This document shows, one piece after another, positions 1 to 15,014 of a DNA stretch of 15,014 bases; positions within the stretch are counted from its first letter, which is position 1, and each line of letters starts with the position of its first letter. Location: UHGV virus genome UHGV-0136760. The stretch is one strand, 5' to 3'. The DNA is from a virus. The notes beneath the pieces were generated by a model that was not told the DNA's origin, did no database searches, and saw nothing but the letters and a program-made list of their open reading frames with translations. Both the position numbers and the translations under genes were made by a program.

Positions 1-22
1 TGCCGGGGCGTAGTGTAGAAGG

Positions 23-190
23 TTATGCTTTTCTGTTTTTTTTCTGTGCTTGTTTGCAGGCGTAGGCCATTGCTTTAGCTTTCACTTCGTCCAGCTTGCC
101 GGAGATTACTTCTTTCCCCAGGGTGACAAACCAGTCATAGCAACCGCCAGTCACGTTCTGGATTTGAAAGTTAAGATAGCGAACAGTCAT
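23..190 (-). CDS. hypothetical small protein (55 aa)
   Basis: Track ORF 23..232 trimmed to the internal ATG at 190, which has a GAGGA Shine-Dalgarno about 7 nt upstream on the minus strand. No recognisable domain. Confidence 0.4.
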   Translation of the reverse strand: MTVRYLNFQIQNVTGGCYDWFVTLGKEVISGKLDEVKAKAMAYACKQAQKKNRKA

Positions 191-250
191 TGTGGATATC
201 CTCAAATACAGCCAAACGTGCTGGTGGAACAAGCCACCAGCATTAAAAAA

Positions 251-436
251 TCAGTGGCGAATGCAGCCAGCGAAAAAGCAGACATGTGTAGGCGCTACCA
301 GGCGACGCGCTTCTTTTTCTGTTTCAGCTTCAATGCGGAAGGTGACGAGTTTTTTTTCTTTAGAATCGCGAGGAAGACCGCCGATGATCCATAGCGGGGG
401 GCGTTTATCGGATTTGGAATTAGCGTAAATATTCAT
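251..436 (-). CDS. hypothetical small protein (61 aa)
   Basis: Track ORF 251..520 trimmed to the ATG at 436, which has an AAGGAG Shine-Dalgarno 8 nt upstream. Sequence MNIYANSKSDKRPPLWIIGG...; no recognisable domain. Confidence 0.45.
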   Translation of the reverse strand: MNIYANSKSDKRPPLWIIGGLPRDSKEKKLVTFRIEAETEKEARRLVAPTHVCFFAGCIRH

Positions 437-677
437 AGTGTGACTCCTTGCATCTGGAGCCGCCGCAAGCTGTTCCACGGCTGGTGGCGGCGCAATACAG
501 GCTGGAACACCGTGAGTCACCGGGGGCTTTCAGCCACCCATATTGCGCCGCCATAACTATGACGCGGGCAATATTACAAAACTTAATAAGATTTGTCTCG
601 TTTGATTCGACGGTGCCAACCGACTAATAGGAATTTACTTAAAACTAATTTGTAGATCAACTAAAACTGTTAGAAAA

Positions 678-1283
678 TTAAGGTGTCAAATCAAGCGCCA
701 TCTTATAGAGCGTCATTTGGTCGGCATTGTGCCGTATAAAATCACTCTTACCGCCTACCTTTCCATCAGCATGAACGGGTACCAGCCAGGGATACTGTGT
801 CCGGACTTCTGCTGGCGCTGCATGTTGGTGATGCCATTTGCACAAAGGGAGGACATATTTATGTGCATCTGCGACTGTCCTGCCAAAAATGTGATGCAGG
901 GAGATGTGTGGACTATGCTTGCCATGCAACTGGCACGCAATACACGGTAAGGTGGCAATGGCACCCTGTATTCTGCGTTCTTCCGCTGTCAGTGAGCGCC
1001 CTTTTAGTCCGCGTGATGCACGTTTGGTTACTGCCACCTTTTTTACTTCCCCGGCAGAAGCCTTGCTCATAGCTTTCTCTTTTCGGCGTTCCTCTGCCTT
1101 CCTGACTGCTTCAATTTTTTCCTGACGATATTCAGGTGAAGCCAATTTTTCACGTGTGCGCTGATACTGGCGCTGTGCTCTCAAACGCTGTTTTTCCCGT
1201 TGTGATTCTCTCCACTCAGGATCGGACAATTTCTGTAGCGCTTTCTGGCGCTGCTTTTCCCACAGAGACAGTTTTTCTTTCAT
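678..1283 (-). CDS. HNH endonuclease, Ref-like (phage P1 recombination enhancement function family)
   Basis: 201-aa ORF. The N-terminal half is a highly charged K/R/E/Q-rich region; the C-terminal half carries an HNH/zinc-finger signature (CIACQLHGKHSPHISLHHIF ... LPLCKWHHQ). Assignment by motif recognition only. Confidence 0.65.
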   Translation of the reverse strand: MKEKLSLWEKQRQKALQKLSDPEWRESQREKQRLRAQRQYQRTREKLASPEYRQEKIEAVRKAEERRKEKAMSKASAGEVKKVAVTKRASRGLKGRSLTAEERRIQGAIATLPCIACQLHGKHSPHISLHHIFGRTVADAHKYVLPLCKWHHQHAAPAEVRTQYPWLVPVHADGKVGGKSDFIRHNADQMTLYKMALDLTP

Positions 1284-1330
1284 AGCGATACCTGGTTATT
1301 CATACGAGGACACTATGATTGATCGAATTC

Positions 1331-1358
1331 GTTAGAAATTCAAAATTGAATTTCTAAC
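1331..1358. promoter_or_regulatory. 28-bp palindromic operator-like site (GTTAGAAATTCAA-AA-TTGAATTTCTAAC)
   Basis: Perfect 13-bp inverted repeat arms with a 2-bp spacer, in the intergenic region between the divergent Ref-like gene and the rightward operon. A TTGAAT -35-like hexamer (1346-1351) lies inside it. Confidence 0.5.
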
Positions 1359-1403
1359 ACATTTTGGTAGTCTTTGCGCATTGCCTTCATTCGGGAGAAC
1401 ACA

Positions 1404-1556
1404 ATGCTGATTGTTTTGAGTGCGCTACACCTTCCGCCTCTAACTGACACCACCCTGTCTCATGGTCTGCTTTTGTTAGCGCTGGCACTTTTTGAACTTG
1501 GGATTGAGCTTTTTGCTTTGACGCTGTTTTTCGTAACGATGCTGGAGAAATTCTGA
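1404..1556 (+). CDS. small hydrophobic membrane peptide (50 aa)
   Basis: ATG at 1404 with a GGGAGAA Shine-Dalgarno 4-5 nt upstream. Almost entirely hydrophobic sequence (LLLLALALFELGIELFALTLFFV). Its stop overlaps the next start (TGATG). Confidence 0.4.
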   Translation: MLIVLSALHLPPLTDTTLSHGLLLLALALFELGIELFALTLFFVTMLEKF

Positions 1557-1849
1557 TGGCACGTGCTTTGAAGTTTTATATCGCTGGCCCCATGACTGGC
1601 TACCCTGATTACAACCGCGCAGCGTTCGATGCTAAAGCCAAAGAGCTTACGGAGCAGGGGTATACCGTAATTAACCCAGCCATGTTGCCGAATGGGCTTA
1701 CCCAGGCTGAATACATGGATATTTGCCTGGCGATGGTTCGTTCAGTTGATGCGGTGTATTTACTTAAAGGCTGGGAGGGATCCGCAGGAGCGCGGGCAGA
1801 GTACGCGCTGGCTGAAAAATTAGGCCTGATGACTGAGGTGGAGATATGA
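1556..1849 (+). CDS. DUF4406-like protein (nucleoside 2-deoxyribosyltransferase-like fold)
   Basis: N-terminal FYIAGPMTGYPDYNRAAF motif typical of DUF4406 / deoxyribosyltransferase-like proteins. GGAGAAA Shine-Dalgarno; its stop overlaps the downstream start (ATGA). Confidence 0.6.
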   Translation: MARALKFYIAGPMTGYPDYNRAAFDAKAKELTEQGYTVINPAMLPNGLTQAEYMDICLAMVRSVDAVYLLKGWEGSAGARAEYALAEKLGLMTEVEI

Positions 1850-2490
1850 GCAACCGTTTTTACATGTTGTGCCTTCGTGAAACGGTCGGTAATAACGCCT
1901 CATTCCATTGCCACAACGGTTATGGGTACAGTTCGGATATTGACCGCGCACATGTTTATACACGGGAAGAAGCCCAGCAGGAGTGGGAACGAGGACGAGA
2001 CATTGATCAGCCTGTTTGCGCTGATAGCGTGGATGCAATGGCTGTGTGGCACGTTGATTGCCAGTACATCCCTACAGAAAGCCTGATTGAGTCAGATTGC
2101 ACTGCGTATGTGGCCTACAAAAAAGGTAGCTGGAACGGCAACGATGTTTACTGGCTTCAACACGGTGGATTGCCAACAGATGACTTCAGTAAAGCGACCA
2201 TCTTTAGCGTCGCCAACAAAAACGAACCAGGAATAGTTTGGTTGCCATTTTCCATTGCTGATGCAGCAAAGCGCCGGACGTTCAATATCAATAACTTTAA
2301 CCGCAGAACAATGGTTCAGGGCGCAGGTTTAGTGATGCCTGAGTGGTTAAAAAAACAGAACAGACGAAAGGAATCACGTAGCGGTAAGGTGCGCTGGAAC
2401 TGTCCGTATTGCGGAAAAATCACCTGGCAATACAGCCCATATGATTTTGAAGGATGTCGTGATTATAACTGCGAAGGGTGGATGCAATGA
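1846..2490 (+). CDS. hypothetical protein with C-terminal zinc-ribbon (CPYCG...C..C), paralog copy A
   Basis: 214-aa ORF translationally coupled to the DUF4406 gene. C-terminal CxxC...CxxC motif. Near-identical paralog at 4590..5234. Confidence 0.65.
2005..2273 (+). repeat. 269-bp segment identical to 4749..5017 (core of duplicated gene)
   Basis: By-eye comparison of the two paralog genes: this core appears base-for-base identical, while flanking parts of the same genes are clearly diverged. Confidence 0.75.
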
Positions 2491-3149
2491 CGAAATACTA
2501 CCAGCGAATCGACGGCACAGAATTTAGAAATGTATGGGTAGTAGGCGATCTGCATGGCTGCCACACGCTGTTAATGAATGAGCTGGACCGCGTTGGCTTT
2601 AACCCGGAATGTGATTTGCTCATCTCTGTGGGTGATCTTATTGATCGTGGTCCTGAGAACGTTGAGTGCCTGGAGCTTTTACAGATGCCCTGGTTCAGGG
2701 CAGTAATGGGAAACCATGAGGATTTAATGCTCGACGGTATATCGCCAACGGGGAGTGTAACGAACTGGTTGATAAATGGCGGCGGTTGGTTCTACTCGCT
2801 GGATACGGATAAAAAAGCACTTGCTATGTCGCTGGTGGAACGTGTCAGACAGTTACCGTACATCATAGAGTTGAAAACCACGTCAGAAACTATCGTGATC
2901 GCCCATGCTGATTATCCGGACGGAGAATATCAATTTGGGAAGCAGGTGCCTTTTTTCACTGTTATGTGGGGCAGGGAACGCATCAGTGAGTCTATAGACG
3001 GCATCGGTGGAGAAATAGCAGGTGCTGACAGATTCATCTTTGGTCACTCACCTGTAAACATGCCTAAAACCTTCTGGAATCAGCACTACATCGACACTGG
3101 TGCGGTGTATTGCGGAAAACTGACGCTAATGCAGGTCCAGGGGGTTTAA
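2487..3149 (+). CDS. Ser/Thr protein phosphatase, lambda NinI (lambda PPase)-like metallophosphatase
   Basis: PPP-family metallophosphatase motifs GDLHGC, GDLIDRG and GNHE, and a length (220 aa) matching lambda phosphatase. Start taken at the ATG at 2487, which overlaps the upstream stop (ATGA), rather than the track start at 2478. Confidence 0.85.
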
Positions 3150-3165
3150 CTTTTCATGTGCCGCG

Positions 3166-3188
3166 CCGGGGAATAGCCGTGTCCCCGG
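3166..3188 (+). other. GC-rich hairpin (CCGGGGA-N9-TCCCCGG) downstream of the phosphatase gene
   Basis: 7-bp inverted repeat directly after the stop at 3149. Not followed by a T-tract, so not a canonical intrinsic terminator. Confidence 0.25.
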
Positions 3189-3223
3189 TCCGAACTATAG
3201 ATACAAAGCGCACAAACATAAGT

Positions 3224-3251
3224 GTTAGAAACTTGATTTTAATTTTCTAAC
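3224..3251. promoter_or_regulatory. second 28-bp operator-like site (GTTAGAAA-N12-TTTCTAAC)
   Basis: Same 8-bp outer arms and same 28-bp length as the palindrome at 1331-1358. Lies about 45 bp upstream of the 3295 start and overlaps a TTGATT -35-like element. Confidence 0.45.
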
Positions 3252-3294
3252 AGATTATTTTACCACTCGGAACAAAACTGAGTCGGTATCTATT

Positions 3295-4290
3295 ATGAGT
3301 GCAATTATTACCCCCTATGTCTCGCAAGAGACTGGTGTTGCAGTCTTTAAGGTAGATAAGGCCACCAGCGGCTTTATCGGTTCCGGTAGACGCTTCATCA
3401 TTTCCCCGTTACCACGCGAACAAGCAGAAAACACTGCTGATGGTATCGTAGACCTTAACTATTCGCTGGTGGCTAATGAATCCTTATCACCATTCTTCAA
3501 TAGTGAGCGTGTCTTTACCGTTCTTGGAGGCGAGGGTTCTTTAGTGTCATGGGTAAGTCGCAATATCCATGAATGCCAGGCGCATGACAAAACACTATGT
3601 AGCAACAGGTTAACTACCCATTTCCATAATGGTTCAGCCGTGCGTTTATGCTGGGATCATGACGCTGAGTACATGATGAAAGGCTACGACAAGTTACGTG
3701 ACCAACTGGCGCTTAACCGGGCCAACTGGATTATGAACTGGGCGGCTAGTGAGTTAAAACTCCCTGCTGAACGTGACCTGAGCATGGTTGAGCTTGCGTT
3801 CTGGGCTATTCGTCGCGGCCTGAAAAATGAGTTACCGGAAGAAGCCGGGCGTATCGCTTTGTGTCTGCCAAAAGATGAAATCCCTACCGGACCGCTGAAA
3901 GAGTCCGATATCACCTGGCAAAACAGTACACGTGAAATTGTGAATTTAACCGCAGAGCAGATCGTAACTATTGCCGTTGATGAAGATTCCGGCCTGCTTT
4001 ATATGCGCCGACCAAAAGCGGTCCTCGGTAAAAGCCCGGCTTATCTCCGGTTTGTGGTTTCTCGTCCGTGCATCGGATGCGGTGGCAAAGTTAACCACCC
4101 GTTCATGTACCGCGCCCGCTCGTTAAACGAACACGACCGCTGGGCTGTTCCTCTTTGCGATGACTGCGCCAGAAGCGCAGAAAACGATGTTCGGACATGG
4201 GAAAAAGCACATGGCATACGCCTTTACGTAGCCGCTAACCAGCTTTTCGACTTCGCCATTGAGCGCGGAGTGATCACGTTCAATAACTGA
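3295..4290 (+). CDS. DUF968-like (YdfU-like) phage protein with C-terminal Cys-rich HNH-like motif
   Basis: 331-aa ORF. C-terminus CIGCGGKVNHP...NEHDRWAVPLCDDC resembles an HNH/zinc-binding motif. Family assignment from memory of the DUF968 architecture; unverified. Confidence 0.55.
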   Translation: MSAIITPYVSQETGVAVFKVDKATSGFIGSGRRFIISPLPREQAENTADGIVDLNYSLVANESLSPFFNSERVFTVLGGEGSLVSWVSRNIHECQAHDKTLCSNRLTTHFHNGSAVRLCWDHDAEYMMKGYDKLRDQLALNRANWIMNWAASELKLPAERDLSMVELAFWAIRRGLKNELPEEAGRIALCLPKDEIPTGPLKESDITWQNSTREIVNLTAEQIVTIAVDEDSGLLYMRRPKAVLGKSPAYLRFVVSRPCIGCGGKVNHPFMYRARSLNEHDRWAVPLCDDCARSAENDVRTWEKAHGIRLYVAANQLFDFAIERGVITFNN

Positions 4291-4303
4291 TGGAAACAAC
4301 GCA

Positions 4304-4597
4304 ATGAGTCAAGGTAACGGTGACGGAGCTGCAAAGTGCAGAATCTCCACTTGTTTGATTAATGACAGAAAAATAGAACCGTGCGCGGCGCTGGCACAAT
4401 CTCTGGAGCAGGATGCTGAATACACGACGCGAAAAGGTCTGCTGAAATACAAAATCTATAACCATGAATTAATTCATTCACAAGACCTGATCATGCTGCG
4501 GTCTGGTGAATTTTCTAAATCGCCTATTCGAGTTTCATTTTGCCCGTTCTGTGGTGAAAGTCTGAAAACGTGGGAAGCGGAGGCAACCAGTGAATAA
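4304..4597 (+). CDS. hypothetical small Cys-containing protein (97 aa)
   Basis: ORF with cysteine pairs (CRISTC ... CPFCG) suggesting a zinc ribbon. Its 3' end overlaps the start of paralog copy B by 8 nt. Confidence 0.5.
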   Translation: MSQGNGDGAAKCRISTCLINDRKIEPCAALAQSLEQDAEYTTRKGLLKYKIYNHELIHSQDLIMLRSGEFSKSPIRVSFCPFCGESLKTWEAEATSE

Positions 4598-5234
4598 CCG
4601 CTTTTACATGATGTGCTTGCGTGAAACTGTGGGTAATAACGCCTCATTCCATTGCCATAACGGCAATGGTTACAGTTCTGATATCGATCGCGCTCATGTT
4701 TACACGCTGGAAGAAGCCCAAAAAGCCTGGAATTGTGGACGAGATATCGATCAGCCTGTTTGCGCTGATAGCGTGGATGCAATGGCTGTGTGGCACGTTG
4801 ATTGCCAGTACATCCCTACAGAAAGCCTGATTGAGTCAGATTGCACTGCGTATGTGGCCTACAAAAAAGGTAGCTGGAACGGCAACGATGTTTACTGGCT
4901 TCAACACGGTGGATTGCCAACAGATGACTTCAGTAAAGCGACCATCTTTAGCGTCGCCAACAAAAACGAACCAGGAATAGTTTGGTTGCCATTTTCCATT
5001 GCTGATGCAGCAAAGCGTCGGACGTTCAATATCAATAACGTTAACCGCAGAACAATGGTTCAGGGCGCAGGTTTGGTCATGCCTGACTGGTTGAAAGAGC
5101 AGAACAGAAGAAAGAAGTCGCGAAGCGGGAAGGTGCGTTGGAATTGTCCGCATTGCGGAAAAATAACCTGGCAGTACAGCCCATATGATTTTGAAGGCTG
5201 TAGTGATTACAACTGTGAAGGATGGCGAGAATGA
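4590..5234 (+). CDS. hypothetical protein with C-terminal zinc-ribbon, paralog copy B (GTG start)
   Basis: 214-aa ORF, same length and same C-terminal CxxC...CxxC motif as 1846..2490. The central part is identical at the nucleotide level; the ends are diverged. Confidence 0.65.
   Translation: MNNRFYMMCLRETVGNNASFHCHNGNGYSSDIDRAHVYTLEEAQKAWNCGRDIDQPVCADSVDAMAVWHVDCQYIPTESLIESDCTAYVAYKKGSWNGNDVYWLQHGGLPTDDFSKATIFSVANKNEPGIVWLPFSIADAAKRRTFNINNVNRRTMVQGAGLVMPDWLKEQNRRKKSRSGKVRWNCPHCGKITWQYSPYDFEGCSDYNCEGWRE
4749..5017 (+). repeat. 269-bp segment identical to 2005..2273
   Basis: See paired repeat feature; offset between copies is 2744 bp. Confidence 0.75.
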
Positions 5235-5839
5235 CAATTGACTATCAGGCACTGCGAGATGCGGCAGAACGTGCAATTCCAGCAATGGAACGCCTGTTAA
5301 TGTTGCCAGTTGATGATGATTTGTTAAGTGAACAGGAACTTAAAGATTACGGTGTGGATATTGATGCGCTCAACGCCTTCAAATTTCTGACCGGACCAGA
5401 AACCGTGCTGGCACTACTGGATGAGATCAACGCATTAGAGGAAGCGCGTATCAACGATGTTTGCCGTATTGCGGAACTAACAAAACAACTGGAGTTGGCA
5501 AAATCAAAACTCAACGAGCAGCGTGAGTATTACGAAGGTGTTATCTCGGATGGAAGTAAGCGCATAGCAGAACTGGAAGCGCGGGGAATAAAACCAGCCA
5601 AAGGTGAAGTTCTGGTCGTTGTATCTGGTTTTACTGGTTGCGGAAAAAGCGCCATTGCCGGGGAAATAGAAATCGCGATGAAGGCTATTGGTGTACCGGT
5701 TCAGTGGACTAATGGCGATGCGGAAAAGCGCATGACAGGAGCTGACTGGCTGACAGCGATTGAGATGTACAAACCAACAGTGCGCATCGTGGAAGTTAAT
5801 GTGCCACGCGCCGCTGGCATTCGCATCAAAGGAGAGTGA
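5231..5839 (+). CDS. Ead/Ea22-like protein with P-loop-like motif
   Basis: N-terminus MTIDYQALRDAAERA is typical of the Ead/Ea22-like family of lambdoid early-left accessory proteins. Contains GFTGCGKS, a Walker A-like motif. Start taken at the ATG at 5231, overlapping the upstream stop (ATGA). Confidence 0.6.
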   Translation: MTIDYQALRDAAERAIPAMERLLMLPVDDDLLSEQELKDYGVDIDALNAFKFLTGPETVLALLDEINALEEARINDVCRIAELTKQLELAKSKLNEQREYYEGVISDGSKRIAELEARGIKPAKGEVLVVVSGFTGCGKSAIAGEIEIAMKAIGVPVQWTNGDAEKRMTGADWLTAIEMYKPTVRIVEVNVPRAAGIRIKGE

Positions 5840-5840
5840 G

Positions 5841-6596
5841 ATGATTCACTACCACGGTGGGCCTATTACTCCTGATACGTGCGCAATGAGAGCATGGAAA
5901 GGGCGACATGCGTTTATCAGTTTTGCGCATTCAGGCCAGATCAATCTCGCGGCTGAATACTGTCAGTCGTTCGCGCTGGACAACGGTGCATTCACCGCCT
6001 GGAAAGCAGCTGGCAAAAACAAAATCGACTGGAGCGATTACTACGAGTTTGTTGCTCGCTGGAAGAATCACCCAGGATTCGATTTTGCCATTATCCCGGA
6101 TGTTATTGATGGCGGAGAGGAGGAAAATGATGCGCTTCTGAATGAGTGGCCTCACGGAAAACTAGCTGGCGTTCCAGTGTGGCACATGAATGAAAGTGAC
6201 GAGCGATTTATTCATTTGTGCAATGAGTTTCCGCGAGTGGCTATCGGTAGTTGTGGCGACTATGACGTAAAGCGCCCAACTCTTGCGGTAGCCAGAATGA
6301 AAGACCTGATTCGTCACATTGTTGATGAGTATGGTCAGCCGGTTACGAAACTACATGGGTTGCGCATGTTAAATCCGCTGATATTCACAAAATTACCCTT
6401 AGCCAGCGCAGATAGTACGAACGTCGCTCGAAACATCGGTATTGATAAAGCCTGGTCTGGGGCTTATGCACCTGCAAGTAAAGAGACACGCGCAGCATTA
6501 ATGGTAGAACGGATTGAGGCACACAATAGCCCTGGTTCTCTTGCGTATTGTGAACAACGCGACCGCTTTGAAATGCAATTGCAACTGGCAGTTTAA
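5841..6596 (+). CDS. TGT-like (tRNA-guanine transglycosylase fold) protein, candidate DpdA-like DNA 7-deazaguanine transglycosylase
   Basis: ATG at 5841 with an AAAGGAGAG Shine-Dalgarno. Three motifs in TGT order: LDNGAF (compare TDSGGFQ), VAIGSCGD (compare AVGGLAVGE) and ADSTNVARNIG (compare DCVMPTRNARNG). The protein is shorter (251 aa) than bacterial Tgt. Confidence 0.5.
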   Translation: MIHYHGGPITPDTCAMRAWKGRHAFISFAHSGQINLAAEYCQSFALDNGAFTAWKAAGKNKIDWSDYYEFVARWKNHPGFDFAIIPDVIDGGEEENDALLNEWPHGKLAGVPVWHMNESDERFIHLCNEFPRVAIGSCGDYDVKRPTLAVARMKDLIRHIVDEYGQPVTKLHGLRMLNPLIFTKLPLASADSTNVARNIGIDKAWSGAYAPASKETRAALMVERIEAHNSPGSLAYCEQRDRFEMQLQLAV

Positions 6597-6606
6597 GGAC
6601 TAACAC

Positions 6607-7029
6607 ATGACCACTATTACCAAAGAACGTGCGGAGATTAAATCATTCATCACAGGCTTCCTGAGCGACCCGGCGCACGATAACCAATCTTCAGACAGCC
6701 TGCTTGCCAATGTGTTTCGTATCGCGCTGGCATCGCTGGAAGCAGAGGCTATTGGTGAAGTTTCAGAGCAGCGACATGGCCTTGTTATGGATGGAACGGT
6801 ATATCTTGGTGAGAAATCAACTTATCGCATCATTAAGGGAGAAAAAGCGATGAAGTTGTTGCCGCTGGGGACGAAGTTTTATACCGCACCGCCAGTGCCT
6901 GTAGTGCCGGAAGAAAAACCAATGCCTAACCCTCTTAGCATGTACGCGGTTGATGCTGTTGCCGCTATTGCAGAGGTGAGAGGCTGGAATGCCTGCCGTG
7001 CTGCCATGCTTAAGGGGAAAGGAGAGTGA
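6607..7029 (+). CDS. hypothetical protein (140 aa)
   Basis: ORF with AAGGACTAA Shine-Dalgarno. Shares the N-terminal MTTIT start with the next gene. No recognised domain. Confidence 0.55.
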   Translation: MTTITKERAEIKSFITGFLSDPAHDNQSSDSLLANVFRIALASLEAEAIGEVSEQRHGLVMDGTVYLGEKSTYRIIKGEKAMKLLPLGTKFYTAPPVPVVPEEKPMPNPLSMYAVDAVAAIAEVRGWNACRAAMLKGKGE

Positions 7030-7030
7030 T

Positions 7031-7579
7031 ATGACCACTATTACCAATAAGAAACAGTATCCCAGCGAGCAATATCTTAATGAGCTGATCACCAACATAG
7101 AGTTTGCTGCAAGGGCACCAGTTGAAGTCGTGAGAGCGATGGCAGCAGAGCTACAGAAGCGGCGCGAAGCTGATAGTGCAGAACCTGTAAGCCAAACTTA
7201 CAAGTTGCCAGTTAATACACCTTGCCAAGATGCGCCAGCCCATATCTGGCTGCAAACGGCTGGAGTATGGCCAGAAGATGGCGAGTTAAGCGAATTAACG
7301 TGGTGCAGCCACAATCAGCACCATGATGACACGCTATATGTTCGAGCTGACCTTGTGAATGGCAACTATCCGGTAACTCCGGATGGTTGGATAAGCTGTA
7401 GTGAGCGAATGCCCCCTCAAGATGATTGGATTTTAATTTATTCAAAGCACGGCGAGTATATGGCAGGACAGGTACAAGGGGAATACGTGGAGTTGAGCGA
7501 CGGCACTTTATCGTGGTTAGGGAACGCCTTGTACTGGATGCCACTACCAGAGCCGCCGCAGGAGGTTAACCGTGGCTAA
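7031..7579 (+). CDS. hypothetical protein with C-terminal DUF551-like domain
   Basis: ATG at 7031 with a GGAGAG Shine-Dalgarno. C-terminal region GWISCSERMPP...WMPLPEPP matches the phage DUF551 signature. Confidence 0.55.
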   Translation: MTTITNKKQYPSEQYLNELITNIEFAARAPVEVVRAMAAELQKRREADSAEPVSQTYKLPVNTPCQDAPAHIWLQTAGVWPEDGELSELTWCSHNQHHDDTLYVRADLVNGNYPVTPDGWISCSERMPPQDDWILIYSKHGEYMAGQVQGEYVELSDGTLSWLGNALYWMPLPEPPQEVNRG

Positions 7580-7853
7580 CCTGCAACTTGCCGTCAAAGG
7601 TGAATACTTCGATGCCATGATTCGCGGAGAGAAAACGGAAGAGTATCGCTTGTGTAATGGCTACTGGAATAAGCGAATCATGTTCCGGGAATATGACCGC
7701 CTGATTATCACAAAGGGATATCCGAAGCGCGACGATTCCAGTCGCAGAATAGACGTCCCGTATAACGGATATGAAATCAAGACAATCACACATCCGCACT
7801 TCGGTGATAAACCGGTAAAGGTGTACGCGATAAAGGTGAATATCAATGGCTAA
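7572..7853 (+). CDS. ASCH/DUF3850-like small protein
   Basis: GTG start with a GGAGG Shine-Dalgarno. N-terminal LAVKGEYFDAMIRGEKTEEYR resembles the ASCH-domain beta-barrel motif. Overlaps its neighbours at both ends. Confidence 0.5.
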   Translation: MANLQLAVKGEYFDAMIRGEKTEEYRLCNGYWNKRIMFREYDRLIITKGYPKRDDSSRRIDVPYNGYEIKTITHPHFGDKPVKVYAIKVNING

Positions 7854-8274
7854 ATTTCAAAGAGCTATTATTTTTCTGGCTATGTTATCAGCCAGTCATT
7901 TATCCCACGCGTCAGTTATTGCCGCTGGAGCGGCGGCAACAGCGGCGGCAACAGCGGCGACCACGGCGGCAGTAAATGCTTCTATCGCCAGCGAGCAAGC
8001 GCGGCGTGCTGCAACCAATGCTTCCGCAAACACCACCACGGTATCAGTCACACAATCAAAACCGAATATAGGCTTTGTTACTTGTGGCAAGCGATATGGT
8101 GAAATGGTTGGCTCTCTTGGTTGCGTAATGTGGCAAGACGACGACCGAACAGAAATTCCGTGGAACTCATGGCCTGGCTACATTCTTGGTAAGAAGCTGC
8201 CCACCAGCTATGAAGTAAATGCTATTTCGTTCGACCAATATAACAGTGTTGCAACGGTCTATTTCTCTTATTAA
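7846..8274 (+). CDS. secreted protein with signal peptide and Ala/Thr-rich low-complexity region
   Basis: N-terminal signal-peptide-like segment MAKFQRAIIFLAMLSASHLSHA, followed by an Ala/Thr-rich tract and a C-terminal domain containing two Cys. Confidence 0.6.
   Translation: MAKFQRAIIFLAMLSASHLSHASVIAAGAAATAAATAATTAAVNASIASEQARRAATNASANTTTVSVTQSKPNIGFVTCGKRYGEMVGSLGCVMWQDDDRTEIPWNSWPGYILGKKLPTSYEVNAISFDQYNSVATVYFSY
7931..7966 (+). repeat. tandem 12-bp repeat (CGGCGGCAACAG x2 plus one degenerate unit) inside a CDS
   Basis: Direct tandem units read in the sequence; they encode the AAATAAATAATT low-complexity tract. Confidence 0.5.
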
Positions 8275-8286
8275 CACGGAGTAATT

Positions 8287-8580
8287 ATGTGGCGCGGTAA
8301 TAATCATGGTGGAAGCCAGATGATACTTACCGAATATCAGCTCGACCACAAAACCAATAAATCACGCTCAGTATATTTGCTTCGGCACAATAGCCGCGTA
8401 AGGAATACCGTGCTGGAGCAAAATCTGACCGTTGAAATGGATAATTCGGGGAACTTCAAGCCAACAATTTCGCTTGATGATTTTCCGCGTGGTTTAAGCG
8501 AAAGAGAAGCCATGCTGAAATTAGCAGAATGGCTTCAGAGGTTAAGTATTGTTATTGAAGATAACTGGAGTCAACCATAA
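8287..8580 (+). CDS. hypothetical protein (97 aa)
   Basis: ATG at 8287 with an ACGGAG Shine-Dalgarno 5 nt upstream. An alternative internal start at 8320 also has a Shine-Dalgarno. Confidence 0.5.
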   Translation: MWRGNNHGGSQMILTEYQLDHKTNKSRSVYLLRHNSRVRNTVLEQNLTVEMDNSGNFKPTISLDDFPRGLSEREAMLKLAEWLQRLSIVIEDNWSQP

Positions 8581-8756
8581 TGAAAAACAGAAAGAAATTT
8601 TGGATTACTTTTTTGTTTGTATGCCTTTGCGGTTTATTTATTTTATTAGCTGGTGGTGTTAAATGGGGTACGGTGGGGTGTGGTTTTTGGAGCGGGGTTA
8701 CTCTTTTCGCAGCCTGGCTTATCGCCAACTTTGAGTCAGGCGGAGGGTATTGGTAA
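8580..8756 (+). CDS. small membrane protein (58 aa, two predicted TM helices)
   Basis: Not in the ORF track (under 60 aa). ATG at 8580 overlaps the upstream stop (TAATG), with a GGAG about 10 nt upstream. Translation MKNRKKFWITFLFVCLCGLFILLAGGVKWGTVGCGFWSGVTLFAAWLIANFESGGGYW. Confidence 0.45.
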   Translation: MKNRKKFWITFLFVCLCGLFILLAGGVKWGTVGCGFWSGVTLFAAWLIANFESGGGYW

Positions 8757-8776
8757 GTGGTCTTATTCCCCACTTC

Positions 8777-8830
8777 ATAACGGATATCACGCTCGTGATA
8801 ACGGATATTCCAATTTTGATAACGGATAAG
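8777..8830 (+). promoter_or_regulatory. three phased direct repeats of (G)ATAACGGATA upstream of the 8836 gene
   Basis: Copies at about 8777, 8797 and 8818, spaced 20-21 bp apart (about two helical turns), in the 79-bp intergenic gap. Confidence 0.45.
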
Positions 8831-8835
8831 GCCAA

Positions 8836-9045
8836 ATGAAGCATTTTTTAAGGTTGGCATTTGTTCTGGCGCTATTTGATCCTCCGGCTGCAATGGCTGG
8901 AGAACAGCAACATTGCACAAAAGAGAATGAACACCCTTTCATCGTTATTCAATGTGATGACGGAACGGTGACAGTGGTTAATGTAAGAAATGACCGTGTA
9001 GCCGTATGCCGTAAAGGCGAACCATGCAAGGAAATAAAACTATGA
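8836..9045 (+). CDS. small secreted Cys-containing protein (69 aa) with signal peptide
   Basis: N-terminal signal-peptide-like MKHFLRLAFVLALFDPPAAMA, then a mature part with four Cys. Confidence 0.55.
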   Translation: MKHFLRLAFVLALFDPPAAMAGEQQHCTKENEHPFIVIQCDDGTVTVVNVRNDRVAVCRKGEPCKEIKL

Positions 9046-9806
9046 CTAAAATCACTAAATTTCGCATATCAGAGATTATTGCACGCATCGAAATGTATGG
9101 ACACGGCGCTGGATACACGGCAGATGAGGTATTGGAGCTTGCCCAAATGGCTTTGGCGACTTGCAAAGATGGTAAAACAATGAAGCTGATCGACTTGTTA
9201 GTGAAGGAGTTGCCTAAGCGCGGCGGATGGCCTTATGGTATGATCGATTGTCGCCTGCTCAGTGCCAATTTAATGGTGCCATGCGCGACTTTTGCTTTTG
9301 GCTCAGACTGCAAAAAAGACCAGTTCGATGGGCGCAATTTTTGTTTTGAGATTGAGCTTCCAATTCATGACCTTGATAGCGATGAATACCAGTCAGTTGT
9401 CACTCACGAACAATACGAAGCCGCTCTCATAGCGTCGCAGCAAGTCGAGTTCAATGGTGATGAACTTGAAAGTAAGGCTTACAAGTTAGATTTTGAGCAA
9501 TGGCTGGAGCAGCAGCGCGGGAAAATCGATGTGGACTGCGGTTGTGTGTCTGCGGAAACATTCATGCACTGGTTGCGGGTAGCTTATGAGGCTGGCAACC
9601 ATCCGGATTTTCCGGATAGTTCCCAACAAGCGCCCAGGAAAAGCGTAAAAACCACTCTGGAAAGAGGCTATCTTGAGGCCGCATTAAAGATTAAGCCGGG
9701 CCATACGCTAGGCGTCATTGATGCCATGTTGGTTCATGAAATGGCGAAGGCTTTATTGCCGCTGGTGGCTGATAAACATGAGGCGGACCATGCCAACGAA
9801 AGCTGA
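9042..9806 (+). CDS. hypothetical protein (254 aa)
   Basis: Start taken at the ATG at 9042 (MTKITKF...), which has an AAGGAAAT Shine-Dalgarno and overlaps the upstream stop. No recognised domain. Confidence 0.55.
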   Translation: MTKITKFRISEIIARIEMYGHGAGYTADEVLELAQMALATCKDGKTMKLIDLLVKELPKRGGWPYGMIDCRLLSANLMVPCATFAFGSDCKKDQFDGRNFCFEIELPIHDLDSDEYQSVVTHEQYEAALIASQQVEFNGDELESKAYKLDFEQWLEQQRGKIDVDCGCVSAETFMHWLRVAYEAGNHPDFPDSSQQAPRKSVKTTLERGYLEAALKIKPGHTLGVIDAMLVHEMAKALLPLVADKHEADHANES

Positions 9807-10074
9807 GTTACAGGCGCGCGTAGAGATTCTTGAAAAAGAGAATGCCAGCCTCAAAGGAATGCTGGCGCGGGCGGAAAGGGAATTATCAGGTAAATTATTG
9901 CCAGAGGAGCGACCACCAGCAGATATACCCGACCGAGTGTCCCGGTGGATGAAGTCTTTTTGTTTGTCGTGGGAGACTTTTTGGTGCTACGACCATCGCA
10001 GATGGTGCGATGAACTTGATAGCAGCTTTCCCTACTTTGCGGAAGGTAACACCTGCCCTCAATGCAGGGGATGA
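9790..10074 (+). CDS. coiled-coil protein with C-terminal Cys-rich (zinc-finger-like) tail (94 aa)
   Basis: ATG at 9790 within track ORF 9718..10074. N-terminal heptad-like segment ELQARVEILEKENASLKGMLARAERE; C-terminal CxxxxW...C...CPQC. Confidence 0.45.
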   Translation: MPTKAELQARVEILEKENASLKGMLARAERELSGKLLPEERPPADIPDRVSRWMKSFCLSWETFWCYDHRRWCDELDSSFPYFAEGNTCPQCRG

Positions 10075-10415
10075 GATTTAACGAAATCGATCACCCTATC
10101 CTGAACTTCAGAAAGAAGGTCTTTTTCACAAGCCAGGACGTCATGATATTGACGTTCTGGCCTCACCAGATGCCGAAGCCTCCCATTAAGCAGGATGGCC
10201 TCAGAAAACACTTTTACGCTGTGCTTTACCCCCTCTGCTTCACTTTTAAGCGTCAAAATAAAGCGCAATTGCTTAATTGCATTGGCATGATTCAGGTTCA
10301 ATACACGAATTTGCAGTTCGTCTATGCTATTTCGCAATGGGATTGATGCCACCACACTGGTGCAGTCTCTGATTGTCTGAATTGAACGGCTAACATTGAG
10401 AACGTTATTGTGCAT
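10059..10415 (-). CDS. hypothetical protein (118 aa), antisense to the main operon
   Basis: Long minus-strand ORF with plausible protein-like composition, divergent from the 10448 gene. Weak ribosome-binding site. Competes with plus-strand ORF 10062..10346. Confidence 0.35.
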   Translation of the reverse strand: MHNNVLNVSRSIQTIRDCTSVVASIPLRNSIDELQIRVLNLNHANAIKQLRFILTLKSEAEGVKHSVKVFSEAILLNGRLRHLVRPERQYHDVLACEKDLLSEVQDRVIDFVKSHPLH

Positions 10416-10447
10416 GTGCCTGATCCACTAACTCTAGGAGGTTTCTT

Positions 10448-10699
10448 GTGTCAGATCGAAATATAGCAGCTAAAAGCCAGGAAGAGCGAGACAAGGTGAA
10501 CGTAGACCTTGCCGCCAGCGGCGTTGCTTACAAAGAACGGCTGAATATACCTGTGATTGCAGAGCAGGTGGCCCGTGAGCAACCGGAAAACCTGCGCGCC
10601 TATTTCATGGAACGGCTACGGCACTACCGGAAGTTAAGCCTCCAGTTGCCAAAAGGGAGCGATCCGGTGTATCAGAACGAGGATGCACCAAAAAAATAA
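10448..10699 (+). CDS. hypothetical protein (83 aa), GTG start
   Basis: Strong AGGAGG Shine-Dalgarno about 7 nt upstream of the GTG. No recognised domain. Confidence 0.55.
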
Positions 10700-10784
10700 C
10701 GGCAAGATGGGGGAGAAATGTGATTAGCCCCCAGCGTGGCGCGCCTACAAACCCCGCTTTCACAAACTATGCCTTTTCAATGTA

Positions 10785-10804
10785 TACTGTATGAATAAAC
10801 AGTA
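10785..10804 (+). promoter_or_regulatory. LexA box (SOS box) TACTGTATGAATAAACAGTA
   Basis: Matches the CTGT-N8-ACAG consensus. Lies about 20 bp upstream of the UmuD'-like gene and overlaps -10-like hexamers. Confidence 0.7.
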
Positions 10805-10822
10805 TCATTGAGGTAAAACGCT

Positions 10823-11212
10823 ATGGGCTTCCCTTCTCCTGCGGCGGATTATGCAGAGAGCCGCATTTCTCTTGATCAGCAACTAATCAGACATCCTTCC
10901 GCGACCTACTTCATGCGGGCGGCAGACAGCCATCACCGTGAGGGAATATTGCAAGGTGCTTTGCTGGTGGTTGATTCCTCACTTACTCCGGTTGATGGTT
11001 CACTGCTTATATGCGCTATGGAGGGTGAATATCGCATAAAGAGATACAGGAAGTATCCGCGCCAGCACCTGGAGGATTTAAGCACCGGGAAGAAAGAGGC
11101 GTTACCAGTAGATGACGATGGATGCACGGGCAGTAATGCTGTGTTTGGTGTGATCACTCATGTCATTAATGATGCCCGAAGTGGGGAGTTTGATTATAGA
11201 CCTGTGATTTAA
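10823..11212 (+). CDS. UmuD'-like protein (S24 LexA/UmuD peptidase fold lacking the N-terminal arm; P1 HumD-like)
   Basis: Starts MGFPSPAADYAE, i.e. at the position corresponding to the UmuD to UmuD' cleavage site. Colinear with E. coli UmuD' through to FGVITHVI. GAGGTAAAA Shine-Dalgarno. Confidence 0.8.
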   Translation: MGFPSPAADYAESRISLDQQLIRHPSATYFMRAADSHHREGILQGALLVVDSSLTPVDGSLLICAMEGEYRIKRYRKYPRQHLEDLSTGKKEALPVDDDGCTGSNAVFGVITHVINDARSGEFDYRPVI

Positions 11213-11223
11213 GGCGCATAAAG

Positions 11224-11252
11224 AAGCCCGCCAGACCTGGCGGGCTTTTTGT
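11224..11252 (+). terminator. Rho-independent terminator (10-bp GC-rich stem, GACC loop, T5 run), probably bidirectional
   Basis: AAGCCCGCCA-GACC-TGGCGGGCTT followed by TTTTT, placed between the convergent stops at 11212 and 11258. The reverse strand has a T-rich tail after the same hairpin. Confidence 0.75.
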
Positions 11253-11257
11253 TGATA

Positions 11258-12352
11258 TCATTCAATGATTTTTTCGGCTGTCAGCCAGCTAATTTCGTGC
11301 CTGTCTTTCGGCGGTTTTAGCATGTGAGCATATTCAGCGACATGCTCCCACGGAATTGTTTTTGCCCACTCAACGATAGCATTGTGATCTGCAGTGAAGA
11401 GTGGAATAGTGTGCGATTTCAACCATTCTAATGTCGTGACGCCATGTTTTTTGGCGTGGTGCTGCGCATGATGCCGGGCTATCACTCGTAATGGCATTGT
11501 CCATTCACTACCATCAGGCATCGAAAAGCGCATTGTCTTCGGCATATCTGATTCAAGAACAGCCTCCCTAATACCAGGGAACTCACCAAGAATCATACGA
11601 CGATAGTCATCACTATTTCGCCCGCCATACCTTTCGGCAAAATGATCAAGATATTCTTGGGTAATAAATGGTGAATCCTCCGCACTCAGCTTAATGGCTT
11701 TATATACACCACTCGGATTATCTTCAGCTAAAGCACGTCCATGATGTGAATCATAAAAAAAGCCTATTTCCTCTGGTGACGGAATTGAAGTGAGCAATAT
11801 GCGTGAATCACCACTAGTCATGCTTGCCCACACAATGCTGTATGCCCGATCGCTGATATGTGCGGAATCCACAATAATGAATAAAAGATGGTCGGCGTAG
11901 TGACCTGCAATGCTATCTTCATAGTTAAGGCGGTAGTTACAAAAGCACATTCCCCAAAATTCATTGAACATCAGACCGCTATCACCGACCTTAAAATACT
12001 CAATGATAAAAGGTTGTTTTTTCAGCAATGCCTCCCAACATTGCCACACATATGCAACAATTCCTCTTTTGCAAACATTTGATTTTGGATAAACAATTAC
12101 TGTCCGGGAATCAGGATACATAATCGTATAAAGGGTACTAATAACAGCAAGCACTTGCGGTCGTCCGATCCCATACGGAGTGGTGACAGTAGCTTTTGCA
12201 TTATTGGGCTGTATAGCTTCAACAATTTGTTGTTGCTGGTGGCTTAAATCAATATCAAACAATTCTTTTGCTGCCAGTACCCAATTGTCTTTATATTTCT
12301 CCACCAGCGACAGCCAGCGCGGATCTTTATAAATATTGCTCTTAGTCGCCAT
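11258..12352 (-). CDS. terminase large subunit-like ATPase-domain protein (no nuclease domain)
   Basis: Start taken at the internal ATG at 12352 (MATKSNIYK...), which has an AAGGAAG Shine-Dalgarno and overlaps the upstream stop. Terminase-like motif order: P-loop-like GIGRPQ, Walker B-like LLFIIVDSAH, motif III-like LLTSIPSPEE, then YRRMILGEF. Only 364 aa. Confidence 0.5.
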   Translation of the reverse strand: MATKSNIYKDPRWLSLVEKYKDNWVLAAKELFDIDLSHQQQQIVEAIQPNNAKATVTTPYGIGRPQVLAVISTLYTIMYPDSRTVIVYPKSNVCKRGIVAYVWQCWEALLKKQPFIIEYFKVGDSGLMFNEFWGMCFCNYRLNYEDSIAGHYADHLLFIIVDSAHISDRAYSIVWASMTSGDSRILLTSIPSPEEIGFFYDSHHGRALAEDNPSGVYKAIKLSAEDSPFITQEYLDHFAERYGGRNSDDYRRMILGEFPGIREAVLESDMPKTMRFSMPDGSEWTMPLRVIARHHAQHHAKKHGVTTLEWLKSHTIPLFTADHNAIVEWAKTIPWEHVAEYAHMLKPPKDRHEISWLTAEKIIE

Positions 12353-13109
12353 CTGCCACTTCCTTAACTTCTTCTTTGGCCTGTTCTGCAATCGCCGCAC
12401 GGCATTTCGCCCTGGCTGTAGCGATTGCTTCAGCTCGCACATCGTCTGGAATCGTTGACGTGATATACATATCCAGTTCTTCGGCACGGAATACTGTTTG
12501 GTCCAGATATTCGCGTAGCATCCAGGTAAATTCGAAATCACACGCGATAATCTCTGCGCTACCTTCTGCACCATTTGGGAAATGAATAAATGCCTGTTTA
12601 GCCAAACCGATAACACGACATGCGGTTGCCAAAACAGCGACAACCAGGTTTACATTTTCACACGCTACGGGCTGATTAACGCCGGAGATTACTCCATTTA
12701 ACTGTCGGTTATATGGAAGGTAGTTTGAGATGCGTTCTACGCGCCATGTGCCAGTCAGGCTGCCATTTTTAAAGATAATTGGTGTAACGGATAGCCCAAG
12801 CTCGCGTATAAGTCGTTGCGCTATAGCAGGATCATTAAACAGGTCTAATGCTACACATTCGAAAGACTGCGCAAGGGCAAACAGTTCTTCCAGAGAGTAG
12901 TCTTTGCCCCTGGCGGTGATGTAACGACGAACGCCGCTGTCTGCATCACTCCATATAGCTACGCCATGCTCTTCATTCAGCTCTTCATTAAAGCCGAGAT
13001 ACGTCATGATAGTGCGTTCAATCGTGTCAAACGGCAGTGACATGTCGGCGTTAACAGCCACCAGCAGGCCATTACGCAAGCGGTATTGAATTGTTTTAGT
13101 GCTTTCCAT
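12342..13109 (-). CDS. hypothetical protein (255 aa)
   Basis: ORF with a GGAG Shine-Dalgarno. Acidic Ala-rich C-terminal tail. No recognised domain. Confidence 0.55.
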   Translation of the reverse strand: MESTKTIQYRLRNGLLVAVNADMSLPFDTIERTIMTYLGFNEELNEEHGVAIWSDADSGVRRYITARGKDYSLEELFALAQSFECVALDLFNDPAIAQRLIRELGLSVTPIIFKNGSLTGTWRVERISNYLPYNRQLNGVISGVNQPVACENVNLVVAVLATACRVIGLAKQAFIHFPNGAEGSAEIIACDFEFTWMLREYLDQTVFRAEELDMYITSTIPDDVRAEAIATARAKCRAAIAEQAKEEVKEVADGD

Positions 13110-13115
13110 GTCAAA

Positions 13116-13778
13116 TCACTCCACAACAAACCAGTCACAGGCCAGCAGGTCGCCAACTGAAGGCACCCACGGAACAACTACACCTTGTGCATTTTTTAAG
13201 GCGAAATAAGCACCATACGGAACGAGGTCGCCGGGGAAATATCCCTTAATGGCTTCCATTCGTGCCGGGTGCTGTCCTTCAGGAACCAGCCAGCAGAATT
13301 GGTCTTCGCCGTTCCACCCGCGTCGAGCAACTTTCTTGCCATCCTTCATCCACATCAGCGCGTCAGAAAAGTCGGCTGCTTCAAGGTCGATTTCTTCTTG
13401 TAGAGTAGCGATACCGCCAGCAGAAATAGTTACGTCCCTGGCTGTAATGAATGTCACCCCATTGTGACCTTCAATGCTGAGCGATACCCCATTTTCGGAG
13501 GCGTCGTTAACCCGGCTATAGCATTTTTCAAATGCTTTCTCTGGCACATAGACCAGATAACCATTTTCAGCAGTGACGAGATATCCTCCTATTTGCGGTC
13601 GGAACTTTTCCAAGAACACACCATCAACACGAAGCGTCATTCCTTTTGGCTCCACGACTTCGATGCTGCCAAAAATGGGCGCATAAGCTTTGCCGACAAT
13701 AACAATATCTTTGATTTTCGATGCCCGAATGATGCTGTGGCATTTGTATTTGGGGAACACCTGAAAAGTGCTGGCCAT
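13116..13778 (-). CDS. two-domain protein with C-terminal DUF2829 (Tad2-like) domain
   Basis: C-terminal ~90 aa (FSDALMWMKDGKKVARRGWNGEDQFCWLVPEG ... VVPWVPSVGDLLACDWFVVE) matches the DUF2829 signature. The N-terminal ~125 aa is an unrelated domain. GAGGAAGG Shine-Dalgarno. Confidence 0.6.
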   Translation of the reverse strand: MASTFQVFPKYKCHSIIRASKIKDIVIVGKAYAPIFGSIEVVEPKGMTLRVDGVFLEKFRPQIGGYLVTAENGYLVYVPEKAFEKCYSRVNDASENGVSLSIEGHNGVTFITARDVTISAGGIATLQEEIDLEAADFSDALMWMKDGKKVARRGWNGEDQFCWLVPEGQHPARMEAIKGYFPGDLVPYGAYFALKNAQGVVVPWVPSVGDLLACDWFVVE

Positions 13779-13792
13779 AATCCTTCCTCTAC

Positions 13793-14287
13793 TTAAAACT
13801 TTGCGTACTGAAGCGGTGTACGCTTGATTTCAACGCGGCCTTCCGATGTGCTACCAAAGCCACCAGCACCACGCTCCGTTTCGTTGAGTTCCTCAACCTC
13901 GACTAGTGAGACTTGTTCAACACGCTCAAAAATACCTTGCATGACAGCCATTCCAGGCTTGAGACAAACGCCTTCCCCGCCGGGATCAGTAATCAGTTTT
14001 GCCATGATTTCGCCGCGATAATCGGAGTCGATAATTCCTACGCAGTTAGCCAGGCGAGTATGTTTTTTGCAGCCCAATCCGGATCGCGGATAGAGTTTCA
14101 GACACCAGCCGGGCGGGATCTCCATAGCCAGTCCGGTATACACCCACCAGCTTGAGGAAATTGCACCATTGCTATCGACGCATGGTGTTATTTCAACAGC
14201 CTCAAAATCCATTGCTGCCGATCCTGCGGTGGCATAGAACGGCAGTTTTGCACCAGGATGCAGGCGCTTCACTTTTACGTTAATCAT
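13793..14287 (-). CDS. dut: dUTP diphosphatase (trimeric dUTPase)
   Basis: Start taken at the internal ATG at 14287 (MINVKVKRL...). All recognisable dUTPase motifs present: YATAGSAAMDF, PRSGLG, GIIDSDYRGE and RGAGGFGSTS. Overlaps the upstream gene by 8 nt. Confidence 0.85.
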   Translation of the reverse strand: MINVKVKRLHPGAKLPFYATAGSAAMDFEAVEITPCVDSNGAISSSWWVYTGLAMEIPPGWCLKLYPRSGLGCKKHTRLANCVGIIDSDYRGEIMAKLITDPGGEGVCLKPGMAVMQGIFERVEQVSLVEVEELNETERGAGGFGSTSEGRVEIKRTPLQYAKF

Positions 14288-14771
14288 GCTTCTTTGCTCT
14301 TTTGGTGAAGGTGTAAATTCGACGTTTAATATGCGGGGCAGTCGGTACGGATACGTTTGTGGATTCGATAATGCCTTGCTCTTCAAGAGAGCGAACGGCA
14401 CGCAGGAACTGAGACGCATCGCCGCCACCGGACAGCCAGAATTTACGGGCGTAAATGCTGCCGTTACGGATAATTTCAGCAACGACACGAGACTGGGTTT
14501 GTGTTTCACGATAGGCAAACAGTTGCCGGGCTTCTTCCGGCGTAATAGCCAGTTGATAGCCTTTCCCCTTATGGGCGCGAAGAAAACCAAACGACACCAG
14601 GTGTTTTAGTTCCCTGCGCGTAGTCTCATAACCGTATTCCTGTATCTGGAGATTGAGATCGGCGGGCTTTAGCCATGCTTCCGGCGACTCAGTAAGAAGC
14701 GCCAGCAACTTACCGGATAGCTCAGGGGAGGAAGACGGGTAACAGTTAAGAGATGGGTAATAGTGTTTCAT
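14280..14771 (-). CDS. hypothetical protein with winged-helix-like segments (163 aa)
   Basis: ORF translationally coupled at both ends (ATGA overlap upstream, 8-nt overlap with dut). Helix-turn-helix-like stretches (LKHLVSFGFLRAHKGKGYQL; FLRAVRSLEEQGIIES). Confidence 0.55.
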   Translation of the reverse strand: MKHYYPSLNCYPSSSPELSGKLLALLTESPEAWLKPADLNLQIQEYGYETTRRELKHLVSFGFLRAHKGKGYQLAITPEEARQLFAYRETQTQSRVVAEIIRNGSIYARKFWLSGGGDASQFLRAVRSLEEQGIIESTNVSVPTAPHIKRRIYTFTKRAKKHD

Positions 14772-15007
14772 TTGCGCCCCCTTACTGGATAATGAGAGCG
14801 GGCATCAACCGGAGCAATGAATCCGGTTGTAGGGCGGGAAAATACGAGATCAATCTTCTCGGTCATGGCGCGATAGTTTTCCTGATAGTGGGCCAGGAGT
14901 TTTTCAGCAGCAATGACGGTTACTCGCTGGACGTAGCTTTCAGCTTCGCCCAGGTTTGACCATTTCTTTTCGAGGGTAAGTACAGGTACGGTCTCAAGCC
15001 CTGTCAT
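14768..15007 (-). CDS. hypothetical small protein (79 aa or longer; may be 5'-truncated by the window edge)
   Basis: ORF whose stop overlaps the next start (ATGA). No in-frame stop between the ATG at 15007 and the window end, so the true start may lie outside the window. Confidence 0.4.
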   Translation of the reverse strand: MTGLETVPVLTLEKKWSNLGEAESYVQRVTVIAAEKLLAHYQENYRAMTEKIDLVFSRPTTGFIAPVDARSHYPVRGRK

Positions 15008-15014
15008 GATTCCG

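Follow-up and report, generated by a model that had tools for sequence, protein, structure and literature searches.

The closest known counterparts of the site analysed here are the operators of the C1 repressor of phage P1. P1 C1 recognizes an asymmetric 17-bp consensus that occurs at 22 sites dispersed over the genome (PMC8546580), and ref is a lytic gene under its control, with a 73-fold induction on inactivation of C1 (PMC4713147). As annotated in the P1 record, Oref fills the spacer between the -35 and -10 elements of the promoter P2ref, and Omat lies over the ref stop codon. Oc4 is found upstream of c4-icd-ant, OrepL upstream of kilA-repL and Olpa upstream of lpa, and Oc1a-e are located at c1/coi/cre. 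The asymmetric unit usually stands alone (Oref, Omat, Oc4, OrepL and Olpa are monovalent), and Oc1ab is a bivalent operator of 28 bp, in which two inverted 17-bp units overlap by 6 bp and the centre is AT-rich.

The window, by which we mean the whole 15,014-nucleotide stretch of virus genome UHGV-0136760 that was analysed, is related in a mosaic fashion to Escherichia phage D6, which exists as a plasmid prophage and is itself a distant relative of P1. The plasmids that match the window best are about 80-93 kb in size, come from E. coli, Shigella and E. fergusonii, and carry P1-like genes in a P1-like order (icd, ref, ppp, a pdcB-like gene, hot, humD, dut and cre). Over the ref region, the window shows 98.7% identity to plasmids of Shigella dysenteriae. 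The leftward target gene, ref (678-1283, - strand), encodes a RecA-dependent HNH nuclease (PF16786, E = 5e-35) that is 52% identical to P1 Ref. Diverging from it is a rightward operon (1404-3149, + strand) with the same gene order as D6 orf88-orf97. The operon begins with a 50-aa ORF (1404-1556) and continues with a 97-aa DUF4406 ORF (1556-1849), a 214-aa ORF (1846-2490) and a metallophosphoesterase gene (2478-3149), all on the + strand.

Between ref and the ATG of the rightward operon, at 1331-1358, lies the sequence GTTAGAAATTCAAAATTGAATTTCTAAC, which consists of two perfectly complementary 13-nt arms, GTTAGAAATTCAA and TTGAATTTCTAAC, separated by a central AA. The original prediction described a perfect palindrome of this kind, containing a -35-like TTGAAT, between a Ref-like gene and a rightward operon, and the window sequence agrees; the TTGAAT is in fact present on both strands, at 1346-1351 (+) and 1343-1338 (-). 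The window contains no other perfect inverted repeat with arms of at least 13 nt and a spacer of at most 10 nt, and in first-order Markov simulations even repeats with arms of at least 11 nt arose only 0.1 times on average. Exact copies of the palindrome occur in the Shigella dysenteriae plasmid NZ_CP026808 and in IMG/VR contig 2908543018_000007. With a probability of roughly 0.8, we read the palindrome as a bivalent operator of the C1-family master repressor of a D6-like phage-plasmid, placed over two divergent promoters. What the sequences show is the motif itself, its repeated presence at intergenic sites across the genomes, the agreement of its positions with those of the P1 C1 operators and its almost exclusive association with D6-type c1; C1 as the binding protein, the stoichiometry of binding, the promoter hexamers and the transcription starts are inferred.

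The putative operator, of which the palindrome (without a strand of its own) would be the core, is made up of two inverted half-sites. The right one, AAATTGAATTTCTAACACAT (1343-1362, + strand), faces the rightward operon, scores 28.7 bits against the position weight matrix (PWM) described below and is kept in five of five aligned relatives. The left one, ATTTTGAATTTCTAACGAAT (1327-1346, - strand), faces ref, scores 18.1 bits, and is degenerate in D6 and absent from Enterobacter. Alleles of this operator are found upstream of ref in several relatives. The D6 allele (L003, 30620-30647) reads ATTAGATATTCAAAATTGATTTTCTAAC and that of E. coli TUM1586 reads GTTAGATATT..., and seven IMG/VR loci (L038, L042, L047, L048, L051, L053 and L067) share GTTAGAAAATCAAAATTGATTTTCTAAC, which is again a perfect dyad and is distinguished from the window sequence by the symmetric pair T9A/A20T. 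A side observation concerns the flank of the left half-site, where the window has an EcoRI site (GAATTC, 1325-1330) and the Shigella relative has TGTG; the EcoRI version weakens the half-site.

The half-site recurs. A search for GTTAGAAA-N12-TTTCTAAC sites had been proposed with the original prediction, which held that a lack of further genomic copies would count against an operator, and a second exact match was found within the window itself, at 3224-3251. This second bivalent operator, GTTAGAAACTTGATTTTAATTTTCTAAC, has half-sites at 3220-3239 (-) and 3236-3255 (+) and lies 44 nt upstream of a DUF968 or pdcB-like gene (3295-4290, + strand; PF06147, E = 1e-43). Orthologous bivalent sites are present in D6 (80706/80722), the Shigella plasmid (6937/6953) and the E. 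coli plasmid L001. A third locus carries a monovalent operator, ACCTTAATTTTCTAACAGTT (665-684, - strand; 24.3 bits), which overlaps the ref stop codon, is preceded by TTGACA and faces the c4/icd module; the score at its partner position is -14. The same lone site is found at the equivalent position in D6 (75977) and in the Shigella plasmid (9508).

A consensus built from all TTCTAACA sites of D6 and the Shigella plasmid describes the recognition unit as an asymmetric half-site of about 19 bp, AAATTAATTTTCTAACACA, with information peaks at TTTCTAACA and at an A..TT block 5-8 nt upstream. Scanning with the resulting PWM gave 5 half-sites at 3 loci in the window (0.4 expected from shuffles), 17 in D6 (1.65 expected) and 18 in the Shigella plasmid (1.5 expected), a test that is partly circular in that the matrix was derived from genomes later scanned with it; the same scan of 54.8 kb of P1 gave none (about 1.4 expected). 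When mapped by hand on gene tables, 16 of the 17 sites in D6 and 17 of the 18 in the Shigella plasmid are intergenic. The exact pattern GTTAGAAA-N12-TTTCTAAC is less selective: it retrieved 65 stretches from IMG/VR, only about a dozen of them D6-like contigs, and most of the 65 are probably unrelated contigs with chance matches to a 16-base pattern. Six of the unrelated low-GC viral contigs (L034, L057, L064, L070, L075 and L077; G+C about 0.36) contain 3-10 copies of GTTAGAAA/TTTCTAAC in contexts such as GTTAGAAAGTGGCG...GGTTTCTAAC that have no connection to D6; these are possibly a separate repeat family, CRISPR-like or another tandem repeat.

The places where D6-type sites occur closely follow those of the P1 operators. 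Sites are found upstream of ref, over the ref stop codon (followed by c4/icd), and upstream of icd-ant, repL and lpa. One site precedes the start codon of c1 by 12 bp, another is located between cre and the operon that follows it, and others are found at hrdC-dmt and the pdcB-like gene. The two systems have in common the target genes ref, c4-icd, repL, lpa and c1, an asymmetric unit that is usually found alone, and a total of about 17-22 sites per roughly 90-kb genome at immunity and early-gene promoters. In both, the operator lies within or adjoining the -35/-10 spacer, some sites form inverted overlapping pairs with AT-rich centres (with a 28-bp span in each, perhaps in part by coincidence), and the homologous repressor genes are located next to cre and a lox-type site. 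The recognition sequence itself differs, the core being TTTCTAACA in the D6 type versus GCTCTAAT in P1. By hand alignment in either orientation, the half-site agrees at best with 9-10 of the 17 positions of the P1 consensus ATTGCTCTAATAAATTT, and no match to that consensus with up to 3 mismatches is present in the window, D6 or the Shigella plasmid. The palindrome is therefore not a P1-immunity operator, a result that is still compatible with an operator of the C1 family.

The repressor and the motif change together. D6 C1 is a protein of 345 aa (versus 283 aa for P1 C1), encoded next to the rox/cre region. Both proteins match phrog_1678, at E = 1e-170 for D6 C1 and 1e-140 for P1 C1, and they align pairwise with 21% identity over 240 aa (E = 2e-8); judged from these matches, D6 C1 is a true homologue of P1 C1. 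Eighty IMG/VR loci were retrieved with a C1 alignment. The 17 with a D6-type C1 contain 87 D6-motif matches and 2 P1-operator matches, versus 2 and 350, respectively, in the 63 with a P1-type C1; because the loci represent two closely related lineages, this amounts to a comparison of few clades and not to 80 independent tests. Across those few clades the split is clean, and each motif almost excludes the other. Exact copies of both window palindromes are found in an IMG/VR contig that also encodes a D6-type C1 (70% identical to that of D6), and TTTCTAAC is still in use in an Enterobacter element with only 42.5% identity in C1. A profile search of genome contigs with the C1 alignment retrieved only 4 P1-like loci and no D6-like ones.

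A Pantoea element with a C1 that is 29% identical to D6 C1 contains neither the D6 motif nor the P1 motif. In this element (L014, Pantoea eucalypti pEuc3), GCAATTCTAAGGA is found ahead of c1 and again ahead of lpa, and there are two copies of ATCTAAGAGTTTTCTTAGAT; the motif positions are 16501, 22920, 26150-26169 and 27551-27570, and the palindromes have the form ATCTAAG-N6-CTTAGAT. On the basis of few sites, the Pantoea sequences tentatively suggest a third C1 operator specificity, with a TCTAA core and P1-like inward geometry.

In every relative examined, c1 lies beyond the point that corresponds to the right end of the window, about 2.3 kb past it in D6 coordinates, with dut, two small ORFs, cre and rox lying in between. 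By synteny, the c1 gene of the window's own replicon would be expected about 2 kb beyond the right end. The original prediction had placed the regulator outside the window and regarded its identity as unknown; the first part is borne out by the position of c1 in the relatives and, for the window's replicon, by synteny, and as to the second, the regulator is with good probability the C1 homologue of D6-like elements. The D6 GenBank/RefSeq record annotates no operator features, and no description of a D6-type operator was found in the literature searched, which covered motif strings and D6-like repressors, with the D6 genome paper outside its scope.

The prediction also called the palindrome a dimeric repressor operator on a promoter. 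A repressor operator on promoter DNA is very probable. The dimeric layout is not supported: among 38 strong half-sites, 23 stand without a partner that can be recognised, and the window site at 665-684 is one of these. Such lone use of an asymmetric unit matches the operators of P1 C1. The mean partner score of the lone sites at the bivalent offset was -16.5, versus -25 +/- 5.9 at control offsets, and a degenerate partner sought in this way gave no significant signal (within 1.4 sd of the control offsets). The site upstream of ref is monovalent in an Enterobacter relative, and its left arm is degenerate in D6. Taken with the lone half-sites, this argues that the palindrome arose as a lineage-specific doubling of an asymmetric site and is not a classical dimer operator.

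Where half-sites are paired, they are inverted, with their TCTAA cores 21 bp apart (about two helical turns) and their AT-rich ends overlapping in the centre. A 16-nt offset is common to every bivalent pair, the spacing being fixed in 8 of 8 bivalent loci, and conservation reaches 3 bp past each arm (TGT/ACA). If the TCTAA cores are homologous, they face outward at 21 bp in the D6 type, whereas those of P1 Oc1ab and of the Pantoea palindromes face inward at 13 bp. Given the outward cores and the 3-bp extension of conservation, the agreement of the 28-bp length with that of Oc1ab may be a coincidence. It is possible, although doubtful, that D6-type C1 differs from P1 C1 in how it pairs on DNA as well as in the sequence that it recognizes; the outward cores in 8 of 8 pairs, a C-terminal extension of about 60 aa in D6 C1 and the alleles with symmetric substitutions could be read in this way. 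If true, this would imply cooperative or dimeric binding, with one repressor pair shutting two divergent promoters together. The co-repressor Lxc has not been reported for D6-like elements (PMC6799933).

Comparison with better-known palindromic operators points in the same direction as the original prediction, which had set the site apart from the operators of lambda, P22 and 434 and from the LexA box. The operators of CI and Cro in these lambdoid phages are likewise repressor sites with dyad symmetry over divergent promoters of temperate phages. They are bound by dimers and arranged as tandem triplets at two loci, and to our knowledge a lambdoid half-site never functions alone. The sites of the window and of other D6-type elements, in contrast, are dispersed over the genome and mostly monovalent, with lone half-sites in the majority and no tandem arrays of the OR1-3 kind. 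The LexA box resembles the palindrome in being a palindromic repressor site on DNA-damage-related prophage genes, but the palindrome has no CTGT-N8-ACAG, and the only match to this pattern in the window is at 10787-10802. That match belongs to a near-consensus LexA box, TACTGTATGAATAAACAGTA (10785-10804), located 19 nt upstream of a humD/UmuD-like gene (10823-11212, Peptidase_S24); in one P1 record, the gene under a stretch matching the LexA-box region is labelled 'LexA regulated function'. Downstream of the same gene, between it and a convergent ORF (11258-12643, - strand), a G+C-rich inverted repeat AAGAAGCCCGCCAG/CTGGCGGGCTTTTT at 11221-11250 is probably a bidirectional intrinsic terminator.

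A sigma-70 consensus scan of positions 560-3400 found no promoter, so the hexamers given here come from hand reading and conservation only, with only 7-8 of 12 positions matched. The predicted rightward promoter (1346-1373, + strand) would consist of the -35 TTGAAT at 1346-1351, a 16-nt spacer containing TTCTAACACA, and a TGn (here TGG) followed by the -10 TAGTCT at 1368-1373; its D6 equivalent, TTGATT-16-TAATAT, aligns at the same positions. The predicted ref promoter (1315-1343, - strand) would consist of the -35 TTGAAT at 1343-1338, a 17-nt spacer containing TTCTAACG and the -10 AATCAT at 1320-1315. Across five elements whose flanks have diverged, conserved blocks are found at the operator and at the putative -10 region, and the block CTATGAT(T/G)GATC of the ref promoter is kept in all five. 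The conserved TATGAT at 1314-1319 (+) could also be an alternative rightward -10, placing the palindrome in the 5' UTR, and the operator would then act as a roadblock at +5 to +32. The putative Pref spacer also contains a Dam site (GATC, 1321-1324) that is invariant in five diverged D6-like elements; in P1, Dam sites are found in the regulatory regions of cre and kilA.

The arrangement of these elements suggests how repression might work. One arm together with the AT-rich centre would form one asymmetric site of about 19 bp for C1, and two such sites would sit on back-to-back promoters, each using a palindromic TTGAAT as its -35. The TTCTAAC core would fall in the spacer in both directions, 10-11 nt upstream of the -10, much as Oref occupies the P2ref spacer in P1. 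With cores inside both spacers, bound repressor would be expected to block RNA polymerase both at Pref (leftward) and at the orf88-DUF4406-phosphoesterase promoter (rightward). In a lysogen, both divergent promoters would be off, leaving ref and the early operon silent, and both would fire on inactivation of C1, for which modules of the c4-icd-ant type probably supply an antirepressor. The ref gene of P1 has a monovalent operator on a one-way promoter, whereas the site in the window would serve two divergent promoters through a bivalent operator.

The most serious competitor of the C1 reading, although itself unlikely, is that the palindrome is an operator for another dimeric DNA-binding protein, for example an Xre/HTH-type regulator. 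The perfect dyad symmetry and the single fixed spacing of all bivalent sites would suit such a protein, and D6-like genomes do contain additional annotated transcriptional regulators, but a scan of window ORFs detected no HTH repressor, and the majority of sites are lone half-sites whose partner is not recognisable. The allele GTTAGAAAATCAAAATTGATTTTCTAAC stays perfectly symmetric by means of a symmetric double change, which could reflect selection for dyad symmetry; the changed positions carry low information, however, and drift at such positions could yield the same symmetry. Furthermore, the motif switches in step with the type of C1, and its regulon mirrors that of P1 C1, including the site immediately ahead of c1.

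Less probable still is that a host nucleoid protein (H-NS, IHF or Fis) binds the palindrome, or that it serves in recombination or replication in the manner of lox/rox or cix. In favour of these readings are its AT-richness, the binding of H-NS to the 5' region of P1 ref (PMC4713147), and the 13-bp arms, which are reminiscent of lox-type sites. Conservation is strongest, however, at the specific sequence TTTCTAACA and does not follow AT-richness in general, and the motif is restricted to D6-type elements, with no occurrence in the 54.8 kb of P1 scanned. The rox region of the relatives differs in sequence (ATAACTTTAAATAAT...), and 17-18 sites dispersed over promoters are ill-suited to a recombination site.

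A hairpin in nucleic acid, either a bidirectional terminator or a 5' UTR structure of the rightward transcript, is the least credible reading: a terminator scan does flag 1331-1358 followed by ACATTTTGG, the RNA fold has -16.4 kcal/mol (z = -4.8), and the palindrome would be transcribed if TATGAT at 1314-1319 is the rightward -10, but fold stability is a trivial consequence of any palindrome, only 3 of the 12 pairs in the stem are G-C and the T-run (ACATTTTGG) is weak, a terminator is not needed between two diverging gene starts, no Rfam family matches the palindrome, the locus has a single half-site in Enterobacter and an imperfect palindrome in D6, and the same sequence recurs as a lone half-site that is unable to form a hairpin. 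A late-promoter box was also considered and rejected: the -22 box of P1 Lpa, AAGTGACT, is unrelated, and the motif is missing from several late operons, such as lydA and R/S in D6.

The lone site over the ref stop codon has a setting of its own. Downstream of it is a C4-like antisense RNA of the immI type (480-558, - strand), which matches RF01695 over the full length of the model with 38 bits (E = 2.8e-5; the gathering score is 45) and whose stem is a 13-nt perfect inverted repeat (485-497/541-553). It is followed by an icd-like ORF (251-436, - strand; 61 aa from the ATG at 436), the Shigella orthologue of which is annotated as Icd-like. Together, the C4-like RNA and the icd-like ORF form an immI-like module adjoining ref, and the order of operator (665-684), C4-like RNA and icd-like ORF reproduces the Oc4-c4-icd layout of P1. 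A second c4-icd region has been noted in D6-like plasmids (PMC6799933), and the module in the window corresponds to it.

Two further features of the window were observed in passing. The 214-aa ORF, which has a C-terminal CxxC...CxxC, occurs twice, at 1846-2490 and 4590-5234, with 92% identity over 630 bp and 198 of 214 residues identical. Each bivalent operator has one copy downstream, and the 97-aa ORFs that adjoin the copies (the DUF4406 ORF at 1556-1849 and another at 4304-4597) are unrelated to each other. The window also contains 16 Chi sites (GCTGGTGG) in 15 kb, 8 per strand, versus about 0.5 expected. They are located at 220, 234, 480, 2831, 3362, 3465, 8201, 8649, 9761, 9913, 10963, 12235, 12301, 13058, 13860 and 14144. 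Counts elsewhere are 53 in D6, 71 in the Shigella plasmid and about 45 each in the Enterobacter and Pantoea loci. Richness in Chi is a known trait of P1-type genomes, and in the window the enrichment is found alongside the RecA-dependent nuclease Ref.

The element is most likely ordinary in kind, the D6-lineage counterpart of the P1 C1 operators with a different recognition sequence and a pair geometry that may differ, and the understanding of P1-type immunity is unchanged by it. D6-like phage-plasmids are common in Escherichia, Salmonella and Shigella, a D6-type repressor is encoded by 149 PLSDB plasmids, and D6-like variants have been linked to particular types of multidrug-resistance (IncC) plasmids in Salmonella (PMC6799933). 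A predicted C1 regulon can be read from the sequence; it comprises about 13 promoter loci, among them those of ref, lpa, repL and two c4-icd modules, and the locus at ref might find use as a compact, tightly repressed bidirectional promoter/operator cassette. For the phage-plasmids themselves, the operator sequence would define which immunity the group has, and from the mutual exclusion of the motifs a specificity other than that of P1 is predicted.

Follow-up and report, generated by a model that had tools for sequence, protein, structure and literature searches.

A mosaic allele of a 214-aa accessory gene in a P1-like phage-plasmid, with a central tract probably acquired by recombination

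Genomic context of the two gene copies

The window analysed here, a stretch of 15,014 bp that corresponds to the metagenome contig NODE_1245 (coverage 4.7), is the accessory early region of a P1/P7-like phage-plasmid. Indeed, it displays synteny and high identity with such elements in the genes encoding Ref, an Icd-like protein, hot/theta, humD and tail proteins. It is 98–100% identical over positions 1–4000 and 95–99% identical over 10.4–15 kb to the 80-kb plasmids of Shigella dysenteriae, which share rep_cluster_1704 with the P1-like plasmids of Escherichia coli. Furthermore, its density in Chi sites (16 versus 0.54 expected) is P1-like, P1 being known as a Chi-rich phage that depends on RecA and RecBCD (PMC12315714).

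Two copies of a gene encoding a 214-aa protein, hereafter A and B, are found in this region, with a start-to-start distance of 2744 bp (Table 1). As reported in a preliminary description made from the sequence alone, each copy has its own upstream partner, a DUF4406 gene for A and a gene encoding a 97-aa Cys-containing protein for B. The pairing with DUF4406 recurs in Rahnella (locus L084), together with a distant homologue of the A/B gene, and 24 of the analysed loci have the homologue of Upf87.4 as upstream neighbour. The modular partner swapping that had been proposed from this organization holds in the ordinary phage-mosaic sense only: near-identical genes of the same type as copy B (B-type alleles) are found behind at least seven unrelated upstream genes, and conservation at B-type loci starts only ~12 nt before the start codon. 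The DUF968 gene, which lies between the copies, itself shows a mosaic (or assembly) breakpoint: its identity with the S. dysenteriae plasmid is 99–100% before ~4000 and drops to 77% beyond; in this last part, the gene is 99% identical to locus L092 and 96% identical to locus L094.

Table 1. Coordinates of the two gene copies, of their segments and of neighbouring features in the window
Feature	Position	Strand	Remarks
Ref, RecA-dependent nuclease (P1 recombination enhancement function)	678..1283	-	Recombination context
DUF4406 gene	1556..1849	+	Stop overlaps the start of A (ATGA)
Copy A	1846..2490	+	214-aa gene, P7 Upf87.6 / PHROG 2457 family; mosaic allele with lineage-specific ends and B-type middle
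A-lineage 5' segment	1846..2004	+	31 differences with B, of which 26 are found in no B-type allele
Identical stretch in copy A	2005..2273	+	269 bp identical to 4749-5017
Full putative recombinant tract in copy A	2005..2330	+	326 bp identical to the B-type population consensus, zero A-private sites
A-lineage 3' segment	2331..2490	+	26 differences with the B-type consensus, 19 of them A-private
NinI-like Ser/Thr phosphatase gene	2487..3149	+	Between copies A and B
Chi site	2831..2838	+	341 bp beyond the 3' end of copy A; 16 such sites in the whole window
DUF968 / HNH-like gene	3295..4290	+	Mosaic (or assembly) breakpoint near 4000
Gene of the 97-aa Cys-containing protein	4304..4597	+	P7 Upf87.4 homologue, PHROG 4030; overlaps the start of B
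Copy B	4590..5234	+	Ordinary B-type allele, P7 Upf87.6 homologue
Core of copy B	4749..5017	+	Identical to 2005-2273

Protein family and predicted fold

Both proteins match the PHROG 2457 profile over residues 1–214 (E = 1.3e-114 for A and 2.9e-119 for B), and the product of copy B is 92.5% identical to Upf87.6 from phage P7 (AAQ07562.1), a protein for which no paper was found in the literature. The predicted fold of the 214-aa protein is confident, includes a C-terminal C4 zinc ribbon and has no match in the PDB. The note attached to the P7 protein, 'putative tyrosine protein phosphatase', is unsupported, with neither a Pfam match nor a PDB fold match. The HCxxGxx motif ends with an invariant Tyr instead of an Arg and its Cys is not conserved; the association of a PTP fold with an HCx5R(S/T) catalytic loop is not found in this protein.

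Comparison of copies A and B

The ungapped alignment of A and B (645 columns) includes 59 mismatches, 31 of which are located in gene positions 1–159 (80.5% identity) and 28 in gene positions 429–645 (87.1% identity). Between them, gene positions 160–428 form a core of 269 bp devoid of any mismatch, versus 59 in the other 376 bp. When 59 mismatches were placed at random in 200,000 trials, no identical run longer than 164 bp was obtained, and the analytic bound for an identical run of 269 bp gives P ~9e-13. The two 214-aa paralogs with an identical 269-bp core and diverged ends that had been noticed by eye are therefore confirmed, the mismatches being clustered in the ends rather than evenly spread (P ~1e-12). 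The homology between A and B ends at the limits of the genes, their flanks aligning at ~50%, i.e. at the level of unrelated sequences. A match of 31 nt (77% identity) at 3910–3940, inside the DUF968 gene, was considered as a possible third partial copy and was taken as due to chance.

The tract of B-type sequence in A is longer when A is compared with the population rather than with the resident copy B. With the consensus of 79 B-type alleles as reference, it reaches 326 bp (gene positions 160–485). None of the 57 differences between A and this consensus falls within the tract (P ~2e-16) and the 45 A-private sites are all located outside it. Compared with each of the 80 B-type alleles, A shows 80% and 87% identity in its ends and 97–100% in its core, all 80 IMG/VR homologues being B-type throughout. 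Copy B differs from the population consensus at four gene positions (12, 150, 429 and 451), the A/B mismatches at 429 and 451, which limit the identical stretch to 269 bp, being variants carried by the resident copy. Furthermore, two unrelated viral contigs match the 326-bp tract of A exactly. Recombination is pervasive in this gene family, as illustrated by the B-type alleles, for which Rmin reaches 13 and 307 pairs of sites are incompatible.

Constraint or recombination

The preliminary description mentioned, as an alternative to recombination, a functional core under strong constraint. Such a constraint could be exerted on the protein core, on an embedded RNA or DNA element or on an overlapping gene. 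Indeed, both genes are intact and evolve under purifying selection, the dN/dS between the ends of A and B being ~0.08. However, dS reaches ~0.89 in these ends, where synonymous sites are near saturation, whereas none of the ~55 synonymous sites of the core is changed (P ~3e-18). As the identity of the core reaches synonymous sites, it is not explained by selection at the protein level. Furthermore, B-type alleles differ from one another in the core, where 47 sites are variable, 30 haplotypes are found and pi is 1.55%, versus 2.3% and 2.0% in the ends. In homologues from Klebsiella, Citrobacter, Kluyvera and Rahnella, the divergence of the middle of the gene equals or exceeds that of the ends, for the nucleotide sequence as well as for the protein, and the middle is 64–75% identical in other lineage pairs, i.e. 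the same as the ends or lower. In distant homologues, it is even the least conserved part of the protein (54–62% versus 62–75%). A search against Rfam at gathering thresholds gave no match over the window and the z-score of the RNA fold of the core is only -0.38; an RNA or DNA element located in the core was therefore rejected. Globally, a special constraint on the core has a negligible probability, and this alternative was rejected because ~55 synonymous sites are unchanged between A and B in a core that varies in other alleles.

Origin of the mosaic allele

Finished plasmids provide an independent confirmation of the mosaic structure of A. Indeed, the same mosaic allele, 99.8–100% identical, is found in four finished P1-like plasmids of S. 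dysenteriae and in the assembly ERR212308, none of which carries a second (B) copy. As the same mosaic A allele occurs in elements devoid of B, the recombination event predates the present A/B arrangement.

The core of A is therefore most probably a recombinant patch of the version common in E. coli (B-type), i.e. a case of ordinary phage gene mosaicism rather than a special conserved element. Copy B is the common allele, in circulation among the P1-like plasmids and lambdoid prophages of E. coli. Copy A, judged by its ends (~80–84% nucleotide identity, synonymous divergence near saturation), would belong to a separate and older lineage, in which homologous recombination with a B-type allele close to the consensus would have replaced the central 326 bp, as a non-reciprocal patch of gene conversion. 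The donor could be any co-resident B-type gene, carried by a prophage or by another plasmid, or an ancestral second copy. RecA-dependent recombination would be a plausible mechanism in a Chi-rich genome that encodes Ref. As a by-product, this exchange would have generated a direct repeat of ~270 bp, with copies located 2.7 kb apart, that could support the deletion of the genes in between.

An unconverted allele of the A lineage, with A-type ends and a diverged middle, was searched for in IMG/VR using exact A-specific 26- and 31-mers, in JGI metagenomes using degenerate back-translations of two A-specific peptides (12 and 11 residues), and in E. coli genomes and PLSDB by megablast with copy A; none was found in these datasets or in the phage collection. 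As this parent was not found, we infer the ancestral state and the direction of the transfer, which would be from a B-type gene into A. A B-type gene in which each end was replaced separately would show the same pattern, at the cost of two events.

The preliminary description proposed a recent conversion or recombination between older paralogs. Recombination between diverged alleles is retained; a recent conversion between these two residents is not, since mosaic A is found without B. Such an intragenomic conversion, possibly reflecting an ongoing concerted evolution of the core, could find favourable conditions in direct repeats separated by 2.7 kb within a genome that is rich in Chi sites and encodes Ref, and the core haplotype of the resident B is exactly that of A, which is true of only 5 of the 80 other B-type alleles. 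However, this common haplotype is also the population consensus, and the resident B differs from A at two sites over the 326-bp tract. It is thus no better as a donor than a typical B-type allele (median of 2–3 differences), and one of its variants, 451G, is unique to it (0 of 79 B-type alleles). In addition, a second deposit of the contig (see below) has two A/B differences inside the core. With mosaic A present in plasmids that lack B and B no closer than a typical allele, the two residents are not identified as donor and recipient; conversion between them is not demonstrable and appears improbable. Still more speculative, and very improbable, is that the A/B pair is a maintained system, whose homogenised core would serve as a recombination handle. 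Helped by Chi, RecBCD, RecA and Ref, this handle would allow the 2.7-kb segment that carries the phosphatase, DUF968 and Upf87.4 genes to be excised or reshuffled, and would yield hybrid A/B proteins whose N- and C-terminal specificity ends are exchanged. If true, it would amount to a simple cassette switching for a two-domain zinc-ribbon protein without any solved fold relative.

Reliability of the two-copy arrangement

A single metagenome contig of low coverage (4.7x) supports the physical linkage of A and B. A second deposit of this contig, with the same length and nearly the same sequence, has a C instead of a T at 2210 and 2251, both in the core of A; it presumably comes from the same sample and is not independent of the window. 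It is also the only match when an independent assembly of the two-copy arrangement is sought, and no finished record of this arrangement was found in E. coli genomes, PLSDB or the phage collection. In addition, the MEGAHIT contig L097 has a C at 4817, inside the core of B. The exact identity of the A and B cores (269/269) in this sample is not robust.

An assembly artefact, in which A and B would be located on different molecules joined as a chimera inside DUF968 and/or in which small differences between the cores would have been collapsed by the assembler, is an unlikely alternative. The low coverage, the switch of alleles inside DUF968 near 4000, the sites that differ in the alternative deposit and the MEGAHIT contig, and the lack of a finished two-copy record in the collections listed above are all in its favour. 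However, the A and B alleles are each attested independently with the same end-core-end pairing, and DUF968 alleles recombine naturally in finished plasmids. Furthermore, as the far side of the window returns to a S. dysenteriae-like backbone (95–99%), a chimera would need two switches. An artefact would bear on the linkage of A and B and on the exact 269/269 identity, not on the mosaic nature of A.

Relationships with known systems and significance

In phage P7, Upf87.6 has Upf87.4 and the Ead-like Upf88.3 as neighbours, and copy B lies in the same order, Upf87.4–Upf87.6–Ead/Ea22. In contrast with the P7 gene, copy A has lineage-specific ends and is located between DUF4406 and the phosphatase gene. 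Among bacterial genes, tufA and tufB of Salmonella are paralogues that undergo gene conversion while being permanently co-resident. The A/B pair seems comparable to tufA/tufB by an identity tract that includes synonymous sites and is flanked by diverged sequences, but the converted A allele circulates without any second copy, and a donor carried by another element is therefore at least as likely.

The abrupt switches of identity within and between genes, the near-identical cassettes in unrelated contexts and the junctions at gene boundaries are features shared with the mosaicism of temperate phages and phage-plasmids and with relaxed homologous recombination (PMC3945230; PMC10879196). Unlike in usual phage mosaicism, the exchanged piece is an intragenic patch of 326 bp, both ends of the recipient gene being preserved, and it forms, in this contig, a direct repeat with a second copy. 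About 15% of the genes of phage-plasmids were classed as recombining (PMC10879196).

The ~326-bp patch described here is a clean case of intragenic recombination in an accessory gene carried by P1-like phage-plasmids, and provides a small but well-resolved data point for the frequent homologous exchanges between phage-plasmids and prophages in Chi-rich, Ref-encoding genomes. This patch being older than the duplication-like arrangement, it also calls for caution: without data on the population, an identical core shared by paralogues is not safely read as local gene conversion. The gene family itself is common across Enterobacterales, and its confidently predicted fold has no counterpart in the PDB.

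Gene content and affiliation of the window

The window is contig NODE_1245_length_15014_cov_4.70 of a metagenome assembly (ENA ERZ1745275). Shigella dysenteriae 80-kb P1-like plasmids match positions 1-4000 at 98-100% identity and the far end at 95-99%, and the phage P7 genes Upf87.4, Upf87.6 and Upf88.3, in this order, are the counterparts of copy B and its neighbours. These matches identify the window as part of a P1/P7-like phage-plasmid, namely its accessory early region.

Features of the window
Feature	Position	Strand
Ref, RecA-dependent nuclease	678-1283	minus
DUF4406 gene	1556-1849	
Copy A, 214-aa gene	1846-2490	
NinI-like phosphatase	2487-3149	
DUF968 gene	3295-4290	
97-aa protein	4304-4597	
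Copy B, second 214-aa gene	4590-5234	
Ead/Ea22-like gene and TGT/DpdA-like gene	after copy B	
DUF551-type genes, DNA polymerase III theta homologue, UmuD-like gene	further downstream	

A recombination tract rather than a constrained core

An ungapped alignment of the 645-bp copies A and B contains 59 differences (31 at gene positions 1-159, none at 160-428 and 28 at 429-645), and the similarity between the two stops at the gene borders. The preliminary description, which reported identity over exactly 2005-2273 and 4749-5017 between diverged ends, is thus accurate: the mismatches are not evenly spread but all lie outside these 269 bp. When 59 mismatches were placed at random (200,000 trials), the longest identical run did not exceed 164 bp, and the analytic bound for a 269-bp run is about 9e-13. 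The identical core is therefore real and highly non-random.

This core had been attributed either to strong constraint or to recent conversion or recombination between older paralogs. Third codon positions hold 40 of the 59 differences, and the ends display a dS of 0.89 and a dN/dS of 0.08, indicating that both genes are old and under purifying selection. Constraint on the core itself is excluded by the following observations. None of its approximately 55 synonymous sites is changed (P ~3e-18). Comparison with homologues reveals that it is not identical among relatives, as the 80 homologous loci from IMG/VR show 47 variable sites and 30 haplotypes in the core (nucleotide diversity 1.55%, versus 2.3% and 2.0% in the ends). 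The homologues from Klebsiella, Citrobacter, Kluyvera and Rahnella have diverged in the middle segment as much as in the ends, and at the protein level this segment is the least conserved. Furthermore, an Rfam search gave no match and the core shows no excess of RNA structure. With constraint excluded, the identity pattern is that of a recombination tract.

All of the 80 IMG/VR homologues belong to the B-type, the common allele class circulating in E. coli P1-like plasmids and lambdoid prophages, and are 96-100% identical to copy B over the whole gene; with copy A, about 250 matches in E. coli genomes share 90-95% identity, the level given by B-type alleles. Compared with any B-type allele, copy A is only ~80% and ~87% identical in its ends, versus 97-100% in the middle. 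Of its 57 differences from the B-type consensus, 45 are found in no B-type allele and none falls in gene positions 160-485, so the tract spans 326 bp (window 2005-2330). Identity within the window is limited to 269 bp because the resident copy B varies at gene positions 429 and 451, 451G being unique to it. Copy A is thus a recombinant, with 326 bp of the common allele set into it as a patch. The explanation of the identical core is ordinary, a fresh instance of a familiar type of event.

Age and donor of the patch

The same mosaic A allele is carried by four finished S. dysenteriae plasmids (one difference, position 526) and by the ERR212308 assembly (no difference), in each case between DUF4406 and the phosphatase. 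No second copy was found in the four plasmids, whose whole records hold one matching place, nor in the remaining 4 kb downstream in the ERR212308 contig. Over the 326-bp tract, copy A differs at 2 sites from the resident copy B and at 2-3 from a typical B-type allele, and is identical to two unrelated viral contigs; the shared 269-bp haplotype is the B-type population consensus. The patch is therefore older than the two-copy arrangement and formed independently of it, and the resident copy B does not stand out as donor. Recombination between diverged alleles is upheld by the absence of core changes against a dS of 0.89 in the ends, but the resident pair is not supported as its partners, since mosaic A occurs without B. 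No unconverted allele of the A-lineage (the class defined by the ends of copy A) was found in IMG/VR, JGI metagenomes, E. coli genomes, PLSDB or the phage collection; transfer from B-type to A is therefore the parsimonious direction rather than an observed one.

Recombination in this gene is common: among 57 B-type haplotypes, 307 site pairs are incompatible and the minimum number of recombination events is 13. The window contains 16 Chi octamers (GCTGGTGG; for example at 220, 480, 2831 and 3465 on the plus strand and 234, 3362 and 8201 on the minus strand), versus 0.54 expected from shuffles, one being 341 bp downstream of copy A, and also encodes Ref. P1 is rich in Chi, with one per 1.9 kb, and depends on RecA and RecBCD (PMC12315714); the density in the window, one per 0.94 kb, is higher. 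Gene exchange is frequent in phage-plasmids (PMC10879196). Most likely, copy A would have been patched by RecA-mediated repair with a co-resident B-type gene.

Reliability of the assembly

The contig was assembled at 4.7x coverage. Another deposit, a contig equally long, disagrees with the window at 2210 and 2251 alone, two sites in the core of copy A. In the core of copy B, a 1.8-kb MEGAHIT contig has a different base at 4817; repeat collapse may therefore contribute to the exact 269/269 identity. Near 4000 the DUF968 gene changes allele: on the 5' side it matches that of the S. dysenteriae plasmid (99-100%), on the 3' side those of ERR212308 (99%) and E. coli p13ZX28-90 (96%), a switch due to natural recombination or else to a join made during assembly. 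As no finished record among E. coli genomes, PLSDB and the phage collection has the two-copy arrangement, linkage of A and B on one molecule is putative. The mosaic nature of copy A is unaffected and is confirmed in finished plasmids, which carry the same allele.

Neighbourhood and internal joins

The proposed modular swapping of partners holds insofar as B-type genes (>=96% identical) follow no fewer than seven unrelated genes, with Upf87.4 preceding them in 24 loci, but nothing goes beyond ordinary cassette mosaicism, for the B-type and A genes alike. When 60 nt on each side were compared in the 80 loci, conservation extended from the ribosome-binding segment GGAGGCAnCCA, ~12 nt ahead of the start codon, to ~40 nt inside the downstream Ead/Ea22 gene, at its N-terminus (window equivalents 4578-4589 and 5235-5275). 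The mosaic joints are thus located at the ribosome-binding site on one side and within the Ead gene on the other. In Rahnella, a 67%-identical homologue is again paired with DUF4406, as copy A is.

The E. coli plasmid pHX138.33gt_1 (NZ_CP091837.1, locus L090) owes its lack of copy A to a 632-bp in-frame deletion (seen at L090 3547-3586); its phosphatase N-terminus, VSNRFY-NYQRIDG, corresponds to the first six codons of copy A fused to the phosphatase. Other members of the Upf87.6 family are fused at residues ~46, 60 or 130 to an ASCH-like, PAPS-reductase-like or other N-terminus (proteins P0017, P0019, P0119 and P0013), showing that deletions or illegitimate joins within this gene are frequent.

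Other features of the window

The model of the copy A protein (1846-2487; m237696139f9d, pLDDT 94) has no PDB fold match and suggests two tandem ~70-aa domains (residues 5-71 and 88-145), each predicted as hairpin-helix-strand-helix-strand, and then a C4 zinc ribbon. Sequence similarity between the halves is in register but weak (E 0.46).

The palindrome TTAGAAA-N12-TTTCTAA occurs twice (1332-1357 and 3225-3250; 0.01 expected by chance), in intergenic positions ahead of the DUF4406-A-phosphatase and DUF968-Upf87.4-B units, which these candidate operators could co-regulate. The 251-aa protein encoded at 5841-6596 matches PHROG 887 'queuine tRNA-ribosyltransferase' (E 5e-103), with no Pfam, NCBIfam or PADLOC match. 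It is a candidate DpdA-like DNA transglycosylase, although the surrounding region has no obvious genes for preQ0 synthesis. Three intergenic 21-bp head-to-tail repeats (8764-8828), each with a terminal GATAACGGATA, could form a protein-binding array. Finally, two same-strand DUF551-type genes contain a 30-nt inverted repeat (7360-7389 and 9596-9625, 90% complementary) that includes CCGGA/TCCGG palindromes.

Follow-up and report, generated by a model that had tools for sequence, protein, structure and literature searches.

Predicted bivalent and monovalent operators of a C1-type repressor in a D6-like plasmid prophage

The closest described counterpart of the sites analysed here is the operator set of phage P1, which comprises 22 dispersed operators with the asymmetric 17-bp consensus ATTGCTCTAATAAATTT (PMC8546580). 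The curated P1 record places C1 operators ahead of ref (Oref), ahead of the pmgN–ppp operon (Oppp), and directly after the ppp–pmgQ operon (OpmgRa/b). Further C1 operators are annotated before pmgT, lpa (Olpa), and c1/coi (Oc1a–e), where Oc1ab forms a 28-bp bivalent site. P1 also carries the C1-controlled Op51–c4–icd–ant arrangement. The lambdoid phages use dimeric HTH repressors, CI and Cro, which act on palindromes of 14–20 bp. For the D6-like plasmid prophages, to our knowledge, the immunity system has been described solely by homology to P1.

The DNA under study (the window) is a stretch of 15,014 nucleotides of the virus genome UHGV-0136760. Judged by its sequence, it belongs to a D6-like plasmid prophage, a type of element distantly related to phage P1. 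The region matches non-mobilizable plasmids of approximately 80–93 kb from Shigella dysenteriae and E. coli. The best match was the Shigella dysenteriae plasmid NZ_CP026816, having 96.5% identity over window positions 600–6900, and phage D6 (NC_050154) gave a more distant match. D6 shares the gene order, which starts with ref on the minus strand and continues rightward with orf88 (50 aa), DUF4406, accessory genes, ppp, a gap, and the pdcB-like DUF968/HNH gene. Pfam and PHROG scans supported Ref (PF16786), DUF4406, Metallophos, and DUF968 in the window. The right part contains Ea22-like, DUF551, and theta-like genes and a humD-like S24 peptidase gene, followed by a leftward block that includes a Tad2-like domain protein and a dUTPase-domain protein. 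The window is the accessory or "early" arm of the prophage and stops short of the cre-like recombinase gene and c1. Nucleotide matches to P7, P1, and SJ46 start at position 1852, in the upf87.6-like gene, and do not cover the operator at 1331. A tRNA search of the window found none.

Several other elements of the window were recorded. In the leftward block, positions 13116–13778 (minus strand) encode the protein with the Tad2-like (Thoeris anti-defence 2, DUF2829) domain, and 13793–14590 (minus strand) encode a 265-aa protein with a C-terminal dUTPase domain. At the phd/doc position of D6 and P1, the window has an unannotated ORF of 461 aa without a Pfam match (11258–12643, minus strand). A canonical LexA box (TACTGTATGAATAAACAGTA, 10785–10804) precedes the humD-like S24 peptidase gene (10823–11212) by 19 nt, and P1 likewise has an annotated LexA site before humD. 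The pattern CTGT-N8-ACAG had a single match in the window, at 10787–10802, and none at the palindromes described below. Paralogous 214-aa upf87.6-like genes (phrog_2457) are found at 1846–2490 and 4590–5234, one in each operator-controlled unit; their starts are 2744 nt apart, and their first 300 nt are 90% identical. A 31-nt repeat family occurs at 2419, 3910, and 5163. The rightward array also holds a 30-nt inverted repeat (7360–7389 and 9596–9625), the arms of which are 90% complementary and 2.2 kb apart; one of them falls within the DUF551-domain gene at 6989–7579.

Two palindromes are found in the window, at 1331–1358 (GTTAGAAATTCAAAATTGAATTTCTAAC) and at 3224–3251 (GTTAGAAACTTGATTTTAATTTTCTAAC). 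A pattern search of the window bore out the initial annotation in that both have the same length and identical 8-bp outer arms. The pattern GTTAGAAA-N12-TTTCTAAC matched only these two positions, and the number was still two when three mismatches were allowed. The chance expectation for this pattern in the window was 0.10, and none of 200 shuffles reached two or more matches. There are five exact copies of the 8-mer, at 669, 1331, 1351 (minus strand), 3224, and 3244 (minus strand). The first of these copies, at 669–676, is the solitary half-site that had been reported together with the palindromes, and it is real.

The same motif is dispersed over the D6 genome. The 9-mer TTTCTAACA has 12 copies in D6, where third-order Markov simulations gave an expectation of 0.78. 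Intergenic DNA makes up 10.2% of the genome, and 11 of the copies lie wholly within it (binomial p = 1.4e-10). Alignment of the D6 copies yielded an asymmetric consensus of approximately 19 bp, AAATTAGTTTTCTAACACA. Copies are located immediately upstream of c1 (200), pmgS (10323), icd–ant (21268), orf52 (54209), hrdC (64117), and orf117–dut (89949). Another copy (75981) lies between ref and the second icd–ant copy, and the ref/orf88 and ppp/pdcB gaps carry sites at 76618–76645 and 80710–80737, respectively. The plasmid NZ_CP026816 contains TTTCTAAC at 15 places, including perfect bivalent copies at both homologous positions and ahead of an lpa-like gene; single copies precede c1 and the orf117–dut operon, and one lies downstream of ref. 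Two more operator copies (8918 and 9074 in D6, 27489 and 27652 in the Shigella plasmid) lie in 1.2–2 kb devoid of annotated genes, between the tRNA/tciA region and pmgS, and this stretch may harbor the start of an unannotated C1-controlled transcript. The GenBank and RefSeq records of D6 list no operator features. Full-text literature searches on the motif and on D6 operators yielded no relevant paper; the D6 genome paper was outside their reach, and a D6 operator consensus may or may not have been published before.

A matrix built from the D6 sites alone matched the window at the 669 site and at both halves of 1331–1358 and 3224–3251, and nowhere else. The right halves scored 26.2 bits (1331) and 28.8 bits (3224), and the left halves scored 14.0 and 19.7 bits, respectively. 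A search for inverted partners up to 40 nt away gave 16 matches, and 11 of them have a gap of exactly 12 nt; these 11 pairs represent six different promoter regions. Because the gap is fixed, the 28-bp palindrome can be read as a defined bivalent form, in which the "spacer" corresponds to the overlapping 5′ parts of two units. Indeed, the 12 nt are not neutral: they contain the conserved 5′ parts of two overlapping half-operators of approximately 19 bp. The initial annotation had described the sites by their 8-bp arms. The predicted recognition unit is not the arm but the asymmetric site of approximately 19 bp, which is also used singly, and a bivalent site would arise from two inverted units that overlap through their 5′ parts to give the fixed form. 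The proposal of a shared regulon held in part. The recognition sequence is common to the 3224 and 1331 sites and the 669 half-site, but these do not form a local pair; they belong to a set of approximately 12–15 operators distributed genome-wide.

Within this framework, 3224–3251 is a predicted bivalent, two-half-site D6-type C1 operator, homologous to D6 80710–80737. Its strong right half-operator (ATTTTAATTTTCTAACAGA, 3236–3254, plus strand) has the top matrix score of the window. The weaker left half-operator (3221–3239, minus strand) has its core on the plus strand as the left arm of the palindrome. The second predicted bivalent operator, 1331–1358, is homologous to D6 76618–76645. Its center contains back-to-back TTGAAT hexamers, one per strand. 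In both bivalent sites, the low-scoring left halves may contribute little. The predicted monovalent operator (666–684, minus strand, core 669–676) scored 21.0 bits and overlaps the ref stop codon; a perfect TTGACA at 689–684, inside the end of ref, precedes it.

Comparison with P1 and P7 revealed a similar overall design. In both cases, many copies are dispersed over a plasmid prophage of approximately 80–90 kb, an asymmetric unit is used singly or as a 28-bp inverted pair, and the repressors belong to the same protein family. The sites are found at c1, lpa, ref, the ppp operon, the unit that follows, and the c4–icd module. Those of the window take up P1-equivalent places, namely ref and the orf88–ppp operon, the position right after ppp, and the position before the c4/icd-like module. 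In the broad sense of a P1-type C1 operator system, we found more than 10 dispersed and, in D6, almost all intergenic copies of one asymmetric sequence, sites before c1 and known targets, and both monovalent and 28-bp bivalent forms.

The details differ from P1. With the TCTAA cores aligned, the D6-type consensus agrees with the P1 consensus at 12 of 17 positions (8 of 17 in the opposite orientation). The window has no match to the P1/P7-specificity pattern TGC[TA]CTAAT, and, conversely, TTCTAACA did not occur in the 20.8 kb of P1 sequence that was searched. Given the lack of any TGC[TA]CTAAT match and the 12/17 agreement, the sites should not be filed as operators of P1/P7 specificity; they are a different immunity specificity of a known system. 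The D6-type unit extends further in the 5′ direction (AAATTAG) than the P1 unit. In the D6-type bivalent site, the 5′ parts appear to overlap and the TCTAA cores would be 22 bp, or two helical turns, apart, whereas in P1 Oc1ab the 3′ AAATTT tails appear to overlap and the cores would be 12 bp apart. Furthermore, ref and the ppp-type operon have one common divergent bivalent operator here, but two separate loci in P1. The likeness to D6 is closer, since gene order, motif, and positions relative to ref/orf88 and ppp/pdcB are the same. The left arms in D6 are degenerate (ATTAGATA, GTTAGAAC), however, while both window palindromes have perfect 8-bp arms. The lambdoid CI/Cro systems are similar in that a prophage maintenance repressor occludes early promoters and some sites show dyad symmetry. 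In contrast to these, solitary asymmetric half-sites are common at promoters here, the sites are scattered genome-wide rather than confined to one immunity region, and the D6-type repressor has no Pfam HTH match.

The c1 gene lies outside the window; in relatives it adjoins a cre-like recombinase gene. D6 orf1, annotated as C1-like, shares 21% of 240 aligned residues with P1 C1 (E = 2e-8), and both proteins are members of phrog_1678. A Pfam scan of D6 C1 and P1 C1 gave no match, hence no Pfam HTH. Overall, the D6-type repressor and P1 C1 are 21–23% identical, and the D6-type protein is 62 aa longer. A D6-type c1 and a DUF968 gene with the upstream palindrome co-occur on the same contig in at least 19 IMG/VR contigs. 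Every c1 variant examined (80–100% identical to D6 C1) has TGTTAGAAAACTAAAT 15–30 nt before its ATG, which suggests that c1 is autoregulated through this element. The contig closest to the window, IMGVR_UViG_2908543018_000007 (81 kb), has a Ref protein with 99% identity and a nearly identical DUF968 leader. Its c1 gene is intact, is preceded by the same operator, and encodes a protein of 345 aa with 70% identity to D6 C1 and 23% to P1 C1. In the Shigella plasmid NZ_CP026816, the c1 homologue (19287–20323) is split by a frameshift near codon 220 into two "hypothetical" CDSs. A nearly identical IMG/VR contig carries c1 intact. Either the split reflects an error in sequencing, or the repressor of this plasmid prophage is defective.

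The most probable reading, in which we have good though not full confidence, is that 3224–3251 and 1331–1358 are bivalent operators and 669–676 is a monovalent operator of a C1-family master lysogeny repressor. Naming C1 as the binder draws on analogy and on co-occurrence, because D6-type sites are known from sequence alone. C1 is favored by the presence of sites before c1, lpa, icd–ant, and ref, by the likeness to P1 operators, and by the co-occurrence with c1. Since the binder is assigned by analogy, a different plasmid-encoded protein could be proposed to bind the motif, such as an accessory HTH regulator, a Cro-like or antirepressor-linked factor, or an Lpa-type late activator. D6 has other annotated regulators, namely orf72 ("transcriptional regulator"), the orf71 HTH antitoxin, and an Lpa-like activator, and some of the sites precede morphogenesis-type genes (pmgS, hrdC-5-6). 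We consider this assignment unlikely: the genes preceded by the motif are the target set of P1 C1, the motif resembles the core of the P1 operator, and the regulator gene that accompanies the sites from contig to contig is c1. The Lpa variant can be addressed more specifically, as the −22 boxes of P1 late promoters (AAGTGACTT type) are unlike TTTCTAAC. The P1-style late-promoter pattern had one match in D6 and none in the window, which is uninformative on D6 late promoters; rejection of the Lpa variant thus stems from the target set and not from a direct test.

The initial annotation had staked its proposal on conservation of the arms in homologous regions, and the site is retained in related plasmid prophages. 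We found 35 IMG/VR loci with DUF968 homologues (84–86% protein identity), 34 of which have enough upstream sequence. All 34 carry the 3224 site upstream of the gene, at a constant distance from the ATG, as do D6 and the Shigella plasmid. Across 29 distinct homologous sequences, no variation was seen in the right arm or its flanks. The left arm retains GTTAGA, and its two inner positions vary (variants GTTAGAAC/AAT/ATT and ATTAGAAC, and also GTTAGAAT and GTTAGATT), and the right arm does not change in compensation. In the D6-type subgroup, the approximately 70 nt that lead from the palindrome to the start codon show near-zero entropy, and flanking synonymous sites reach 1.0–1.4 bits. As the whole 5′ leader is conserved and not the arms alone, conservation by itself does not single out the palindrome. 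The 1331 site is kept in 33 of 33 D6-like ref loci, and the 669-type operator is kept in all 33 such loci that have sufficient downstream sequence. Three more distant ref loci lack the D6 motif, and one of them has a P1-like ACTCTAAT downstream of ref. Among the 5,426 complete E. coli genomes of the collection searched, blastn detected the promoter–operator segment in about 100, in every case on a plasmid; megablast with the 126-nt query was too insensitive (3 records versus 100). The 4–5 nt outside the weaker arm of both bivalent sites were assessed as a possible mutational hotspot, as at least 10 alleles occur among near-identical sequences. Their entropy of approximately 1.4 bits equals that of synonymous third positions nearby, so that they represent a short neutral gap between constrained blocks.

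The pattern of substitutions bears on whether the palindrome acts instead as an RNA or DNA hairpin, for example as a weak intrinsic terminator or a processing site that ends the ppp operon. Its location suits such a role, being 75 nt past the ppp stop and followed by AGATTATTTT, and the RNA of 3224–3251 folds at −8.0 kcal/mol (z = −2.3). For the 1331 site, the folding energy is −13.6 kcal/mol, and the scan marked this site as terminator-like. However, the left arm changes without compensation in the invariant right arm; pairing is therefore not the conserved feature, and the variation argues for protein recognition of the half-sites. The stem of 3224–3251 has two G–C pairs, and the terminator scan did not call this site, so it does not have the properties of a Rho-independent terminator. 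The same sequence is found solitary at many promoters, where no hairpin can form, and no plus-strand gene lies upstream of the 1331 site to be terminated. Overall, a hairpin function is very improbable.

The left edge of the 3224 palindrome is also a boundary of similarity. The match to most E. coli D6-like plasmids begins at window positions 3222–3224, and several unrelated sequence types are found to the left of the site among relatives; the operator coincides with a mosaic joint between modules. That the sites are conserved "linker" sequences for module exchange by recombination, with no regulatory role, would fit this boundary and the unrelated types beside it, but it leaves the enrichment at the c1, lpa, and icd–ant promoters, the fixed bivalent geometry, and the likeness to P1 operators unexplained, and as a mosaic joint is compatible with an operator, of which it would be a by-product, we give this idea hardly any credence.

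TTGATT at 3233–3238 was read as a putative −35 element, and TATTTT at 3256–3261, 17 nt further downstream, as a putative −10 element lying in a block that is invariant in the homologues. The two hexamers agree with the sigma-70 consensus at 8 of 12 positions. This putative promoter (3233–3261, plus strand) was picked out by eye, because a sigma-70 consensus scan of positions 500–3500 called none. In the curated P1 annotation, TTGATT is the −35 element directly after the operators OpmgT and Oc1e. A −35-like TTGATT overlapping the palindrome at about 45 bp before a gene start had already been noticed. The hexamer indeed lies within the palindrome and ahead of the gene at 3295, the distance to the ATG being 43 nt from the end of the palindrome and 62 nt from the start of TTGATT. 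The strong half-operator sits between the putative −35 and −10 elements, and the weak half abuts or overlaps the −35 element.

The unit downstream of the 3224 site is an unbroken plus-strand array (3295–10699). Its first gene is the DUF968/HNH pdcB-like gene (3295–4290), and upf87.4-like, upf87.6-like, Ead/Ea22-like, DUF551, and other genes follow, with a theta/hot-like gene as the last. The D6-derived matrix revealed no further operator within 3295–10699. The upstream rightward unit (1404–3149) comprises the orf88/pmgN-like small ORF, DUF4406, the upf87.6-like gene, and the ppp metallophosphoesterase gene. The 1331 site is not internal to this rightward array, contrary to what had been proposed, but is located in the divergent control region of ref and the orf88-like gene. 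The ref gene (RecA-dependent nuclease; 678–1283, minus strand; PF16786, E = 5e-35) runs leftward, away from the 1331 operator. This operator probably serves both directions, and the TTGAAT hexamers on the two strands at its center would suit divergent promoters for ref and orf88. The suggestion that two operators split the array into separately repressible modules was right as to separate transcription units. The modules would not be repressed independently, however, as the same operator on both units implies that one protein represses and derepresses them together. No convincing terminator was found between the two rightward units. The sole terminator candidate there is a GC-rich hairpin after the ppp stop (CCGGGGA-N9-TCCCCGG, 3166–3188), which folds at −17.3 kcal/mol with an unremarkable z-score of −1.3 and lacks a T run. 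It is confined to the lineage of the window (the window, L034, and the Shigella plasmid), and D6-type plasmids have unrelated sequence at this position.

On the other side of ref, the sequence downstream of the 669–676 operator looks like an ImmI-like immunity module. A permissive Rfam search gave a match to the C4 antisense RNA (RF01695) at 480–558 on the minus strand, with 38 bits and E = 2.6e-5. This is below the gathering score of 45, and Rfam at gathering thresholds returned nothing in the window. The C4-like element is followed by an icd-like ORF of 61 aa (251–436, minus strand), the homologue of which in the Shigella plasmid is annotated as Icd-like. D6 carries two icd–ant copies. By analogy, the 669 operator, the C4-like element, and the icd-like ORF resemble the Op51–c4–icd–ant arrangement of P1.

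Based on the C1 operator reading, we propose the following mechanism. The repressor bound to 3224–3251 would block RNA polymerase, most likely by occlusion as in P1, and would thereby prevent expression of the pdcB-like/DUF968 operon (3295 to about 10699) in the lysogenic state. This repressor would likewise silence ref, the orf88–ppp operon, and the c4/icd-like module, and all of these units would be released together once it is inactivated. The second operator would provide the long pdcB–hot array with its own repressed promoter. Occlusion of −35 and −10 elements cannot operate at every site, since several D6 sites are approximately 15 nt before a start codon.

These operators are the expected biology for this phage group, and they extend rather than overturn what is known. 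We also put forward, tentatively and with more doubt than conviction, that the D6-type bivalent geometry is inverted relative to P1 and that the operators are preferred joints for swapping accessory modules between plasmid prophages. If the inverted geometry is true, one repressor family would use a different protein–protein arrangement on the DNA. If the operators do serve as joints, an incoming module would automatically come under lysogenic repression.

The D6-like plasmid prophages are found in Shigella and Salmonella as well as in E. coli. In these elements, the operator consensus and the site map would allow prediction of the accessory genes that are silent in lysogens. The candidates are ref, the ppp phosphatase gene, the DUF968/HNH gene, the Ea22-like genes, and the neighbors of the Tad2-like anti-defence gene. 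The consensus would also permit immunity-group typing from sequence. The P1 C1 repressor is well studied and, as far as we know, structurally uncharacterised, and the D6-type system would offer a second, orthogonal C1/operator pair for comparison with that of P1.

What the first reader, a model, noticed from the sequence alone, without database searches (positions are those of the whole stretch)
5841..6596. Candidate TGT-like/DpdA-like transglycosylase: possible 7-deazaguanine DNA modification
Three motifs occur in the same order as the catalytic and substrate motifs of tRNA-guanine transglycosylase: LDNGAF (compare TDSGGFQ), VAIGSCGD (compare AVGGLAVGE) and ADSTNVARNIG (compare DCVMPTRNARNG). 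DpdA-family TGT paralogs in phages and in bacterial dpd clusters insert preQ0-derived 7-deazaguanines into DNA to evade restriction. An enterobacterial host already makes preQ0 for queuosine, so a lone dpdA-like gene could be enough to modify phage DNA. If true, this would be an anti-restriction DNA modification function hidden among hypothetical genes.
Basis: partly seen in the sequence, partly recalled or inferred. Interest (0 to 1): 0.65.

Follow-up and report, generated by a model that had tools for sequence, protein, structure and literature searches.

The report
Lone phage DpdA DNA-guanine transglycosylase gene
The gene is a real member of the phage DpdA family, enzymes that swap guanine in DNA for 7-deazaguanine bases, but near-identical copies were already catalogued as "DpdA-only" phage genes in 2019, and nobody has shown that this lone-gene branch modifies DNA to a useful degree.

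Summary

The DpdA reading holds at family level.
- No Pfam, NCBIfam or PDB-sequence match was found, and the same is true of a characterised phage DpdA (Iggy).
- The protein falls in PHROG 887 (E 6e-103), together with the DpdAs of phages Iggy and 7-11.
- Its family profile aligns with a DpdA1 profile (9g, Iggy, Seurat, Dp-1, Rosebush and others) at 99.65% probability.
- The catalytic and base-reading residues D47, D87, H115, H172 and D191 are kept in 88-98% of 103 divergent relatives.

It is a "solo" DpdA. Neither the window nor a complete 91.6-kb P1-like phage-plasmid with a 99.6% identical protein carries preQ0 synthesis genes.

It is not new. Hutinet et al. 2019 list DpdAs for BTP1 and SPN3UB, phages whose only homologues are 93% identical to this protein, and for SfI, HK106 and 7-11.

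Function in this branch is untested. The nearest tested relative, phage 7-11, replaces only 0.02% of its guanines.

Verdict: correct classification, already known, low-to-moderate interest.

The parts
5841..6596 (+). dpdA-like CDS: 251-aa, minimal TGT-fold TIM barrel, solo phage DpdA
5830..5836 (+). Ribosome-binding site AGGAGAG, lying inside the last codons of the upstream ea22-like gene (its stop TGA is at 5837-5839)
   Evidence: Read directly from the sequence. The C-terminal ...AGIRIKGE end of otherwise mosaic upstream genes is conserved in other phages carrying the gene, so the gene appears to travel with this junction.
5976..5993 (+). Motif LDNGAF at the end of strand 3. D47 is the predicted general acid/base; F51 is the predicted base-stacking or gate residue.
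   Evidence: D47 is invariant and present in 101 of 104 sequences. It aligns with 9g D72 in LDSGAFSA. In bacterial DpdA the equivalents are D95 (acid/base) and F99, with the same D+4 spacing.
6096..6107 (+). PDVI after strand 4. [quoted passage not shown]
   Evidence: D87 is present in 102 of 104 sequences. It aligns with the invariant 9g D114. The bacterial DpdA equivalent is D130.
6183..6185 (+). H115 on strand 5, predicted second base-reading residue
   Evidence: Invariant across the family plus DpdA1 and present in 101 of 104 sequences. It aligns with 9g H141. Equivalence to bacterial DpdA H181 is inferred from strand position.
6237..6260 (+). VAIGSCGD, the glycine-rich loop after strand 6, predicted to contact the 7-substituent of the incoming base
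   Evidence: G136 is present in 97 of 104 sequences. It aligns with DpdA1 ITIGGMVG. In bacterial DpdA and TGTs the Gly-rich loop after strand 6 holds the 7-substituent.
6354..6356 (+). H172 on strand 7, predicted hydrogen-bond partner of the nucleophile
   Evidence: Invariant and present in 94 of 104 sequences. It aligns with 9g H196, the histidine that DpdA has and DpdA2 lacks. The analogy with the Cap10 H226/D248 pair is inferred.
6408..6440 (+). Motif ADSTNVARNIG at the end of strand 8. D191 is the predicted covalent nucleophile.
   Evidence: D191 and S192 are invariant, each present in 92 of 104 sequences. D191 aligns with 9g D215 in CDSSS. The bacterial DpdA equivalent, D256, is essential for guanine exchange.
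5222..5839 (+). Upstream ead/Ea22-like gene. It is a frequent but mosaic neighbour, not a conserved partner.
   Evidence: Pfam Ead_Ea22, E 1.3e-21. An Ea22-like gene sits directly upstream in the E. coli prophage, in BTP1 and in the phage-plasmid, but the neighbours share only their ends.

Best explanation
The gene encodes a 'solo' phage DpdA. This is a minimal TGT-fold TIM barrel of 251 aa that lacks the zinc subdomain and the tRNA-binding domains.

By homology, it exchanges guanine in double-stranded DNA for a free 7-deazaguanine base. The proposed steps are:
1. D191 attacks C1' of a target deoxyguanosine and forms a covalent enzyme-DNA intermediate.
2. D47 protonates the leaving guanine.
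3. D47 then deprotonates N9 of the incoming base.
4. D87 and H115 read the base's Watson-Crick edge.
5. The G136-G139 loop holds the 7-substituent.
6. H172 orients the nucleophile D191.

The element carries no preQ0 pathway. The base therefore has to come from the enterobacterial host's queuosine pathway (FolE, QueD, QueE, QueC give preQ0; QueF gives preQ1).

The gene sits in an early, non-essential accessory block. That block is the Ea22/exo-xis region in lambdoid and P22-like prophages, and here a variable block of a P1-like phage-plasmid. The likely effect is sparse, probably motif-specific, post-replicative marking of the element's own DNA that blunts some restriction enzymes.

Shown: gene reality, fold, family membership, conservation of the active site, absence of que genes.
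Inferred: the substrate base, DNA as the target, the level of modification, the anti-restriction benefit.
For: Family membership
- PHROG 887 is shared with the DpdAs of Iggy, 7-11 and HK106.
- Direct BLAST gives 36% identity to 7-11 DpdA YP_004782407 (E 9e-33) and 25% to Iggy DpdA (E 5e-11).
- The profile-profile match to DpdA1 is 99.65%.
- Every BFVD match with E <= 0.001 that carries a functional name is a phage 'queuine/queuosine tRNA-ribosyltransferase'.

Active site
- The residues are conserved in 88-98% of 103 clusters that share at most 50% identity.
- They lie on strands 3, 4, 5, 6, 7 and 8, as in bacterial DpdA.

Solo status
- No que or folE genes are present in the window.
- None is present in a whole 91.6-kb phage-plasmid carrying a copy of the protein that is 99.6% identical.
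- None is present around divergent relatives.

Precedent for a lone DpdA using host bases
- 9g DpdA alone gave 790 dPreQ0 per million nt in E. coli plasmids.
- nt-1 DpdA2 alone gave 926-1607 per million nt, and none in a queD deletion strain.
- VH7D DpdA2 inserted host preQ1.
Against: - No member of this branch has been assayed in isolation.
- The nearest tested phage, 7-11, has only 50 dADG per million nt (0.02% of G). Solo-DpdA phage Orion has none, though its host lacks preQ0.
- Bacterial DpdA needs the ATPase DpdB, and no partner is evident here.
- There is no sequence-level match to Pfam TGT, NCBIfam, PDB sequences or the PADLOC DpdA model.
- Foldseek against PDB gave mostly generic TIM barrels.
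- The loop after strand 6 (GSxGE) differs from DpdA1 (GGMVG), so the base specificity may differ.
Confidence: 0.6

Rival explanations
1. It is an active TGT-fold enzyme, but its target is not the element's own DNA. Possible targets are host tRNA, a 7-deazaguanine-tagged protein of the kind handled by Cap10 in type IV CBASS or by the Qat system, or the deazaguanine-modified DNA of competing phages such as the Queuovirinae. On this reading the gene serves host takeover, anti-defence or superinfection exclusion.
For: - Like Cap10, the protein lacks the zinc site and has a His placed about 20 residues before the nucleophile Asp.
- The tested solo-DpdA phage shows almost no DNA modification.
Against: - Sequence relatedness is to phage DpdAs, not to Cap10. 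PHROG 887 and hhalign 99.65% point to DpdA1, whose DNA activity is shown.
- There is no QueC-like or CD-NTase neighbour.
- There are no tRNA-binding domains. The protein is only 251 aa and is a bare barrel.
- In lambdoid and P22-like phages the gene lies in the early-left operon, expressed during lytic growth.
Confidence: 0.15
2. It is a DpdA homologue whose DNA-modifying activity is negligible in its natural host. It persists as a mobile accessory gene with little or no effect on restriction.
For: - Phage 7-11 has 0.02% of G replaced and Orion has none.
- The gene is sporadic. It occurs in 204 of 5426 complete E. coli genomes. Among P1-like plasmids, only four of the 15 best-matching records listed cover the gene itself.
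- In E. coli, QueF drains preQ0 to preQ1 (established pathway knowledge).
Against: - The catalytic residues are kept in 88-98% of 103 deeply divergent clusters, and the family has 1589 clusters at 50% identity. That pattern indicates selection for catalysis.
- Low bulk levels are compatible with motif-specific marking. Bacterial DpdA also modifies under 0.1% of G and still supports a restriction-modification system.
Confidence: 0.2
3. It is a generic TIM-barrel enzyme unrelated to TGT or DpdA, and the motif resemblance is chance.
For: - There is no Pfam, NCBIfam or PDB-sequence hit.
- hhalign against the single E. coli TGT sequence found nothing.
- Foldseek against PDB is topped by tryptophan synthase alpha.
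Against: - Significant pairwise and profile matches to characterised phage DpdAs.
- All active-site residues line up strand for strand.
- Iggy DpdA, which sits in a phage with 16.5% dPreQ0, also has no Pfam TGT or PDB-sequence hit. The negative searches therefore do not discriminate.
Confidence: 0.03

Closest known systems
Solo ('DpdA-only', group 3) phage DpdAs of gamma-proteobacterial phages in Hutinet et al. 2019 (Salmonella phages BTP1, SPN3UB, SEN1, SE131 and 7-11; Enterobacteria phages SfI and HK106)
   Same: - Same protein family. Identity is 93% to the only homologue found in BTP1 and in SPN3UB, 68% to SfI, and 36% to HK106 and 7-11.
- For 7-11 and HK106 the published accessions match the hit proteins exactly.
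- Same lack of que genes.
- Same early accessory-region context, next to Ea22-like genes.
   Different: - Here the gene is carried by a P1-like phage-plasmid backbone (Ref, Hot, HumD-like, DUF968) rather than a lambdoid or P22-like prophage or a lytic phage.
- NCBI annotation of the bacterial copies still reads 'hypothetical protein'.
DpdA1 of Queuovirinae and other phages with a full preQ0/G+ pathway (9g, CAjan/Seurat, Iggy, Rosebush, Dp-1)
   Same: - Same PHROG.
- hhalign 99.65% over 167 columns.
- Identical active-site set: D, D, H, H, D-S.
- No zinc cluster in either, and both lack Pfam TGT hits.
   Different: - Only 15-20% identity.
- This protein is 60-130 aa shorter at both ends.
- The loop after strand 6 is GSxGE rather than GGMVG.
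- There are no adjacent folE, queD, queE or queC genes.
- DpdA1 phages replace 0.1-30% of G. The level for this branch is unknown, and low in 7-11.
Bacterial DpdA of the Dpd restriction-modification island (S. Montevideo, PDB 7UI4)
   Same: - Asp acid/base at the end of strand 3 with Phe four residues later, Asp after strand 4, His on strand 5, Gly loop after strand 6, Asp nucleophile on strand 8.
   Different: - Bacterial DpdA is 413-436 aa with four insertions and a structural zinc site, and it needs the ATPase DpdB.
- None of these is present here.
- The PADLOC DpdA model does not match.
tRNA-guanine transglycosylases (bacterial TGT, archaeosine TGT, eukaryotic QTRT1)
   Different: - No detectable sequence similarity.
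- No N-terminal lid, no CxCxxC...H zinc site, no tRNA-binding C-terminal domains.
- The substrate is presumably DNA.
Cap10 of type IV CBASS (PDB 9NTN)
   Different: Cap10 binds a deazaguanylated CD-NTase and is encoded with the QueC-like Cap9. No such neighbours are present here, and sequence affinity is with phage DpdAs.

Membership tests
Phage DpdA (DNA 7-deazaguanine transglycosylase; PHROG 887) | Significant sequence or profile similarity to characterised phage DpdAs | tested here: met
   PHROG 887 scores: E 6e-103 for the window protein, 5e-86 for Iggy DpdA, 7e-74 for 7-11 DpdA. hhalign of the family against DpdA1 gives 99.65%, E 4.8e-25. BLASTP gives 9e-33 to 7-11 DpdA.
Phage DpdA | TGT-like (beta/alpha)8 barrel | tested here: met
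   [not shown]
Phage DpdA | General acid/base Asp (9g D72, bacterial DpdA D95, TGT DSGGF motif) | tested here: met
   D47 is invariant, present in 101 of 104 sequences, and aligned to 9g D72.
Phage DpdA | Nucleophile Asp (9g D215, bacterial DpdA D256, TGT DCV motif) | tested here: met
   D191 is invariant, present in 92 of 104 sequences, and aligned to 9g D215.
Phage DpdA | Base-recognition Asp and His (9g D114 and H141; bacterial DpdA D130 and H181) | tested here: met
   D87 is present in 102 of 104 and H115 in 101 of 104 sequences. They align to the invariant 9g D114 and H141. Equivalence to the bacterial DpdA residues rests on strand position.
Phage DpdA (DpdA/DpdA1 type as opposed to DpdA2) | Conserved histidine at 9g position 196, absent from DpdA2 | tested here: met
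   H172 is invariant and aligned to 9g H196. The criterion is taken from Hutinet 2019. DpdA2 itself was not aligned here.
Phage DpdA | Inserts a 7-deazaguanine base into DNA | not testable with these tools
   This needs LC-MS/MS or a guanine-exchange assay. The only data for this branch are 50 dADG per million nt in phage 7-11.
Phage DpdA with linked pathway (groups 1 and 2 of Hutinet 2019) | Adjacent folE, queD, queE, queC (with or without an amidotransferase or queF) | tested here: not met
   None is present in the window, in the whole related phage-plasmid or near divergent relatives. The gene therefore belongs to the DpdA-only group 3.
Bacterial DpdA (Dpd island) | Structural zinc site, insertions Ins1-3 and Ins8, partner DpdB/DpdC | tested here: not met
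   The protein is 251 aa with no Cys/His cluster after D191. There is no PADLOC DpdA hit and no dpdB- or dpdC-like neighbours.
tRNA-guanine transglycosylase (Pfam PF01702) | Match to the TGT model, zinc site, tRNA-binding elements | tested here: not met
   No Pfam or NCBIfam hit even at E 10. hhalign against E. coli TGT found nothing. There is no CxCxxC...H motif of the kind seen in E. coli TGT.
Cap10 (type IV CBASS) | Operon with a CD-NTase bearing an N-terminal Gly-rich tail and the QueC-like Cap9 | tested here: not met
   [not shown]

The most novel reading that the evidence does not exclude
The lone-DpdA branch carried by temperate phages and phage-plasmids may not be a bulk anti-restriction device. 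It may use the TGT chemistry on another substrate. Examples are swapping 7-deazaguanines out of, or into, the DNA of superinfecting Queuovirinae, marking host DNA or tRNA, or acting on deazaguanylated defence proteins in the way Cap10 does. It would then be a prophage-encoded defence or anti-defence function. The evidence leaves this open. The best structural match is Cap10. The only tested solo-DpdA phage is barely modified, yet the active site is strictly conserved.
Probability: 0.1. Interest if true: 0.7.

Novelty: already known. Interest (0 to 1): 0.3.

Why it matters
Solo DpdA genes are common. This family has 1589 clusters at 50% identity, and near-identical copies occur in about 4% of complete E. 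coli genomes. They sit in prophages of pathogens, including Stx-converting phages and Salmonella BTP1. Even so, no Pfam or NCBIfam model matches them, and NCBI annotates the bacterial copies as hypothetical.

If a single gene plus the host queuosine pathway is enough to place 7-deazaguanines in DNA, there are three consequences:
- Many temperate phages and phage-plasmids would carry a cheap epigenetic shield.
- It would affect restriction, CRISPR targeting and nanopore base-calling of their DNA.
- It would give a one-gene tool for site-specific DNA deazaguanylation in E. coli.

The question Hutinet et al. raised in 2019, whether these singleton DpdAs have functionally diverged, is still unanswered. 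It is directly testable with this gene.

Tried and rejected
Searches that found nothing or did not discriminate
- Pfam, NCBIfam and PDB-sequence searches with the single protein and with two family profiles gave nothing relevant. I rejected this as evidence against the assignment, because the bona fide Iggy DpdA behaves the same way.
- The afdb50 library was unavailable.
- The PADLOC DpdA model does not match the window protein and only marginally matches 9g DpdA.
- Three literature searches found no paper that tests a solo DpdA of a temperate enterobacterial phage.

Candidate partner genes, all rejected
- The upstream Ea22-like protein has a Walker-A-like GFTGCGKS insert. That insert is absent from the Ea22-like neighbours in other phages, which share only the last few residues.
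- The ASCH-like gene at 7572-7853 is 80% identical to the one near BTP1 dpdA, but it is absent from all other loci examined.

Other

Full report
**1. The observation**

Window 5841-6596 (+) is an intact ORF of 251 codons.
- The mechanical ORF list extends it back to a TTG at 5760. The real start is the ATG at 5841.
- That ATG lies four bases after AGGAGAG (5830-5836), and every homologue begins MIHYHG.

The gene is clearly under selection.
- At least 7847 proteins match with E <= 0.001, all unnamed or 'hypothetical' and none with a Pfam domain.
- An exhaustive profile search finds 1589 clusters at 50% identity.

**2. What it is**

Direct library searches are empty.
- Pfam, NCBIfam and PDB sequences give no hit, even with family profiles.
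- This does not count against a DpdA assignment. The DpdA of Pseudomonas phage Iggy sits next to folE, queD, queC and queE, and 16.5% of Iggy's guanines are dPreQ0. That DpdA also has no Pfam TGT or PDB-sequence hit.

Four independent lines give positive evidence.

(a) PHROGs.
- The protein matches phrog_887, 'queuine tRNA-ribosyltransferase', at 6e-103.
- The same PHROG takes Iggy DpdA (5e-86), phage 7-11 DpdA (7e-74) and the HK106 protein (9e-102). E. coli TGT matches no PHROG.

(b) tblastn against 50,697 phage records. Matches by identity:
- 98% to an Stx1a-converting phage
- 93% to Salmonella phages BTP1 and SPN3UB
- 68% to SfI
- 36% to HK106 and to phage 7-11
- 25% to Iggy DpdA

Pairwise BLASTP gives 9e-33 to 7-11 DpdA and 5e-11 to Iggy DpdA. 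The Iggy alignment pairs LDNGAF with LDSGAF, VAIGSCGD with ITIGGMVG, and ASADSTN with YSCDSSS.

(c) Profile against profile.
- One alignment holds 31 family members that are 31-94% identical to the window protein (A2).
- The other holds eight DpdA1 proteins: 9g, Iggy, Seurat, BA3, RHEph04, Dp-1, Rosebush and phiSM (A3).
- hhalign gives 99.65% probability, E 4.8e-25, over 167 columns.

(d) Structure.
- The AlphaFold model has pLDDT 82.9 and pTM 0.83 and is an eight-stranded beta/alpha barrel.
- Foldseek against PDB was not discriminating.
- Against BFVD, every match with E <= 0.001 that carries a functional name is a phage 'queuine/queuosine tRNA-ribosyltransferase'.

**3. Active site**

- The invariant columns of the family are D47, V113, H172, D191 and S192.
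- When DpdA1 sequences are added, D47, A50, N96, H115, H172, S189, D191 and S192 stay invariant.
- Among the window protein plus 103 full-length representatives of clusters at 50% identity or less, the residues are kept as follows:

| Residue | Kept in (of 104) |
|---|---|
| D47 | 101 |
| D87 | 102 |
| H115 | 101 |
| H172 | 94 |
| D191 | 92 |

- These residues align one-to-one with the DpdA1 invariants D72, D114, H141, H196 and D215 in 9g numbering.
- In the model they lie at the ends of strands 3, 4, 5, 7 and 8, and the glycine loop G136-G139 follows strand 6.
- This is the layout described for S. Montevideo DpdA:
  - D95 is the acid/base, with F99 four residues on.
  - D130 and H181 read the base.
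  - The G206/G207 loop after strand 6 holds the 7-substituent.
  - D256 is the nucleophile.
  - D95A and D256A abolish guanine exchange.
- H172 corresponds to the 'histidine 196' that DpdA has and DpdA2 lacks. Its position about 20 residues before the nucleophile recalls the Cap10 H226/D248 pair. That last point is my inference.
- There is no cysteine cluster after D191, so there is no zinc subdomain. The same is true of the DpdA1 sequences and of Cap10, whereas TGTs and bacterial DpdA have one.

**4. Context**

The window is a variable block of a P1-like phage-plasmid.
- It carries a Ref nuclease, DUF4406, a metallophosphoesterase, DUF968, a DNA polymerase III theta homologue (Hot-like), an S24 peptidase (HumD-like), a dUTPase and a Tad2-like protein.
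- The best DNA matches are non-mobilizable E. coli and Shigella plasmids of 80-93 kb, at 55-65% coverage.
- Among the 15 best-matching plasmids listed, only four cover the gene itself.

The same gene, at 99% or more nucleotide identity in most copies, is in 204 of 5426 complete E. coli genomes. Most copies are in chromosomal lambdoid prophages, between an Ea22-like gene and xis/int, and all are annotated 'hypothetical protein'.

BTP1 and SPN3UB show the same arrangement.

No folE, queD, queE, queC or queF gene is found:
- in the window
- in the complete 91.6-kb phage-plasmid NZ_CP069886.1, whose copy of the protein is 99.6% identical
- around divergent relatives in phage contigs

It is therefore a 'solo' DpdA.

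**5. Mechanism**

The best-supported reading is a DNA-guanine transglycosylase that uses a host-made 7-deazaguanine.
- The chemistry follows from the conserved Asp/Asp/His/His/Asp set. It has been demonstrated for bacterial DpdA, 9g DpdA and DpdA2.
- A lone DpdA can draw on E. coli's pool:
  - 9g DpdA alone gave 790 dPreQ0 per million nt.
  - nt-1 DpdA2 alone gave 926-1607 per million nt, and none in a queD deletion.
  - VH7D DpdA2 inserted host preQ1 at 2765 per million nt.
- What is not shown for this branch is the base used, the target motif, the level of modification and any benefit.
- The one tested relative, phage 7-11, carries 50 dADG per million nt, which is 0.02% of G.
- I give the DNA-modification reading 0.6. 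Family membership on its own I would put at about 0.9.
- The rivals are another substrate or a defence or anti-defence role (0.15), negligible activity (0.2), and an unrelated barrel (0.03).

**6. Comparison with what is known**

- Hutinet et al. 2019 (PMC6884629) divided 182 viruses by gene content. Their third and largest group encodes DpdA only.
- Their Supplementary Data 1 lists a DpdA for SPN3UB, BTP1, SfI, HK106, SEN1, SE131, PEAT2 and 7-11.
- For 7-11 (YP_004782407) and HK106 (YP_007151699) I confirmed that the listed accession is the protein hit by the window gene.
- For BTP1 and SPN3UB, each record holds only one homologous place.
- The authors noted that singleton DpdAs form separate clusters for Mycobacterium phages and for gamma-proteobacterial phages. 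They added that more study is needed on whether these have diverged in function.
- Later papers still cite only the 7-11 measurement for this group.
- Three literature searches found no functional test of a temperate-phage solo DpdA.

**7. Verdict**

- The finding is already in the literature at family level, and near-identical orthologues are named there.
- The added points are modest:
  - The gene also occurs on P1-like phage-plasmids.
  - The bacterial copies remain unannotated.
  - The active site, including the DpdA-type histidine, is complete.
- Interest is 0.3, mainly because the function of the solo branch is an open and easily tested question.

Noticed in passing
window 1846-2490 (+) and 4590-5234 (+): Two copies of a 214-aa gene of unknown function (phrog_2457; C-terminal CPxCG...C motifs). 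They are 93% identical in protein and about 90% identical over the first 300 nt. They bracket the metallophosphoesterase, DUF968 and 97-aa ORF block.
   Followed up: partly
window 13116-13778 (-): A 220-aa protein whose C-terminal half matches Pfam Tad2-like (Thoeris anti-defence 2-like, DUF2829), E 2.7e-22. It is a candidate anti-Thoeris sponge on the phage-plasmid. The related plasmid NZ_CP069886.1 also carries a separate gene annotated as Tad2 family.
   Followed up: no
window 5222-5839 (+): The Ea22-like protein upstream of dpdA carries an insert of about 55 aa with a Walker-A-like GFTGCGKS. The insert is absent from the Ea22-like neighbours in BTP1, SPN3UB and an E. coli prophage. Those neighbours share only the last residues...AGIRIKGE, which overlap the dpdA ribosome-binding site and suggest a recombination junction.
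   Followed up: partly
window 7572-7853 (+): A 93-aa protein that is 80% identical to the 'ASCH domain-containing protein' lying two genes downstream of the BTP1 dpdA homologue. ASCH/PUA-like folds can read modified bases. The pairing was not seen in the other loci examined.
   Followed up: partly
window 678-1283 (-), 10448-10699 (+), 10823-11212 (+), 13793-14293 (-): P1-type backbone genes: a Ref RecA-dependent nuclease, a DNA polymerase III theta (Hot-like) homologue, an S24 peptidase (HumD-like) and a dUTPase. They identify the window as part of a P1-like or D6-like phage-plasmid. No record in the collections covers more than 65% of the window.
   Followed up: partly
L019-L021 (metagenome contigs carrying relative P0150): A 43%-identical relative of the window protein lies immediately downstream of, and nearly abutting, a 570-590-aa DUF4942 protein. 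In plasmid NZ_CP066033.1 a site-specific DNA methyltransferase lies under the same match. This hints that solo dpdA sometimes travels with other DNA-modification genes.
   Followed up: no
window 11258-12331 (-): A 357-aa ORF (phrog_5902, E 3e-163, unknown function) with a weak partial match to the terminase large subunit (phrog_2, E 9e-09). It is annotated hypothetical in related plasmids.
   Followed up: no

Follow-up and report, generated by a model that had tools for sequence, protein, structure and literature searches.

Three predicted envelope-targeted gene cassettes, one with an in-frame variable repeat, in the accessory operon of a D6-like phage-plasmid

The window, the whole 15,014-nt stretch of DNA that was analysed, comes from a plasmid-like prophage of E. 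coli and Salmonella, a D6-like phage-plasmid related to P1, and is its ref-to-hot accessory operon. Synteny with D6 extends along the whole window, and the closest E. coli plasmids are non-mobilizable and ~90 kb in size. Positions 7846–9045 lie within the long rightward operon that runs from the ref-divergent promoter region to hot/humD, and comprise four tightly packed, co-oriented ORFs, here called p142, p97, p58 and p69 (Table 1). The region of P1 that corresponds to this stretch, pmgT to humD, has been published as a 'highly variable region' of P1-like phage-plasmids (PMC9603915). The literature provided this framework and nothing on the four genes; in the closest plasmid, NZ_CP150992.1, RefSeq labels p142, p58 and p69 'hypothetical protein'. 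All four ORFs are under purifying selection, with dN/dS ratios of 0.09–0.33.

Table 1. Features in and around positions 7846–9045 of the window.
Feature	Coordinates	Strand	Basis
p142 gene, 142-aa exported protein precursor (predicted)	7846..8274	+	ORF; PHROG 8805, E = 3.7e-49, 'unknown function'
p142 signal peptide (predicted), aa 1–22, MAKFQR / AIIFLAMLSA / SHLSHA, then SV	7846..7911	+	Rule-based test
p142 low-complexity Ala/Thr/Ser/Asn spacer, aa 23–73	7912..8064	+	Alignments
12-bp tandem repeat, unit GCGGCGGCAACA, encoding AAAT	7929..7970	+	Tandem Repeats Finder (TRF)
p142 conserved C-terminal domain, aa 74–142 (~69 aa)	8065..8271	+	AF2 on alignment A6: pLDDT 89, pTM 0.74
p97, 97-aa protein	8287..8580	+	ORF; PHROG 1258, E = 2.2e-48, 'unknown function'
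p58, 58-aa small inner-membrane protein (predicted)	8580..8756	+	177-nt ORF, hydropathy
Three direct copies of ATAACGGATA, exact 21-bp period	8777..8828	+	Motif scan
p69, 69-aa exported protein precursor (predicted)	8836..9045	+	ORF; PHROG 20764, E = 8e-40, 'unknown function'
Downstream operon gene, 254 aa	9042..9806	+	Mosaic; C-terminus matches D6 orf104

Start codons in this part of the operon overlap the preceding stops or lie close to them, and each gene is preceded by a Shine-Dalgarno sequence. The first 8 nt of p142 are shared with the upstream ASCH gene, the start of p58 overlaps the stop of p97 (TAATG), and the stop of p69 overlaps the start of the next gene (ATGA); the C-terminus encoded by this gene matches D6 orf104, described in the D6 record as 'similar to P1 gene pmgU'. 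A phage 'moron', as an autonomous transcription unit, would have a promoter ahead of the inserted gene and a terminator behind it. Consensus scanning, which constitutes weak evidence, found no plus-strand promoter-like site at 7000–9100, and its sole terminator-like match (7876–7895) fell inside the coding sequence for the p142 signal peptide; no such site separating the four genes from the rest of the operon was found. The location inside a phage operon given in a preliminary description of this DNA was thus upheld. The three ORFs that it named, including the p58 gene, missing from the ORF track, also exist where it had placed them, but they are not consecutive, as p97 lies between p142 and p58. 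No export signal was found in p97 by the rule-based test described below, nor any transmembrane segment, and it falls outside the envelope-targeted set. An operator-like palindrome at 1331–1358 suggests possible control by a repressor; the P1 C1 operator, sought as a means of timing expression, had no match within three mismatches. Rfam likewise gave no match anywhere in the window.

Export signals were identified with a set of hand-written rules, not with SignalP. A passing sequence had a positively charged n-region, 7–15 uncharged hydrophobic residues as its h-region, a small neutral residue at both −3 and −1, and a stretch from −3 to +1 free of proline. Exactly three of the 26 genes in the window passed, namely p142, p58 (through its first transmembrane segment) and p69; the other 23 failed. 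All 24 homologues tested also passed, and in the exported families (p142 and p69) the A-x-A cleavage motif is retained while the sequence of the signal peptide diverges. Envelope targeting of the three products, as proposed in the preliminary description, is supported by these sequence rules and by family-wide conservation. Processing by signal peptidase II was rejected, since a lipobox ([LVI][ASTVI][GAS]C at the end of the signal peptide) is absent from all three: p142 has no cysteine before residue 80, in p69 the first cysteine (context QQHC) falls at +6 of the mature protein, and the VCLCG of p58 lies within the transmembrane core.

The exact p142 protein is present on 36 contigs of Enterobacteriaceae, and the gene has dN/dS ratios of 0.10–0.17. 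Cleavage is predicted after A22, with an alternative site, VIA|AG, at 26/27. The A-x-A site aligns in diverged homologues (AQA|S, VQA|S, ANA|A, AHA|V), in which the remainder of the signal peptide changes. The spacer that follows varies in length across the family, from ~15 to 50 residues. A full-length AF2 model built on a shallow alignment presented this spacer as one long helix with low confidence (pLDDT about 50); with an overall pLDDT of 54 the model was unusable, and was replaced by a model of the C-terminal domain on an alignment (A6) enriched from an exhaustive HMM search. The domain model contains six beta strands and one helix. C80 and C93 are invariant in the family alignment, and a disulfide between them is inferred.

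Taking a Foldseek match to a solved structure at E ≤ 1e-3 or TM > 0.5 as the criterion for a known fold, no fold match to the p142 domain was found in the PDB, the best match having E = 0.16 and a TM no higher than 0.38. Nothing informative came from profile searches against PDB sequences (E ≥ 0.44). The sole significant match in BFVD was a 117-aa viral protein, 51% identical and evidently a member of the same family, which is small, with 14 representative clusters among 1.84 billion proteins. Paralogy of p142 and p69 was rejected by profile–profile comparison (probability 0.04).

The tandem repeat that had been noticed within p142 is real, though its extent by TRF is 7929–7970 and not 7931–7966. 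It has a period of 12, 3.5 copies and the consensus AGCGGCGGCAAC, and includes two full AAAT units. Comparison of isolates bore out the expectation of length variation: proteins P0114, P0113 and P0115 carry one, two and three AAAT units (138, 142 and 146 aa), are otherwise identical, and occur on 75, 376 and 59 contigs, respectively. Alleles of the gene measured 402, 405, 417, 429, 438 and 441 nt, and in a DNA alignment of 12 alleles the indels fall in the repeat tract. In a sister lineage, a 21-bp unit varies in place of the 12-bp one. There, P0126 and P0129 differ solely by one AATTAAT unit (145 versus 152 aa), and L003, the one-unit form (138 aa), differs from L009 by one mismatch and a 21-bp indel. 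As copy number differs between otherwise identical or nearly identical alleles, the tract was classed as a hypervariable in-frame repeat.

The reading frame is kept in the alleles of all 11 relatives and in six full-length cluster members. A phase-variable contingency gene, in which gaining or losing a unit shifts the frame or alters promoter spacing, was therefore rejected: the repeat cannot work as an on-off slippage switch because the 12- and 21-bp units both preserve the frame. The tract resembles simple-sequence contingency loci in being a short tandem repeat in the coding region of an exported protein, with copy number varying among close isolates, but here the length changes and the gene is never switched off. 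Gain or loss of whole units alters the spacer by four or seven residues, as length tuning or drift rather than phase variation. Such changes in spacer length may be neutral. Natural alleles that differ in spacer length alone provide a ready-made allelic series for an exported domain without a structural relative.

The N-terminus of p58 (KNRKK) is followed by a strong transmembrane segment at about residues 7–25, with Kyte–Doolittle values up to 2.97. A second hydrophobic segment, at ~34–52, is weaker, with a mean hydropathy of about 1.3 by hand calculation. Of the two transmembrane segments previously assigned to this product, one is thus strong and the other less so; a two-segment topology is likely on hydropathy, and p58 would be an inner-membrane peptide, either a hairpin or single-pass. 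The first segment is conserved (dN/dS 0.33 for the gene), and a diverged 52-aa allele in L005 retains both. The family occurs only on contigs no longer than about 95 kb, a size usual for phage-plasmids. Class II holins typically have a charged C-terminus, and were defined here by two transmembrane segments with a highly charged, basic C-terminal tail in a lysis cassette. The p58 C-terminus, NFESGGGYW, has no basic residues and the neighbouring genes are not lysis genes, so assignment to this class was rejected.

The signal peptide of p69 spans residues 1–21, with predicted cleavage at AMA|GEQ to release a 48-aa mature protein with four cysteines. Three of these are invariant and the fourth is kept in at least 90% of sequences (alignment A2). 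The earlier reading of p69 as a cysteine-containing protein with a signal peptide was confirmed, and we infer a 48-residue periplasmic protein with two disulfides.

The three envelope-targeted genes are slotted into the variable region as independent cassettes, probably co-transcribed with their neighbours, and in relatives they are often missing or replaced. p97 occurs without p142 in RCS47, SJ46, L020 and L022; in RCS47 it directly follows the ASCH gene. The slot after p97 is filled in relatives by other small membrane proteins, and appears as a swap slot for differing proteins of this kind. p69 is found without p58 in L022. Relatives of p142 are found, unaccompanied by p97, p58 or p69, both in Mu-like prophages and in the Vequintavirinae phage Av-05, which we take to be rV5-like and virulent, and linkage of p142 with any of these genes outside phage-plasmids was tested and rejected. 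In the Mu-like prophages the gene is located in the early region, between MuB and GemA/Mor and on the strand of the transposase genes. Altogether, the p142 domain is kept in four unrelated phage backbones, and the p58 and p69 families comprise 10–17 clusters each. Homologues of p69 are also present in IncI2 conjugative plasmids, ~2.2 kb upstream of two EexN genes within the same transfer-region (T4SS) gene block. Among 517 matching plasmid records, of which those checked were IncI2, only 26 contain 80% or more of the query block with the p69 homologue.

Searches for function gave no significant match to known anti-phage defence or superinfection-exclusion families in PADLOC, Pfam, NCBIfam or functionally annotated PHROGs. 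PADLOC had no matches among the ORFs, Pfam and NCBIfam gave only sub-threshold noise for all ORFs scanned, and the sole family matches were PHROGs 8805, 1258 and 20764. No P1 sequence, Sim included, matched p142 by tblastn at E ≤ 1e-3. For the p142 domain, PDB and BFVD offered no functional lead, and nothing in these searches tied any of the products to superinfection exclusion or surface modification. The genes are a well-documented and fairly ordinary accessory set, already present in public databases as hypothetical proteins and mechanistically unsurprising.

We consider it probable that the locus comprises three envelope-targeted cassettes in the operon of a D6-like phage-plasmid, with in-frame variation of a spacer repeat in one of them. 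Under this account, p142 would be exported by Sec and cut by signal peptidase I after the conserved A-x-A site, and C80 and C93 would join in the periplasm. The product would be a soluble periplasmic protein in which an Ala/Thr-rich spacer bears a small beta domain that binds a host envelope component. Superinfection exclusion by the three proteins is plausible. Tentatively, p142, p58 and p69 may act in the envelope of the induced or infected cell, for example by blocking secondary infection or DNA entry, by analogy with T4 Sp and Imm or P1 Sim; a role as factors of the resting lysogen is less likely.

T4 Sp (97 aa) and Imm (83 aa) are made during lytic growth and stop secondary infection. They resemble the present set in combining a small exported periplasmic protein (Sp, spackle) with a small two-transmembrane inner-membrane protein, in size classes near those of p69/p142 and p58. 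They form a fixed pair, in contrast to the independently mobile cassettes found here, and p142 has neither sequence nor fold similarity to them. P1 Sim, like p142, is encoded in a variable region of a P1-type plasmid-prophage; it is synthesised as a precursor, loses its Sec signal peptide by cleavage and acts in the periplasm, as predicted for p142. SimC, however, is about double p142 in size. They differ in genome location, and p142 had no tblastn match in P1; an exclusion phenotype has been reported for neither p142 nor p69. The simABC genes form variable region 4 of P1-like phage-plasmids (PMC9603915). The EexN/TrbK entry-exclusion lipoproteins are, like p69, small (about 70–95 aa) and exported, and are found in T4SS clusters, as is the p69 homologue near EexN in IncI2. 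p69, however, has an A-x-A signal peptidase I site, no lipobox cysteine and no match to the NCBIfam EexN model.

For p142, lysogenic conversion is a poorer fit than a role during lytic growth, because its family occurs in a Mu-like early operon and in Av-05; for p142, the label of prophage cargo used in the preliminary description is consequently doubtful. As an observation against this leaning, p69 is common to IncI2 plasmids and plasmid-prophages, which are persistent elements, and a maintenance or carrier-state role fits it as well. Expression in the lysogen is the core of one alternative, under which the genes would guard the carrier by superinfection exclusion or host-surface modification, as do P1 Sim, T5 Llp, phi80 Cor and lambda Bor/Lom. 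The envelope-targeting signals, the variable accessory region of a plasmid-prophage, the other small membrane proteins that fill this slot in relatives, and the p69 relatives beside entry-exclusion genes in a conjugative T4SS region would all be consistent with this. Nevertheless, we regard it as doubtful: the products resemble no known exclusion or defence family, none has a lipobox, no promoter or terminator of their own was detected by the consensus scan, and the p142 family occurs in the repressed early operon of Mu-like prophages and in Av-05, where lysogen expression is either impossible or not expected.

Alternatively, the proteins might be periplasmic or membrane factors for host takeover or lysis timing, inhibiting an envelope process of the host (peptidoglycan turnover, division, porins or periplasmic nucleases). 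Exclusion would then play no part, and the benefit would be to phage replication or to the transfer of plasmid DNA. Early or accessory genes accompany them in the operon in temperate and Vequintavirinae phages alike, p69 is common to the transfer region of a conjugative plasmid, and all the genes are under purifying selection. Lysis genes, though, are not adjacent in the window, p58 lacks the charged holin-type C-terminus, and the p142 domain shows no PDB fold similarity to the periplasmic inhibitors Ivy, PliC/MliC or Sp, which makes this explanation unlikely. That the genes are essentially neutral ORFan passengers, with the repeat polymorphism being meaningless slippage noise in a disordered tail, seems very unlikely. 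Their families are indeed tiny and taxonomically narrow, and the cassettes are frequently lost or exchanged. Against this stand the dN/dS ratios, the cysteines and cleavage sites invariant across 45–65% identity, the compact and confident AF2 fold of the p142 domain, and its retention in unrelated phage backbones. Most improbable of all, in our estimate, is that the p142 family would represent a hitherto unrecognised kind of periplasmic effector in phages, its small beta fold being new and carried on a probably helical Ala/Thr-rich stalk. Slippage steps of four or seven residues (about one or two helical turns) would then provide a tunable 'ruler' for periplasmic reach toward a host target, and P1/D6-like, Mu-like and rV5-like phages would have the family in common through exploiting one and the same step in the envelope.

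Superinfection exclusion, receptor masking and host takeover have repeatedly been traced to small exported or membrane proteins of phages, most of which are unannotated. This interval contributes three clean candidates: p142, p69 and the slot after p97. p69 adds a small, cysteine-rich and presumably disulfide-bonded periplasmic candidate common to phage-plasmids and IncI2 plasmids. If any of the genes does block infection or conjugation, this would be relevant to phage therapy and to the ecology of resistance-carrying P1/D6-like and IncI2 plasmids.

The direct copies of ATAACGGATA occupy the 79-nt gap (8757–8835) before p69, the last ending 7 nt ahead of the ATG. The motif has five matches in the window against 0.68 expected. 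No structured RNA was detected in the gap, the predicted fold being no better than that of shuffled sequence (z = 0.43). CsrA-type GGA sites in the repeats are a candidate idea. An inverted repeat resembling a lambda operator (TATCACG..CGTGATA) in the first spacer was dropped, as it is not conserved in L020. Upstream of the 77%-identical p69 allele of that relative, the spacers have diverged while the motif itself is kept, and p69 is preceded by the array in many viral contigs.

Analysis of the region 7846-9045 showed that it holds four ORFs, not three, designated here by product length in amino acids (p142, p97, p58 and p69). In the closest plasmid all four carry the RefSeq label hypothetical protein, and public databases already list them as such. 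dN/dS values, calculated by the Nei-Gojobori method against diverged alleles, were 0.10-0.17 for p142, 0.09-0.23 for p97, about 0.33 for p58 and <0.3 for p69; all four are therefore real genes under constraint.

Export signals were scored by rules (positive n-region, uncharged hydrophobic h-region, small residues at -3 and -1), with the 26 window genes serving as internal control. Only p142, p58 and p69 passed, as did all 16 p142 relatives and all eight p69 relatives tested. Alignments of the p142 and p69 families show signal peptides that have diverged in sequence around an A-x-A cleavage motif that remains aligned, the pattern expected of a cleaved signal. Two cysteines are invariant in p142; in p69 three are invariant and a fourth is kept in at least 90% of sequences. 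Hydropathy and the rule-based scan revealed neither a hydrophobic segment nor a signal peptide in p97, so the envelope genes are not consecutive, as a preliminary description had held, although its three products do pass the export rules. Its 69-residue signal-peptide Cys protein was borne out, and its 58-residue two-TM peptide is indeed encoded, with one strong transmembrane segment; the second is weaker, though kept in a diverged allele. With these corrections the observation is sound.

By megablast against phage records, the best match to the whole window was Escherichia phage D6, a 91-kb plasmid-prophage and P1 relative, which is syntenic over window 23-15014 with 87% identity across the 40% that aligns. 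The nearest E. coli records were non-mobilizable plasmids of ~90 kb, one of which (NZ_CP150992.1) was 96% identical over window 7572-9776. D6 itself lacks p142, p97, p58 and p69. The P1-type equivalent of the stretch is 'highly variable region 8', pmgT to humD (PMC9603915).

Features of the window, and p69 homologues in IncI2 plasmids
Feature	Coordinates	Strand	Remarks
ref	678-1283	minus	
Divergent control region			between ref and plus-strand operon
Long operon		plus	~20 small lambdoid-type accessory genes, including DUF4406, Ead/Ea22, metallophosphoesterase, DUF968, DUF551, ASCH
p142	7846-8274	plus	start overlaps ASCH gene end by 8 nt
p97	8287-8580	plus	start 12 nt after p142; GGAG Shine-Dalgarno
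p58	8580-8756	plus	start overlaps p97 stop (TAATG)
Gap			79 nt, between p58 and p69
p69	8836-9045	plus	stop overlaps next gene's start (ATGA at 9042)
hot	10448-10699		
humD	10823-11212		
Genes beyond humD		minus	including DUF2829, dut
p69 homologue, L024 (NZ_CP028155.1)	4122-4373		IncI2
p69 homologue, L023	2501-2752		IncI2

The 12-bp tandem repeat described in p142 was located by Tandem Repeats Finder at 7929-7970 (period 12, 3.5 copies). Gene lengths among close relatives were 402, 405, 417, 429, 438 and 441 nt, and when the window gene was aligned at the DNA level with 11 alleles fetched from relatives, the differences fell in the repeat tract. The number of AAAT units was one at loci L003 and L004; the window, L001 and L002 each had two, and L005, L006 and L010 had three. 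L009 carried a 21-bp duplication in the tract, and differed from L003 by one substitution plus a 21-bp indel. Among protein-cluster members, P0114 (138 aa, 75 contigs), P0113 (142 aa, 376 contigs) and P0115 (146 aa, 59 contigs) were identical save for one, two and three AAAT units, respectively. In a sister lineage the unit has seven residues, AATTAAT: L003 (138 aa) has one, P0126 (145 aa) two and P0129 (152 aa) three, the last two proteins being identical but for one unit. Since unit number differs on otherwise identical proteins, the tract is truly hypervariable, and the suspected variability in length is confirmed. Both repeat units (12 and 21 bp) are divisible by three and none of the alleles is out of frame, which rules out a phase-variation switch; what changes is spacer length.

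The p142 family has very few members: when 1.84 billion representative proteins were searched exhaustively by HMM, 14 clusters emerged, and all members with an organism name came from Enterobacteriaceae or their phages. All relatives found share a three-part architecture: behind the signal peptide comes a spacer of low complexity, roughly 15-50 residues long and rich in Ala, Thr, Ser, Asn and Gln, and this leads into a conserved C-terminal domain with the motif GFVTCG...SLGC...IPW..WPGY.LG..LPASY.V.A.SFD.YN..ATVYF.Y. An AlphaFold model of the domain alone (pLDDT 89, pTM 0.74) has six strands and one helix. Foldseek identified no analogue in the PDB (best E = 0.16, TM <0.4), and the sole significant match in BFVD was a 117-aa viral protein, 51% identical and evidently a family member. 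This orphan fold, together with the natural series of spacer lengths, is the most distinctive feature of the region.

Mu-like prophages carry a 136-aa version of p142 in the early operon, where it lies between MuB and GemA/Mor and is co-oriented with the transposase; a version of this length is also present in the Vequintavirinae phage Av-05, which we take to be rV5-like and virulent. KW1E_UTAR and Klebsiella KLB16/KLB22, phages of 45 kb, have a version of 117 aa. The genes for p97, p58 and p69 are absent from all of these p142 loci, while in the related element RCS47 the ASCH gene is followed directly by p97, without p142; p142 is therefore a self-contained cassette.

The p58 and p69 families are both narrow (10 and 17 clusters, respectively), and the contigs that carry them do not exceed ~95 kb, as is usual for phage-plasmids. 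A possible kinship between p142 and p69 was rejected; the two are unrelated. p69 occurs without p58 in locus L022, and behind other membrane-protein genes in L020. Among the T4SS transfer genes of IncI2 conjugative plasmids there is a homologue 73-75% identical, with genes of the virB6 and virB5 types and two genes for EexN lipoproteins downstream of it; the query block with this homologue was at least 80% covered in only 26 of 517 matching plasmid records. Among L002-L009, L012, L013 and L020, the slot between p97 and the equivalent of the downstream gene p254 holds different small hydrophobic proteins: p58 with p69, a 52-aa p58 variant with a 124-aa membrane protein, a 102-aa protein, or the 124-aa protein alone. 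In the 124-aa protein, residues 52-89 form a continuous hydrophobic tract, long enough to supply two TM segments. The slot acts like a swap site at which membrane-protein cassettes are exchanged.

In the gap before p69, ATAACGGATA occurs three times with a period of exactly 21 bp (8777-8828), and a further copy lies at 7762-7771. The array precedes p69 in many viral contigs, and upstream of an allele 77% identical (L020 2442-2493) the motif is kept while the spacers have diverged. Elsewhere the 21-bp repeat encodes a heptad linker, 'ITDSxxx', in lambdoid ea-region proteins that resemble Ead/Ea22 or DUF551, types also present in the window operon. Loci L026, L035 and L039 also entered into these comparisons. 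The same frame is a 29-codon ORF here (8750-8839, MVSGLIPHFITDITLVITDIPILITDKAK). Candidate explanations for the array are a relic of recombination, a very short ORF, and a regulatory site (protein- or CsrA-type binding).

Family, PADLOC, PHROG and PDB-sequence profile searches gave no functional lead. p142, p58 and p69 belong to a familiar class, the small envelope proteins encoded by phages, and are themselves uncharacterised. The analysis establishes their signals for export or insertion, the purifying selection on them, their place inside the operon, their independence as cassettes and the spacer polymorphism. Export would proceed by Sec, with cleavage by signal peptidase I and disulfides forming in the periplasm, and the target would be some host envelope component. 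Our best guess, a tentative one, is an envelope function of the exclusion type in the infection cycle, comparable to T4 Sp and Imm or P1 Sim.

The preliminary description had instead read the three as cargo protecting the lysogen, which is plausible but unsupported, and which we consider doubtful. The distribution of p142 favours a task in lytic growth over one in lysogenic conversion; for this protein that reading probably invokes the wrong phase of the life cycle. Other roles, in host takeover or lysis timing, seem unlikely. All four genes evolve under purifying selection, and that they are near-neutral passengers is decidedly improbable.

Several further features of the operon were observed. 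A perfect palindrome with 12-bp arms, GTTAGAAATTCA-AAAT-TGAATTTCTAAC, at 1331-1358 in the divergent ref/operon region is a candidate operator for the operon bearing p142-p69. It is kept in D6 with two changes, and half-site-like matches occur at 669-681 and 3239-3251. The palindrome is distinct from the P1 C1 operator, for which a search allowing 3 mismatches found nothing. In the stretch 10759-10802, 21 nt upstream of humD, a canonical LexA box (CTGTATGAATAAACAG, 10787-10802) overlaps the -10 of the window's best sigma-70-like promoter; humD would therefore have a promoter under SOS control, independent of the operon upstream. Just 45 nt (11213-11257) separate humD from the first minus-strand gene. 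Missing here is the phd-doc addiction module (with pdcA), found at this point in D6, RCS47, SJ46 and the E. coli plasmid closest to the window.

A 214-aa gene of unknown function occurs twice in the operon (1846-2490 and 4590-5234, 2744 bp apart), the first 300 nt being 90% identical (1847-2146 versus 4591-4890). Homologous recombination between the copies could remove the intervening metallophosphoesterase, DUF968 and 97-aa genes. The DUF551 genes upstream of ASCH (L002, L004, L005, L008, L011) differ widely in length and, in relatives, frequently bear an annotation as truncated or frameshifted pseudogenes, consistent with recombination being common in this stretch of the operon. The first ORF of the operon (1404-1556; MLIVLSALHLPPL...LLLLALALFELGIELFALTLFFVTMLEKF) has 50 codons and is highly hydrophobic, its stop overlapping the next start (TGATG); an equivalent ORF in D6 is annotated as orf88. 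The product is a further putative small membrane peptide, unannotated here.

Follow-up and report, generated by a model that had tools for sequence, protein, structure and literature searches.

Three copies of a short direct repeat occupy the gap in front of a small secreted-protein gene in the 15,014-nucleotide stretch of viral DNA analysed here (the window), and the question is whether they are binding sites and, if so, of what kind. The first-pass annotation had described them as three helically phased copies 20-21 bp apart, immediately upstream of the gene that starts at 8836, and had read them as iteron-like sites for an activator, repressor or initiator protein. The features concerned, all on the plus strand, are these:

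8580 to 8756, plus strand: upstream gene for a 58-aa small membrane protein, annotated in RefSeq relatives
8735 to 8839, plus strand: open frame that reads the repeats as ITD, with the translation VRRRVLVSGLIPHF ITDITLV ITDIPIL ITDKAK*
8757 to 8835, plus strand: intercistronic gap of 79 nt with the array; its RNA is unstructured
8774 to 8794, plus strand: repeat unit 1, the core TTC-ATAACGGATA (8774-8786) and the 8-nt spacer TCACGCTC
8795 to 8815, plus strand: repeat unit 2, the core GTG-ATAACGGATA (8795-8807) and the 8-nt spacer TTCCAATT
8816 to 8835, plus strand: repeat unit 3, the core TTG-ATAACGGATA (8816-8828) and AGGCCAA
8836 to 9045, plus strand: downstream gene for a 69-aa secreted protein with four Cys and a 'type B' signal peptide (phrog_20764)
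7762 to 7771, plus strand: isolated fourth exact copy of ATAACGGATA, inside an ASCH-domain ORF and read there as YNGY

The 10-mer ATAACGGATA was found three times without mismatch, at 8777-8786, 8798-8807 and 8819-8828. The three phased copies of the first-pass annotation were thereby confirmed as exact, and their start-to-start spacing is corrected from 20-21 bp to 21 and 21 bp. An 11-mer, GATAACGGATA, holds for copies 2 and 3 only, as copy 1 reads CATAACGGATA. The conserved unit consists of TTC, GTG or TTG followed by ATAACGGATA (13 nt), after which come 8 variable nt that are mutually unrelated. When up to one mismatch was allowed, ATAACGGATA had 5 matches in the window against 0.68 expected, a count that 0 of 200 shuffles reached. 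The fourth exact copy, at 7762, reads ATGACGGATA in the relative plasmid pTB423 and, not being conserved there, was judged a chance match outside the feature. The spacers are too diverged for TRF to detect the array. Each of the 34 copies of the window array type has three units that start 21 and 21 bp apart, so the near-identical units and copy-number variation that mark a variable-number tandem repeat are both lacking. Across the junction of units 1 and 2 (8785-8800) runs a perfect 7+2+7 palindrome, TATCACGCTCGTGATA, which resembles a lambda-type operator half-site pair; it is lost in a Salmonella IncY P1-like plasmid (L002) and is therefore probably incidental. The placement in an intergenic gap just upstream of the 8836 gene was borne out by the RefSeq annotation of a 97%-identical plasmid, where one CDS corresponds to 8580-8756, the next to 8836-9045, and none lies between them.

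By our analysis the window belongs to a P1/D6-like phage-plasmid. With 1 kb around the array as the query, about 20 E. coli plasmids, each of roughly 90 kb, matched at 95-97% identity, and about 290 further plasmids together with P1, RCS47 and SJ46 matched in part. The equivalent region of RCS47 sits between the pap/pmg genes and hot-humD, and the array locus is the equivalent of the P1 pmg-hot region. The genes around the array are packed as one operon, in which the stop of the 69-aa gene overlaps the start of the next ORF (9042-9806). A 214-aa ORF whose C terminus has a Cys-rich motif is present twice (1846-2490 and 4590-5234); the two lie 2.7 kb apart in one operon and have 93% protein identity. 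The 97-aa ORFs preceding them are unrelated, one being DUF4406/nucleoside 2-deoxyribosyltransferase-like (1556-1849) and the other phrog_4030 (4304-4597). A 12-bp tandem repeat, AGCGGCGGCAAC x3.5, was seen at 7929-7970 inside the signal-peptide ORF 7846-8274, where it encodes an Ala/Thr-rich low-complexity stretch. The first gene in the window is a Ref-like RecA-dependent nuclease gene (678-1283, minus strand). Another minus-strand ORF (11258-12643, about 365 codons from an internal ATG) may be terminase-large-subunit-like, judged from its translation. It follows humD, at the position where P1, RCS47 and L002 carry phd-doc; the addiction module is therefore absent there in this plasmid type. 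In pTB423 four tRNA genes were noted (L135 42844-44038), with the anticodons UCU, UGU, UGA and CAU (CAU annotated as Ile). They are readers of rare codons including AUA, which is the Ile codon of the coding repeat cores.

The array is missing from most homologous loci, namely L003, L357-L366, the IncI2 homologs and the P1 relative RCS47. In L366 the membrane ORF and the 69-aa gene lie 8 nt apart with no array between them, and L003 and L357-L365 have neither the array nor the body of the membrane ORF. All of L003 and L357-L366 carry the other, type-A signal-peptide allele of the 69-aa gene. The membrane ORF has protein-level variants in L027 and L366, and in L002 a different gene stands in its place. 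Two signal-peptide alleles of the 69-aa protein circulate among P1/D6-like plasmids, and homologs of about 77% nucleotide identity occur in many IncI2 conjugative plasmids (L004 3003-3218), where they sit just upstream of type IV secretion genes. The array came with the 'type B' allele, in a replacement that begins just past the upstream stop codon, and is dispensable for having the 69-aa gene. Absence from homologous loci, one of the two signs that the first-pass annotation had together set against its reading, is thus found at most of them, but the array is kept in the diverged ortholog L002.

The proposal that the repeats are an operator or iteron-like array, through which an activator, repressor or initiator would control transcription of the 8836 gene or replication, has the architecture in its favour. 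Three direct repeats 21 bp (two helical turns) apart stand directly upstream of a gene, with conserved cores and free spacers, an arrangement that presumably resembles iterons and Xis- or AraC-type direct-repeat sites. However, the true iterons of the relative plasmid are different. In pTB423 (91.7 kb, 97% identical, searched whole), nine iterons of the sequence TTGAGGGCAAATCTTACACC surround repB, and the parM-proximal repeats read TGAGAACAATTTGAGAA, both unlike ATAACGGATA. On the pTB423 record, repB and its iterons occupy 600-1800 and the array 57381-57432; these iterons and the centromere-like repeats are 35-55 kb off. At least three phased direct repeats are therefore the only mark of iterons that the array bears, as it neither adjoins an origin or initiator nor shares an iteron sequence. 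The likeness of the reverse complement to a DnaA box had been described as loose and short of a match, and so it proved: against the 9-mer TTATNCACA, unit 3 (TTATCCGTT) has 3 mismatches and units 1 and 2 (ATATCCGTT) have 4. No DnaA box with up to one mismatch was found in 8277-10121, the window-wide count (19 against 14.8 expected) is that of chance, and the gap contains no AT-rich stretch (GC 39-44%).

A role at a promoter of the 8836 gene found no more support. The scan of 8200-9400 gave no sigma-70 promoter or terminator on the plus strand of the gap, activator-dependent promoters and P1 Lpa-type late promoters being outside its scope. Further copies, as a regulon would have them, were not above chance in pTB423, where the exact ATAACGGATA occurs only at the array and matches with up to one mismatch number 5 against 5.85 expected. 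Pfam and PHROGs searches of the window ORFs revealed no DNA-binding candidate. Sites for IHF, Fis, the lambda operator, lacO and MalT were compared by eye and rejected, and likewise those for RcsAB, AraC/XylS and Fur, loxP and the P1 pac hexamers; each gave a coincidence of 5-7 nt at most or a match in a single lineage. In addition, the same module is found inside ORFs elsewhere. We consider control of transcription or replication through an operator or iteron very unlikely. What stands of the binding-site reading is that the cores are kept while the spacers drift.

This contrast was measured against L002, the only deeply diverged ortholog with the array, which again has three units at 21/21. 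Since its upstream gene differs, homology between the window and L002 begins exactly at unit 1. The cores of the two differ at 1 of 39 sites and the spacers at 10 of 23 (Fisher p=9e-5). In the adjacent CDS, 17.6% of all sites and 27% of third positions differ, and the probability of at most one change in 39 sites is 0.005 at the CDS rate and 7e-5 at the third-position rate. The lone core change is in unit 2 (GAT to GAC) and is synonymous in the ITD frame, and the core of unit 1 is the same in L002 and in all 34 close copies. These 34 copies have four polymorphic sites (8788 and 8791 in the spacer of unit 1, 8811 in that of unit 2, and 8830), all of them outside the cores (P=0.016). Just downstream of the unit 3 core, AAGG is not conserved, being AATG in L002 and AAAG in L043. 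The GGA of unit 3 (8824-8826), 9 nt before ATG 8836, is the only purine-rich or SD-like element kept in all variants. Judged from these substitution patterns, the 13-nt cores are under purifying selection and the spacers drift.

Selection on a peptide would be one source of such a pattern, as the ITD frame is open through all three units and its TGA overlaps ATG 8836 (ATGA). This frame, however, has no conserved start: TTG 8750 is TTA in L027 and L355, and L002 has TAG three codons before unit 1. Core conservation persists without a conserved start codon for translating all three units. A protein search with the ITD-frame translation gave a single match, a 58-aa ORF called in one public record (P0001, equal to window 8663-8839) that runs through all three repeats in this frame. 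The call was made because that assembly has a sense codon in place of the TGA of window 8732; it overlaps the membrane ORF out of frame and is probably spurious. We also considered programmed frameshifting, by which ribosomes would pass out of the upstream ORF to reach the ITD frame, and rejected it, since there is no slippery site and since in L002 the upstream gene is a different one, in the same frame, with two stops between. The array is untranslated in the window, where the annotated ORFs flank the ITD frame.

When IMG/VR and metagenomes were scanned for the pattern, other Enterobacterales phages proved to have this core and period as well. The first-pass annotation, in treating the array as an intergenic binding site, had overlooked that ORFs of other phages read such repeats as in-frame ITD heptads, in the frame that is still open here. 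Each unit of the module has a core T-S-ATAACGGATA of 12-13 nt and then some 8 nt that vary; an array contains 2-4 such units, repeated every 21 bp. A consensus was drawn from 20 arrays with 56 units in all, and the units of the window agree with it. The window array shares with the module its place in an accessory region and at a homology breakpoint, but not translation in the ITD frame. About half of the arrays are in-frame inside ORFs; the others are out of frame, antisense or intergenic, and several stand at mosaic joints.

The in-frame arrays belong to at least six unrelated ORF families, in which the heptads (V/L/M/F)-I-T-D-(S/N/K..)-x-x form interdomain linkers or C-terminal tails. One family reads ...ALEIALPVLEQQE[MITDSQPVITDSAEMITDSES]GDGWIEWGGG..., with the array after LEQQE. 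Ten of ten relatives (L138-L147), fetched by the domain downstream of the array alone, read LEQQE-R/KE-GDGW and have no array, so that the array acts like an insertion made cleanly and in frame. A second family reads ...AMLGQP[IITDNVDLITDK]QPEP..., and here L149 departs from L148, L150 and L151 exactly after the second core. In L046, an 87-aa ORF in the same slot upstream of hot ends ...PV ITDSGNL ITDSGEM ITDNKEDKC* and overlaps the start of a small signal-peptide ORF, which makes it a coding analogue of the window layout.

In L008/L016, L052, L368 and L021 the arrays are frame-broken or non-coding; their cores are intact, although the spacing is 19, 20 or 22 bp. Two lambdoid prophage types each have a frame-broken ATAACGGATA array (L368 3363-3420 and L016 7188-7220) in the 'moron' slot between Q and holin, and these two arrays point opposite ways, in keeping with decaying relics. 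Orientation is mostly sense to the local genes, about 9-10 arrays against 2. An antisense array was observed at the 3' end of a PacA-like small-terminase gene in the Pantoea sp. plasmid CP009882 (L074 4124-4200). The Pantoea antisense arrays (L074, L047, L091, L121 and L131) have 2-4 ATAACGGAT units with a 21-bp period, their number varying from one relative to another, and the PacA-like gene reads the units as ESVMSDD heptads.

Codon usage within the cores was examined in the table of 56 units. The Thr codon is ACG in 54 of them; the exceptions, GCG (first base, L017) and ATG (second base, L005), are non-synonymous, and the third base never varies. The ATA codon is replaced by ATC in six units and by ATG once, in the antisense Pantoea array. 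GAT shows one synonymous change (GAC, L002) and one non-synonymous change (AAT, L057). GAT is followed by A in 51 of 56 units, although the next codon varies in meaning (S, N, K, I, T or M), and wherever that codon is Ser it is AGY, never TCN. Spacer positions reach a consensus of only 34-66%. When one of two phased units was relaxed to synonymous I-T-D codons, about 5 loci were added to about 25. Among ITD tripeptides sampled without bias from related phage DNA, the share of ATAACGGAT was 9 of 30, against 3% expected. Codon usage argues for a nucleotide-level constraint on the cores, in a family that is small (about 13-15 independent arrays), that is subject to ascertainment bias because the searches asked for intact cores and non-coding members are detectable only with them, and in which synonymous changes are somewhat commoner among the few variant cores than would be expected under neutrality.

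Other searches added little to the family. Pfam gave nothing on the array-bearing proteins. The F2 and L008 array regions had no match in 5,426 E. coli complete genomes, and the F1 array region had one short partial match in the phage collection, in a Pantoea phage. The satellite-excluding metagenome scan returned many window-type copies and only about 3 new array types. The degenerate I-T-D x3 scan, which served as a synonymous-codon control, returned mostly perfect tandem repeats and 7-mer satellites. A scan for ATAACGGAYA-N9-13-ATAACGGAYA in genomes of 185k species had no enteric loci among the matches listed. Those listed (L228-L347) were mostly (GGATAAC)n heptanucleotide microsatellites of unrelated phyla; such repeats, often near gene starts, occur in Bacteroidota, Chloroflexota, Cloacimonadota, Shewanella and others and, unrelated to the array, are strikingly common. 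Literature searches with the motif in either orientation found primers and unrelated matches only, and no description of the motif. Those on D6 and P1-like plasmid prophages, lambdoid boundary sequences, Q-binding elements, and CsrA with ACGGAU found nothing relevant.

We conclude with high confidence that the window repeats are a non-coding member of this module at a mosaic joint, and that the readings as iterons, as DnaA boxes and as a sigma-70 operator are wrong. As to what the cores do, neither neutrality nor translation explains why all three are kept in two lineages, and with cores selected and spacers not, recognition sites become the most likely reading of them; on this sequence evidence we regard them with moderate confidence as candidate recognition sites. 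The fuller explanation that we tentatively prefer, while rating its chance somewhat short of even, is that the cores are putative recognition sites of a sequence-specific nucleic-acid-binding factor, in an untranslated copy of a portable module. The module circulates in accessory ('moron' or early) regions among the temperate phages and phage-plasmids of Enterobacterales, and its copy in the window takes up the entire gap, where it forms the 5' joint of a 69-aa allele that was imported. We infer both the binding of a factor and a local effect on expression of the downstream cassette. Because unit 3 holds the only conserved SD-like GGA, that effect would probably be on translation or expression of the 69-aa cassette.

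The target of such a factor could be DNA, with three sites on one helical face, or RNA, with three single-stranded leader sites of which the last would mask the ribosome-binding site. A DNA target is favoured by a core as long as 12-13 nt, by a spacing of two helical turns and by the antisense arrays. An RNA target is favoured by the missing promoter, the preponderance of sense arrays, the lack of structure in the leader and the overlap with the ribosome-binding site. The sense bias fits a constraint at the RNA or protein level better than it fits DNA binding. Against recognition sites of either kind, the 91.7-kb relative plasmid has a single cluster, many relatives have no array at all, the window ORFs include no recognisable DNA-binding protein, and the lone core change in L002 is silent in the ITD frame. 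Arrays of binding sites inside six ORF families would also be unusual, and an origin as h-ITD heptads (h for a hydrophobic residue) at the protein level would be simpler there.

That origin is the starting point of the main rival, according to which the array is an inert relic, the leftover 3' end of an ORF with an h-ITD tail that was cut by recombination of the type-B allele and now serves only as a spacer with a weak ribosome-binding site, its cores being recognised by nothing. Much of the layout agrees with it. The ITD frame is still open, with its TGA overlapping ATG 8836 as in a packed operon, and L046 shows an intact coding analogue in the same genomic slot. The arrays of L052, L368 and L008 are clearly truncated or frame-shifted gene ends, arrays coincide with mosaic joints (the left edge in the window and L002, the right edge in L148 versus L149), and many relatives do without an array with no visible consequence. 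But neutral cores should diverge as the spacers do, whereas the changes from L002 number 1/39 against 10/23 and the polymorphisms 0 against 4. Independent truncation at one and the same nucleotide (CTTC|ATAACGG) in both lineages is unlikely, and so is gene conversion from other arrays in E. coli, where the F2 and L008 types are unmatched. The relic accounts well for the origin of the array and not for its conservation, and on balance we rate it as rather unlikely.

Two alternatives that give the array a function at the level of translation are specific but weaker. A CsrA dimer bridges a pair of GGA sites that lie 10-63 nt from each other, one of them typically covering the SD, and characterised Rsm/Csr targets include ACGGAU. 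The host CsrA or a similar protein might bind three single-stranded A-C-GGA-U motifs and repress translation of the 69-aa protein. Each core does contain a GGA (8782, 8803 and 8824); these are spaced by 21 nt and the last precedes the ATG by 9 nt, so that the leader has at least two GGA 10-63 nt apart with one overlapping the SD. The gap has no promoter, the arrays are mostly sense, and in RNA folds the leader was unstructured, with nothing stable or conserved (z = 0.16 in the window, 1.39 in L002). No Rfam family was found in the gap. However, the 12-13 conserved nt go far beyond what CsrA needs, the SELEX consensus RUACARGGAUGU is matched at 7/12 only, and the GGAs lie outside hairpin loops. 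The same arrays also occur deep inside ORFs and, in two families, antisense, and support from the literature was not found; control of the CsrA type is therefore, in our estimate, unlikely.

The other alternative supposes translated mini-ORFs with starts at TTG 8750, GTG 8795 and TTG 8816, which would yield a short ITD peptide and, by re-initiation at ATG 8836, couple expression of the 69-aa protein to it. The NTG starts each follow a GGA by about 10 nt and the frame is open. The ATGA overlap is kept in the window type and in L002, which also keeps the GTG and TTG before units 2 and 3. That the lone core substitution is synonymous, and that the one public gene call uses the ITD frame, likewise agree with it. 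Yet no start is conserved upstream of unit 1, where L027 has TTA and L002 has TAG and then CAA TGC TTC, so that selection on a peptide cannot explain the conservation of the unit 1 core. The A after the ATG is also present in an array-less IncI2 homolog, which makes the ATGA overlap incidental. We give mini-ORFs hardly any weight. Recognition sites for a binding factor are thus retained as the preferred, if tentative, explanation.

A neat 'iteron-like' triple repeat in the operon of a phage-plasmid has turned out to be neither origin nor operator, and intergenic repeats in mosaic phage regions should be compared with coding repeats elsewhere before they receive a regulatory label. If the cores are bound, they would represent a rare case of a short cis element that stays intact both between genes and inside the linkers of unrelated proteins. 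They would then offer a handle on the exchange and control of accessory cassettes in P1-like plasmids and lambdoid phages, cassettes that also spread resistance and virulence genes.

With plasmid iterons (the P1 incC/incA RepA sites and the RepB-type iterons of pTB423) the array has in common a conserved core, a period of about 21-22 bp and the use of one helix face. Unlike them, it has no adjoining rep gene, DnaA boxes or AT-rich region, consists of three copies at one site, also occurs inside ORFs of non-plasmid phages, and has a sequence unlike TTGAGGGCAAATCTTACACC. It also seems to resemble the sites of small winged-helix proteins (the Xis sites X1/X2 of lambda and the P2 Cox boxes) and those of AraC/XylS-type activators, whose half-sites are spaced by 21 bp; these too would be asymmetric direct repeats of 12-13 bp spaced about 20-21 bp. 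It differs from these in having no att site, promoter or cognate gene nearby, and its sequence is, to our knowledge, unlike any Xis, Cox or AraC/XylS-type site.

Like the CsrA/RsmA leaders of the glgC, pgaA and cstA type, the array has, in an untranslated leader, several A-N-GGA motifs tens of nt apart, the last at the ribosome-binding site; unlike them, it has 12-13 conserved nt, no hairpin presentation, and copies within ORFs and antisense. Lambdoid phages carry short conserved linker or boundary sequences at module junctions. The array too sits where homology starts or stops (in the window and L002, in L148/L149 and in the LEQQE...GDGW family), but it is periodic, with a 13-nt core and often within ORFs, and its cores are too short for efficient homologous exchange. 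With heptad linkers of 21-bp minisatellites it shares a period of 7 codons and in-frame insertion into linkers and tails. It differs from them in that its spacers have diverged almost fully beside cores invariant even at synonymous sites, in the constant unit number of the 34 copies, and in going undetected by TRF.

A bolder proposal is offered as a speculation that is rather unlikely to hold in full. The ATAACGGATA arrays would be a novel class of dual-use cis elements in Enterobacterales temperate phages, namely candidate sites for one factor, phased at 21 bp and kept at the nucleotide level. They would mark where accessory ('moron') cassettes are exchanged or expressed and might even promote or regulate these events, and the array of the window would be functional, though non-coding, and not debris. 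Phages would accept such arrays within genes since a 21-bp unit is exactly 7 codons long and the core can be read through in one frame (I-T-D). Short phased repeats are familiar at mosaic joints, and so are repeats that encode heptads; what is unusual is their apparent dual use, coding and non-coding, with conservation at the nucleotide level.

Follow-up and report, generated by a model that had tools for sequence, protein, structure and literature searches.

RecA-mediated cleavage of UmuD at Cys24/Gly25 exposes Gly25, at which UmuD', a subunit of the error-prone DNA polymerase V, begins, and a protein that starts at the equivalent residue, HumD, is encoded by phage P1. The humD gene, the pre-cleaved form of its product, its LexA box and the absence of umuC were already described for P1 in the 1990s. 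McLenigan et al. in 1999 reportedly found that P1 HumD dimerizes, that it binds both UmuC and RecA filaments, and that strains defective in umuD regain mutagenesis and UV survival when it is supplied. The same authors are said to have found that expression of P1 HumD is poor and that good complementation requires a high-copy plasmid, so that bulk mutagenesis may not be what the protein does naturally. The P1 record itself annotates the product as one that "functionally complements E. coli UmuD'". In the literature, humD has been called a LexA-regulated SOS gene (PMC9603915), and according to a summary in PMC7092418 P1 HumD complements UmuD' function and binds UmuC. In a CRISPRi screen, P1 did not need humD to grow lytically (PMC10695390), which fits an accessory role of benefit to the lysogen.

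The window, a 15,014-nucleotide stretch of DNA from the virus genome UHGV-0136760, carries an ordinary copy of this known, curated and widely distributed gene (Table 1). It is highly probable that this copy acts as the humD of a P1/D6-like phage-plasmid, providing upon SOS induction a ready-cleaved UmuD' for the UmuC of the host.

Table 1. Coordinates and supporting evidence for features in and around humD.
Feature	Position	Strand	Evidence or description
hot, DNA polymerase III theta subunit homologue	10448..10699	+	Pfam PF06440, E = 5.6e-33
sigma-70-type promoter-like site	10759-10788	+	-35 TTCACA (10759-10764), 18-nt spacer, -10 TATACT (10783-10788); 10/12 consensus matches in promoter scan
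predicted LexA box	10785-10804		TACTGTATGAATAAACAGTA, 20 bp
Shine-Dalgarno GAGG	10810-10813	+	9 nt 5' of the humD ATG; read from sequence
humD CDS	10823..11212	+	ATG start, 129 aa + stop
bidirectional intrinsic terminator	11221..11253	both	hairpin 11221-11250 (GC core 11226-11245); folding and T-run (plus), TTCTTTAT (minus)
convergent 364-aa gene	11258..12352	-	phrog_5902 (function not assigned)

The protein encoded by humD begins with MGFPSPAADYAESR (MGFPSPAADY). In a HMMER alignment against solved chains (E = 6e-23), Gly2 of HumD pairs with the first residue of UmuD' (1umu) and with residue 25 of the full-length UmuD chain (8gmt_B). A longer N-terminal form is impossible because an in-frame stop is located two codons upstream of the start, and the proposal of an earlier note on this DNA, that the protein starts at the equivalent of the UmuD cleavage site, is upheld. 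The NCBIfam equivalog NF051876, named 'HumD family translesion DNA polymerase', matches residues 1-129 of HumD on profile positions 1-129 of 129, scoring 209.4 bits where the cutoff is 120 (E = 1.4e-62). PHROGs assigns the protein to phrog_811, 'UmuD-like protein' (2e-54), and Pfam Peptidase_S24 (PF00717) is matched with 35.1 bits against a cutoff of 23.3. Assignment to the full-length UmuD class was rejected; HumD scores 86.8 bits with the NCBIfam UmuD subfamily model NF007621 (Pol V autoproteolytic subunit), which is below the cutoff of 110, and lacks the N-terminal 24 residues and the Cys24-Gly25 site. A LexA or phage CI-type S24 repressor was rejected as well, as HumD consists of the S24 domain alone, without an N-terminal DNA-binding (winged-helix or HTH) domain; the LexA model TIGR00498 gives 25.8 against a cutoff of 110.95 and aligns over the C-terminal half of the profile only. 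An AlphaFold model of HumD (37 homologues) has a mean pLDDT of 76, with 83-89 in the core, and its top PDB matches are the UmuD' structures 1umu, 1ay9 and 8gmt (target-normalised TM-score 0.79-0.80, match probability 1.00). The alignment and the structure model show a UmuD' fold for HumD and place its start at the residue exposed by UmuD self-cleavage. Ser36 and Lys73 of HumD align with the UmuD catalytic residues Ser60 and Lys97 and are invariant among P1-like alleles.

Direct comparison with the known proteins substantiates the proposed likeness to P1 HumD. P1 HumD (P1_gp103, YP_006569.1) is 95% identical to the window protein over all 129 residues, and the HumD proteins of RCS47 and D6 are 95% and 94% identical, respectively. 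The six amino-acid differences between the window and P1 proteins include the C-terminal tail, which reads DYRPVI in the window and DDCPVI in P1. P1 and the window share the start at the UmuD' N-terminus, a LexA box 38-39 bp before the ATG, hot upstream, and the lack of umuC; the hot-humD neighborhood is also common to RCS47 and D6. The differences between the window and P1 are small. More than a HumD-like gene, this is the orthologue of P1 humD itself. The dN/dS of humD relative to other P1-like alleles is 0.05-0.11 at dS values of up to 0.8, and the gene is therefore maintained by selection. E. coli UmuD/UmuD' (PDB 1umu, 1ay9, 1i4v, 8gmt) is more distant, with 45% identity and the same fold (target-normalised TM-score 0.80). 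E. coli UmuD shares with HumD the positions of the Ser-Lys dyad and control by LexA (predicted for HumD), whereas HumD lacks the 24-residue N-terminal arm, is not in an operon with umuC, and has approximately 10 extra C-terminal residues.

The predicted LexA box TACTGTATGAATAAACAGTA overlaps the -10 hexamer of the putative humD promoter. It matches the 20-bp palindromic LexA consensus TACTGTATATATATACAGTA at 17 of 20 positions and is the sole perfect CTGT-N8-ACAG within the 15-kb window. It is also the only site in the window with three or fewer mismatches to TACTGTATATATATACAGTA, and no such site occurred in 200 dinucleotide-preserving shuffles, in agreement with the previous claim of a near-consensus LexA box directly upstream of the gene. 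A LexA molecule sitting at this position would mask both the -10 hexamer and the point where transcription is expected to start. An alignment revealed that the LexA box, the Shine-Dalgarno sequence and the start codon are kept in P1, RCS47, D6 and a Shigella dysenteriae plasmid, and that the sequence farther upstream diverges. The P1 record annotates the equivalent 20-mer as 'LexA binding site in the regulatory region of lxr and humD'. We infer that LexA would bind the window site and that DNA damage would induce the window humD. The promoter hexamers of the window are nearer to consensus than those of P1 (TGCACC/TGTACT), which are weaker.

The gene directly upstream of humD is hot, which is co-directional. 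In P1, hot and humD are separated by lxr, which is encoded on the other strand, whereas the window, RCS47 and D6 lack lxr; the predicted LexA box of the window would therefore serve humD alone. A consensus scan of positions 10400-11500 detected no terminator between hot and humD, but it also overlooked the one that follows humD, and some LexA-independent read-through into humD from upstream may occur. A search for the P1 C1 operator (ATTGCTCTAATAAATTT, three or fewer mismatches) found none. Matches to the -22 element that marks the P1 late promoter LPhot were at chance level only and lay well away from both hot and humD. The sequence thus offers no evidence for control by C1 or Lpa. Scanning the entire window with Rfam at gathering thresholds yielded no non-coding RNA matches.

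Nine bases past the humD stop codon a hairpin begins that is followed by TTTTTGTT. On the plus strand the hairpin has a predicted dG of -24.7 kcal/mol (z = -5.1), and none of 200 shuffles was as stable; the gene thus ends at a strong terminator, as had been proposed. The minus-strand fold of the same hairpin has a dG of -19.3 kcal/mol (z = -3.6) and is followed by TTCTTTAT. Since the hairpin folds on both strands, it can serve as terminator for humD as well as for the convergent gene, whose end lies at 11258. The outcome of the consensus scan, which reported no terminator, was rejected as a false negative, as folding of the segment shows the hairpin. The terminator was probably missed because A/U pairs flanking the stem extend it into the T-run. 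The similarity to P1 and RCS47 breaks off at 11213, just past the humD stop codon. The place of the phd-doc addiction module in P1, RCS47 and D6 is taken in the window by the terminator and the convergent gene; D6 proper retains phd-doc downstream of humD. P1 humD is followed by the phd promoter without a terminator, and the terminator belongs to the sub-lineage of the window. The product of the convergent gene had no Pfam, NCBIfam, PADLOC or meaningful PDB match. A weak stretch resembling the terminase large subunit was observed in it.

No Y-family polymerase (IMS) domain was detected in any sizeable ORF of the 15-kb window. Among complete plasmids that carry an identical humD, the closest, NZ_CP195379.1, has no umuC annotated among its 108 features. 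As no such domain was detected in the window and no umuC is annotated on this plasmid, the label 'stand-alone' given to the gene in the earlier note is correct. NZ_CP195379.1 is a complete 89-kb E. coli plasmid that encodes phage head, tail, portal and terminase proteins together with plasmid replication and partition genes, and it is 100% identical to the window over positions 10740-11260. Positions 11150-13200 of the window are 100% identical to NZ_CP149812.1. In these two D6-like plasmids the humD finding itself is the same as in the window. The window represents a D6-like phage-plasmid backbone with mosaic accessory genes, and no single record covers more than 65% of it. The gene for Ref, a RecA-dependent nuclease, is also present in the window, and PADLOC returned no defence-system matches for HumD and its neighbors. 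RefSeq gives the identical protein WP_032342035.1 the name 'HumD family translesion DNA polymerase' or, alternatively, 'S24 family peptidase'. The humD region was found in 684 of 5426 complete E. coli genomes, with 699 of its 716 places on plasmids.

Stand-alone relatives of HumD are also encoded by more distant phages. Of 50,697 phage records searched by tblastn, 90 contain a homologue, and seven distant homologues were examined: N15 gp26, phiKO2 gp23, HK140 gp28, HK639 gp28, APC_JM3.2, Aeromonas pAEv1818 gp11 and Cyrano. All seven start at (M)GFPSP or a close variant and lack an adjacent umuC, and in every case a LexA-type box precedes the start codon by 34-64 bp. The phiKO2 record annotates its box as a LexA site, and in HK140 the box precedes a two-gene unit divergent from dinI. 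In both phiKO2 and HK140 the homologue lies divergently next to dinI, which encodes a RecA-filament binder, with the LexA box common to both genes. The relatives from N15, phiKO2, HK140, HK639 and pAEv1818 are 49-67% identical to the window HumD and keep the acidic C-terminal tail. However, the genomic context of these relatives differs, as they are located after tail-fibre genes and beside dinI, partition or integrase genes. A terminator is present right after the stop codon in N15, phiKO2 and Cyrano, and is annotated in N15 and phiKO2; these terminators are comparable to that of the window and occur independently of it. The LexA box and the pre-truncated gene thus form a self-contained, moron-like cassette that recurs in unrelated temperate phages and is closed by a terminator in N15, phiKO2, Cyrano and the window. 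Lambdoid and Stx phages have fragmentary homologues, in which residues ~45-128 match and nothing is annotated.

The catalytic dyad that is invariant among P1-like alleles is not maintained in the distant relatives. The Ser position is occupied by Thr in N15, phiKO2, HK140, HK639 and APC_JM3.2 and by Gln in pAEv1818, and the Lys position by Met in HK639 and Arg in pAEv1818. A larger protein set was obtained from a scan of 1.84 billion representatives and compared at the level of 50%-identity representatives. In this set, 9 of 28 pre-truncated proteins retain Lys at its position, compared to 8 of 9 full-length proteins, and none of the 28 pre-truncated proteins has the GDS(M/L) nucleophile motif. 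The erosion of the dyad fits relaxed selection on catalysis once cleavage is not needed.

An acidic C-terminal tail distinguishes the HumD subfamily. The tail consensus is ...ND-A-R-x-G-E-F-D-D-x-P-V-(I/L/M)-COOH, and one HumD-type representative ends in GGEFDDTPF. The pattern was found in nine representatives that start at the motif and in 12 fragments or fusions, compared to none of the 63 UmuD-type representatives with an N-terminal arm. The window allele ends in SGEFDYRPVI, and its EFDYRPVI is a weakened motif relative to the family consensus EFDDCPV(I/L/M). The tail is unstructured, with low confidence, in the AlphaFold model. The C-terminal tip of SSB is MDFDDDIPF (PMC10164576; bioRxiv 10.1101/2020.03.03.975086), which the tail of the HumD subfamily resembles; a literature search found no paper linking the two. 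It is conceivable, but quite unlikely, that the tail mimics the SSB C-terminus and docks HumD, or HumD2-UmuC, onto sites used by SSB clients, or competes with SSB at those sites. If true, such mimicry would let the UmuD' proteins of phages be recruited by a route not open to host UmuD'.

The favored function of the window gene can be outlined as follows. In an undamaged lysogen, host LexA bound to the operator over the -10 hexamer and start site would keep humD off, as the position and conservation of the site suggest. DNA damage would activate RecA, leading to cleavage of LexA and transcription of humD as a short monocistronic unit ending at the hairpin. HumD would need no activation step: according to the alignment it is made in the UmuD' form and so would not require RecA-mediated cleavage. 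Given the properties of the 95%-identical P1 protein, HumD would then dimerize and join host UmuC to form a Pol V-like translesion polymerase, and would also contact RecA filaments. The phage-plasmid may in this way supply, at the onset of the SOS response and without a polymerase gene of its own, a component of SOS mutagenesis and lesion bypass that is otherwise late and rate-limiting. By analogy with P1, the window HumD would be expected to substitute for UmuD' in dimer formation, in binding of UmuC and RecA filaments and in SOS mutagenesis.

A different role is suggested by the company that the gene keeps. Both hot, with its Pol III theta homologue, and Ref target host replication and recombination proteins, and the dinI gene beside the homologue in phiKO2 and HK140 shares its LexA box. 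The native expression of P1 HumD is reportedly low, and the acidic tail, absent from UmuD-type proteins with an N-terminal arm, suggests an extra partner. HumD could be mainly a modulator that binds RecA filaments or Pol III subunits, or pairs with host UmuD in heterodimers, and so tunes the SOS response, recombination or replication restart in favor of the element, with translesion synthesis a side effect seen only on over-expression. However, the UmuD' core is well conserved, given the level of identity to E. coli UmuD, and no experiment shows a RecA- or Pol III-modulating phenotype. Complementation of UmuD' and binding of UmuC by P1 HumD, as summarized in PMC7092418, also argue against a mainly modulatory function, which we consider unlikely.

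The remaining explanations concern the dyad and the truncation. UmuD cleavage can be intermolecular, and the dyad of HumD is retained without variation among P1-like alleles, which would be compatible with a protein that is still active as an S24 serine peptidase and acts in trans on a target such as host UmuD or a repressor. The idea is nevertheless very improbable and was rejected because the dyad is eroded in relatives: several stand-alone proteins have Thr or Gln in place of Ser and Met or Arg in place of Lys, and the larger set of pre-truncated proteins mostly lacks the Lys and entirely lacks the nucleophile motif. It is scarcely credible that the ORF is a decaying, non-functional umuDC remnant that has lost its 5' end and umuC. 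The missing N-terminal arm and umuC partner, as well as the fragments in lambdoid and Stx phages, could be read in that manner, but a remnant is excluded by the signal of strong purifying selection and by the intact expression signals, with a precise Met-Gly-Phe-Pro-Ser-Pro start, its own Shine-Dalgarno sequence, a promoter and a LexA box in every lineage. A curated equivalog family also exists, and the P1 protein is reportedly active. An SOS-induced, ready-cleaved UmuD' that serves host UmuC is the preferred reading of the window gene.

Finally, the finding counts for little past correct annotation; an NCBI family model exists and identical RefSeq copies are already named. The comparative additions are modest and comprise the recurrence of the LexA box with a pre-truncated gene, the decay of the dyad, and the subfamily-specific acidic tail. 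Approximately one in eight complete E. coli genomes has the humD region, and the effect on mutagenesis of an SOS-inducible, cleavage-independent UmuD' in lysogens, including on resistance mutation under antibiotic stress, is a thinly studied subject.

The HumD-type UmuD' homologues, which are pre-truncated and start directly in the UmuD' form, have an acidic tail at the C-terminus in common, with the consensus ...NDAR-x-G-E-F-D-D-x-P-V-(I/L/M)-COOH. The survey of the tail covered the representatives P0001-P0150, and the tail was found in none of the 63 representatives that have an N-terminal arm. It is unstructured in the AlphaFold model of HumD. One representative ends in GGEFDDTPF, and the allele encoded in the window departs from the consensus with an atypical EFDYRPVI. 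The C-terminal tip of SSB, MDFDDDIPF, is a look-alike of the HumD tail.

Alignments reveal that the S24 catalytic dyad is retained in P1-like HumD, but is eroded in other pre-truncated homologues, in which the serine position is occupied by threonine, glutamine or other residues. At the 50%-identity level, lysine is present at the dyad lysine position in only 9 of 28 pre-truncated representatives, compared to 8 of 9 full-length UmuD-type representatives. Erosion of this kind is what one would expect of relaxed selection after the need for self-cleavage has gone.

Features of the window discussed here
Feature	Coordinates	Strand	Match or location
Ref-family RecA-dependent nuclease	678-1283	-	PF16786, 5e-35
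Paralogous 214-aa ORFs from the 630-bp duplication	1846-2490 and 4590-5234		
Hot, Pol III theta homologue	10448-10699	+	PF06440, 6e-33
Ser36 of the S24 dyad	10928-10930		humD
Lys73 of the S24 dyad	11039-11041		humD
Tail-coding segment	11183-11209		last 9 codons of humD
364-aa gene	11258-12352	-	phrog_5902
220-aa protein	13116-13778	-	C-terminal Tad2-like domain (Thoeris anti-defence 2, PF11195/DUF2829), E = 2.7e-22

The surroundings of humD differ from those in P1. P1 contains lxr, a divergent and LexA-regulated gene, whereas lxr is missing from the window (window 10700-10822 compared to P1 record 3107-3853). As a result, hot lies next to humD in the same orientation, with a gap of 123 bp between them. 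A terminator scan of this gap found none, although the same scan missed the terminator after humD. Given a gap in which the scan found no terminator, transcription of hot may continue into humD. The promoter hexamers of humD are nearer consensus in the window than in P1.

Downstream, P1, RCS47, D6 and a Shigella plasmid harbor a phd-doc(-pdcA) addiction module at the locus where the window instead has the 364-aa gene. Residues 143-265 of the encoded protein include a weak terminase-large-subunit-like stretch (phrog_2, 9e-9), and searches of Pfam, NCBIfam, PADLOC and PDB with this protein gave no match. The arrangement with the 364-aa gene occurs in at least 34 plasmids (at least 80% coverage of the 11150-13200 query). 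The gene, which converges on humD, belongs to a minus-strand operon together with the Tad2-like 220-aa gene, dut (named from the annotation of relatives) and a 255-aa gene (phrog_2326).

Coverage of the window (1-15014) by any single record in the phage, plasmid or complete E. coli genome collections does not exceed 65%. The early and accessory region includes Ead/Ea22, DUF551, ASCH, DUF968 and similar genes that are common to lambdoid and Stx phages. The window also contains a direct duplication of 630 bp with 92% identity (1852-2481 and 4596-5225). A 97-aa ORF precedes each 214-aa paralogue, and the two duplicated ORF sets bracket metallophosphoesterase and DUF968 genes. The early and accessory region forms a mosaic that is specific to the UHGV-0136760 element.

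Finally, Ref and Hot are also encoded in the window. With HumD, this makes three small proteins within 11 kb that modulate proteins of host replication and recombination. In the distant phages phiKO2 (1181-1884) and HK140 (910-1890), the humD homologue is divergent from a phage dinI gene, encoding a RecA-filament-binding protein, with a shared LexA box between them. The humD homologue and dinI of these phages would form a small SOS-modulating module.

Follow-up and report, generated by a model that had tools for sequence, protein, structure and literature searches.

The closest point of comparison for the protein described here is PacB, the large terminase subunit (TerL) of the P1/D6 type, a Terminase_6N-type TerL. 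The two are homologous over the whole ATPase domain, with the same fold and the same elements, and the motifs DPRW, the Q-motif, a G-x-G P-loop, LAG, S-x-P, FYDSHH, AEDSP, YGGR..YR and GEFP are common to both. They differ in catalytic residues, domain composition and setting – the TerL-like protein lacks the Walker A Lys/Ser, the Walker B Asp and the RNase-H-like nuclease of PacB, and has a foreign C-terminal domain. Its gene is outside the pacA-pacB module, is hypervariable while PacB is invariant, and is dispensable in relatives.

A second comparison is with vs.8 of phage T4. Both genes are second, nuclease-less copies of the ATPase domain, located outside the packaging module of an element that also bears a TerL. 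However, vs.8 retains canonical Walker A (GGRQSGKS) and Walker B (IIDE) motifs, and its hhalign comparison with the TerL-like family gave a probability of 0.25%, or no detectable sequence relationship. Judged by sequence, vs.8 is an independent derivation and not a member of the family of catalytically dead PacB N-terminal domains (dead PacB-N) described below. The first-pass annotation of this DNA had supposed that such a system was undescribed. Searches of the literature on terminase decoys, on anti-Avs proteins and on terminase paralogs that are dead or have no nuclease found no description of the family; a stand-alone TerL-ATPase paralog as such has been described, as vs.8 is one, with intact Walker motifs.

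The SaPI protein Ppi, the PICI protein Rpp and the SaPI TerS paralogs represent a similar concept, in which a protein of one mobile element binds a terminase component of another phage and so blocks or redirects its packaging. Ppi/Rpp-type proteins belong to satellites and act on TerS, and they do not descend from the ATPase domain of TerL. The carrier in this case, in contrast, is a complete phage-plasmid that has a terminase of its own, and the interaction is only a candidate. The gene is also like those for Ocr, Tad1, Tad2 and Acb2 in its early placement, its Tad2-like neighbour, its fast allelic turnover and its presence/absence polymorphism. No homology of the TerL-like protein to these anti-defence families was found, and we know of no anti-defence protein that mimics a phage protein recognised by immune sensors.

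The gene and its operon

The TerL-like gene is on the minus strand of the window (the whole stretch of 15,014 nucleotides of virus genome UHGV-0136760 that was analysed), with its ATG at 12352–12350 and its TGA at 11260–11258. The gene and its surroundings consist of the following features:

11226–11250, no strand assigned: bidirectional intrinsic terminator, with a G+C-rich stem of 8–10 bp, a 4-nt loop and T-runs on both strands
11258–12352, minus strand: TerL-like pseudo-ATPase gene, 364 aa, last in the cre-led operon
12342–13109, minus strand: homolog of IsaA of P1, 255 aa (48% identity to P1 isaA by tblastn; PHROG 2326)
12359–12365, minus strand: Shine-Dalgarno sequence AAGGAAG, 6 nt 5' of the ATG and within the 3' end of isaA, read off the sequence
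13116–13778, minus strand: two-domain Tad2-like (DUF2829) protein (Pfam PF11195, E 2.7e-22, residues 136–219)
13793–14287, minus strand: dUTPase (Pfam PF00692, E 3.5e-14; annotated as dut in pTB423)

The ATG at 12352 is favoured as the start because three types of evidence agree: the Shine-Dalgarno sequence, the lengths of the homologs (364–366 aa), and the alignment to the N-terminus of PacB, which starts at residue 10. A longer ORF of 461 aa with a TTG start is not supported, and neither is the 438-aa annotation P0002. At the other end, the stop is 12 nt ahead of a hairpin (11226–11245; RNA fold dG −19.3 kcal/mol, z −3.0) located between the TerL-like gene and the convergent humD and common to both, so that a protein of ca. 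364 aa does end just before a terminator, as had been noted earlier.

The protein is 100% identical to a hypothetical protein of plasmid pTB423 (WP_032342034.1) and matches PHROG 5902 (E 1e-164), which is annotated as of unknown function. Pfam and NCBIfam did not recognise it – the sole matches were sub-threshold, to DUF5076 and the PBSX TerL – and the resident PacB itself barely reaches Terminase_6N. A sequence search of the PDB yielded no match for the TerL-like protein, its C-terminal domain or IsaA. The PADLOC models had no match to the TerL-like gene, IsaA, the Tad2-like protein or the two upstream ORFs.

The operon runs cre, dut, the Tad2-like gene and isaA, followed by the TerL-like gene. 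The TerL-like gene starts within the last 11 nt of isaA, an overlap that points to translational coupling, and the same pair of genes is found in the P1-like MH422554 and 813R1. The Tad2-like protein is a candidate anti-Thoeris sponge. The TerL-like gene is not beside pacA, and it is not the orphan that it had been taken for – the same plasmids, of ca. 90 kb, carry intact pacA and pacB genes ca. 5 kb away, just beyond the window and past c1 and cre.

Every context seen places the TerL-like gene and its dead-clade relatives in an early or accessory position. In the P1-likes, the pair is in the hypervariable isaA-IS1-isaB region, adjoining the dar anti-restriction operon, and in P1 itself IS1 is found where the TerL-like gene would be. 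Phage D6 lacks the gene, and so do the Enterobacter and Klebsiella relatives in which the remaining operon is present. The C1 operator consensus of P1 was not found in 41 kb of D6-like plasmid, the consensus being that of P1 and the repressor here being of the D6 type. IsaA was compared with PacA (TerS) as a possible paralog, and IsaB of P1 with the TerL-like gene as a possible remnant; both comparisons were negative.

A degenerate PacB ATPase domain and a second phage domain

The protein is almost certainly composed of an ancient paralog of the PacB ATPase domain (residues 1–262), kept under selection as a pseudo-enzyme that looks expressed, and a fused, common early-region phage protein of ca. 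100 aa (residues 268–364). It would neither power DNA translocation nor cut DNA, because the Walker A Lys and Ser/Thr, the Walker B Asp and the nuclease domain have all been lost. Its parts are:

11261–11551, minus strand: C-terminal domain, residues 268–364, a fused copy of a stand-alone phage protein of ca. 100 aa (cluster search)
11567–12352, minus strand: N-terminal domain, residues 1–262, PacB (TerL) ATPase paralog (BLASTP, AF2, Foldseek)
11864–11887, minus strand: degenerate Walker B LLFIIVDS, residues 156–163 (ungapped alignment to PacB LLLILDEA)
12155–12181, minus strand: degenerate Walker A/P-loop TPYGIGRPQ, residues 58–66 (PacB alignment)

Residues 1–262 are 37% identical to the element's own PacB (E 3e-58 by BLASTP, 4e-57 by tblastn). 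The AF2 model has a pLDDT above 92 over residues 1–260; an input of 5 sequences gave a pLDDT of 55, and an alignment of 71 sequences mended the N-terminal domain, but not the C-terminal domain. The top Foldseek matches in the PDB and BFVD were all TerL ATPase domains (T4 gp17, P74-26, Sf6). An ASCE-type packaging ATPase fold is thus present by BLASTP, AF2 and Foldseek, and the structure prediction proposed as a check on the terminase assignment revealed no non-terminase fold.

Both catalytic motifs are degenerate. In an ungapped alignment, R64-P65 of GIGRP (residues 61–65) occupy the positions of the Walker A K-S in PacB GHGTGKSS, and the protein has YGIGRPQ in place of GxxxxGK[ST] where PacB has HGTGKSS. 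The Walker B consensus hhhhDE is represented by FIIVD, compared to LILDE in PacB – V161 replaces the Mg-binding Asp, D162 is at the position of the catalytic Glu, and the beta-strand formed by residues 155–161 of the AF2 model terminates at V161. The earlier identification of GIGRP as the P-loop was correct, but the reading of IVDS (residues 160–163) as the hhhhDE motif was one register off, as it is V161-D162 that align to D-E.

The first-pass annotation had also reported the lack of a nuclease domain, and this was confirmed. When the nuclease domains of PacB from D6-like and P1 elements were used as tblastn queries, no remnant was found in any frame of the 15-kb window, the best match (E 0.47) being elsewhere, and where an RNase-H-like domain would be expected an unrelated domain closes the protein at residue 364. 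The protein is not a simple truncation, as first supposed, but an old fusion of two unrelated domains within a diversified clade of otherwise ATPase-domain-only proteins. Either another fold, or a canonical Lys and Glu together with a nuclease domain lost to a recent frameshift, would have spoken against the original reading, and neither was found.

The family of the C-terminal domain is widespread, with more than 1254 clusters, most of them of 96–125 aa and none with a Pfam family, and the domain matches positions 399–506 of PHROG 17928. Lambdoid prophages and phage JK004 have stand-alone members of the family, while in Xanthomonas phages the domain is joined to DUF1351. Several relatives adjoin replication or recombination genes.

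A hypervariable, Walker-dead clade

The protein is a member of a clade of Walker-dead PacB N-terminal domains, an assignment on which PHROG 5902, the motif table, an NJ tree and the genomic contexts agree. The clade consists of PHROG 5902 and its relatives, nuclease-less proteins of ca. 250–444 aa found in P1-like phage-plasmids. All of the nearest full-length relatives (14/14) lack both the Walker A Lys and the Walker B Asp, while nearly all of the next PacB-like proteins down the match list retain GK[ST] and [DE]E; the atypical motifs first noticed in this sequence are therefore degenerate in all of its close relatives as well. Within the clade, the Walker A Lys position is occupied by R, Q, H, E, M, C, I or T, the Walker B Asp position by V, T, A, M, I, P or L, and the Glu position by D, E, N, H or Q. 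Other residues are kept across 25–40% identity: Q40, G61, G63, A149-G150, S189, G197-F199-Y200, P228, Y250 and G256-F258.

The dead domains are 25–41% identical to any PacB, and the clade is equally far (33–41%) from the D6-type and the P1-type PacB. The other members are ATPase-domain-only proteins, most without the C-terminal domain. Short relatives end directly after GEFP, and these are complete genes with other genes downstream of them. The upstream partners differ among members of the clade and include Ref, a radical SAM protein and small ORFs. An intact TerL-like ORF is present in about 130 plasmids and in 45 complete genomes of E. coli, its taxonomic range having been taken from protein matches and plasmid records, and it is a real, conserved gene of a D6/P1-type phage-plasmid of E. 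coli.

Across three D6-like plasmids, the dead N-terminal domain is only 52–76% identical, compared to 98–100% for the N-terminal domain of PacB and 94–98% for PacA. These plasmids are nearly identical otherwise, with PacA, PacB, Cre, IsaA and the C-terminal domain at 94–100%. The dN/dS ratio is 0.16–0.48 for the N-terminal domain and 0.06–0.12 for the C-terminal domain, consistent with purifying selection, though dS is saturated in the most divergent pairs and their values are rough. Old alleles of the N-terminal domain (dS about 1.4) have been swapped in between flanks that are nearly identical in DNA sequence (97–100% identity in isaA, 94–99% in the C-terminal domain). The only other fast-varying gene in the operon is that for the Tad2-like protein (74–80% between plasmids). 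Such sharp variation between plasmids that are otherwise nearly identical is of the kind shown by genes involved in conflict, whether of phage with host or of phage with phage.

Possible roles of the TerL-like protein

The TerL-like protein may well be a non-catalytic mimic of the TerL ATPase domain, with a part to play in a conflict, through what it binds, rather than in the packaging motor of its own element, although we put this forward tentatively. Such a mimic would work stoichiometrically, by binding a partner that normally recognises the ATPase domain. In this arrangement specificity would come from the hypervariable N-terminal domain, with the C-terminal domain and the co-translated IsaA as constant accessory modules.

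The preferred target, possible if still doubtful, is a sensor of the Avs1-3 or Upx type, with which the immune system of the host detects TerL. EcAvs2 reads the TerL ATPase domain with bound ATP, and the stand-alone vs.8 of T4 also triggers EcAvs2 (bioRxiv 10.64898/2026.04.30.721860). A copy made early, ahead of PacB, and without ATP binding and the nuclease domain (both being features contacted by EcAvs2 and SeAvs3) could be converted from an activating ligand into a non-activating competitor. In its most specific form – dead PacB-N as a competitive antagonist of Avs1-3/Upx that is made early, occupies the sensors without triggering them and diversifies in step with them – this proposal is improbable. 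The close second target, somewhat unlikely in its own right, would be found in rival P1-type elements, with the protein interfering with packaging as a dominant negative at their TerS (PacA), portal or TerL ring. Packaging interference had been suggested originally for this gene; a role in conflict fits the context at least as well. The opposite reading, in which the protein exists to be sensed as an Avs agonist, was rejected, as it explains no benefit to the element.

Some observations weigh against such a mimic. PADLOC gave no match, and no paper linking the protein to anti-defence turned up. A mimic of the ligand of a STAND sensor would a priori be an agonist and not an antagonist, and at 25–41% identity to PacB, neither co-assembly with PacB nor binding to PacA is assured. 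Arguments from the neighbourhood are weak, as the accessory regions of phage-plasmids mix defence, anti-defence, toxin-antitoxin and DNA-metabolism genes. The proximity of the C-terminal domain family and of several relatives to replication and recombination genes hints at a different role.

One such role would be as an accessory factor in replication or recombination, in which the dead fold is a scaffold for DNA or protein and the C-terminal domain docks to SSB, to a DnaB-type helicase, to a recombinase or to a similar partner. The C-terminal domain genes are directly 3' of DnaB-type helicase genes in lambdoid prophages and JK004, and the DUF1351 fusions of Xanthomonas phages are beside Erf, exonuclease and SSB. 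In addition, the pair comes after ssb in the P1-likes, the gene of one relative overlaps that of Ref (a RecA-dependent nuclease), and humD, hot and ref are near the TerL-like gene in the window. However, nin-like and early-left regions are general hot spots for accessory genes, where adjacency means little; most members of the dead clade have no C-terminal domain, and their upstream partners vary. Hypervariability and presence/absence polymorphism would be unusual for a replication factor, and isaA is non-essential in P1. We consider such a role improbable.

Slightly less credible is a part in the element's own terminase, as a regulatory or dominant-negative subunit that binds its PacA, PacB or portal and delays or tunes pac cleavage and packaging, for example by keeping stray PacAB from acting in the lysogen or at an early stage of the lytic cycle. 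Non-catalytic subunits do poison ring ATPases, as in the subunit-mixing experiments with T4 and phi29, and the gene is a paralog of the resident PacB, ca. 5 kb from pacA/pacB and placed for early expression. The variation argues against tuning to the element's own terminase, as PacA and PacB are 94–100% identical in plasmids whose dead N-terminal domains are 52–76% identical, and the setting, an early accessory operon with a Tad2-like gene beside it, points the same way. So does the absence of the gene from D6 and from the Enterobacter and Klebsiella relatives, which package without it, and P1 has IS1 at the site. The equal distance of the clade from both types of PacB also does not fit such a subunit.

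A protein that serves as bait could instead be the sensor of a defence or exclusion module of the phage-plasmid, together with IsaA, detecting a component of an invader and triggering an effector; we regard this as very unlikely. The two genes do form a translationally coupled cassette that moves between loci, with a variable N-terminal domain between constant modules. In the D6-likes the gene is co-transcribed with cre from a sigma70-like promoter and could be on in lysogens, but the P1-like pair is behind the C1-repressed ssb promoter and would be off. IsaA has no recognisable effector domain, it is widespread without the TerL-like gene, the dead domain also occurs without IsaA, and no PADLOC model matched.

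A decaying, functionless duplicate, or an active NTPase that uses the non-canonical R64 and D162, is most improbable – the degenerate motifs, the dispensability of the gene in related elements, and the Arg and acidic residue at the Lys and Glu positions of this allele are outweighed by the many intact ORFs, a dN/dS below 0.5, the depth of the clade with its conserved non-catalytic motifs, the lack of any alternative catalytic residue conserved at the Lys or Asp position, and the complete loss of function that even K166R in T4 gp17 reportedly caused in the hands of Rao and Mitchell in 2001.

No protein of tailed phages is as conserved as TerL, which is also a main target of bacterial pattern-recognition immunity, and a catalytically dead copy of its ATPase that has been maintained suggests a role in binding. 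The C-terminal domain represents a family of more than 1,250 clusters without a Pfam entry, and with the TerL-like gene there is a first functional way into the variable isaA-IS1-isaB region of P1, which has long gone unexplained. Phage-plasmids spread resistance genes in Enterobacteriaceae, and if the protein acts on the packaging machinery of a rival, they would have a new means of competing with one another. If it acts on an immune sensor instead, it would represent a new class of counter-defence, in which the detected protein is copied in a form that does not activate, and were antagonism of Avs/Upx to be true, this would be the first phage shielded by an inactive copy of the very protein that its host detects.

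The TerL-like gene and its ATPase domain

The TerL-like gene is read from the sequence as an ORF of 364 aa, with an AAGGAAG Shine-Dalgarno sequence 6 nt 5' of its ATG. Its homologs have 364–366 aa, and the alignment to PacB, the large terminase of P1/D6-type phages, begins at residue 10 (tblastn). A longer TTG-initiated ORF and a 438-aa annotation (P0002) are unsupported; both extend into the upstream gene in a different reading frame. The ORF stops just before a terminator, as the first-pass annotation had noted: 12 nt separate its end from a G+C-rich hairpin (fold −19.3 kcal/mol, z −3.0) with T-runs on both strands, which is the terminator for the convergent humD too.

Features of the window (position, strand, description)
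678–1283, minus: Ref, RecA-dependent nuclease
1846–2490 and 4590–5234, plus: two copies of a Cys-rich ORF of 214 aa
7846–8274, plus: ORF of 142 aa
10448–10699, plus: Hot, Pol III theta homolog
10823–11212, plus: HumD, UmuD'-like S24 peptidase
11226–11245: terminator hairpin
11258–12352, minus: TerL-like gene, ATG at 12352, TGA at 11260–11258
11261–11551, minus: C-domain of the TerL-like protein
12342–13109, minus: IsaA homolog, 255 aa
13116–13778, minus: Tad2-like gene

The resident PacB is 37% identical to the TerL-like protein over residues 16–259 (BLASTP, E 3e-58), and a full PacB query matches window positions 12334–11576 (tblastn, E 4e-57). Identity is 33–37% to the PacB proteins of P1, P7, SJ46, RCS47 and D6, and down to 21% to more distant TerLs. 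In an AlphaFold2 model built on a 71-sequence alignment, residues 1–260 have pLDDT >92. The top Foldseek matches of this model in the PDB are the TerL ATPase domains of T4 gp17, P74-26, Sf6, HK97 and D6E (E ~3e-7), PDB 8dgc is also in the match list, and the best matches among viral models are likewise large terminases. Because all of these agree, the first-pass assignment to a terminase ATPase domain stands; profile and structure searches gave no non-terminase fold.

The strings GIGRP and IVDS are present at residues 61–65 and 160–163. At Walker A, PacB has SGHGTGKSS and the TerL-like protein TPYGIGRPQ; the ungapped alignment places Arg64 and Pro65 at the Lys and Ser positions, so the motif is indeed not GK[ST]. 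At Walker B, where PacB has LLLILDEA and the TerL-like protein LLFIIVDS, Val161 is at the Mg-binding Asp position and Asp162 at the catalytic Glu position, in agreement with the model, in which the strand spans 155–161. This motif is degenerate, as first proposed, but the register that equated IVDS with hhhhDE was one position off. The nuclease domain is missing – PacB nuclease domains, compared by tblastn with all frames of the window, gave no sign of a remnant. The TerL-like protein cannot serve as a packaging motor or nuclease.

The Walker-dead family and its C-terminal domain

Searched exhaustively with HMMER, 1.84 billion representatives yielded 1457 relatives. In the nearest of these the Walker A Lys position is R, Q, H, E, M, C, I or T, with Lys in none, and the Walker B Asp position is V, T, A, M, I, P or L, with Asp in none. 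GK[ST] and [DE]E are kept in almost all of the PacB-like proteins (~430–880 aa) next in the match list. Judged from these alignments, Walker loss is a family trait and not a quirk of a single sequence. The positions kept in the dead family (Q40, G61, G63, A149-G150, S189, G197-F199-Y200, P228, Y250 and G256-F258) are non-catalytic or structural.

The Walker-dead clade has three forms: 364–368 aa, ~244–268 aa (many), and 444 aa with a different tail. The ~244–268-aa forms end a few residues past the GEFP motif that closes the ATPase domain, and are complete genes with other genes downstream. They are found in accessory regions of P1-like phage-plasmids, with DUF551, Ead/Ea22, hot, umuC-like, HigBA and mat genes, and the genes 5' of them differ – a Ref-like RecA-dependent nuclease, a radical-SAM protein or small ORFs. 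At two such loci (L010 5336–6792 and L013 4027–5795) the relatives have 263–264 aa, and each is coupled to a gene of another kind 5' of it: the first of these partners is a Ref-like nuclease gene with a 4-nt overlap, the second a radical-SAM gene that ends 18 nt before the relative.

A rough NJ tree placed 12 dead sequences in one group adjoining the PacB-like live TerLs, and two others (P0043 and P0073) apart from it. Dead domains are 25–41% identical to D6-type and P1-type PacB alike, while these two PacB types are 60% identical to each other. The clade is therefore an old, diversified pseudo-enzyme lineage rather than a recent truncation; with no Walker A Lys and no nuclease remnant in any window frame, a recent frameshift in an intact terminase is not indicated either.

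Residues 268–364 have no relationship to PacB. With a profile of the C-domain, more than 1254 protein clusters are found; nearly all consist of stand-alone proteins of 96–125 aa, and no cluster has been given a Pfam family or a name. In lambdoid prophages these relatives lie between a DnaB-type helicase gene and ninB, and also close to DUF2303 and int in the early-left region. The P1-like Cronobacter phage JK004 has the domain on its own, in a gene of 98 aa that follows a DnaB-type helicase, and Xanthomonas CP2-like phages have it as the C-terminal part of a DUF1351 protein (470 aa) beside Erf, an exonuclease and SSB. No functional annotation was present in the annotations examined, no sequence relative was found in the PDB, and the AF2 model of this domain has low confidence.

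Carrier plasmid, operon and allelic variation

A hypothetical gene on E. coli plasmid pTB423 matches the TerL-like gene at 100% identity. Of 5426 complete E. coli genomes, 45 have the TerL-like gene, each time plasmid-borne and in single copy, and so do 44 PLSDB plasmids of ~90 kb, all typed non-mobilizable. By its annotation – tail genes, mat, ref, a P1/P7-type C1 repressor, a Cre-type recombinase, pacA, pacB, and Phd/Doc or HigBA – the carrier is a D6/P1-type phage-plasmid. The carrier also encodes an intact PacA of 454 aa and an intact PacB, 502 aa when its start is called correctly; their genes are ~5 kb from the TerL-like gene and just beyond the window, so the TerL-like protein is not the orphan terminase it was taken for. 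The pTB423 pacB (L001 26456–27910) has 484 aa in RefSeq and 502 aa in sister plasmids; its start was probably mis-called, since the 502-aa form restores an N-terminal DPRW motif common to the dead paralog.

Ref, Hot and HumD make up a cluster of SOS- and recombination-modulating genes around the TerL-like gene. The two Cys-rich ORFs (93% protein identity, no Pfam family) are 2744 bp apart, each preceded by a 97-aa ORF; pTB423 lacks the duplication, the window being ~850 bp longer at that place. The 142-aa ORF in the accessory region has a signal-peptide-like N-terminus, a long Ala/Thr-rich low-complexity stretch and no Pfam family, and may be a secreted or envelope protein.

The TerL-like gene overlaps by 11 nt the upstream gene, whose product is 48% identical to P1 IsaA. 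The operon of D6-like elements, in Escherichia as in Enterobacter and Klebsiella, runs cre, two small ORFs, (dut), Tad2-like/DUF2829 and isaA; the promoter 5' of cre is sigma70-like and matches the consensus at 11 of 12 positions. The TerL-like gene is the optional last gene of the operon: the E. coli plasmids studied have it, whereas phage D6 and the relatives from Enterobacter and Klebsiella do not. The Tad2-like protein has two domains; the C-terminal one resembles the anti-Thoeris sponge Tad2 (E 2.7e-22), and the N-terminal half has no domain assigned. Phage D6 has a shorter version of the gene, with the C-terminal half only.

In the IS1-free P1-like MH422554 and 813R1, an isaA and TerL-like pair (48% and 52% identical to that of the window) lies between ssb and hxr. 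In classical P1 (NC_005856, L029 3324–5887), ssb has the C1-controlled operator Ossb, isaA starts 30 nt after ssb, and IS1 and isaB, the latter unrelated to the TerL-like gene, fill that gene's exact position; the laboratory strain may thus have lost or replaced it. The isaA-IS1-isaB stretch is a hypervariable region of P1-like plasmids (PMC6906374, PMC9603915), and P1 does not need isaA for viability (PMC10695390).

Amino-acid identity among three D6-like plasmids
PacA: 94–98%
PacB: 98–99% (N-domain 98–100%)
Cre: 99–100%
Dut: 97–98%
IsaA: 97–99%
HumD: 96–100%
C-domain of the TerL-like protein: 97–98%
Dead N-domain: 52–76%
Tad2-like protein: 74–80%, in plasmids otherwise 97–100% identical

Aligned with a second allele, the DNA of the window shows abrupt steps in identity where the N-domain starts and where it ends (isaA 97–100%, N-domain 49–78%, C-domain 94–99%). 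By the Nei-Gojobori method, divergent N-domain alleles have dS ~1.4 and dN/dS 0.27–0.29, the closer pair dS 0.30 and dN/dS 0.48, and the C-domain dS 0.07–0.21 and dN/dS 0.06–0.12. The N-domain alleles are therefore old lineages that recombination has swapped at the borders of the domain, and selection on them is purifying, though relaxed. Two P1-like phages have the opposite pattern, near-identical N-domains and diverged C-domains, so the domains are shuffled independently.

Known systems and possible roles

The TerL-like protein is derived from TerL, yet it fails four of the five defining features tested (ATPase fold, Walker A, Walker B, nuclease domain and packaging-module location), and the label 'terminase large subunit' is therefore inappropriate. 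The MH422554.1 homolog (L002 7995–9089) carries that label in GenBank; it has GIGETS and IVINS at the Walker positions and no nuclease domain, so the annotation is misleading and could propagate to other records. T4 vs.8 is alike in concept only, as its Walker motifs are intact and it has no detectable homology to the dead family. Satellite interference proteins differ in carrier, origin and presumed target, and PADLOC models gave no match.

The pseudo-enzyme claim holds, and function is deduced from context only. The TerL-like protein would mimic the TerL ATPase domain and act through binding, in a conflict rather than in the packaging of the phage-plasmid that carries it. This is suggested by allelic hypervariability and presence/absence polymorphism against a constant background, by parallel variation in the adjoining Tad2-like gene, by a location in accessory hot spots with anti-defence neighbours (a Tad2-like gene in the window, the dar operon in P1-like elements), and by the early type of the operons in every context.

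TerL-sensing immunity is slightly favoured as the target, though only tentatively. Gao et al. 2022 reportedly found that SeAvs3 contacts the TerL nuclease domain. EcAvs2 contacts the ATP-bound active site of TerL, and vs.8, a stand-alone ATPase paralog with intact motifs, triggers EcAvs2 (bioRxiv 10.64898/2026.04.30.721860); the features contacted by these two sensors are those lost here. Early expression on infection is also common to the cre and ssb contexts. Packaging interference against rival P1-type elements, close to the decoy first proposed, is a close second but itself unlikely; the lysogenic expression needed to exclude rival phages is plausible only in the cre context. An adaptor role in DNA replication or recombination, with C-domain relatives beside DnaB-type helicase genes, is rather improbable, and self-regulation of packaging somewhat more so; the TerL-like protein does not co-vary with its own PacA and PacB. 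A defence-sensor role together with IsaA is quite doubtful. Selection maintains the TerL-like protein, and a relic or cryptic NTPase is the least probable reading.

The family corresponds to PHROG 5902, labelled 'unknown function', and full-text searches of the literature found no description of it. This lineage of stand-alone TerL ATPase-domain paralogs, uncharacterised, modular and Walker-dead, combines deep conservation, dead motifs and cassette-like hypervariability beside a Tad2-like gene – a notable combination that is directly testable.

Follow-up and report, generated by a model that had tools for sequence, protein, structure and literature searches.

The six leftward genes that fill one end of the window (here the whole stretch of 15,014 nucleotides that was analysed) probably form the distal part of a recombinase-proximal mosaic accessory operon in a D6-like (P1-family) phage-plasmid, a 'slot' locus rather than one machine. 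The last gene, which encodes a pseudo-terminase related to the phage's own PacB, is the novel element of the operon and its most unusual gene.

The window belongs to a D6-like (P1-family) phage-plasmid of E. coli and shares 88% nucleotide identity with D6 over 61% of the query. It is matched by 249 PLSDB plasmids, 42 of which cover at least 80% of the query, and homologues of all six leftward genes were found in related phage-plasmids. The original prediction, that these genes are an operon outside any standard phage module and a candidate for countering immunity or hijacking other phages, was partly confirmed in its observation and partly supported in its interpretation. Its view that no structural, replication or lysis module has this gene order holds; the genes lie in an accessory region that varies among D6/P1-like phage-plasmids.

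Operon layout and the first five genes

Six consecutive minus-strand open reading frames (g1 to g6, Table 1) fill positions 11258-15014. The g1/g2 junction is a 4-nt overlap (ATGA) read from the sequence, the g2/g3 and g5/g6 junctions are overlaps of 8 and 11 nt, and the remaining genes are separated by a 14-nt spacer containing GAGGAAGGA (g3/g4) and a 6-nt spacer (g4/g5). The tight packing and the terminal hairpin of the predicted six-gene operon are real, but it does not begin within the window: complete relatives show it extending to the dre (cre-like) recombinase gene, which lies about 75-110 nt upstream of the g1 homologue. Consensus scans of one relative placed the only strong promoter-like site upstream of dre and found no terminator-like site between dre and the g1 homologue; on these scans, transcription of the operon would coincide with that of the recombinase gene or follow directly after it, in the early phase of infection, in the lysogen or in both. 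Beyond the recombinase gene, the same element carries genuine lpa-pacA-pacB genes and c1.

At the other end, the hairpin lies within the 45-nt gap between the stop codon of g6 and that of the convergent humD (10823-11212, plus strand). Its predicted folding energy is -20.6 kcal/mol (z = -3.16; 2 of 200 shuffles were as stable). Since T-runs occur on both sides, that of the plus strand (TTTTTGTTG) being better than that of the minus strand (TCTTTAT), the hairpin reads as a bidirectional terminator, which would be common to the six-gene operon and the convergent hot-humD operon. The consensus terminator scan did not flag this hairpin.

Table 1. Features of the leftward operon and its terminator in the window.
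Feature	Coordinates	Strand	Basis
g1, 3' part only, 81 codons, P1 C8 homologue	14768..15014	-	open frame to window end, phrog_1968, position
g2, 163 aa, operon core gene, possible tandem winged-helix DNA-binding protein	14280..14771	-	phrog_6669
g3, predicted trimeric dUTPase, 164 aa, 16-aa C-terminal extension	13793..14287	-	PF00692, PRK00601, five motifs
g4, 220-aa fusion of an N-terminal domain and a C-terminal Tad2-family domain	13116..13778	-	phrog_872/11049/1048
g4 Tad2-like (DUF2829) domain, aa 132-220	13119..13385	-	PF11195, MoTad2 alignment
g5, IsaA family, 255 aa	12342..13109	-	phrog_2326, P1 IsaA identity
g6 N-terminal 262 aa, PacB/TerL ATPase-domain paralogue, degenerate Walker A/B	11567..12352	-	PacB alignment
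g6 C-terminal ~100 aa (+ stop), separate domain in place of the TerL nuclease domain	11258..11566	-	no PacB similarity
Hairpin, GC-rich, 10 bp, probable bidirectional intrinsic terminator between convergent g6 and humD	11224..11247	.	fold energy and T-runs from sequence

The reading frame of g1 is still open at base 15014, and the full-length homologues with which it aligns have 102-114 aa; because the frame runs off the window, the 79-aa length of the 'small protein' is an artefact of the window end. Both g1 (E = 8.8e-42) and P1 C8 (E = 6.4e-53) match phrog_1968, and the g1 family is found directly downstream of a cre-like recombinase gene, the position that C8 takes in P1 cre-c8. The direct BLASTP match between g1 and P1 C8 is weak (E = 0.053; 2e-5 via a Citrobacter intermediate). 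On the family match together with position, we assign g1 to the P1 C8 family. P1 C8 itself is a putative lysogeny-establishment protein. As g1 is a C8-family gene and the recombinase gene precedes the operon, some of the operon's content is likely to be ordinary phage-plasmid housekeeping or regulation.

The product of g2 matches phrog_6669 (E = 2e-73) and occurs in E. coli, Raoultella, Enterobacter and Citrobacter relatives, with a dN/dS of 0.08 against a diverged allele. All of its profile matches fall below threshold (E = 0.016-0.7), including EutK HTH (0.016), PadR (0.058), Lrp (0.087) and Rrf2 (0.14) as well as CodY and SlyA, yet every one is a winged-helix domain, as originally proposed. 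They cover two regions, aa ~19-74 and ~80-150, so a double winged-helix protein is weakly supported.

The calls of a dUTPase and a Tad2-like fusion were both upheld. g3 matches Pfam PF00692 (E = 3.7e-14, 53 bits against a cutoff of 22) and the NCBIfam models PRK00601 (120.3 bits against 103) and TIGR00576 (117.4 against 102.55), and aligns over its full length to solved dUTPases (E = 6e-24). All five motifs are conserved (AGSAAMD, PRSGL, GIIDSDYRGE, Q117 and RGAGGFGST), and dN/dS is 0.11-0.24; g3 is predicted to be an intact, ordinary trimeric dUTPase with complete catalytic motifs. The C-terminal domain of g4 matches PF11195 (E = 2.7e-22, 79.5 bits against a cutoff of 25) and MoTad2 (PDB 9eib/8v3e; E about 8e-19, 43% identity across all 88 aa), which places it, by alignment, in the Tad2 family with MoTad2 as the nearest solved structure. 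MoTad2 is a sponge for His-ADPR and cUMP/cCMP (10.1101/2024.01.03.573942; PMC12393519). The N-terminal domain of g4 (~aa 1-125) gave just a local match to the OB-fold of phage L Dec (E = 5.6e-4), and g4 is the fastest-evolving of the six genes (dN/dS 0.35-0.48). The product of g5 matches phrog_2326 (E = 9.7e-134) and is 48% identical to P1 IsaA over 88% of its length; fold assignment gave no confident result for this protein. In P1, isaA is non-essential by CRISPRi (PMC10695390).

The pseudo-terminase g6

The N-terminal ~260 aa of g6 (364 aa) are colinear with PacB at 33-37% identity, with the alignment ending at aa 259/264, and by homology this part is an ASCE ATPase domain of the TerL type with the TerL fold. 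Its Walker A reads PYGIGRP against GHGTGKS in PacB, so that the catalytic lysine is absent; in relatives of the same 'dead' clade this position holds R, Q, H, E, M, C or T. Its Walker B reads IIVDSA against LILDEA in PacB, and in most of the dead clade the Asp position holds V, T, A, M, I, P or L, while the divergent P0053 and P0059 keep the Asp (DN) and have lost the following Glu. The RNase H-like nuclease domain is absent; the last 100 aa match phrog_17928 only and have no similarity to the PacB C-terminus. The 'TerL-like ATPase' of the original prediction is therefore right on homology and on the missing nuclease, but wrong on activity, because the motifs for ATP binding and hydrolysis are gone and the protein is a predicted pseudoenzyme. 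Nor does g6 adjoin a small-terminase gene: it follows isaA, and lpa-pacA-pacB lies beyond the recombinase gene and c1.

Comparison of 12 dead and 23 'live' relatives revealed 31 scaffold positions common to both sets. The positions conserved in the live set only include Walker A S-G-H-x-T-x-K-S, Walker B D-E, S164-G165, N183-R184 and the C-motif Q and T. The motifs are intact in 124 of the best 152 library representatives (median length of these 124, 486 aa) and degenerate in 19, of which 15 have no nuclease-sized tail. In a neighbour-joining tree the dead proteins cluster together, with P0042 as the sole exception. AF2 modelled g6 poorly (pLDDT 57).

Loss of every catalytic motif and of the nuclease domain would suit a relic, a terminase gene once duplicated or captured and now decaying without function, and so would the absence of g6 from D6, P1, SJ46 and other relatives despite the presence of pacAB there. 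We nevertheless regard a relic as very improbable. The frame (364-366 codons) is intact in alleles only 52-66% identical to one another, dN/dS is 0.09 (10 non-synonymous against 26 synonymous differences), and the 31 scaffold positions are still conserved with live terminases. The form bearing the C-terminal domain is found in 166 PLSDB plasmids, and related dead proteins from other genera end exactly at the domain boundary. The C-terminal domain is nearly identical across alleles whose N-terminal domains are 64-66% identical and is missing from the P0007 allele; it stands alone in Cronobacter phage JK004, and Xanthomonas phage SAC has it as a fusion with a DUF1351-like protein. As judged from these alignments, g6 is a diverged paralogue of the ATPase domain of the phage's own large terminase, which has lost the catalytic residues and the nuclease and kept its fold core, along with other conserved motifs of the surface, under purifying selection.

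Such a protein would work by binding rather than by catalysis. It might most plausibly occupy a partner of PacB (the motor ring, PacA or pac DNA), so that in related P1-family elements pac cleavage and packaging might be modulated or poisoned. IsaA, with which it has a translational coupling, may act alongside it. Decoy action on the immune receptors that sense large terminases (Avs1-3 class), with g6 binding the sensor without activating it, appears improbable: we found no support for it in the literature, and in the Avs3-TerL structure the sensor reportedly recognises the nuclease site and the ATPase site with its bound nucleotide, and g6 has neither site.

Elsewhere, the neighbours of g6-like genes are ssb, ref, a DnaB-like helicase, recombinases and methyltransferases, which suggest replication or recombination as much as packaging. 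It is conceivable, though unlikely, that IsaA and the pseudo-PacB are not conflict genes but the phage's own accessory replication or recombination factors, for example coupling replication intermediates to maturation or protecting ends.

Gene exchange among relatives

The full order of the proposed operon would be dre (outside the window), C8-like, putative winged-helix, dUTPase, Tad2-fusion, IsaA, pseudo-PacB and the bidirectional terminator. In Raoultella, the recombinase gene is followed by C8-like, g2, dut and IsaA genes and then ars cargo; in Enterobacter, by C8-like, g2, N6/N4 methyltransferase, Tad2-like, HNH-like and IsaA genes; and in Citrobacter, by a C8-like gene, one extra gene, g2, one extra gene and an IsaA-like gene. 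The Tad2-fusion/IsaA/pseudo-PacB block is also found behind ssb in P1-like phages (ssb, IsaA and g6-like in Punavirus; ssb, Tad2-fusion and IsaA in SJ46). The conserved backbone therefore consists of the C8-like, winged-helix and IsaA genes, and the exchangeable positions hold a dUTPase or a DNA methyltransferase, a Tad2 gene or none, and a pseudo-PacB gene or none. Because relatives keep the first three and swap the others, the locus is best regarded as a mosaic accessory locus that is partly anti-defence, and not as a hijacking module.

That selection has instead kept the six genes together as one unit, a dedicated cargo module for countering host immunity or for hijacking or competing with other phages, seems doubtful. 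The presence of a Tad2-family sponge, the tight gene coupling with a single common terminator, and the methyltransferase in the dUTPase slot of relatives would fit such a unit, as would possible packaging interference by a nuclease-less TerL paralogue; moreover, D6-like plasmids of E. coli and Salmonella keep the six-gene order over several diverged g6 alleles. On the other hand, there is an allelic breakpoint inside the operon, and the sub-blocks are found independently, also in the second context behind ssb. Scattering of the genes into unrelated contexts, which the original prediction had named as evidence against itself, is thereby partly observed, with relatives dropping or swapping the dUTPase, Tad2 and TerL-like genes. 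Furthermore, g1 is a C8 homologue in the tail of a recombinase operon, the dUTPase is an ordinary intact enzyme, and the six proteins gave no match to PADLOC-DB component models at E <= 0.1. The proposed anti-defence character thus fits the Tad2 domain and the methyltransferase alternative, but one cohesive six-gene module is not supported. Hijacking finds no sign in the gene content: no satellite-type gene was found, and the element is a complete phage-plasmid with its own pacA-pacB.

Within the mosaic locus, the Tad2 domain of g4 may soak up TIR or Pycsar-type immune signals, and the dUTPase (or methyltransferase) slot may protect or condition incoming and replicating DNA.

Comparison with known systems

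Among Tad2/DUF2829 sponges, MoTad2 aligns end to end with the g4 C-terminal domain, and AcrIIA7/HgmTad2 and SPO1 Tad2 (SPO1 Gp34.65) align more weakly. Sponges of this class are defined as homotetramers that sequester gcADPR, His-ADPR or cyclic nucleotides and thereby relieve Thoeris or Pycsar defence. Whereas characterised Tad2 proteins are single-domain (~90-105 aa), the Tad2 domain of g4 forms the C-terminal 89 aa of the fusion, behind a ~130-aa N-terminal domain. Compared with PacB (TerL) of P1/D6, g6 keeps the Q-motif (HQQ), the P-loop G-x-G, the S-x-P coupling motif, the FYDSHH, SAEDSP and YGGR blocks and the TerL ATPase fold, but lacks the Walker A Lys-Ser, the Walker B Asp and the RNase H-like nuclease, and has another C-terminal domain; its gene is not beside pacA or lpa and is accessory rather than essential.

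D6 (AY753669, immC-side region dre-orf2-orf3-dut; MF356679 / NC_050154, orf113-117) has the same order of recombinase, g1, g2, dut, DUF2829 and isaA-like genes, but it lacks the pseudo-PacB gene, and phd-doc-pdcA adjoin isaA there. Its DUF2829 protein has 146 aa, with the N-terminal domain mostly deleted, and its g1 and g2 alleles are just 66-73% identical to those of the window. In P1-like phages (Punavirus), the IsaA block is part of a C1-operator-controlled operon that follows ssb and does not follow cre. Punavirus genomes free of IS1 have isaA and then a g6-like gene (52% identical), overlapping as in the window, while P1 (ssb-isaA-IS1-isaB) has IS1 and the unrelated isaB where the g6-like gene would be located.

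Clustered anti-defence loci (acr/aca-type islands and early accessory regions) are likewise variable, with tightly packed small genes and swappable cargo, and the operon resembles them in combining a putative HTH protein with a known anti-defence family and, as alternative cargo, DNA modification. Unlike these loci, the operon has conserved C8-like, g2 and IsaA genes and is tied to a plasmid-resolution recombinase gene, and a validated anti-defence family accounts for just one of its six genes.

The phage-plasmid and its leftward operon

A megablast comparison of 11200-15014 revealed 88% identity to phage D6 over 61% of the query, together with matches to 249 PLSDB plasmids, each about 85-100 kb, 42 of which cover at least 80% of the query. 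Most of the matching plasmids are non-mobilizable ones from E. coli and Salmonella. Annotated relatives show the operon region flanked by the convergent hot-humD pair on one side and by the dre (cre-like) recombinase gene on the other; past the recombinase gene come c1 and the genuine packaging genes, lpa-pacA-pacB (PacA and PacB being the small and large terminase subunits). These matches and this neighbourhood identify the window as a piece of a phage-plasmid of the P1 family, D6-like in type. In Enterobacteriaceae, members of the P1 family of phage-plasmids are widespread vectors of resistance genes, and they are workhorses of transduction and of Cre/Dre technology. Annotation of the recombinase-adjacent operon is almost all "hypothetical".

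The leftward genes of the original prediction were recovered as six minus-strand ORFs, here g1 (nearest the window end) to g6, with the overlapping or close junctions that had been described (overlaps 4-11 nt, gaps 6-14 nt). The predicted terminator facing the accessory operon was also found: the 45-nt gap between the stops of g6 (11258) and humD (11212) contains a GC-rich 10-bp hairpin with T-runs beside it on both strands, which was missed by a consensus terminator scan and verified by folding instead (-20.6 kcal/mol, z = -3.2). Two convergent genes face the operon and use the same hairpin: hot, which encodes a homologue of DNA polymerase III theta, and humD, which encodes a UmuD'-like S24 peptidase. 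In some relatives (loci L014 and L018), phd-doc is inserted between humD and the hairpin. In the rightward accessory operon, a 300-nt direct repeat (90% identity, copies 2744 nt apart) marks a duplicated gene pair (97 aa and 214 aa), suggested to be ead/Ea22-like by the annotation of relatives.

The first gene had been taken for a small protein of 79 aa, which proved to be an ORF cut by the window: its frame is open to 15014, and homologues have 102-114 aa. Complete relatives have the recombinase gene some 75-110 nt upstream of the g1 homologue, no terminator-like site was found between the two in a scan of a complete relative, and the only strong promoter-like site found by consensus scan of one relative (TTGGCA-16-TATAAT) is upstream of dre. 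The operon therefore probably begins outside the window.

Coordinates of the features discussed, with operon junctions as read from the sequence
Feature	Sequence	Coordinates	Strand	Remark
Duplicated gene pair, copy 1	Window	1556-2490	+	
Direct repeat, copy 1	Window	1847-2146		
Duplicated gene pair, copy 2	Window	4304-5234	+	
Direct repeat, copy 2	Window	4591-4890		
hot	Window	10448-10699	+	
humD	Window	10823-11212	+	
Hairpin	Window	11224-11247		
Six ORFs, g6 to g1	Window	11258-15014	-	
g6 C-terminal module	Window	11258-11566	-	About 100 aa
g5/g6 junction	Window		-	Overlap 11 nt
g4/g5 junction	Window		-	Gap 6 nt
g4 N-terminal domain	Window	13400-13778	-	About 130 aa
g3/g4 junction	Window		-	Gap 14 nt, includes GAGGAAGGA
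g2/g3 junction	Window		-	Overlap 8 nt
Recombination breakpoint	Window	~14287		g2/dut junction
g1/g2 junction	Window		-	Overlap 4 nt, ATGA
isaA-IS1-isaB locus	P1, NC_005856	20500-25500		
Methyltransferase and HNH-like gene region	Enterobacter plasmids (L009/L010)	3711-6004		
Region of the Walker-dead PacB-N paralogue	Citrobacter plasmid NZ_CP114569 (L011)	6336-7792		Paralogue of 263 aa
C-module, stand-alone	Cronobacter phage JK004 (L012)	4001-4297		
C-module, fused	Xanthomonas phage SAC (L013)	1882-3294		
P0053-like dead TerL-N protein	IMG/VR contig (L020)	1229-1978		244 aa

A slot-type accessory locus

The product of g1 belongs to phrog_1968 (E = 8.8e-42), as does P1 C8 (E = 6.4e-53), whose gene is a putative lysogeny-establishment gene directly after cre; direct BLASTP between the two is weak (E = 0.053; 2e-5 via a Citrobacter intermediate). 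For g2 (163 aa, phrog_6669), all profile matches, lying in two regions, are winged-helix DNA-binding domains (PadR, Rrf2, EutK-HTH with E = 0.016, Lrp, CodY and SlyA) and all are sub-threshold, so that its description as a wHTH protein is plausible but unproven. The dUTPase call for g3 (dut) was borne out by a score above both curated cutoffs and by the alignment of all five motifs with solved enzymes, and g3 is an intact trimeric dUTPase.

The Tad2-like fusion ascribed to g4 was likewise recovered. Its C-terminal domain matches PF11195 (79.5 bits). The alignment with MoTad2 spans the full length at 43% identity (E = 8e-19), and weaker alignments were obtained with AcrIIA7/HgmTad2 and SPO1 Tad2. 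MoTad2 is a sponge for the type II Thoeris signal His-ADPR (10.1101/2024.01.03.573942) and for the Pycsar signals cUMP/cCMP (PMC12393519). The operon likely contains an immune-signal sponge, and, judged by homology, g4 is the one cargo gene from a validated anti-defence family. The N-terminal domain gave a single, local profile match, to the OB-fold of the phage L decoration protein Dec (PDB 6e3c, E = 5.6e-4), with the motif RPxIGGYL...G.L.Y.PEK.FE..Y in the aligned region. This domain is mostly gone from D6 itself through internal deletion, and g4 is the fastest-evolving gene of the operon (dN/dS 0.35-0.48).

The fifth product, IsaA (255 aa), had no match in profile searches of the PDB. A candidate origin as a PacA paralogue, making IsaA-g6 a duplicated pseudo-pacase, was rejected at the sequence level after BLASTP found no similarity; P1 isaB as an IS1-truncated remnant of a g6-like gene was also rejected for lack of similarity. 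A g6-like pseudo-PacB gene follows isaA in IS1-free Punavirus genomes and in about 114 PLSDB plasmids, and the P1 locus is atypical. The canonical isaA-IS1-isaB arrangement of P1 is a disrupted version of the block that in IS1-free relatives consists of isaA and then a g6-like gene.

Gene order at the locus in relatives
Element	Gene order	Remark
D6	dre, g1, g2, dut, short DUF2829, isaA	g6 absent
Raoultella plasmid	Recombinase, g1, g2, dUTPase, IsaA	Arsenic-resistance cargo after
Enterobacter plasmids	Recombinase, g1, g2, N6/N4 DNA methyltransferase, Tad2-like, HNH-like, IsaA	
Citrobacter plasmid	Recombinase, C8-like, extra gene, g2-like, extra gene, IsaA-like	Dead PacB-N elsewhere, at ref
IS1-free Punavirus genomes	ssb, isaA, g6-like	
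SJ46	ssb, Tad2-fusion, isaA	
P1 (L006)	ssb (with C1 operator), isaA, IS1, isaB	isaB unrelated to g6
86-kb viral contig	Divergent dead paralogue amid MT-A70 and C5 methyltransferase genes and a VRR-NUC gene	

Gene-neighbourhood analysis gave a divided answer. Among D6-like plasmids of E. coli and Salmonella the complete six-gene order is retained even where the g6 alleles have diverged, whether phd-doc is adjacent or not, while in other relatives genes are missing, swapped or placed behind ssb. Enterobacter relatives carry a 385-aa N6/N4 DNA methyltransferase gene in the dUTPase slot and a 169-aa HNH-like gene between the Tad2-like gene and IsaA. The dUTPase/methyltransferase slot would fit DNA protection or conditioning. 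Compared with plasmids that share g5 and g6 at 100% identity, the window's g1 and g2 alleles are only 73% and 67% identical (protein; dS saturated), which places a recombination breakpoint inside the operon. Gene content and order thus describe a mosaic, slot-type accessory locus, with C8-like, g2 and IsaA as the conserved backbone and exchangeable cargo at the other positions. The proposed cargo module against host immunity or competing phages, or for hijacking, is partly supported: the accessory and anti-defence flavour stands, but the genes do not form one dedicated module; nothing indicates satellite-type hijacking, and the element carries its own terminase. With its likely sponge, this recombinase-adjacent locus supplies specific genes to try in E. 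coli screens for anti-defence activity.

A Walker-dead paralogue of PacB

The last gene, g6 (364 aa), had been described as a nuclease-less, TerL-like packaging ATPase. The kinship holds and the activity does not: g6 has PYGIGRP in Walker A where PacB has GHGTGKS, and IIVDSA in Walker B where PacB has LILDEA. By these motifs it is a predicted dead paralogue of the phage's own PacB that cannot be an ATPase. The homology was seen only via tblastn against phage genomes and a full-library HMM search; a sequence search of PDB gave no match, and word-indexed homologue search yielded only 7 clusters, while the full-library profile search yielded 1634 relatives. Among the 152 best library representatives of these relatives, K[ST] and DE are intact in 124 (median length 486 aa) and degenerate in 19, and 15 of the latter are without a nuclease-sized tail. 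Twelve of the 15 have at most 277 aa (two are fragments of about 180 aa) and three are 366-aa proteins with an alternative C-terminal domain. The short dead proteins are complete, ending directly after the G-x-FP block that closes the ATPase domain.

We compared 23 full-length live relatives (Walker motifs intact) with 12 dead ones. Positions conserved in the live set only include Walker A (S-G-H-x-T-x-K-S), Walker B with the catalytic Glu (D-E), S164-G165, N183-R184, and two residues, Q and T, of the coupling motif SQPT, and 31 scaffold positions are common to both sets (including the QQ motif, G-x-G, S-x-P, G-x-FY-x-x-HH, E-x-SP, GG and G-x-F). In a neighbour-joining tree the dead proteins group together, with one protein (P0042) as the sole exception. 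Against an allele 97.5% identical in protein, g6 has a dN/dS of 0.09 (10 non-synonymous and 26 synonymous differences), and intact alleles of 364-366 codons occur at 52-66% identity. The gene is thus under purifying selection, which marks a pseudoenzyme and not a pseudogene, and the reading of g6 as a relic is disfavoured, since selection and conservation both count against it. About 166 sequenced plasmids carry a conserved, catalytically dead copy of the packaging ATPase, and such copies also occur in related clades.

The C-terminus of g6 is a separate, mobile module. It is near-identical between alleles whose N-domains share 64-66% identity and absent from another allele (P0007); it stands alone in phage JK004, where a gene for a DnaB-like helicase lies two genes upstream, and forms the C-terminus of a DUF1351-like protein in phage SAC, beside recombinase, exonuclease and SSB genes. 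The form bearing it occurs in 166 PLSDB plasmids, 44 with the D6-type domain (at least 95% identity) and 114 with the P1-type (about 60%).

Other dead proteins were observed elsewhere. The Citrobacter protein lacks a C-terminal domain; its gene overlaps the last part of ref, which encodes the recombination enhancement nuclease, and lies upstream of mat, a third genomic context of the family; the most divergent type is the P0053-like protein of the 86-kb contig. A viral-contig scan for the P0008 type gave no match. Membership of g6 in a defence system was rejected, as PADLOC returned no match.

Possible roles of g6

The evidence supports action of g6 through binding rather than catalysis. We favour competition for a putative PacB partner (PacA, pac DNA or the motor ring), by which P1-family packaging would be modulated or poisoned, because the loss is selective for catalytic residues and spares the fold core and non-catalytic motifs, because the gene is accessory, and because co-resident P1- and D6-type elements compete. 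Alternatively, g6 may take part in replication or recombination, as suggested by neighbouring ssb, ref, helicase and recombinase genes, or may be a decoy for terminase-sensing Avs receptors. Should terminase-derived pseudoenzymes modulate or sabotage packaging, they would offer a new means of influencing generalised transduction and the rivalry of co-resident phage-plasmids.

A more sweeping proposal, which we regard as rather unlikely, is that the Walker-dead, nuclease-less PacB/TerL-N proteins form an undescribed pseudoenzyme class of weapons in phage-plasmid conflict. With or without IsaA, these would attach either to a partner of the terminase (PacA, pac DNA or the motor ring) or to an immune receptor that senses TerL, and so poison competitors' P1-family packaging or blind the host's terminase surveillance. 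Within a limited searchable collection, no relevant description of terminase decoys, dominant-negative terminases or PacB paralogues was found, nor any account of functions for D6 orf113-117. We know of no described category of terminase-derived pseudoenzymes. As a whole, the locus can be classed with the accessory or anti-defence loci of phages and lies in a phage-plasmid family that is already known, and its unexpected part is the clade of terminase-derived pseudoenzymes.

Follow-up and report, generated by a model that had tools for sequence, protein, structure and literature searches.

The ADP-ribose pocket of Tad2 proteins has been described at the residue level for SPO1 Tad2, where it consists of W25, N26, W73, S76, T78 and D79 (10.1101/2023.05.01.538930), and for HgmTad2, where it consists of W21, N22, G23, W87, S90, T92 and D93 and where mutation abolishes binding (10.1101/2023.11.15.567273). 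In ModTad2 and HgmTad2 the insertion between strands b2 and b3 builds a second pocket, which holds cUMP/cCMP in the former and cyclic dinucleotides in the latter. ModTad2 sequesters His-ADPR in addition to cUMP/cCMP; type I Thoeris is not among the systems it inhibits. Sponge modules have also been found joined to each other. Sequestin (PF21825), a 3'cADPR sponge, was discovered via its fusions to Tad2 and Acb4, and the Acb4-Tad2 fusion of Pasteurella phage Pm86 blocks both Thoeris and CBASS (10.1101/2025.07.12.664507); in this functional protein an N-terminal fusion to Tad2 is tolerated.

The combination of a Tad2 domain with an OB domain like that of the phage protein Dec is not a new sighting, as it has been noticed before, though not studied. 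One preprint removed Tad2 proteins that also carried PDB 6E3C (Dec) or PF21825, for a reason that is not stated (10.1101/2025.08.24.671296), and its authors may regard the 6E3C-containing proteins as non-sponges. Our literature search found no paper that characterises the OB-Tad2 architecture or that combines OB-fold, sponge and Thoeris. The Tad2 domain itself is already known in P1/D6 phage-plasmids by automated annotation, since a surveillance preprint lists "Tad2 AcrIIA7 (anti-Thoeris)" in 93% of the D6-group and 56% of the P1-group phage-plasmids (10.1101/2025.09.12.675607).

The fusion gene and its surroundings

The window, which is the whole stretch of 15,014 nucleotides that was analysed (UHGV virus genome UHGV-0136760), contains at 13116..13778 on the minus strand a single ORF with an ATG start, encoding 220 amino acids plus a stop codon according to the ORF list. 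Full-length homologues of the encoded protein are present in E. coli and Salmonella phage-plasmids, and phrog_872 matches it over its full length (E 1.4e-51). The features discussed below are the following.

12342..13109, minus strand: IsaA-like protein, downstream neighbour (phrog_2326, E 9.7e-134)
13116..13778, minus strand: fusion gene, Dec-like OB domain, linker and Tad2 domain (ORF list, full-length homologues in phage-plasmids, phrog_872)
13119..13385, minus strand: C-terminal Tad2-like (DUF2829) domain, aa 132-220 (PF11195, ModTad2 match, Foldseek)
13218..13283, minus strand: insertion between b2 and b3 of the Tad2 domain, aa 166-187 (of ModTad2 length; differs among alleles)
13386..13502, minus strand: variable beta-rich linker, aa 93-131, NDASENGVSLSIEGHNGVTFITARDVTISAGGIATLQEEID (pLDDT <50; unrelated in homologues)
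13503..13778, minus strand: N-terminal Dec-like OB-fold domain, aa 1-92
13782..13789, minus strand: Shine-Dalgarno-like GAGGAAGG, 3 nt upstream of the ATG (read from the sequence)
13793..14281, minus strand: dUTPase, upstream in the same operon (PF00692, E 3.6e-14; phrog_135, E 4.5e-60)

The ribosome-binding site of the fusion gene was judged strong. The gene follows the end of the dUTPase gene after a gap of 14 nt, and it is part of a tight minus-strand operon in the order phrog_1968, phrog_6669, dUTPase, fusion protein, IsaA-like protein (phrog_2326) and a 364-aa phrog_5902 protein. A promoter/terminator scan gave nothing within the operon, and a search with the P1 consensus for C1 operators, allowing up to 3 mismatches, gave zero sites. 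The surrounding DNA is 88% identical to that of Escherichia phage D6, a P1-family plasmid prophage in which the order dUTPase, DUF2829 gene and isaA-like gene is identical and adjoins a cre-like recombinase gene. In the P1-like Salmonella phage SJ46 the pair of DUF2829 gene and isaA is located between hxr and ssb. The matches listed in a tblastn search of 50,697 phage records included SJ46, Ro157c2YLVW, RCS47 and D6. The idea that isaB of P1 is a remnant of the fusion gene was dropped, P1 and P7 being absent among the matches listed. The gene occurs in 213 of the 5,426 complete E. coli genomes, and 213 of its 220 occurrences in E. coli genomes are on plasmids (~90 kb for those listed). A single cluster at 99% identity comprises 197 member sequences of the fusion protein. 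Pathogenic E. coli, Shigella and Salmonella commonly harbour P1/D6-group phage-plasmids, the majority of which carry the fusion gene; identification of the host alarm signal that the protein removes would help to explain the persistence of these elements.

The C-terminal Tad2 domain

The original prediction, made from the DNA alone, recognised a DUF2829 domain in the C-terminal part of the protein, and this identity is confirmed by a Pfam profile, by the sequence match to solved Tad2 structures and by the match of the predicted fold. PF11195 (Tad2-like, formerly DUF2829) aligns with aa 136-219 over positions 2-73 of its 73 (E 2.7e-22), and with 79.5 bits, at a curated cut-off of 25 bits, the match is far beyond chance. 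The motifs that had been quoted, KDGKKVARRGWNG (aa 145-157), VPW (aa 202-204) and DLLACDWFVVE (aa 210-220), are all found in the translation. Among solved structures, phmmer retrieved ModTad2 as the nearest (9EIB, E 7.7e-19, and 8V3E, E 1e-18; 44% identity), along with HgmTad2/AcrIIA7 (E ~1e-9; 2e-9 to 6e-9) and SPO1 Tad2 (E ~1e-7; 9e-8). In the AlphaFold2 single-chain model, for which 34 homologues were in the alignment, the domain consists of a helix (137-145) followed by strands, with a pLDDT of 76-91 except for aa 171-190 (55-66). Foldseek matched this domain to 9eib, 8v3e, 8sme and 8kbi with a probability of 1.00 and target TM-scores of 0.64-0.91; for ModTad2 the E-value was 2.5e-8 and the target TM-score 0.76-0.91.

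The ligand pocket was compared at the residue level with those of SPO1 Tad2 and HgmTad2, and the alignments to these two proteins give W155, N156, G157, W204, S207, G209 and D210 as the equivalents of the ADP-ribose pocket residues. Conservation of the pocket covers six residues (W155, N156, G157, W204, S207 and D210), which are invariant across 18 full-length homologues, and does not extend to the Thr/Ser position: position 209, which contacts the adenine in the solved complexes, is a Gly in the fusion protein and varies between G, D and A among the alleles. The insertion (aa 166-187) is colinear with that of ModTad2 except for a one-residue gap. For the cyclic-dinucleotide residues of HgmTad2 the alignment offers no conserved equivalents, R31 falling on V165 and N85 either on a gap or on V202/P203.

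Because all three tests for a Tad2 domain were positive and most of the ADP-ribose pocket residues are conserved, sequestration of an immune signal is the best-supported role of the C-terminal domain, as had been proposed, and on these comparisons the fusion protein is probably a real and functional Tad2-type sponge. The accompanying expectation of gcADPR as the ligand, which derives from SPO1 Tad2, fared less well: gcADPR is not the best guess, since type I Thoeris is not inhibited by ModTad2, the characterised protein to which the domain is closest. By closest homology His-ADPR would be the most probable ligand, rather than 3'cADPR, a guess that is based on 44% identity.

The N-terminal OB domain, its family and its alleles

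The N-terminal extension of about 125 residues that had been proposed is real, since aa 1-131 lie outside the Tad2 model, but it is not one domain: the AlphaFold2 model divides it into a folded domain of ~92 residues and a variable linker of ~39 residues with low confidence. The folded domain, which had been called unknown, turned out to be a Dec-like OB-fold by both sequence and fold match and to belong to a very large phage family. Its pLDDT is ~85 in the full model and 86 when modelled alone (pTM 0.76), and its elements are b1 (16-28), b2 (36-41), b3 (48-52), a helix (53-59), b4 (66-69), b5 (75-78) and a second helix (80-86). As the OB-fold of Dec from phage L has the same order of elements (PMC6449081), aa 1-92 can be described as a Dec-like OB-fold. 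A PDB search with the N-terminal domain gave no sequence or fold match besides Dec. Lockin, TadIV-1 and other recent sponges were considered as relatives of this domain and rejected, as the PDB search gave no such match for them; TadIV-1, moreover, is encoded by T4 and is a different protein.

The linker (aa 93-131) is beta-rich in the AlphaFold2 monomer model, and the homologues carry unrelated linker sequences, some of them helical. We considered a tail-fibre-like trimeric beta-helix for this segment, which is not supported: the faint likeness to the spike repeat of Dec (TARTITLTG) is by eye only, a BLASTP comparison of the fusion protein with Dec aligned the OB part and left the linker unaligned to the C-terminus of Dec, and tblastn at E up to 10 revealed no similarity of the linker to tail fibres.

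When the profile of the N-terminal domain was run against a library clustered at 50% identity, it recovered 5,097 representatives with an E-value of at most 1e-3, of which 2,842 had one of at most 1e-10. Most of the representatives are stand-alone proteins of 80-130 aa. An HMM of the broad family scored 89 bits for the fusion protein and 30 bits for Dec. Among the PHROGs phrog_11049 matches aa 3-93 (E 6.5e-37); the matching PHROGs are without assigned function, and no Pfam family covers the OB domain. Of the best 150 matches of the profile, 93 are multi-domain proteins, and a Pfam scan of these for fusion partners yielded Tad2 (14), PF21825 (14), PF13876/Acb4 (3), the Acb2/Tad1 hairpin (1) and DUF4406 (1), and no others. 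A second, independent search recovered only PF21825, PF24729 and PF11195 as partners. In addition, one Lockin homologue in Table S4 of 10.1101/2025.07.12.664507 carries the OB domain at its N-terminus, and the signature motifs of the OB family are absent from the tested candidates in Table S2 of the same study, which suggests that the family was left out of its tests.

Several other architectures were encountered: OB-Tad2-Sequestin (P0081 and P0094, close relatives of the fusion protein with an added C-terminal Sequestin domain), Tad2-Sequestin (P0061), Tad2 followed by OB (P0091) and OB alone (QkW1_30). The relatives P0061, P0073, P0081 and P0094 contain PF21825; for the fusion protein itself no hit to it was obtained with an E-value of 1 or below. 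At the same locus the sister Lastavirus phages SopranoGao and ZX1 have a near-identical OB domain and linker, and the domain that comes next is Tad2 in one phage and Sequestin-like in the other, a natural experiment in favour of modular exchange. In Lastavirus the orthologue belongs to the early region, where it comes second after a cro-like regulator. One stand-alone member is found among early genes beside SSB and primase, and another, in a Klebsiella prophage, forms part of a two-gene cassette on the opposite strand, flanked by the genes for the large terminase and the portal. The context of the fusion gene and of the OB family is accessory or early, not structural.

The guilt-by-fusion logic that led to Sequestin makes the OB family a strong candidate too, either as one more sponge or as an obligate partner of sponges, and it is plausible that the N-terminal domain gives the candidate sponge a new ligand or partner specificity, as was originally suggested. 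With five sponge partner families the fusion clue is broader than that for Sequestin, and it concerns a family that lacks a Pfam entry. If the OB family proved positive in an assay, thousands of proteins would join the anti-defence catalogue and Dec would be tied to an immune-evasion family.

The signature of the family comprises P9, Y11, C13, H14, K15, V17, A19, K21, I22, V51, K58, H59, P61, G64, G65, Y66, V68, Y70, D72, G73, Y74, S76, S78, P79, A80, F83, E84, G86 and Y87, most of these positions being at least 80% conserved among the best matches, and includes the motif C13-H14-K15 ... K58-H59-x-P ... G-G-Y-x-V-x-Y-x-D-G-Y-x-S-x-S-P-A. The window allele departs from it at eight of the ~29 positions (K15S, H59F, Y70A, D72N, S76V, S78V, A80E and G86C). 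Of the eight family residues lost, six are polar or aromatic and of a type expected in the lining of a binding site. Other P1/D6 alleles, P0013 among them, keep most of the signature, including H14-K15, K58-H59, Y70, D72, S76 and S78. Dec diverges at most of the positions that are replaced in the window allele, and H59F is common to both. [quoted passage not shown]

The alleles differ also in their overall organisation. The copy of D6 has an in-frame deletion of the OB domain and keeps the linker and the Tad2 domain, so the gene can be carried without its OB domain. The copy of RCS47 is apparently interrupted at an inverted repeat and is annotated as "part 1". In the P0054 lineage the dUTPase is fused directly to the Tad2 domain; the OB domain is truncated in P0015 and P0027 and an unrelated N-terminal domain is present in P0069, P0076 and P0078. 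The Tad2 module is the constant part among the variants, being ~80% identical across the different N-termini. Its pocket insertion occurs in three length variants among otherwise conserved alleles. The types of N-terminal domain, linker and insertion re-assort among the alleles, and as judged from these sequences the re-assortment and the variation in insertion length form an arms-race signature.

Interpretation and comparison with known systems

We consider it probable (roughly 0.7) that the fusion protein forms a tetrameric sponge of the Tad2 type, which takes up a signal derived from ADP-ribose, perhaps has another pocket for a nucleotide, and carries four tethered OB modules. On this view the anti-defence protein that the D6-like (P1-family) phage-plasmid encodes would consist of two modules. 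The Tad2 domains would assemble into the usual homotetramer, whose inter-subunit pockets would sequester a TIR-derived ADP-ribose signal, by closest homology most likely the His-ADPR of type II Thoeris rather than 3'cADPR, and a cyclic mononucleotide may occupy the second pocket as in ModTad2. With the ADP-ribose signal sequestered, and perhaps a cyclic mononucleotide with it, the host effector would remain silent. The four tethered OB domains would add a second activity. As the domain stands alone in most phages and its recognisable partners are sponge families (apart from one DUF4406), this would most likely be that of a small-molecule binding or sponge-assisting module. [quoted passage not shown]

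A more far-reaching scenario, which we put forward as tentative, is that the Dec-like OB fold founded a further, huge phage family that binds or destroys immune signals, with Dec as a capsid-binding offshoot, and that proteins like the one in the window are two-headed inhibitors, the alleles of which re-assort OB type, linker and Tad2 pocket insertion in an arms race with the signalling defences of E. coli.

Several observations count against the sponge explanation: the presence of G209 in place of Thr/Ser, the unmatched dinucleotide-pocket residues of HgmTad2, the eight changes in the OB signature and the OB deletion in D6. The discarding of 6E3C-containing proteins by 10.1101/2025.08.24.671296 counts against it as well.

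Part of these observations would fit a Tad2 sponge in which the OB domain is a passive passenger, that is, a scaffold for solubility, stability or oligomerisation, or a decaying remnant. Eight strongly conserved positions have been replaced in the window allele, natural alleles delete the OB domain (D6), truncate it (P0015, P0027) or replace it (P0069, P0076, P0078, P0054), and the Tad2 part has stayed ~80% identical across these OB-altered variants. Yet the window allele is stable and common, as is apparent from its 197-member cluster, and several variants at 85-98% identity keep the identical substitutions, which argues for purifying selection and not for decay. Considering also that the OB domain is predicted to fold with high confidence, and that a passenger role hardly explains the repeated and exclusive association of its family with sponges in distant phages, we regard this explanation as unlikely. 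The homology of aa 1-92 to the capsid-binding OB-fold of Dec raises a different option, namely a Dec-type capsid-associated protein in which the OB domain sits on the D6-like coat lattice, the linker forms a short trimeric stalk and the DUF2829 domain is exposed at the surface of the capsid, for instance as an adhesin or cargo. As in the fusion protein, the OB-fold of Dec is followed by a beta-rich segment towards the C-terminus, and to the eye ITARDVTISAG looks like STARTITLTGA of Dec; both Dec and the window allele have lost the polar signature of the OB family, including H59F. No decoration protein is reported for P1 in the paper on its virion proteome, but P1 is without a copy among the tblastn matches listed and its proteome is therefore uninformative on D6-like virions. 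What makes the virion role very improbable is the combination of genetic context and architecture: the operon holds dUTPase and unknown accessory genes near cre instead of head genes, the Lastavirus orthologue belongs to the early region as the second gene after a cro-like regulator, Tad2 tetramers would clash with a trimeric stalk, and the OB family is fused to five different intracellular sponge families. Moreover, D6 keeps the linker and the Tad2 domain and lacks the OB domain, and the linker itself is unconserved, helical or unrelated in homologues, dissimilar to tail fibres and excluded from the BLASTP alignment with Dec, which covers the OB part alone.

An anti-CRISPR function of the DUF2829 domain, comparable to that claimed for AcrIIA7, was rejected and has in our view a negligible probability. 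AcrIIA7 is a DUF2829 protein and matches the fusion protein at E 2e-9 to 6e-9, but on re-test HgmTad2 (AcrIIA7) was without anti-Cas9 activity and proved to be a sponge for gcADPR and cGG (10.1101/2023.11.15.567273). The fusion protein is, in addition, much closer to ModTad2 than to AcrIIA7. E. coli is not known to have type II CRISPR-Cas, which counts against this function too.

The reading of the protein as a two-module sponge can finally be set against the described systems. Dec (PDB 6E3C) is the counterpart of the N-terminal domain: the OB-folds are homologous and colinear, residues 14-91 of Dec aligning with positions 14-91 of the query profile, and the block [FK]-[RK]-P-x-[IV]-G-G-Y-L ... 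A-F-E-x-x-Y is common to both. Dec, however, ends in a three-stranded beta-helix that forms a trimeric spike (PMC6449081), whereas the fusion protein ends in a Tad2 domain. The dec gene belongs to the head assembly cluster, where it immediately precedes the terminase genes, while the fusion gene is part of an accessory operon, between the dUTPase and IsaA-like genes and not with the head and packaging genes that go with a Dec-type protein. Dec is also confined to P22-like Salmonella phages, where identity exceeds 90%, in contrast to the thousands of members of the wider OB family.

ModTad2/MoTad2 of a Myroides odoratus prophage (9EIB, 8V3E) is the best match to aa 132-220 in both sequence and fold, and it shares the W-N-G loop and the W-x-P-S-V-x-D segment with the fusion protein. 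It differs in being a stand-alone protein of 89 aa, whereas the fusion protein has 131 extra N-terminal residues, and in having a Ser at the position of G209. SPO1 Tad2 (gp34.65) and HgmTad2 have the fold in common with the fusion protein and their ADP-ribose pocket residues align, but no more than about 30-34% of the residues are identical. Where SPO1 Tad2 and HgmTad2 have the Thr that contacts adenine (T78 and T92, respectively), the fusion protein has a Gly, and it lacks the long insertion of HgmTad2 and its cGG contacts (R31, S47, F70 and N85). In its overall build the protein resembles Acb4-Tad2, Tad2-Sequestin and Sequestin-Acb4, in which small sponge modules are joined by a linker in one polypeptide; what sets it apart is that the partner is a Dec-like OB domain outside any Pfam family, with a candidate function only.

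Length variation and recombination among the alleles

In the alignment of full-length homologues of the fusion protein, the insertion between strands b2 and b3 of the Tad2 domain (window 13218-13283, minus strand) was found in three length variants among the P1/D6 alleles:

Variant 1: PEGQ[HY]PARMEAIKGYFPGDLVPYG
Variant 2, short: VLAGS-VNLHDIQVPYG
Variant 3, long: PDKQGASRLTPIKHAANGELEINFDSPLAPYG

In the same alignment these variants shuffle independently of which N-domain and which linker an allele carries, and this re-assortment of the three elements indicates that the alleles recombine with one another.

Some alleles lack the OB domain. The features concerned are:

Window 13793-14281, minus strand: dUTPase gene, directly upstream of the fusion gene
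D6 locus (L001) 6748-7188: orf114, orthologue of the fusion gene, 146 aa

The D6 protein retains the initial 20 residues (MNNMATKELFKFLPKYKAHK) and then runs straight into the linker (KNGTTVIITDDNG...), the OB domain having been lost by an internal in-frame deletion. In one lineage, represented by P0054 (241 aa, 15 member sequences), the dUTPase is joined in frame to the Tad2 domain, with ...ERGAGG followed directly by ITTQQEEIDLE, as the result of a deletion that took out the OB domain. Finally, P0024 (306 aa; 5 member sequences, 1 contig) carries a phage tail-fibre repeat (PF03406) at the N-terminus, whose join to the OB domain lies inside strand b1, at ...SASKIKNVV; this variant is probably a chimera that resulted from recombination.

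OB-like modules in other contexts

Many Tad2 and Sequestin domains are directly preceded, on their N-terminal side, by a short motif of a hairpin and a helix, G-[DY]-[WY]-[ILV]-V-x-x-x-D-G-x-x-x-x-x-x-P-x-x-F-E-x-x-Y, which is similar to the b4-b5-helix portion of the OB domain (in P0069, P0073, P0076, P0065, P0078, P0059 and Table S1 of 10.1101/2025.07.12.664507). An example preceding Sequestin is GYKVQYEDGYTSWSPKDVFEKAY. The motif may be a minimal form of the OB module. Four giant proteins of 2,182-4,559 aa (P0105, P0106, P0108 and P0136) each gave 12 to 28 matches to the OB profile, in its C-terminal half, and are presumably repeat proteins made of the same hairpin motif.

In Klebsiella prophages the OB domain occurs as a canonical stand-alone gene, within a cassette located between the large-terminase and portal genes and preceded by ~720 nt of non-coding DNA:

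Loci L008-L010, 5001-5602, opposite strand: two-gene cassette, OB gene (85 aa) and 87-aa gene

Downstream genes and comparison with D6

Window 12342-13109, minus strand: IsaA-like protein, 255 aa (phrog_2326)
Window 11258-12352, minus strand: phrog_5902 protein, 364 aa
Window 10823-11212, plus strand: UmuD-like (P1 humD-type) Peptidase_S24 protein

The IsaA-like gene, whose product had no Pfam match, starts 6 nt after the stop codon of the fusion gene. Since the DUF2829 gene adjoins isaA in D6 and SJ46 as well, the gene pair is conserved. The phrog_5902 protein resembles the terminase large-subunit family weakly over residues 143-265 (phrog_2, E 8.8e-9); its listed ORF (461 aa) runs from an upstream TTG and overlaps isaA. 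Translation more probably begins at the ATG at position 12352. At this site downstream of isaA, D6 instead carries pdcA, doc and phd on the opposite strand. The UmuD-like gene has a counterpart in D6 and is P1-family content of the ordinary sort.
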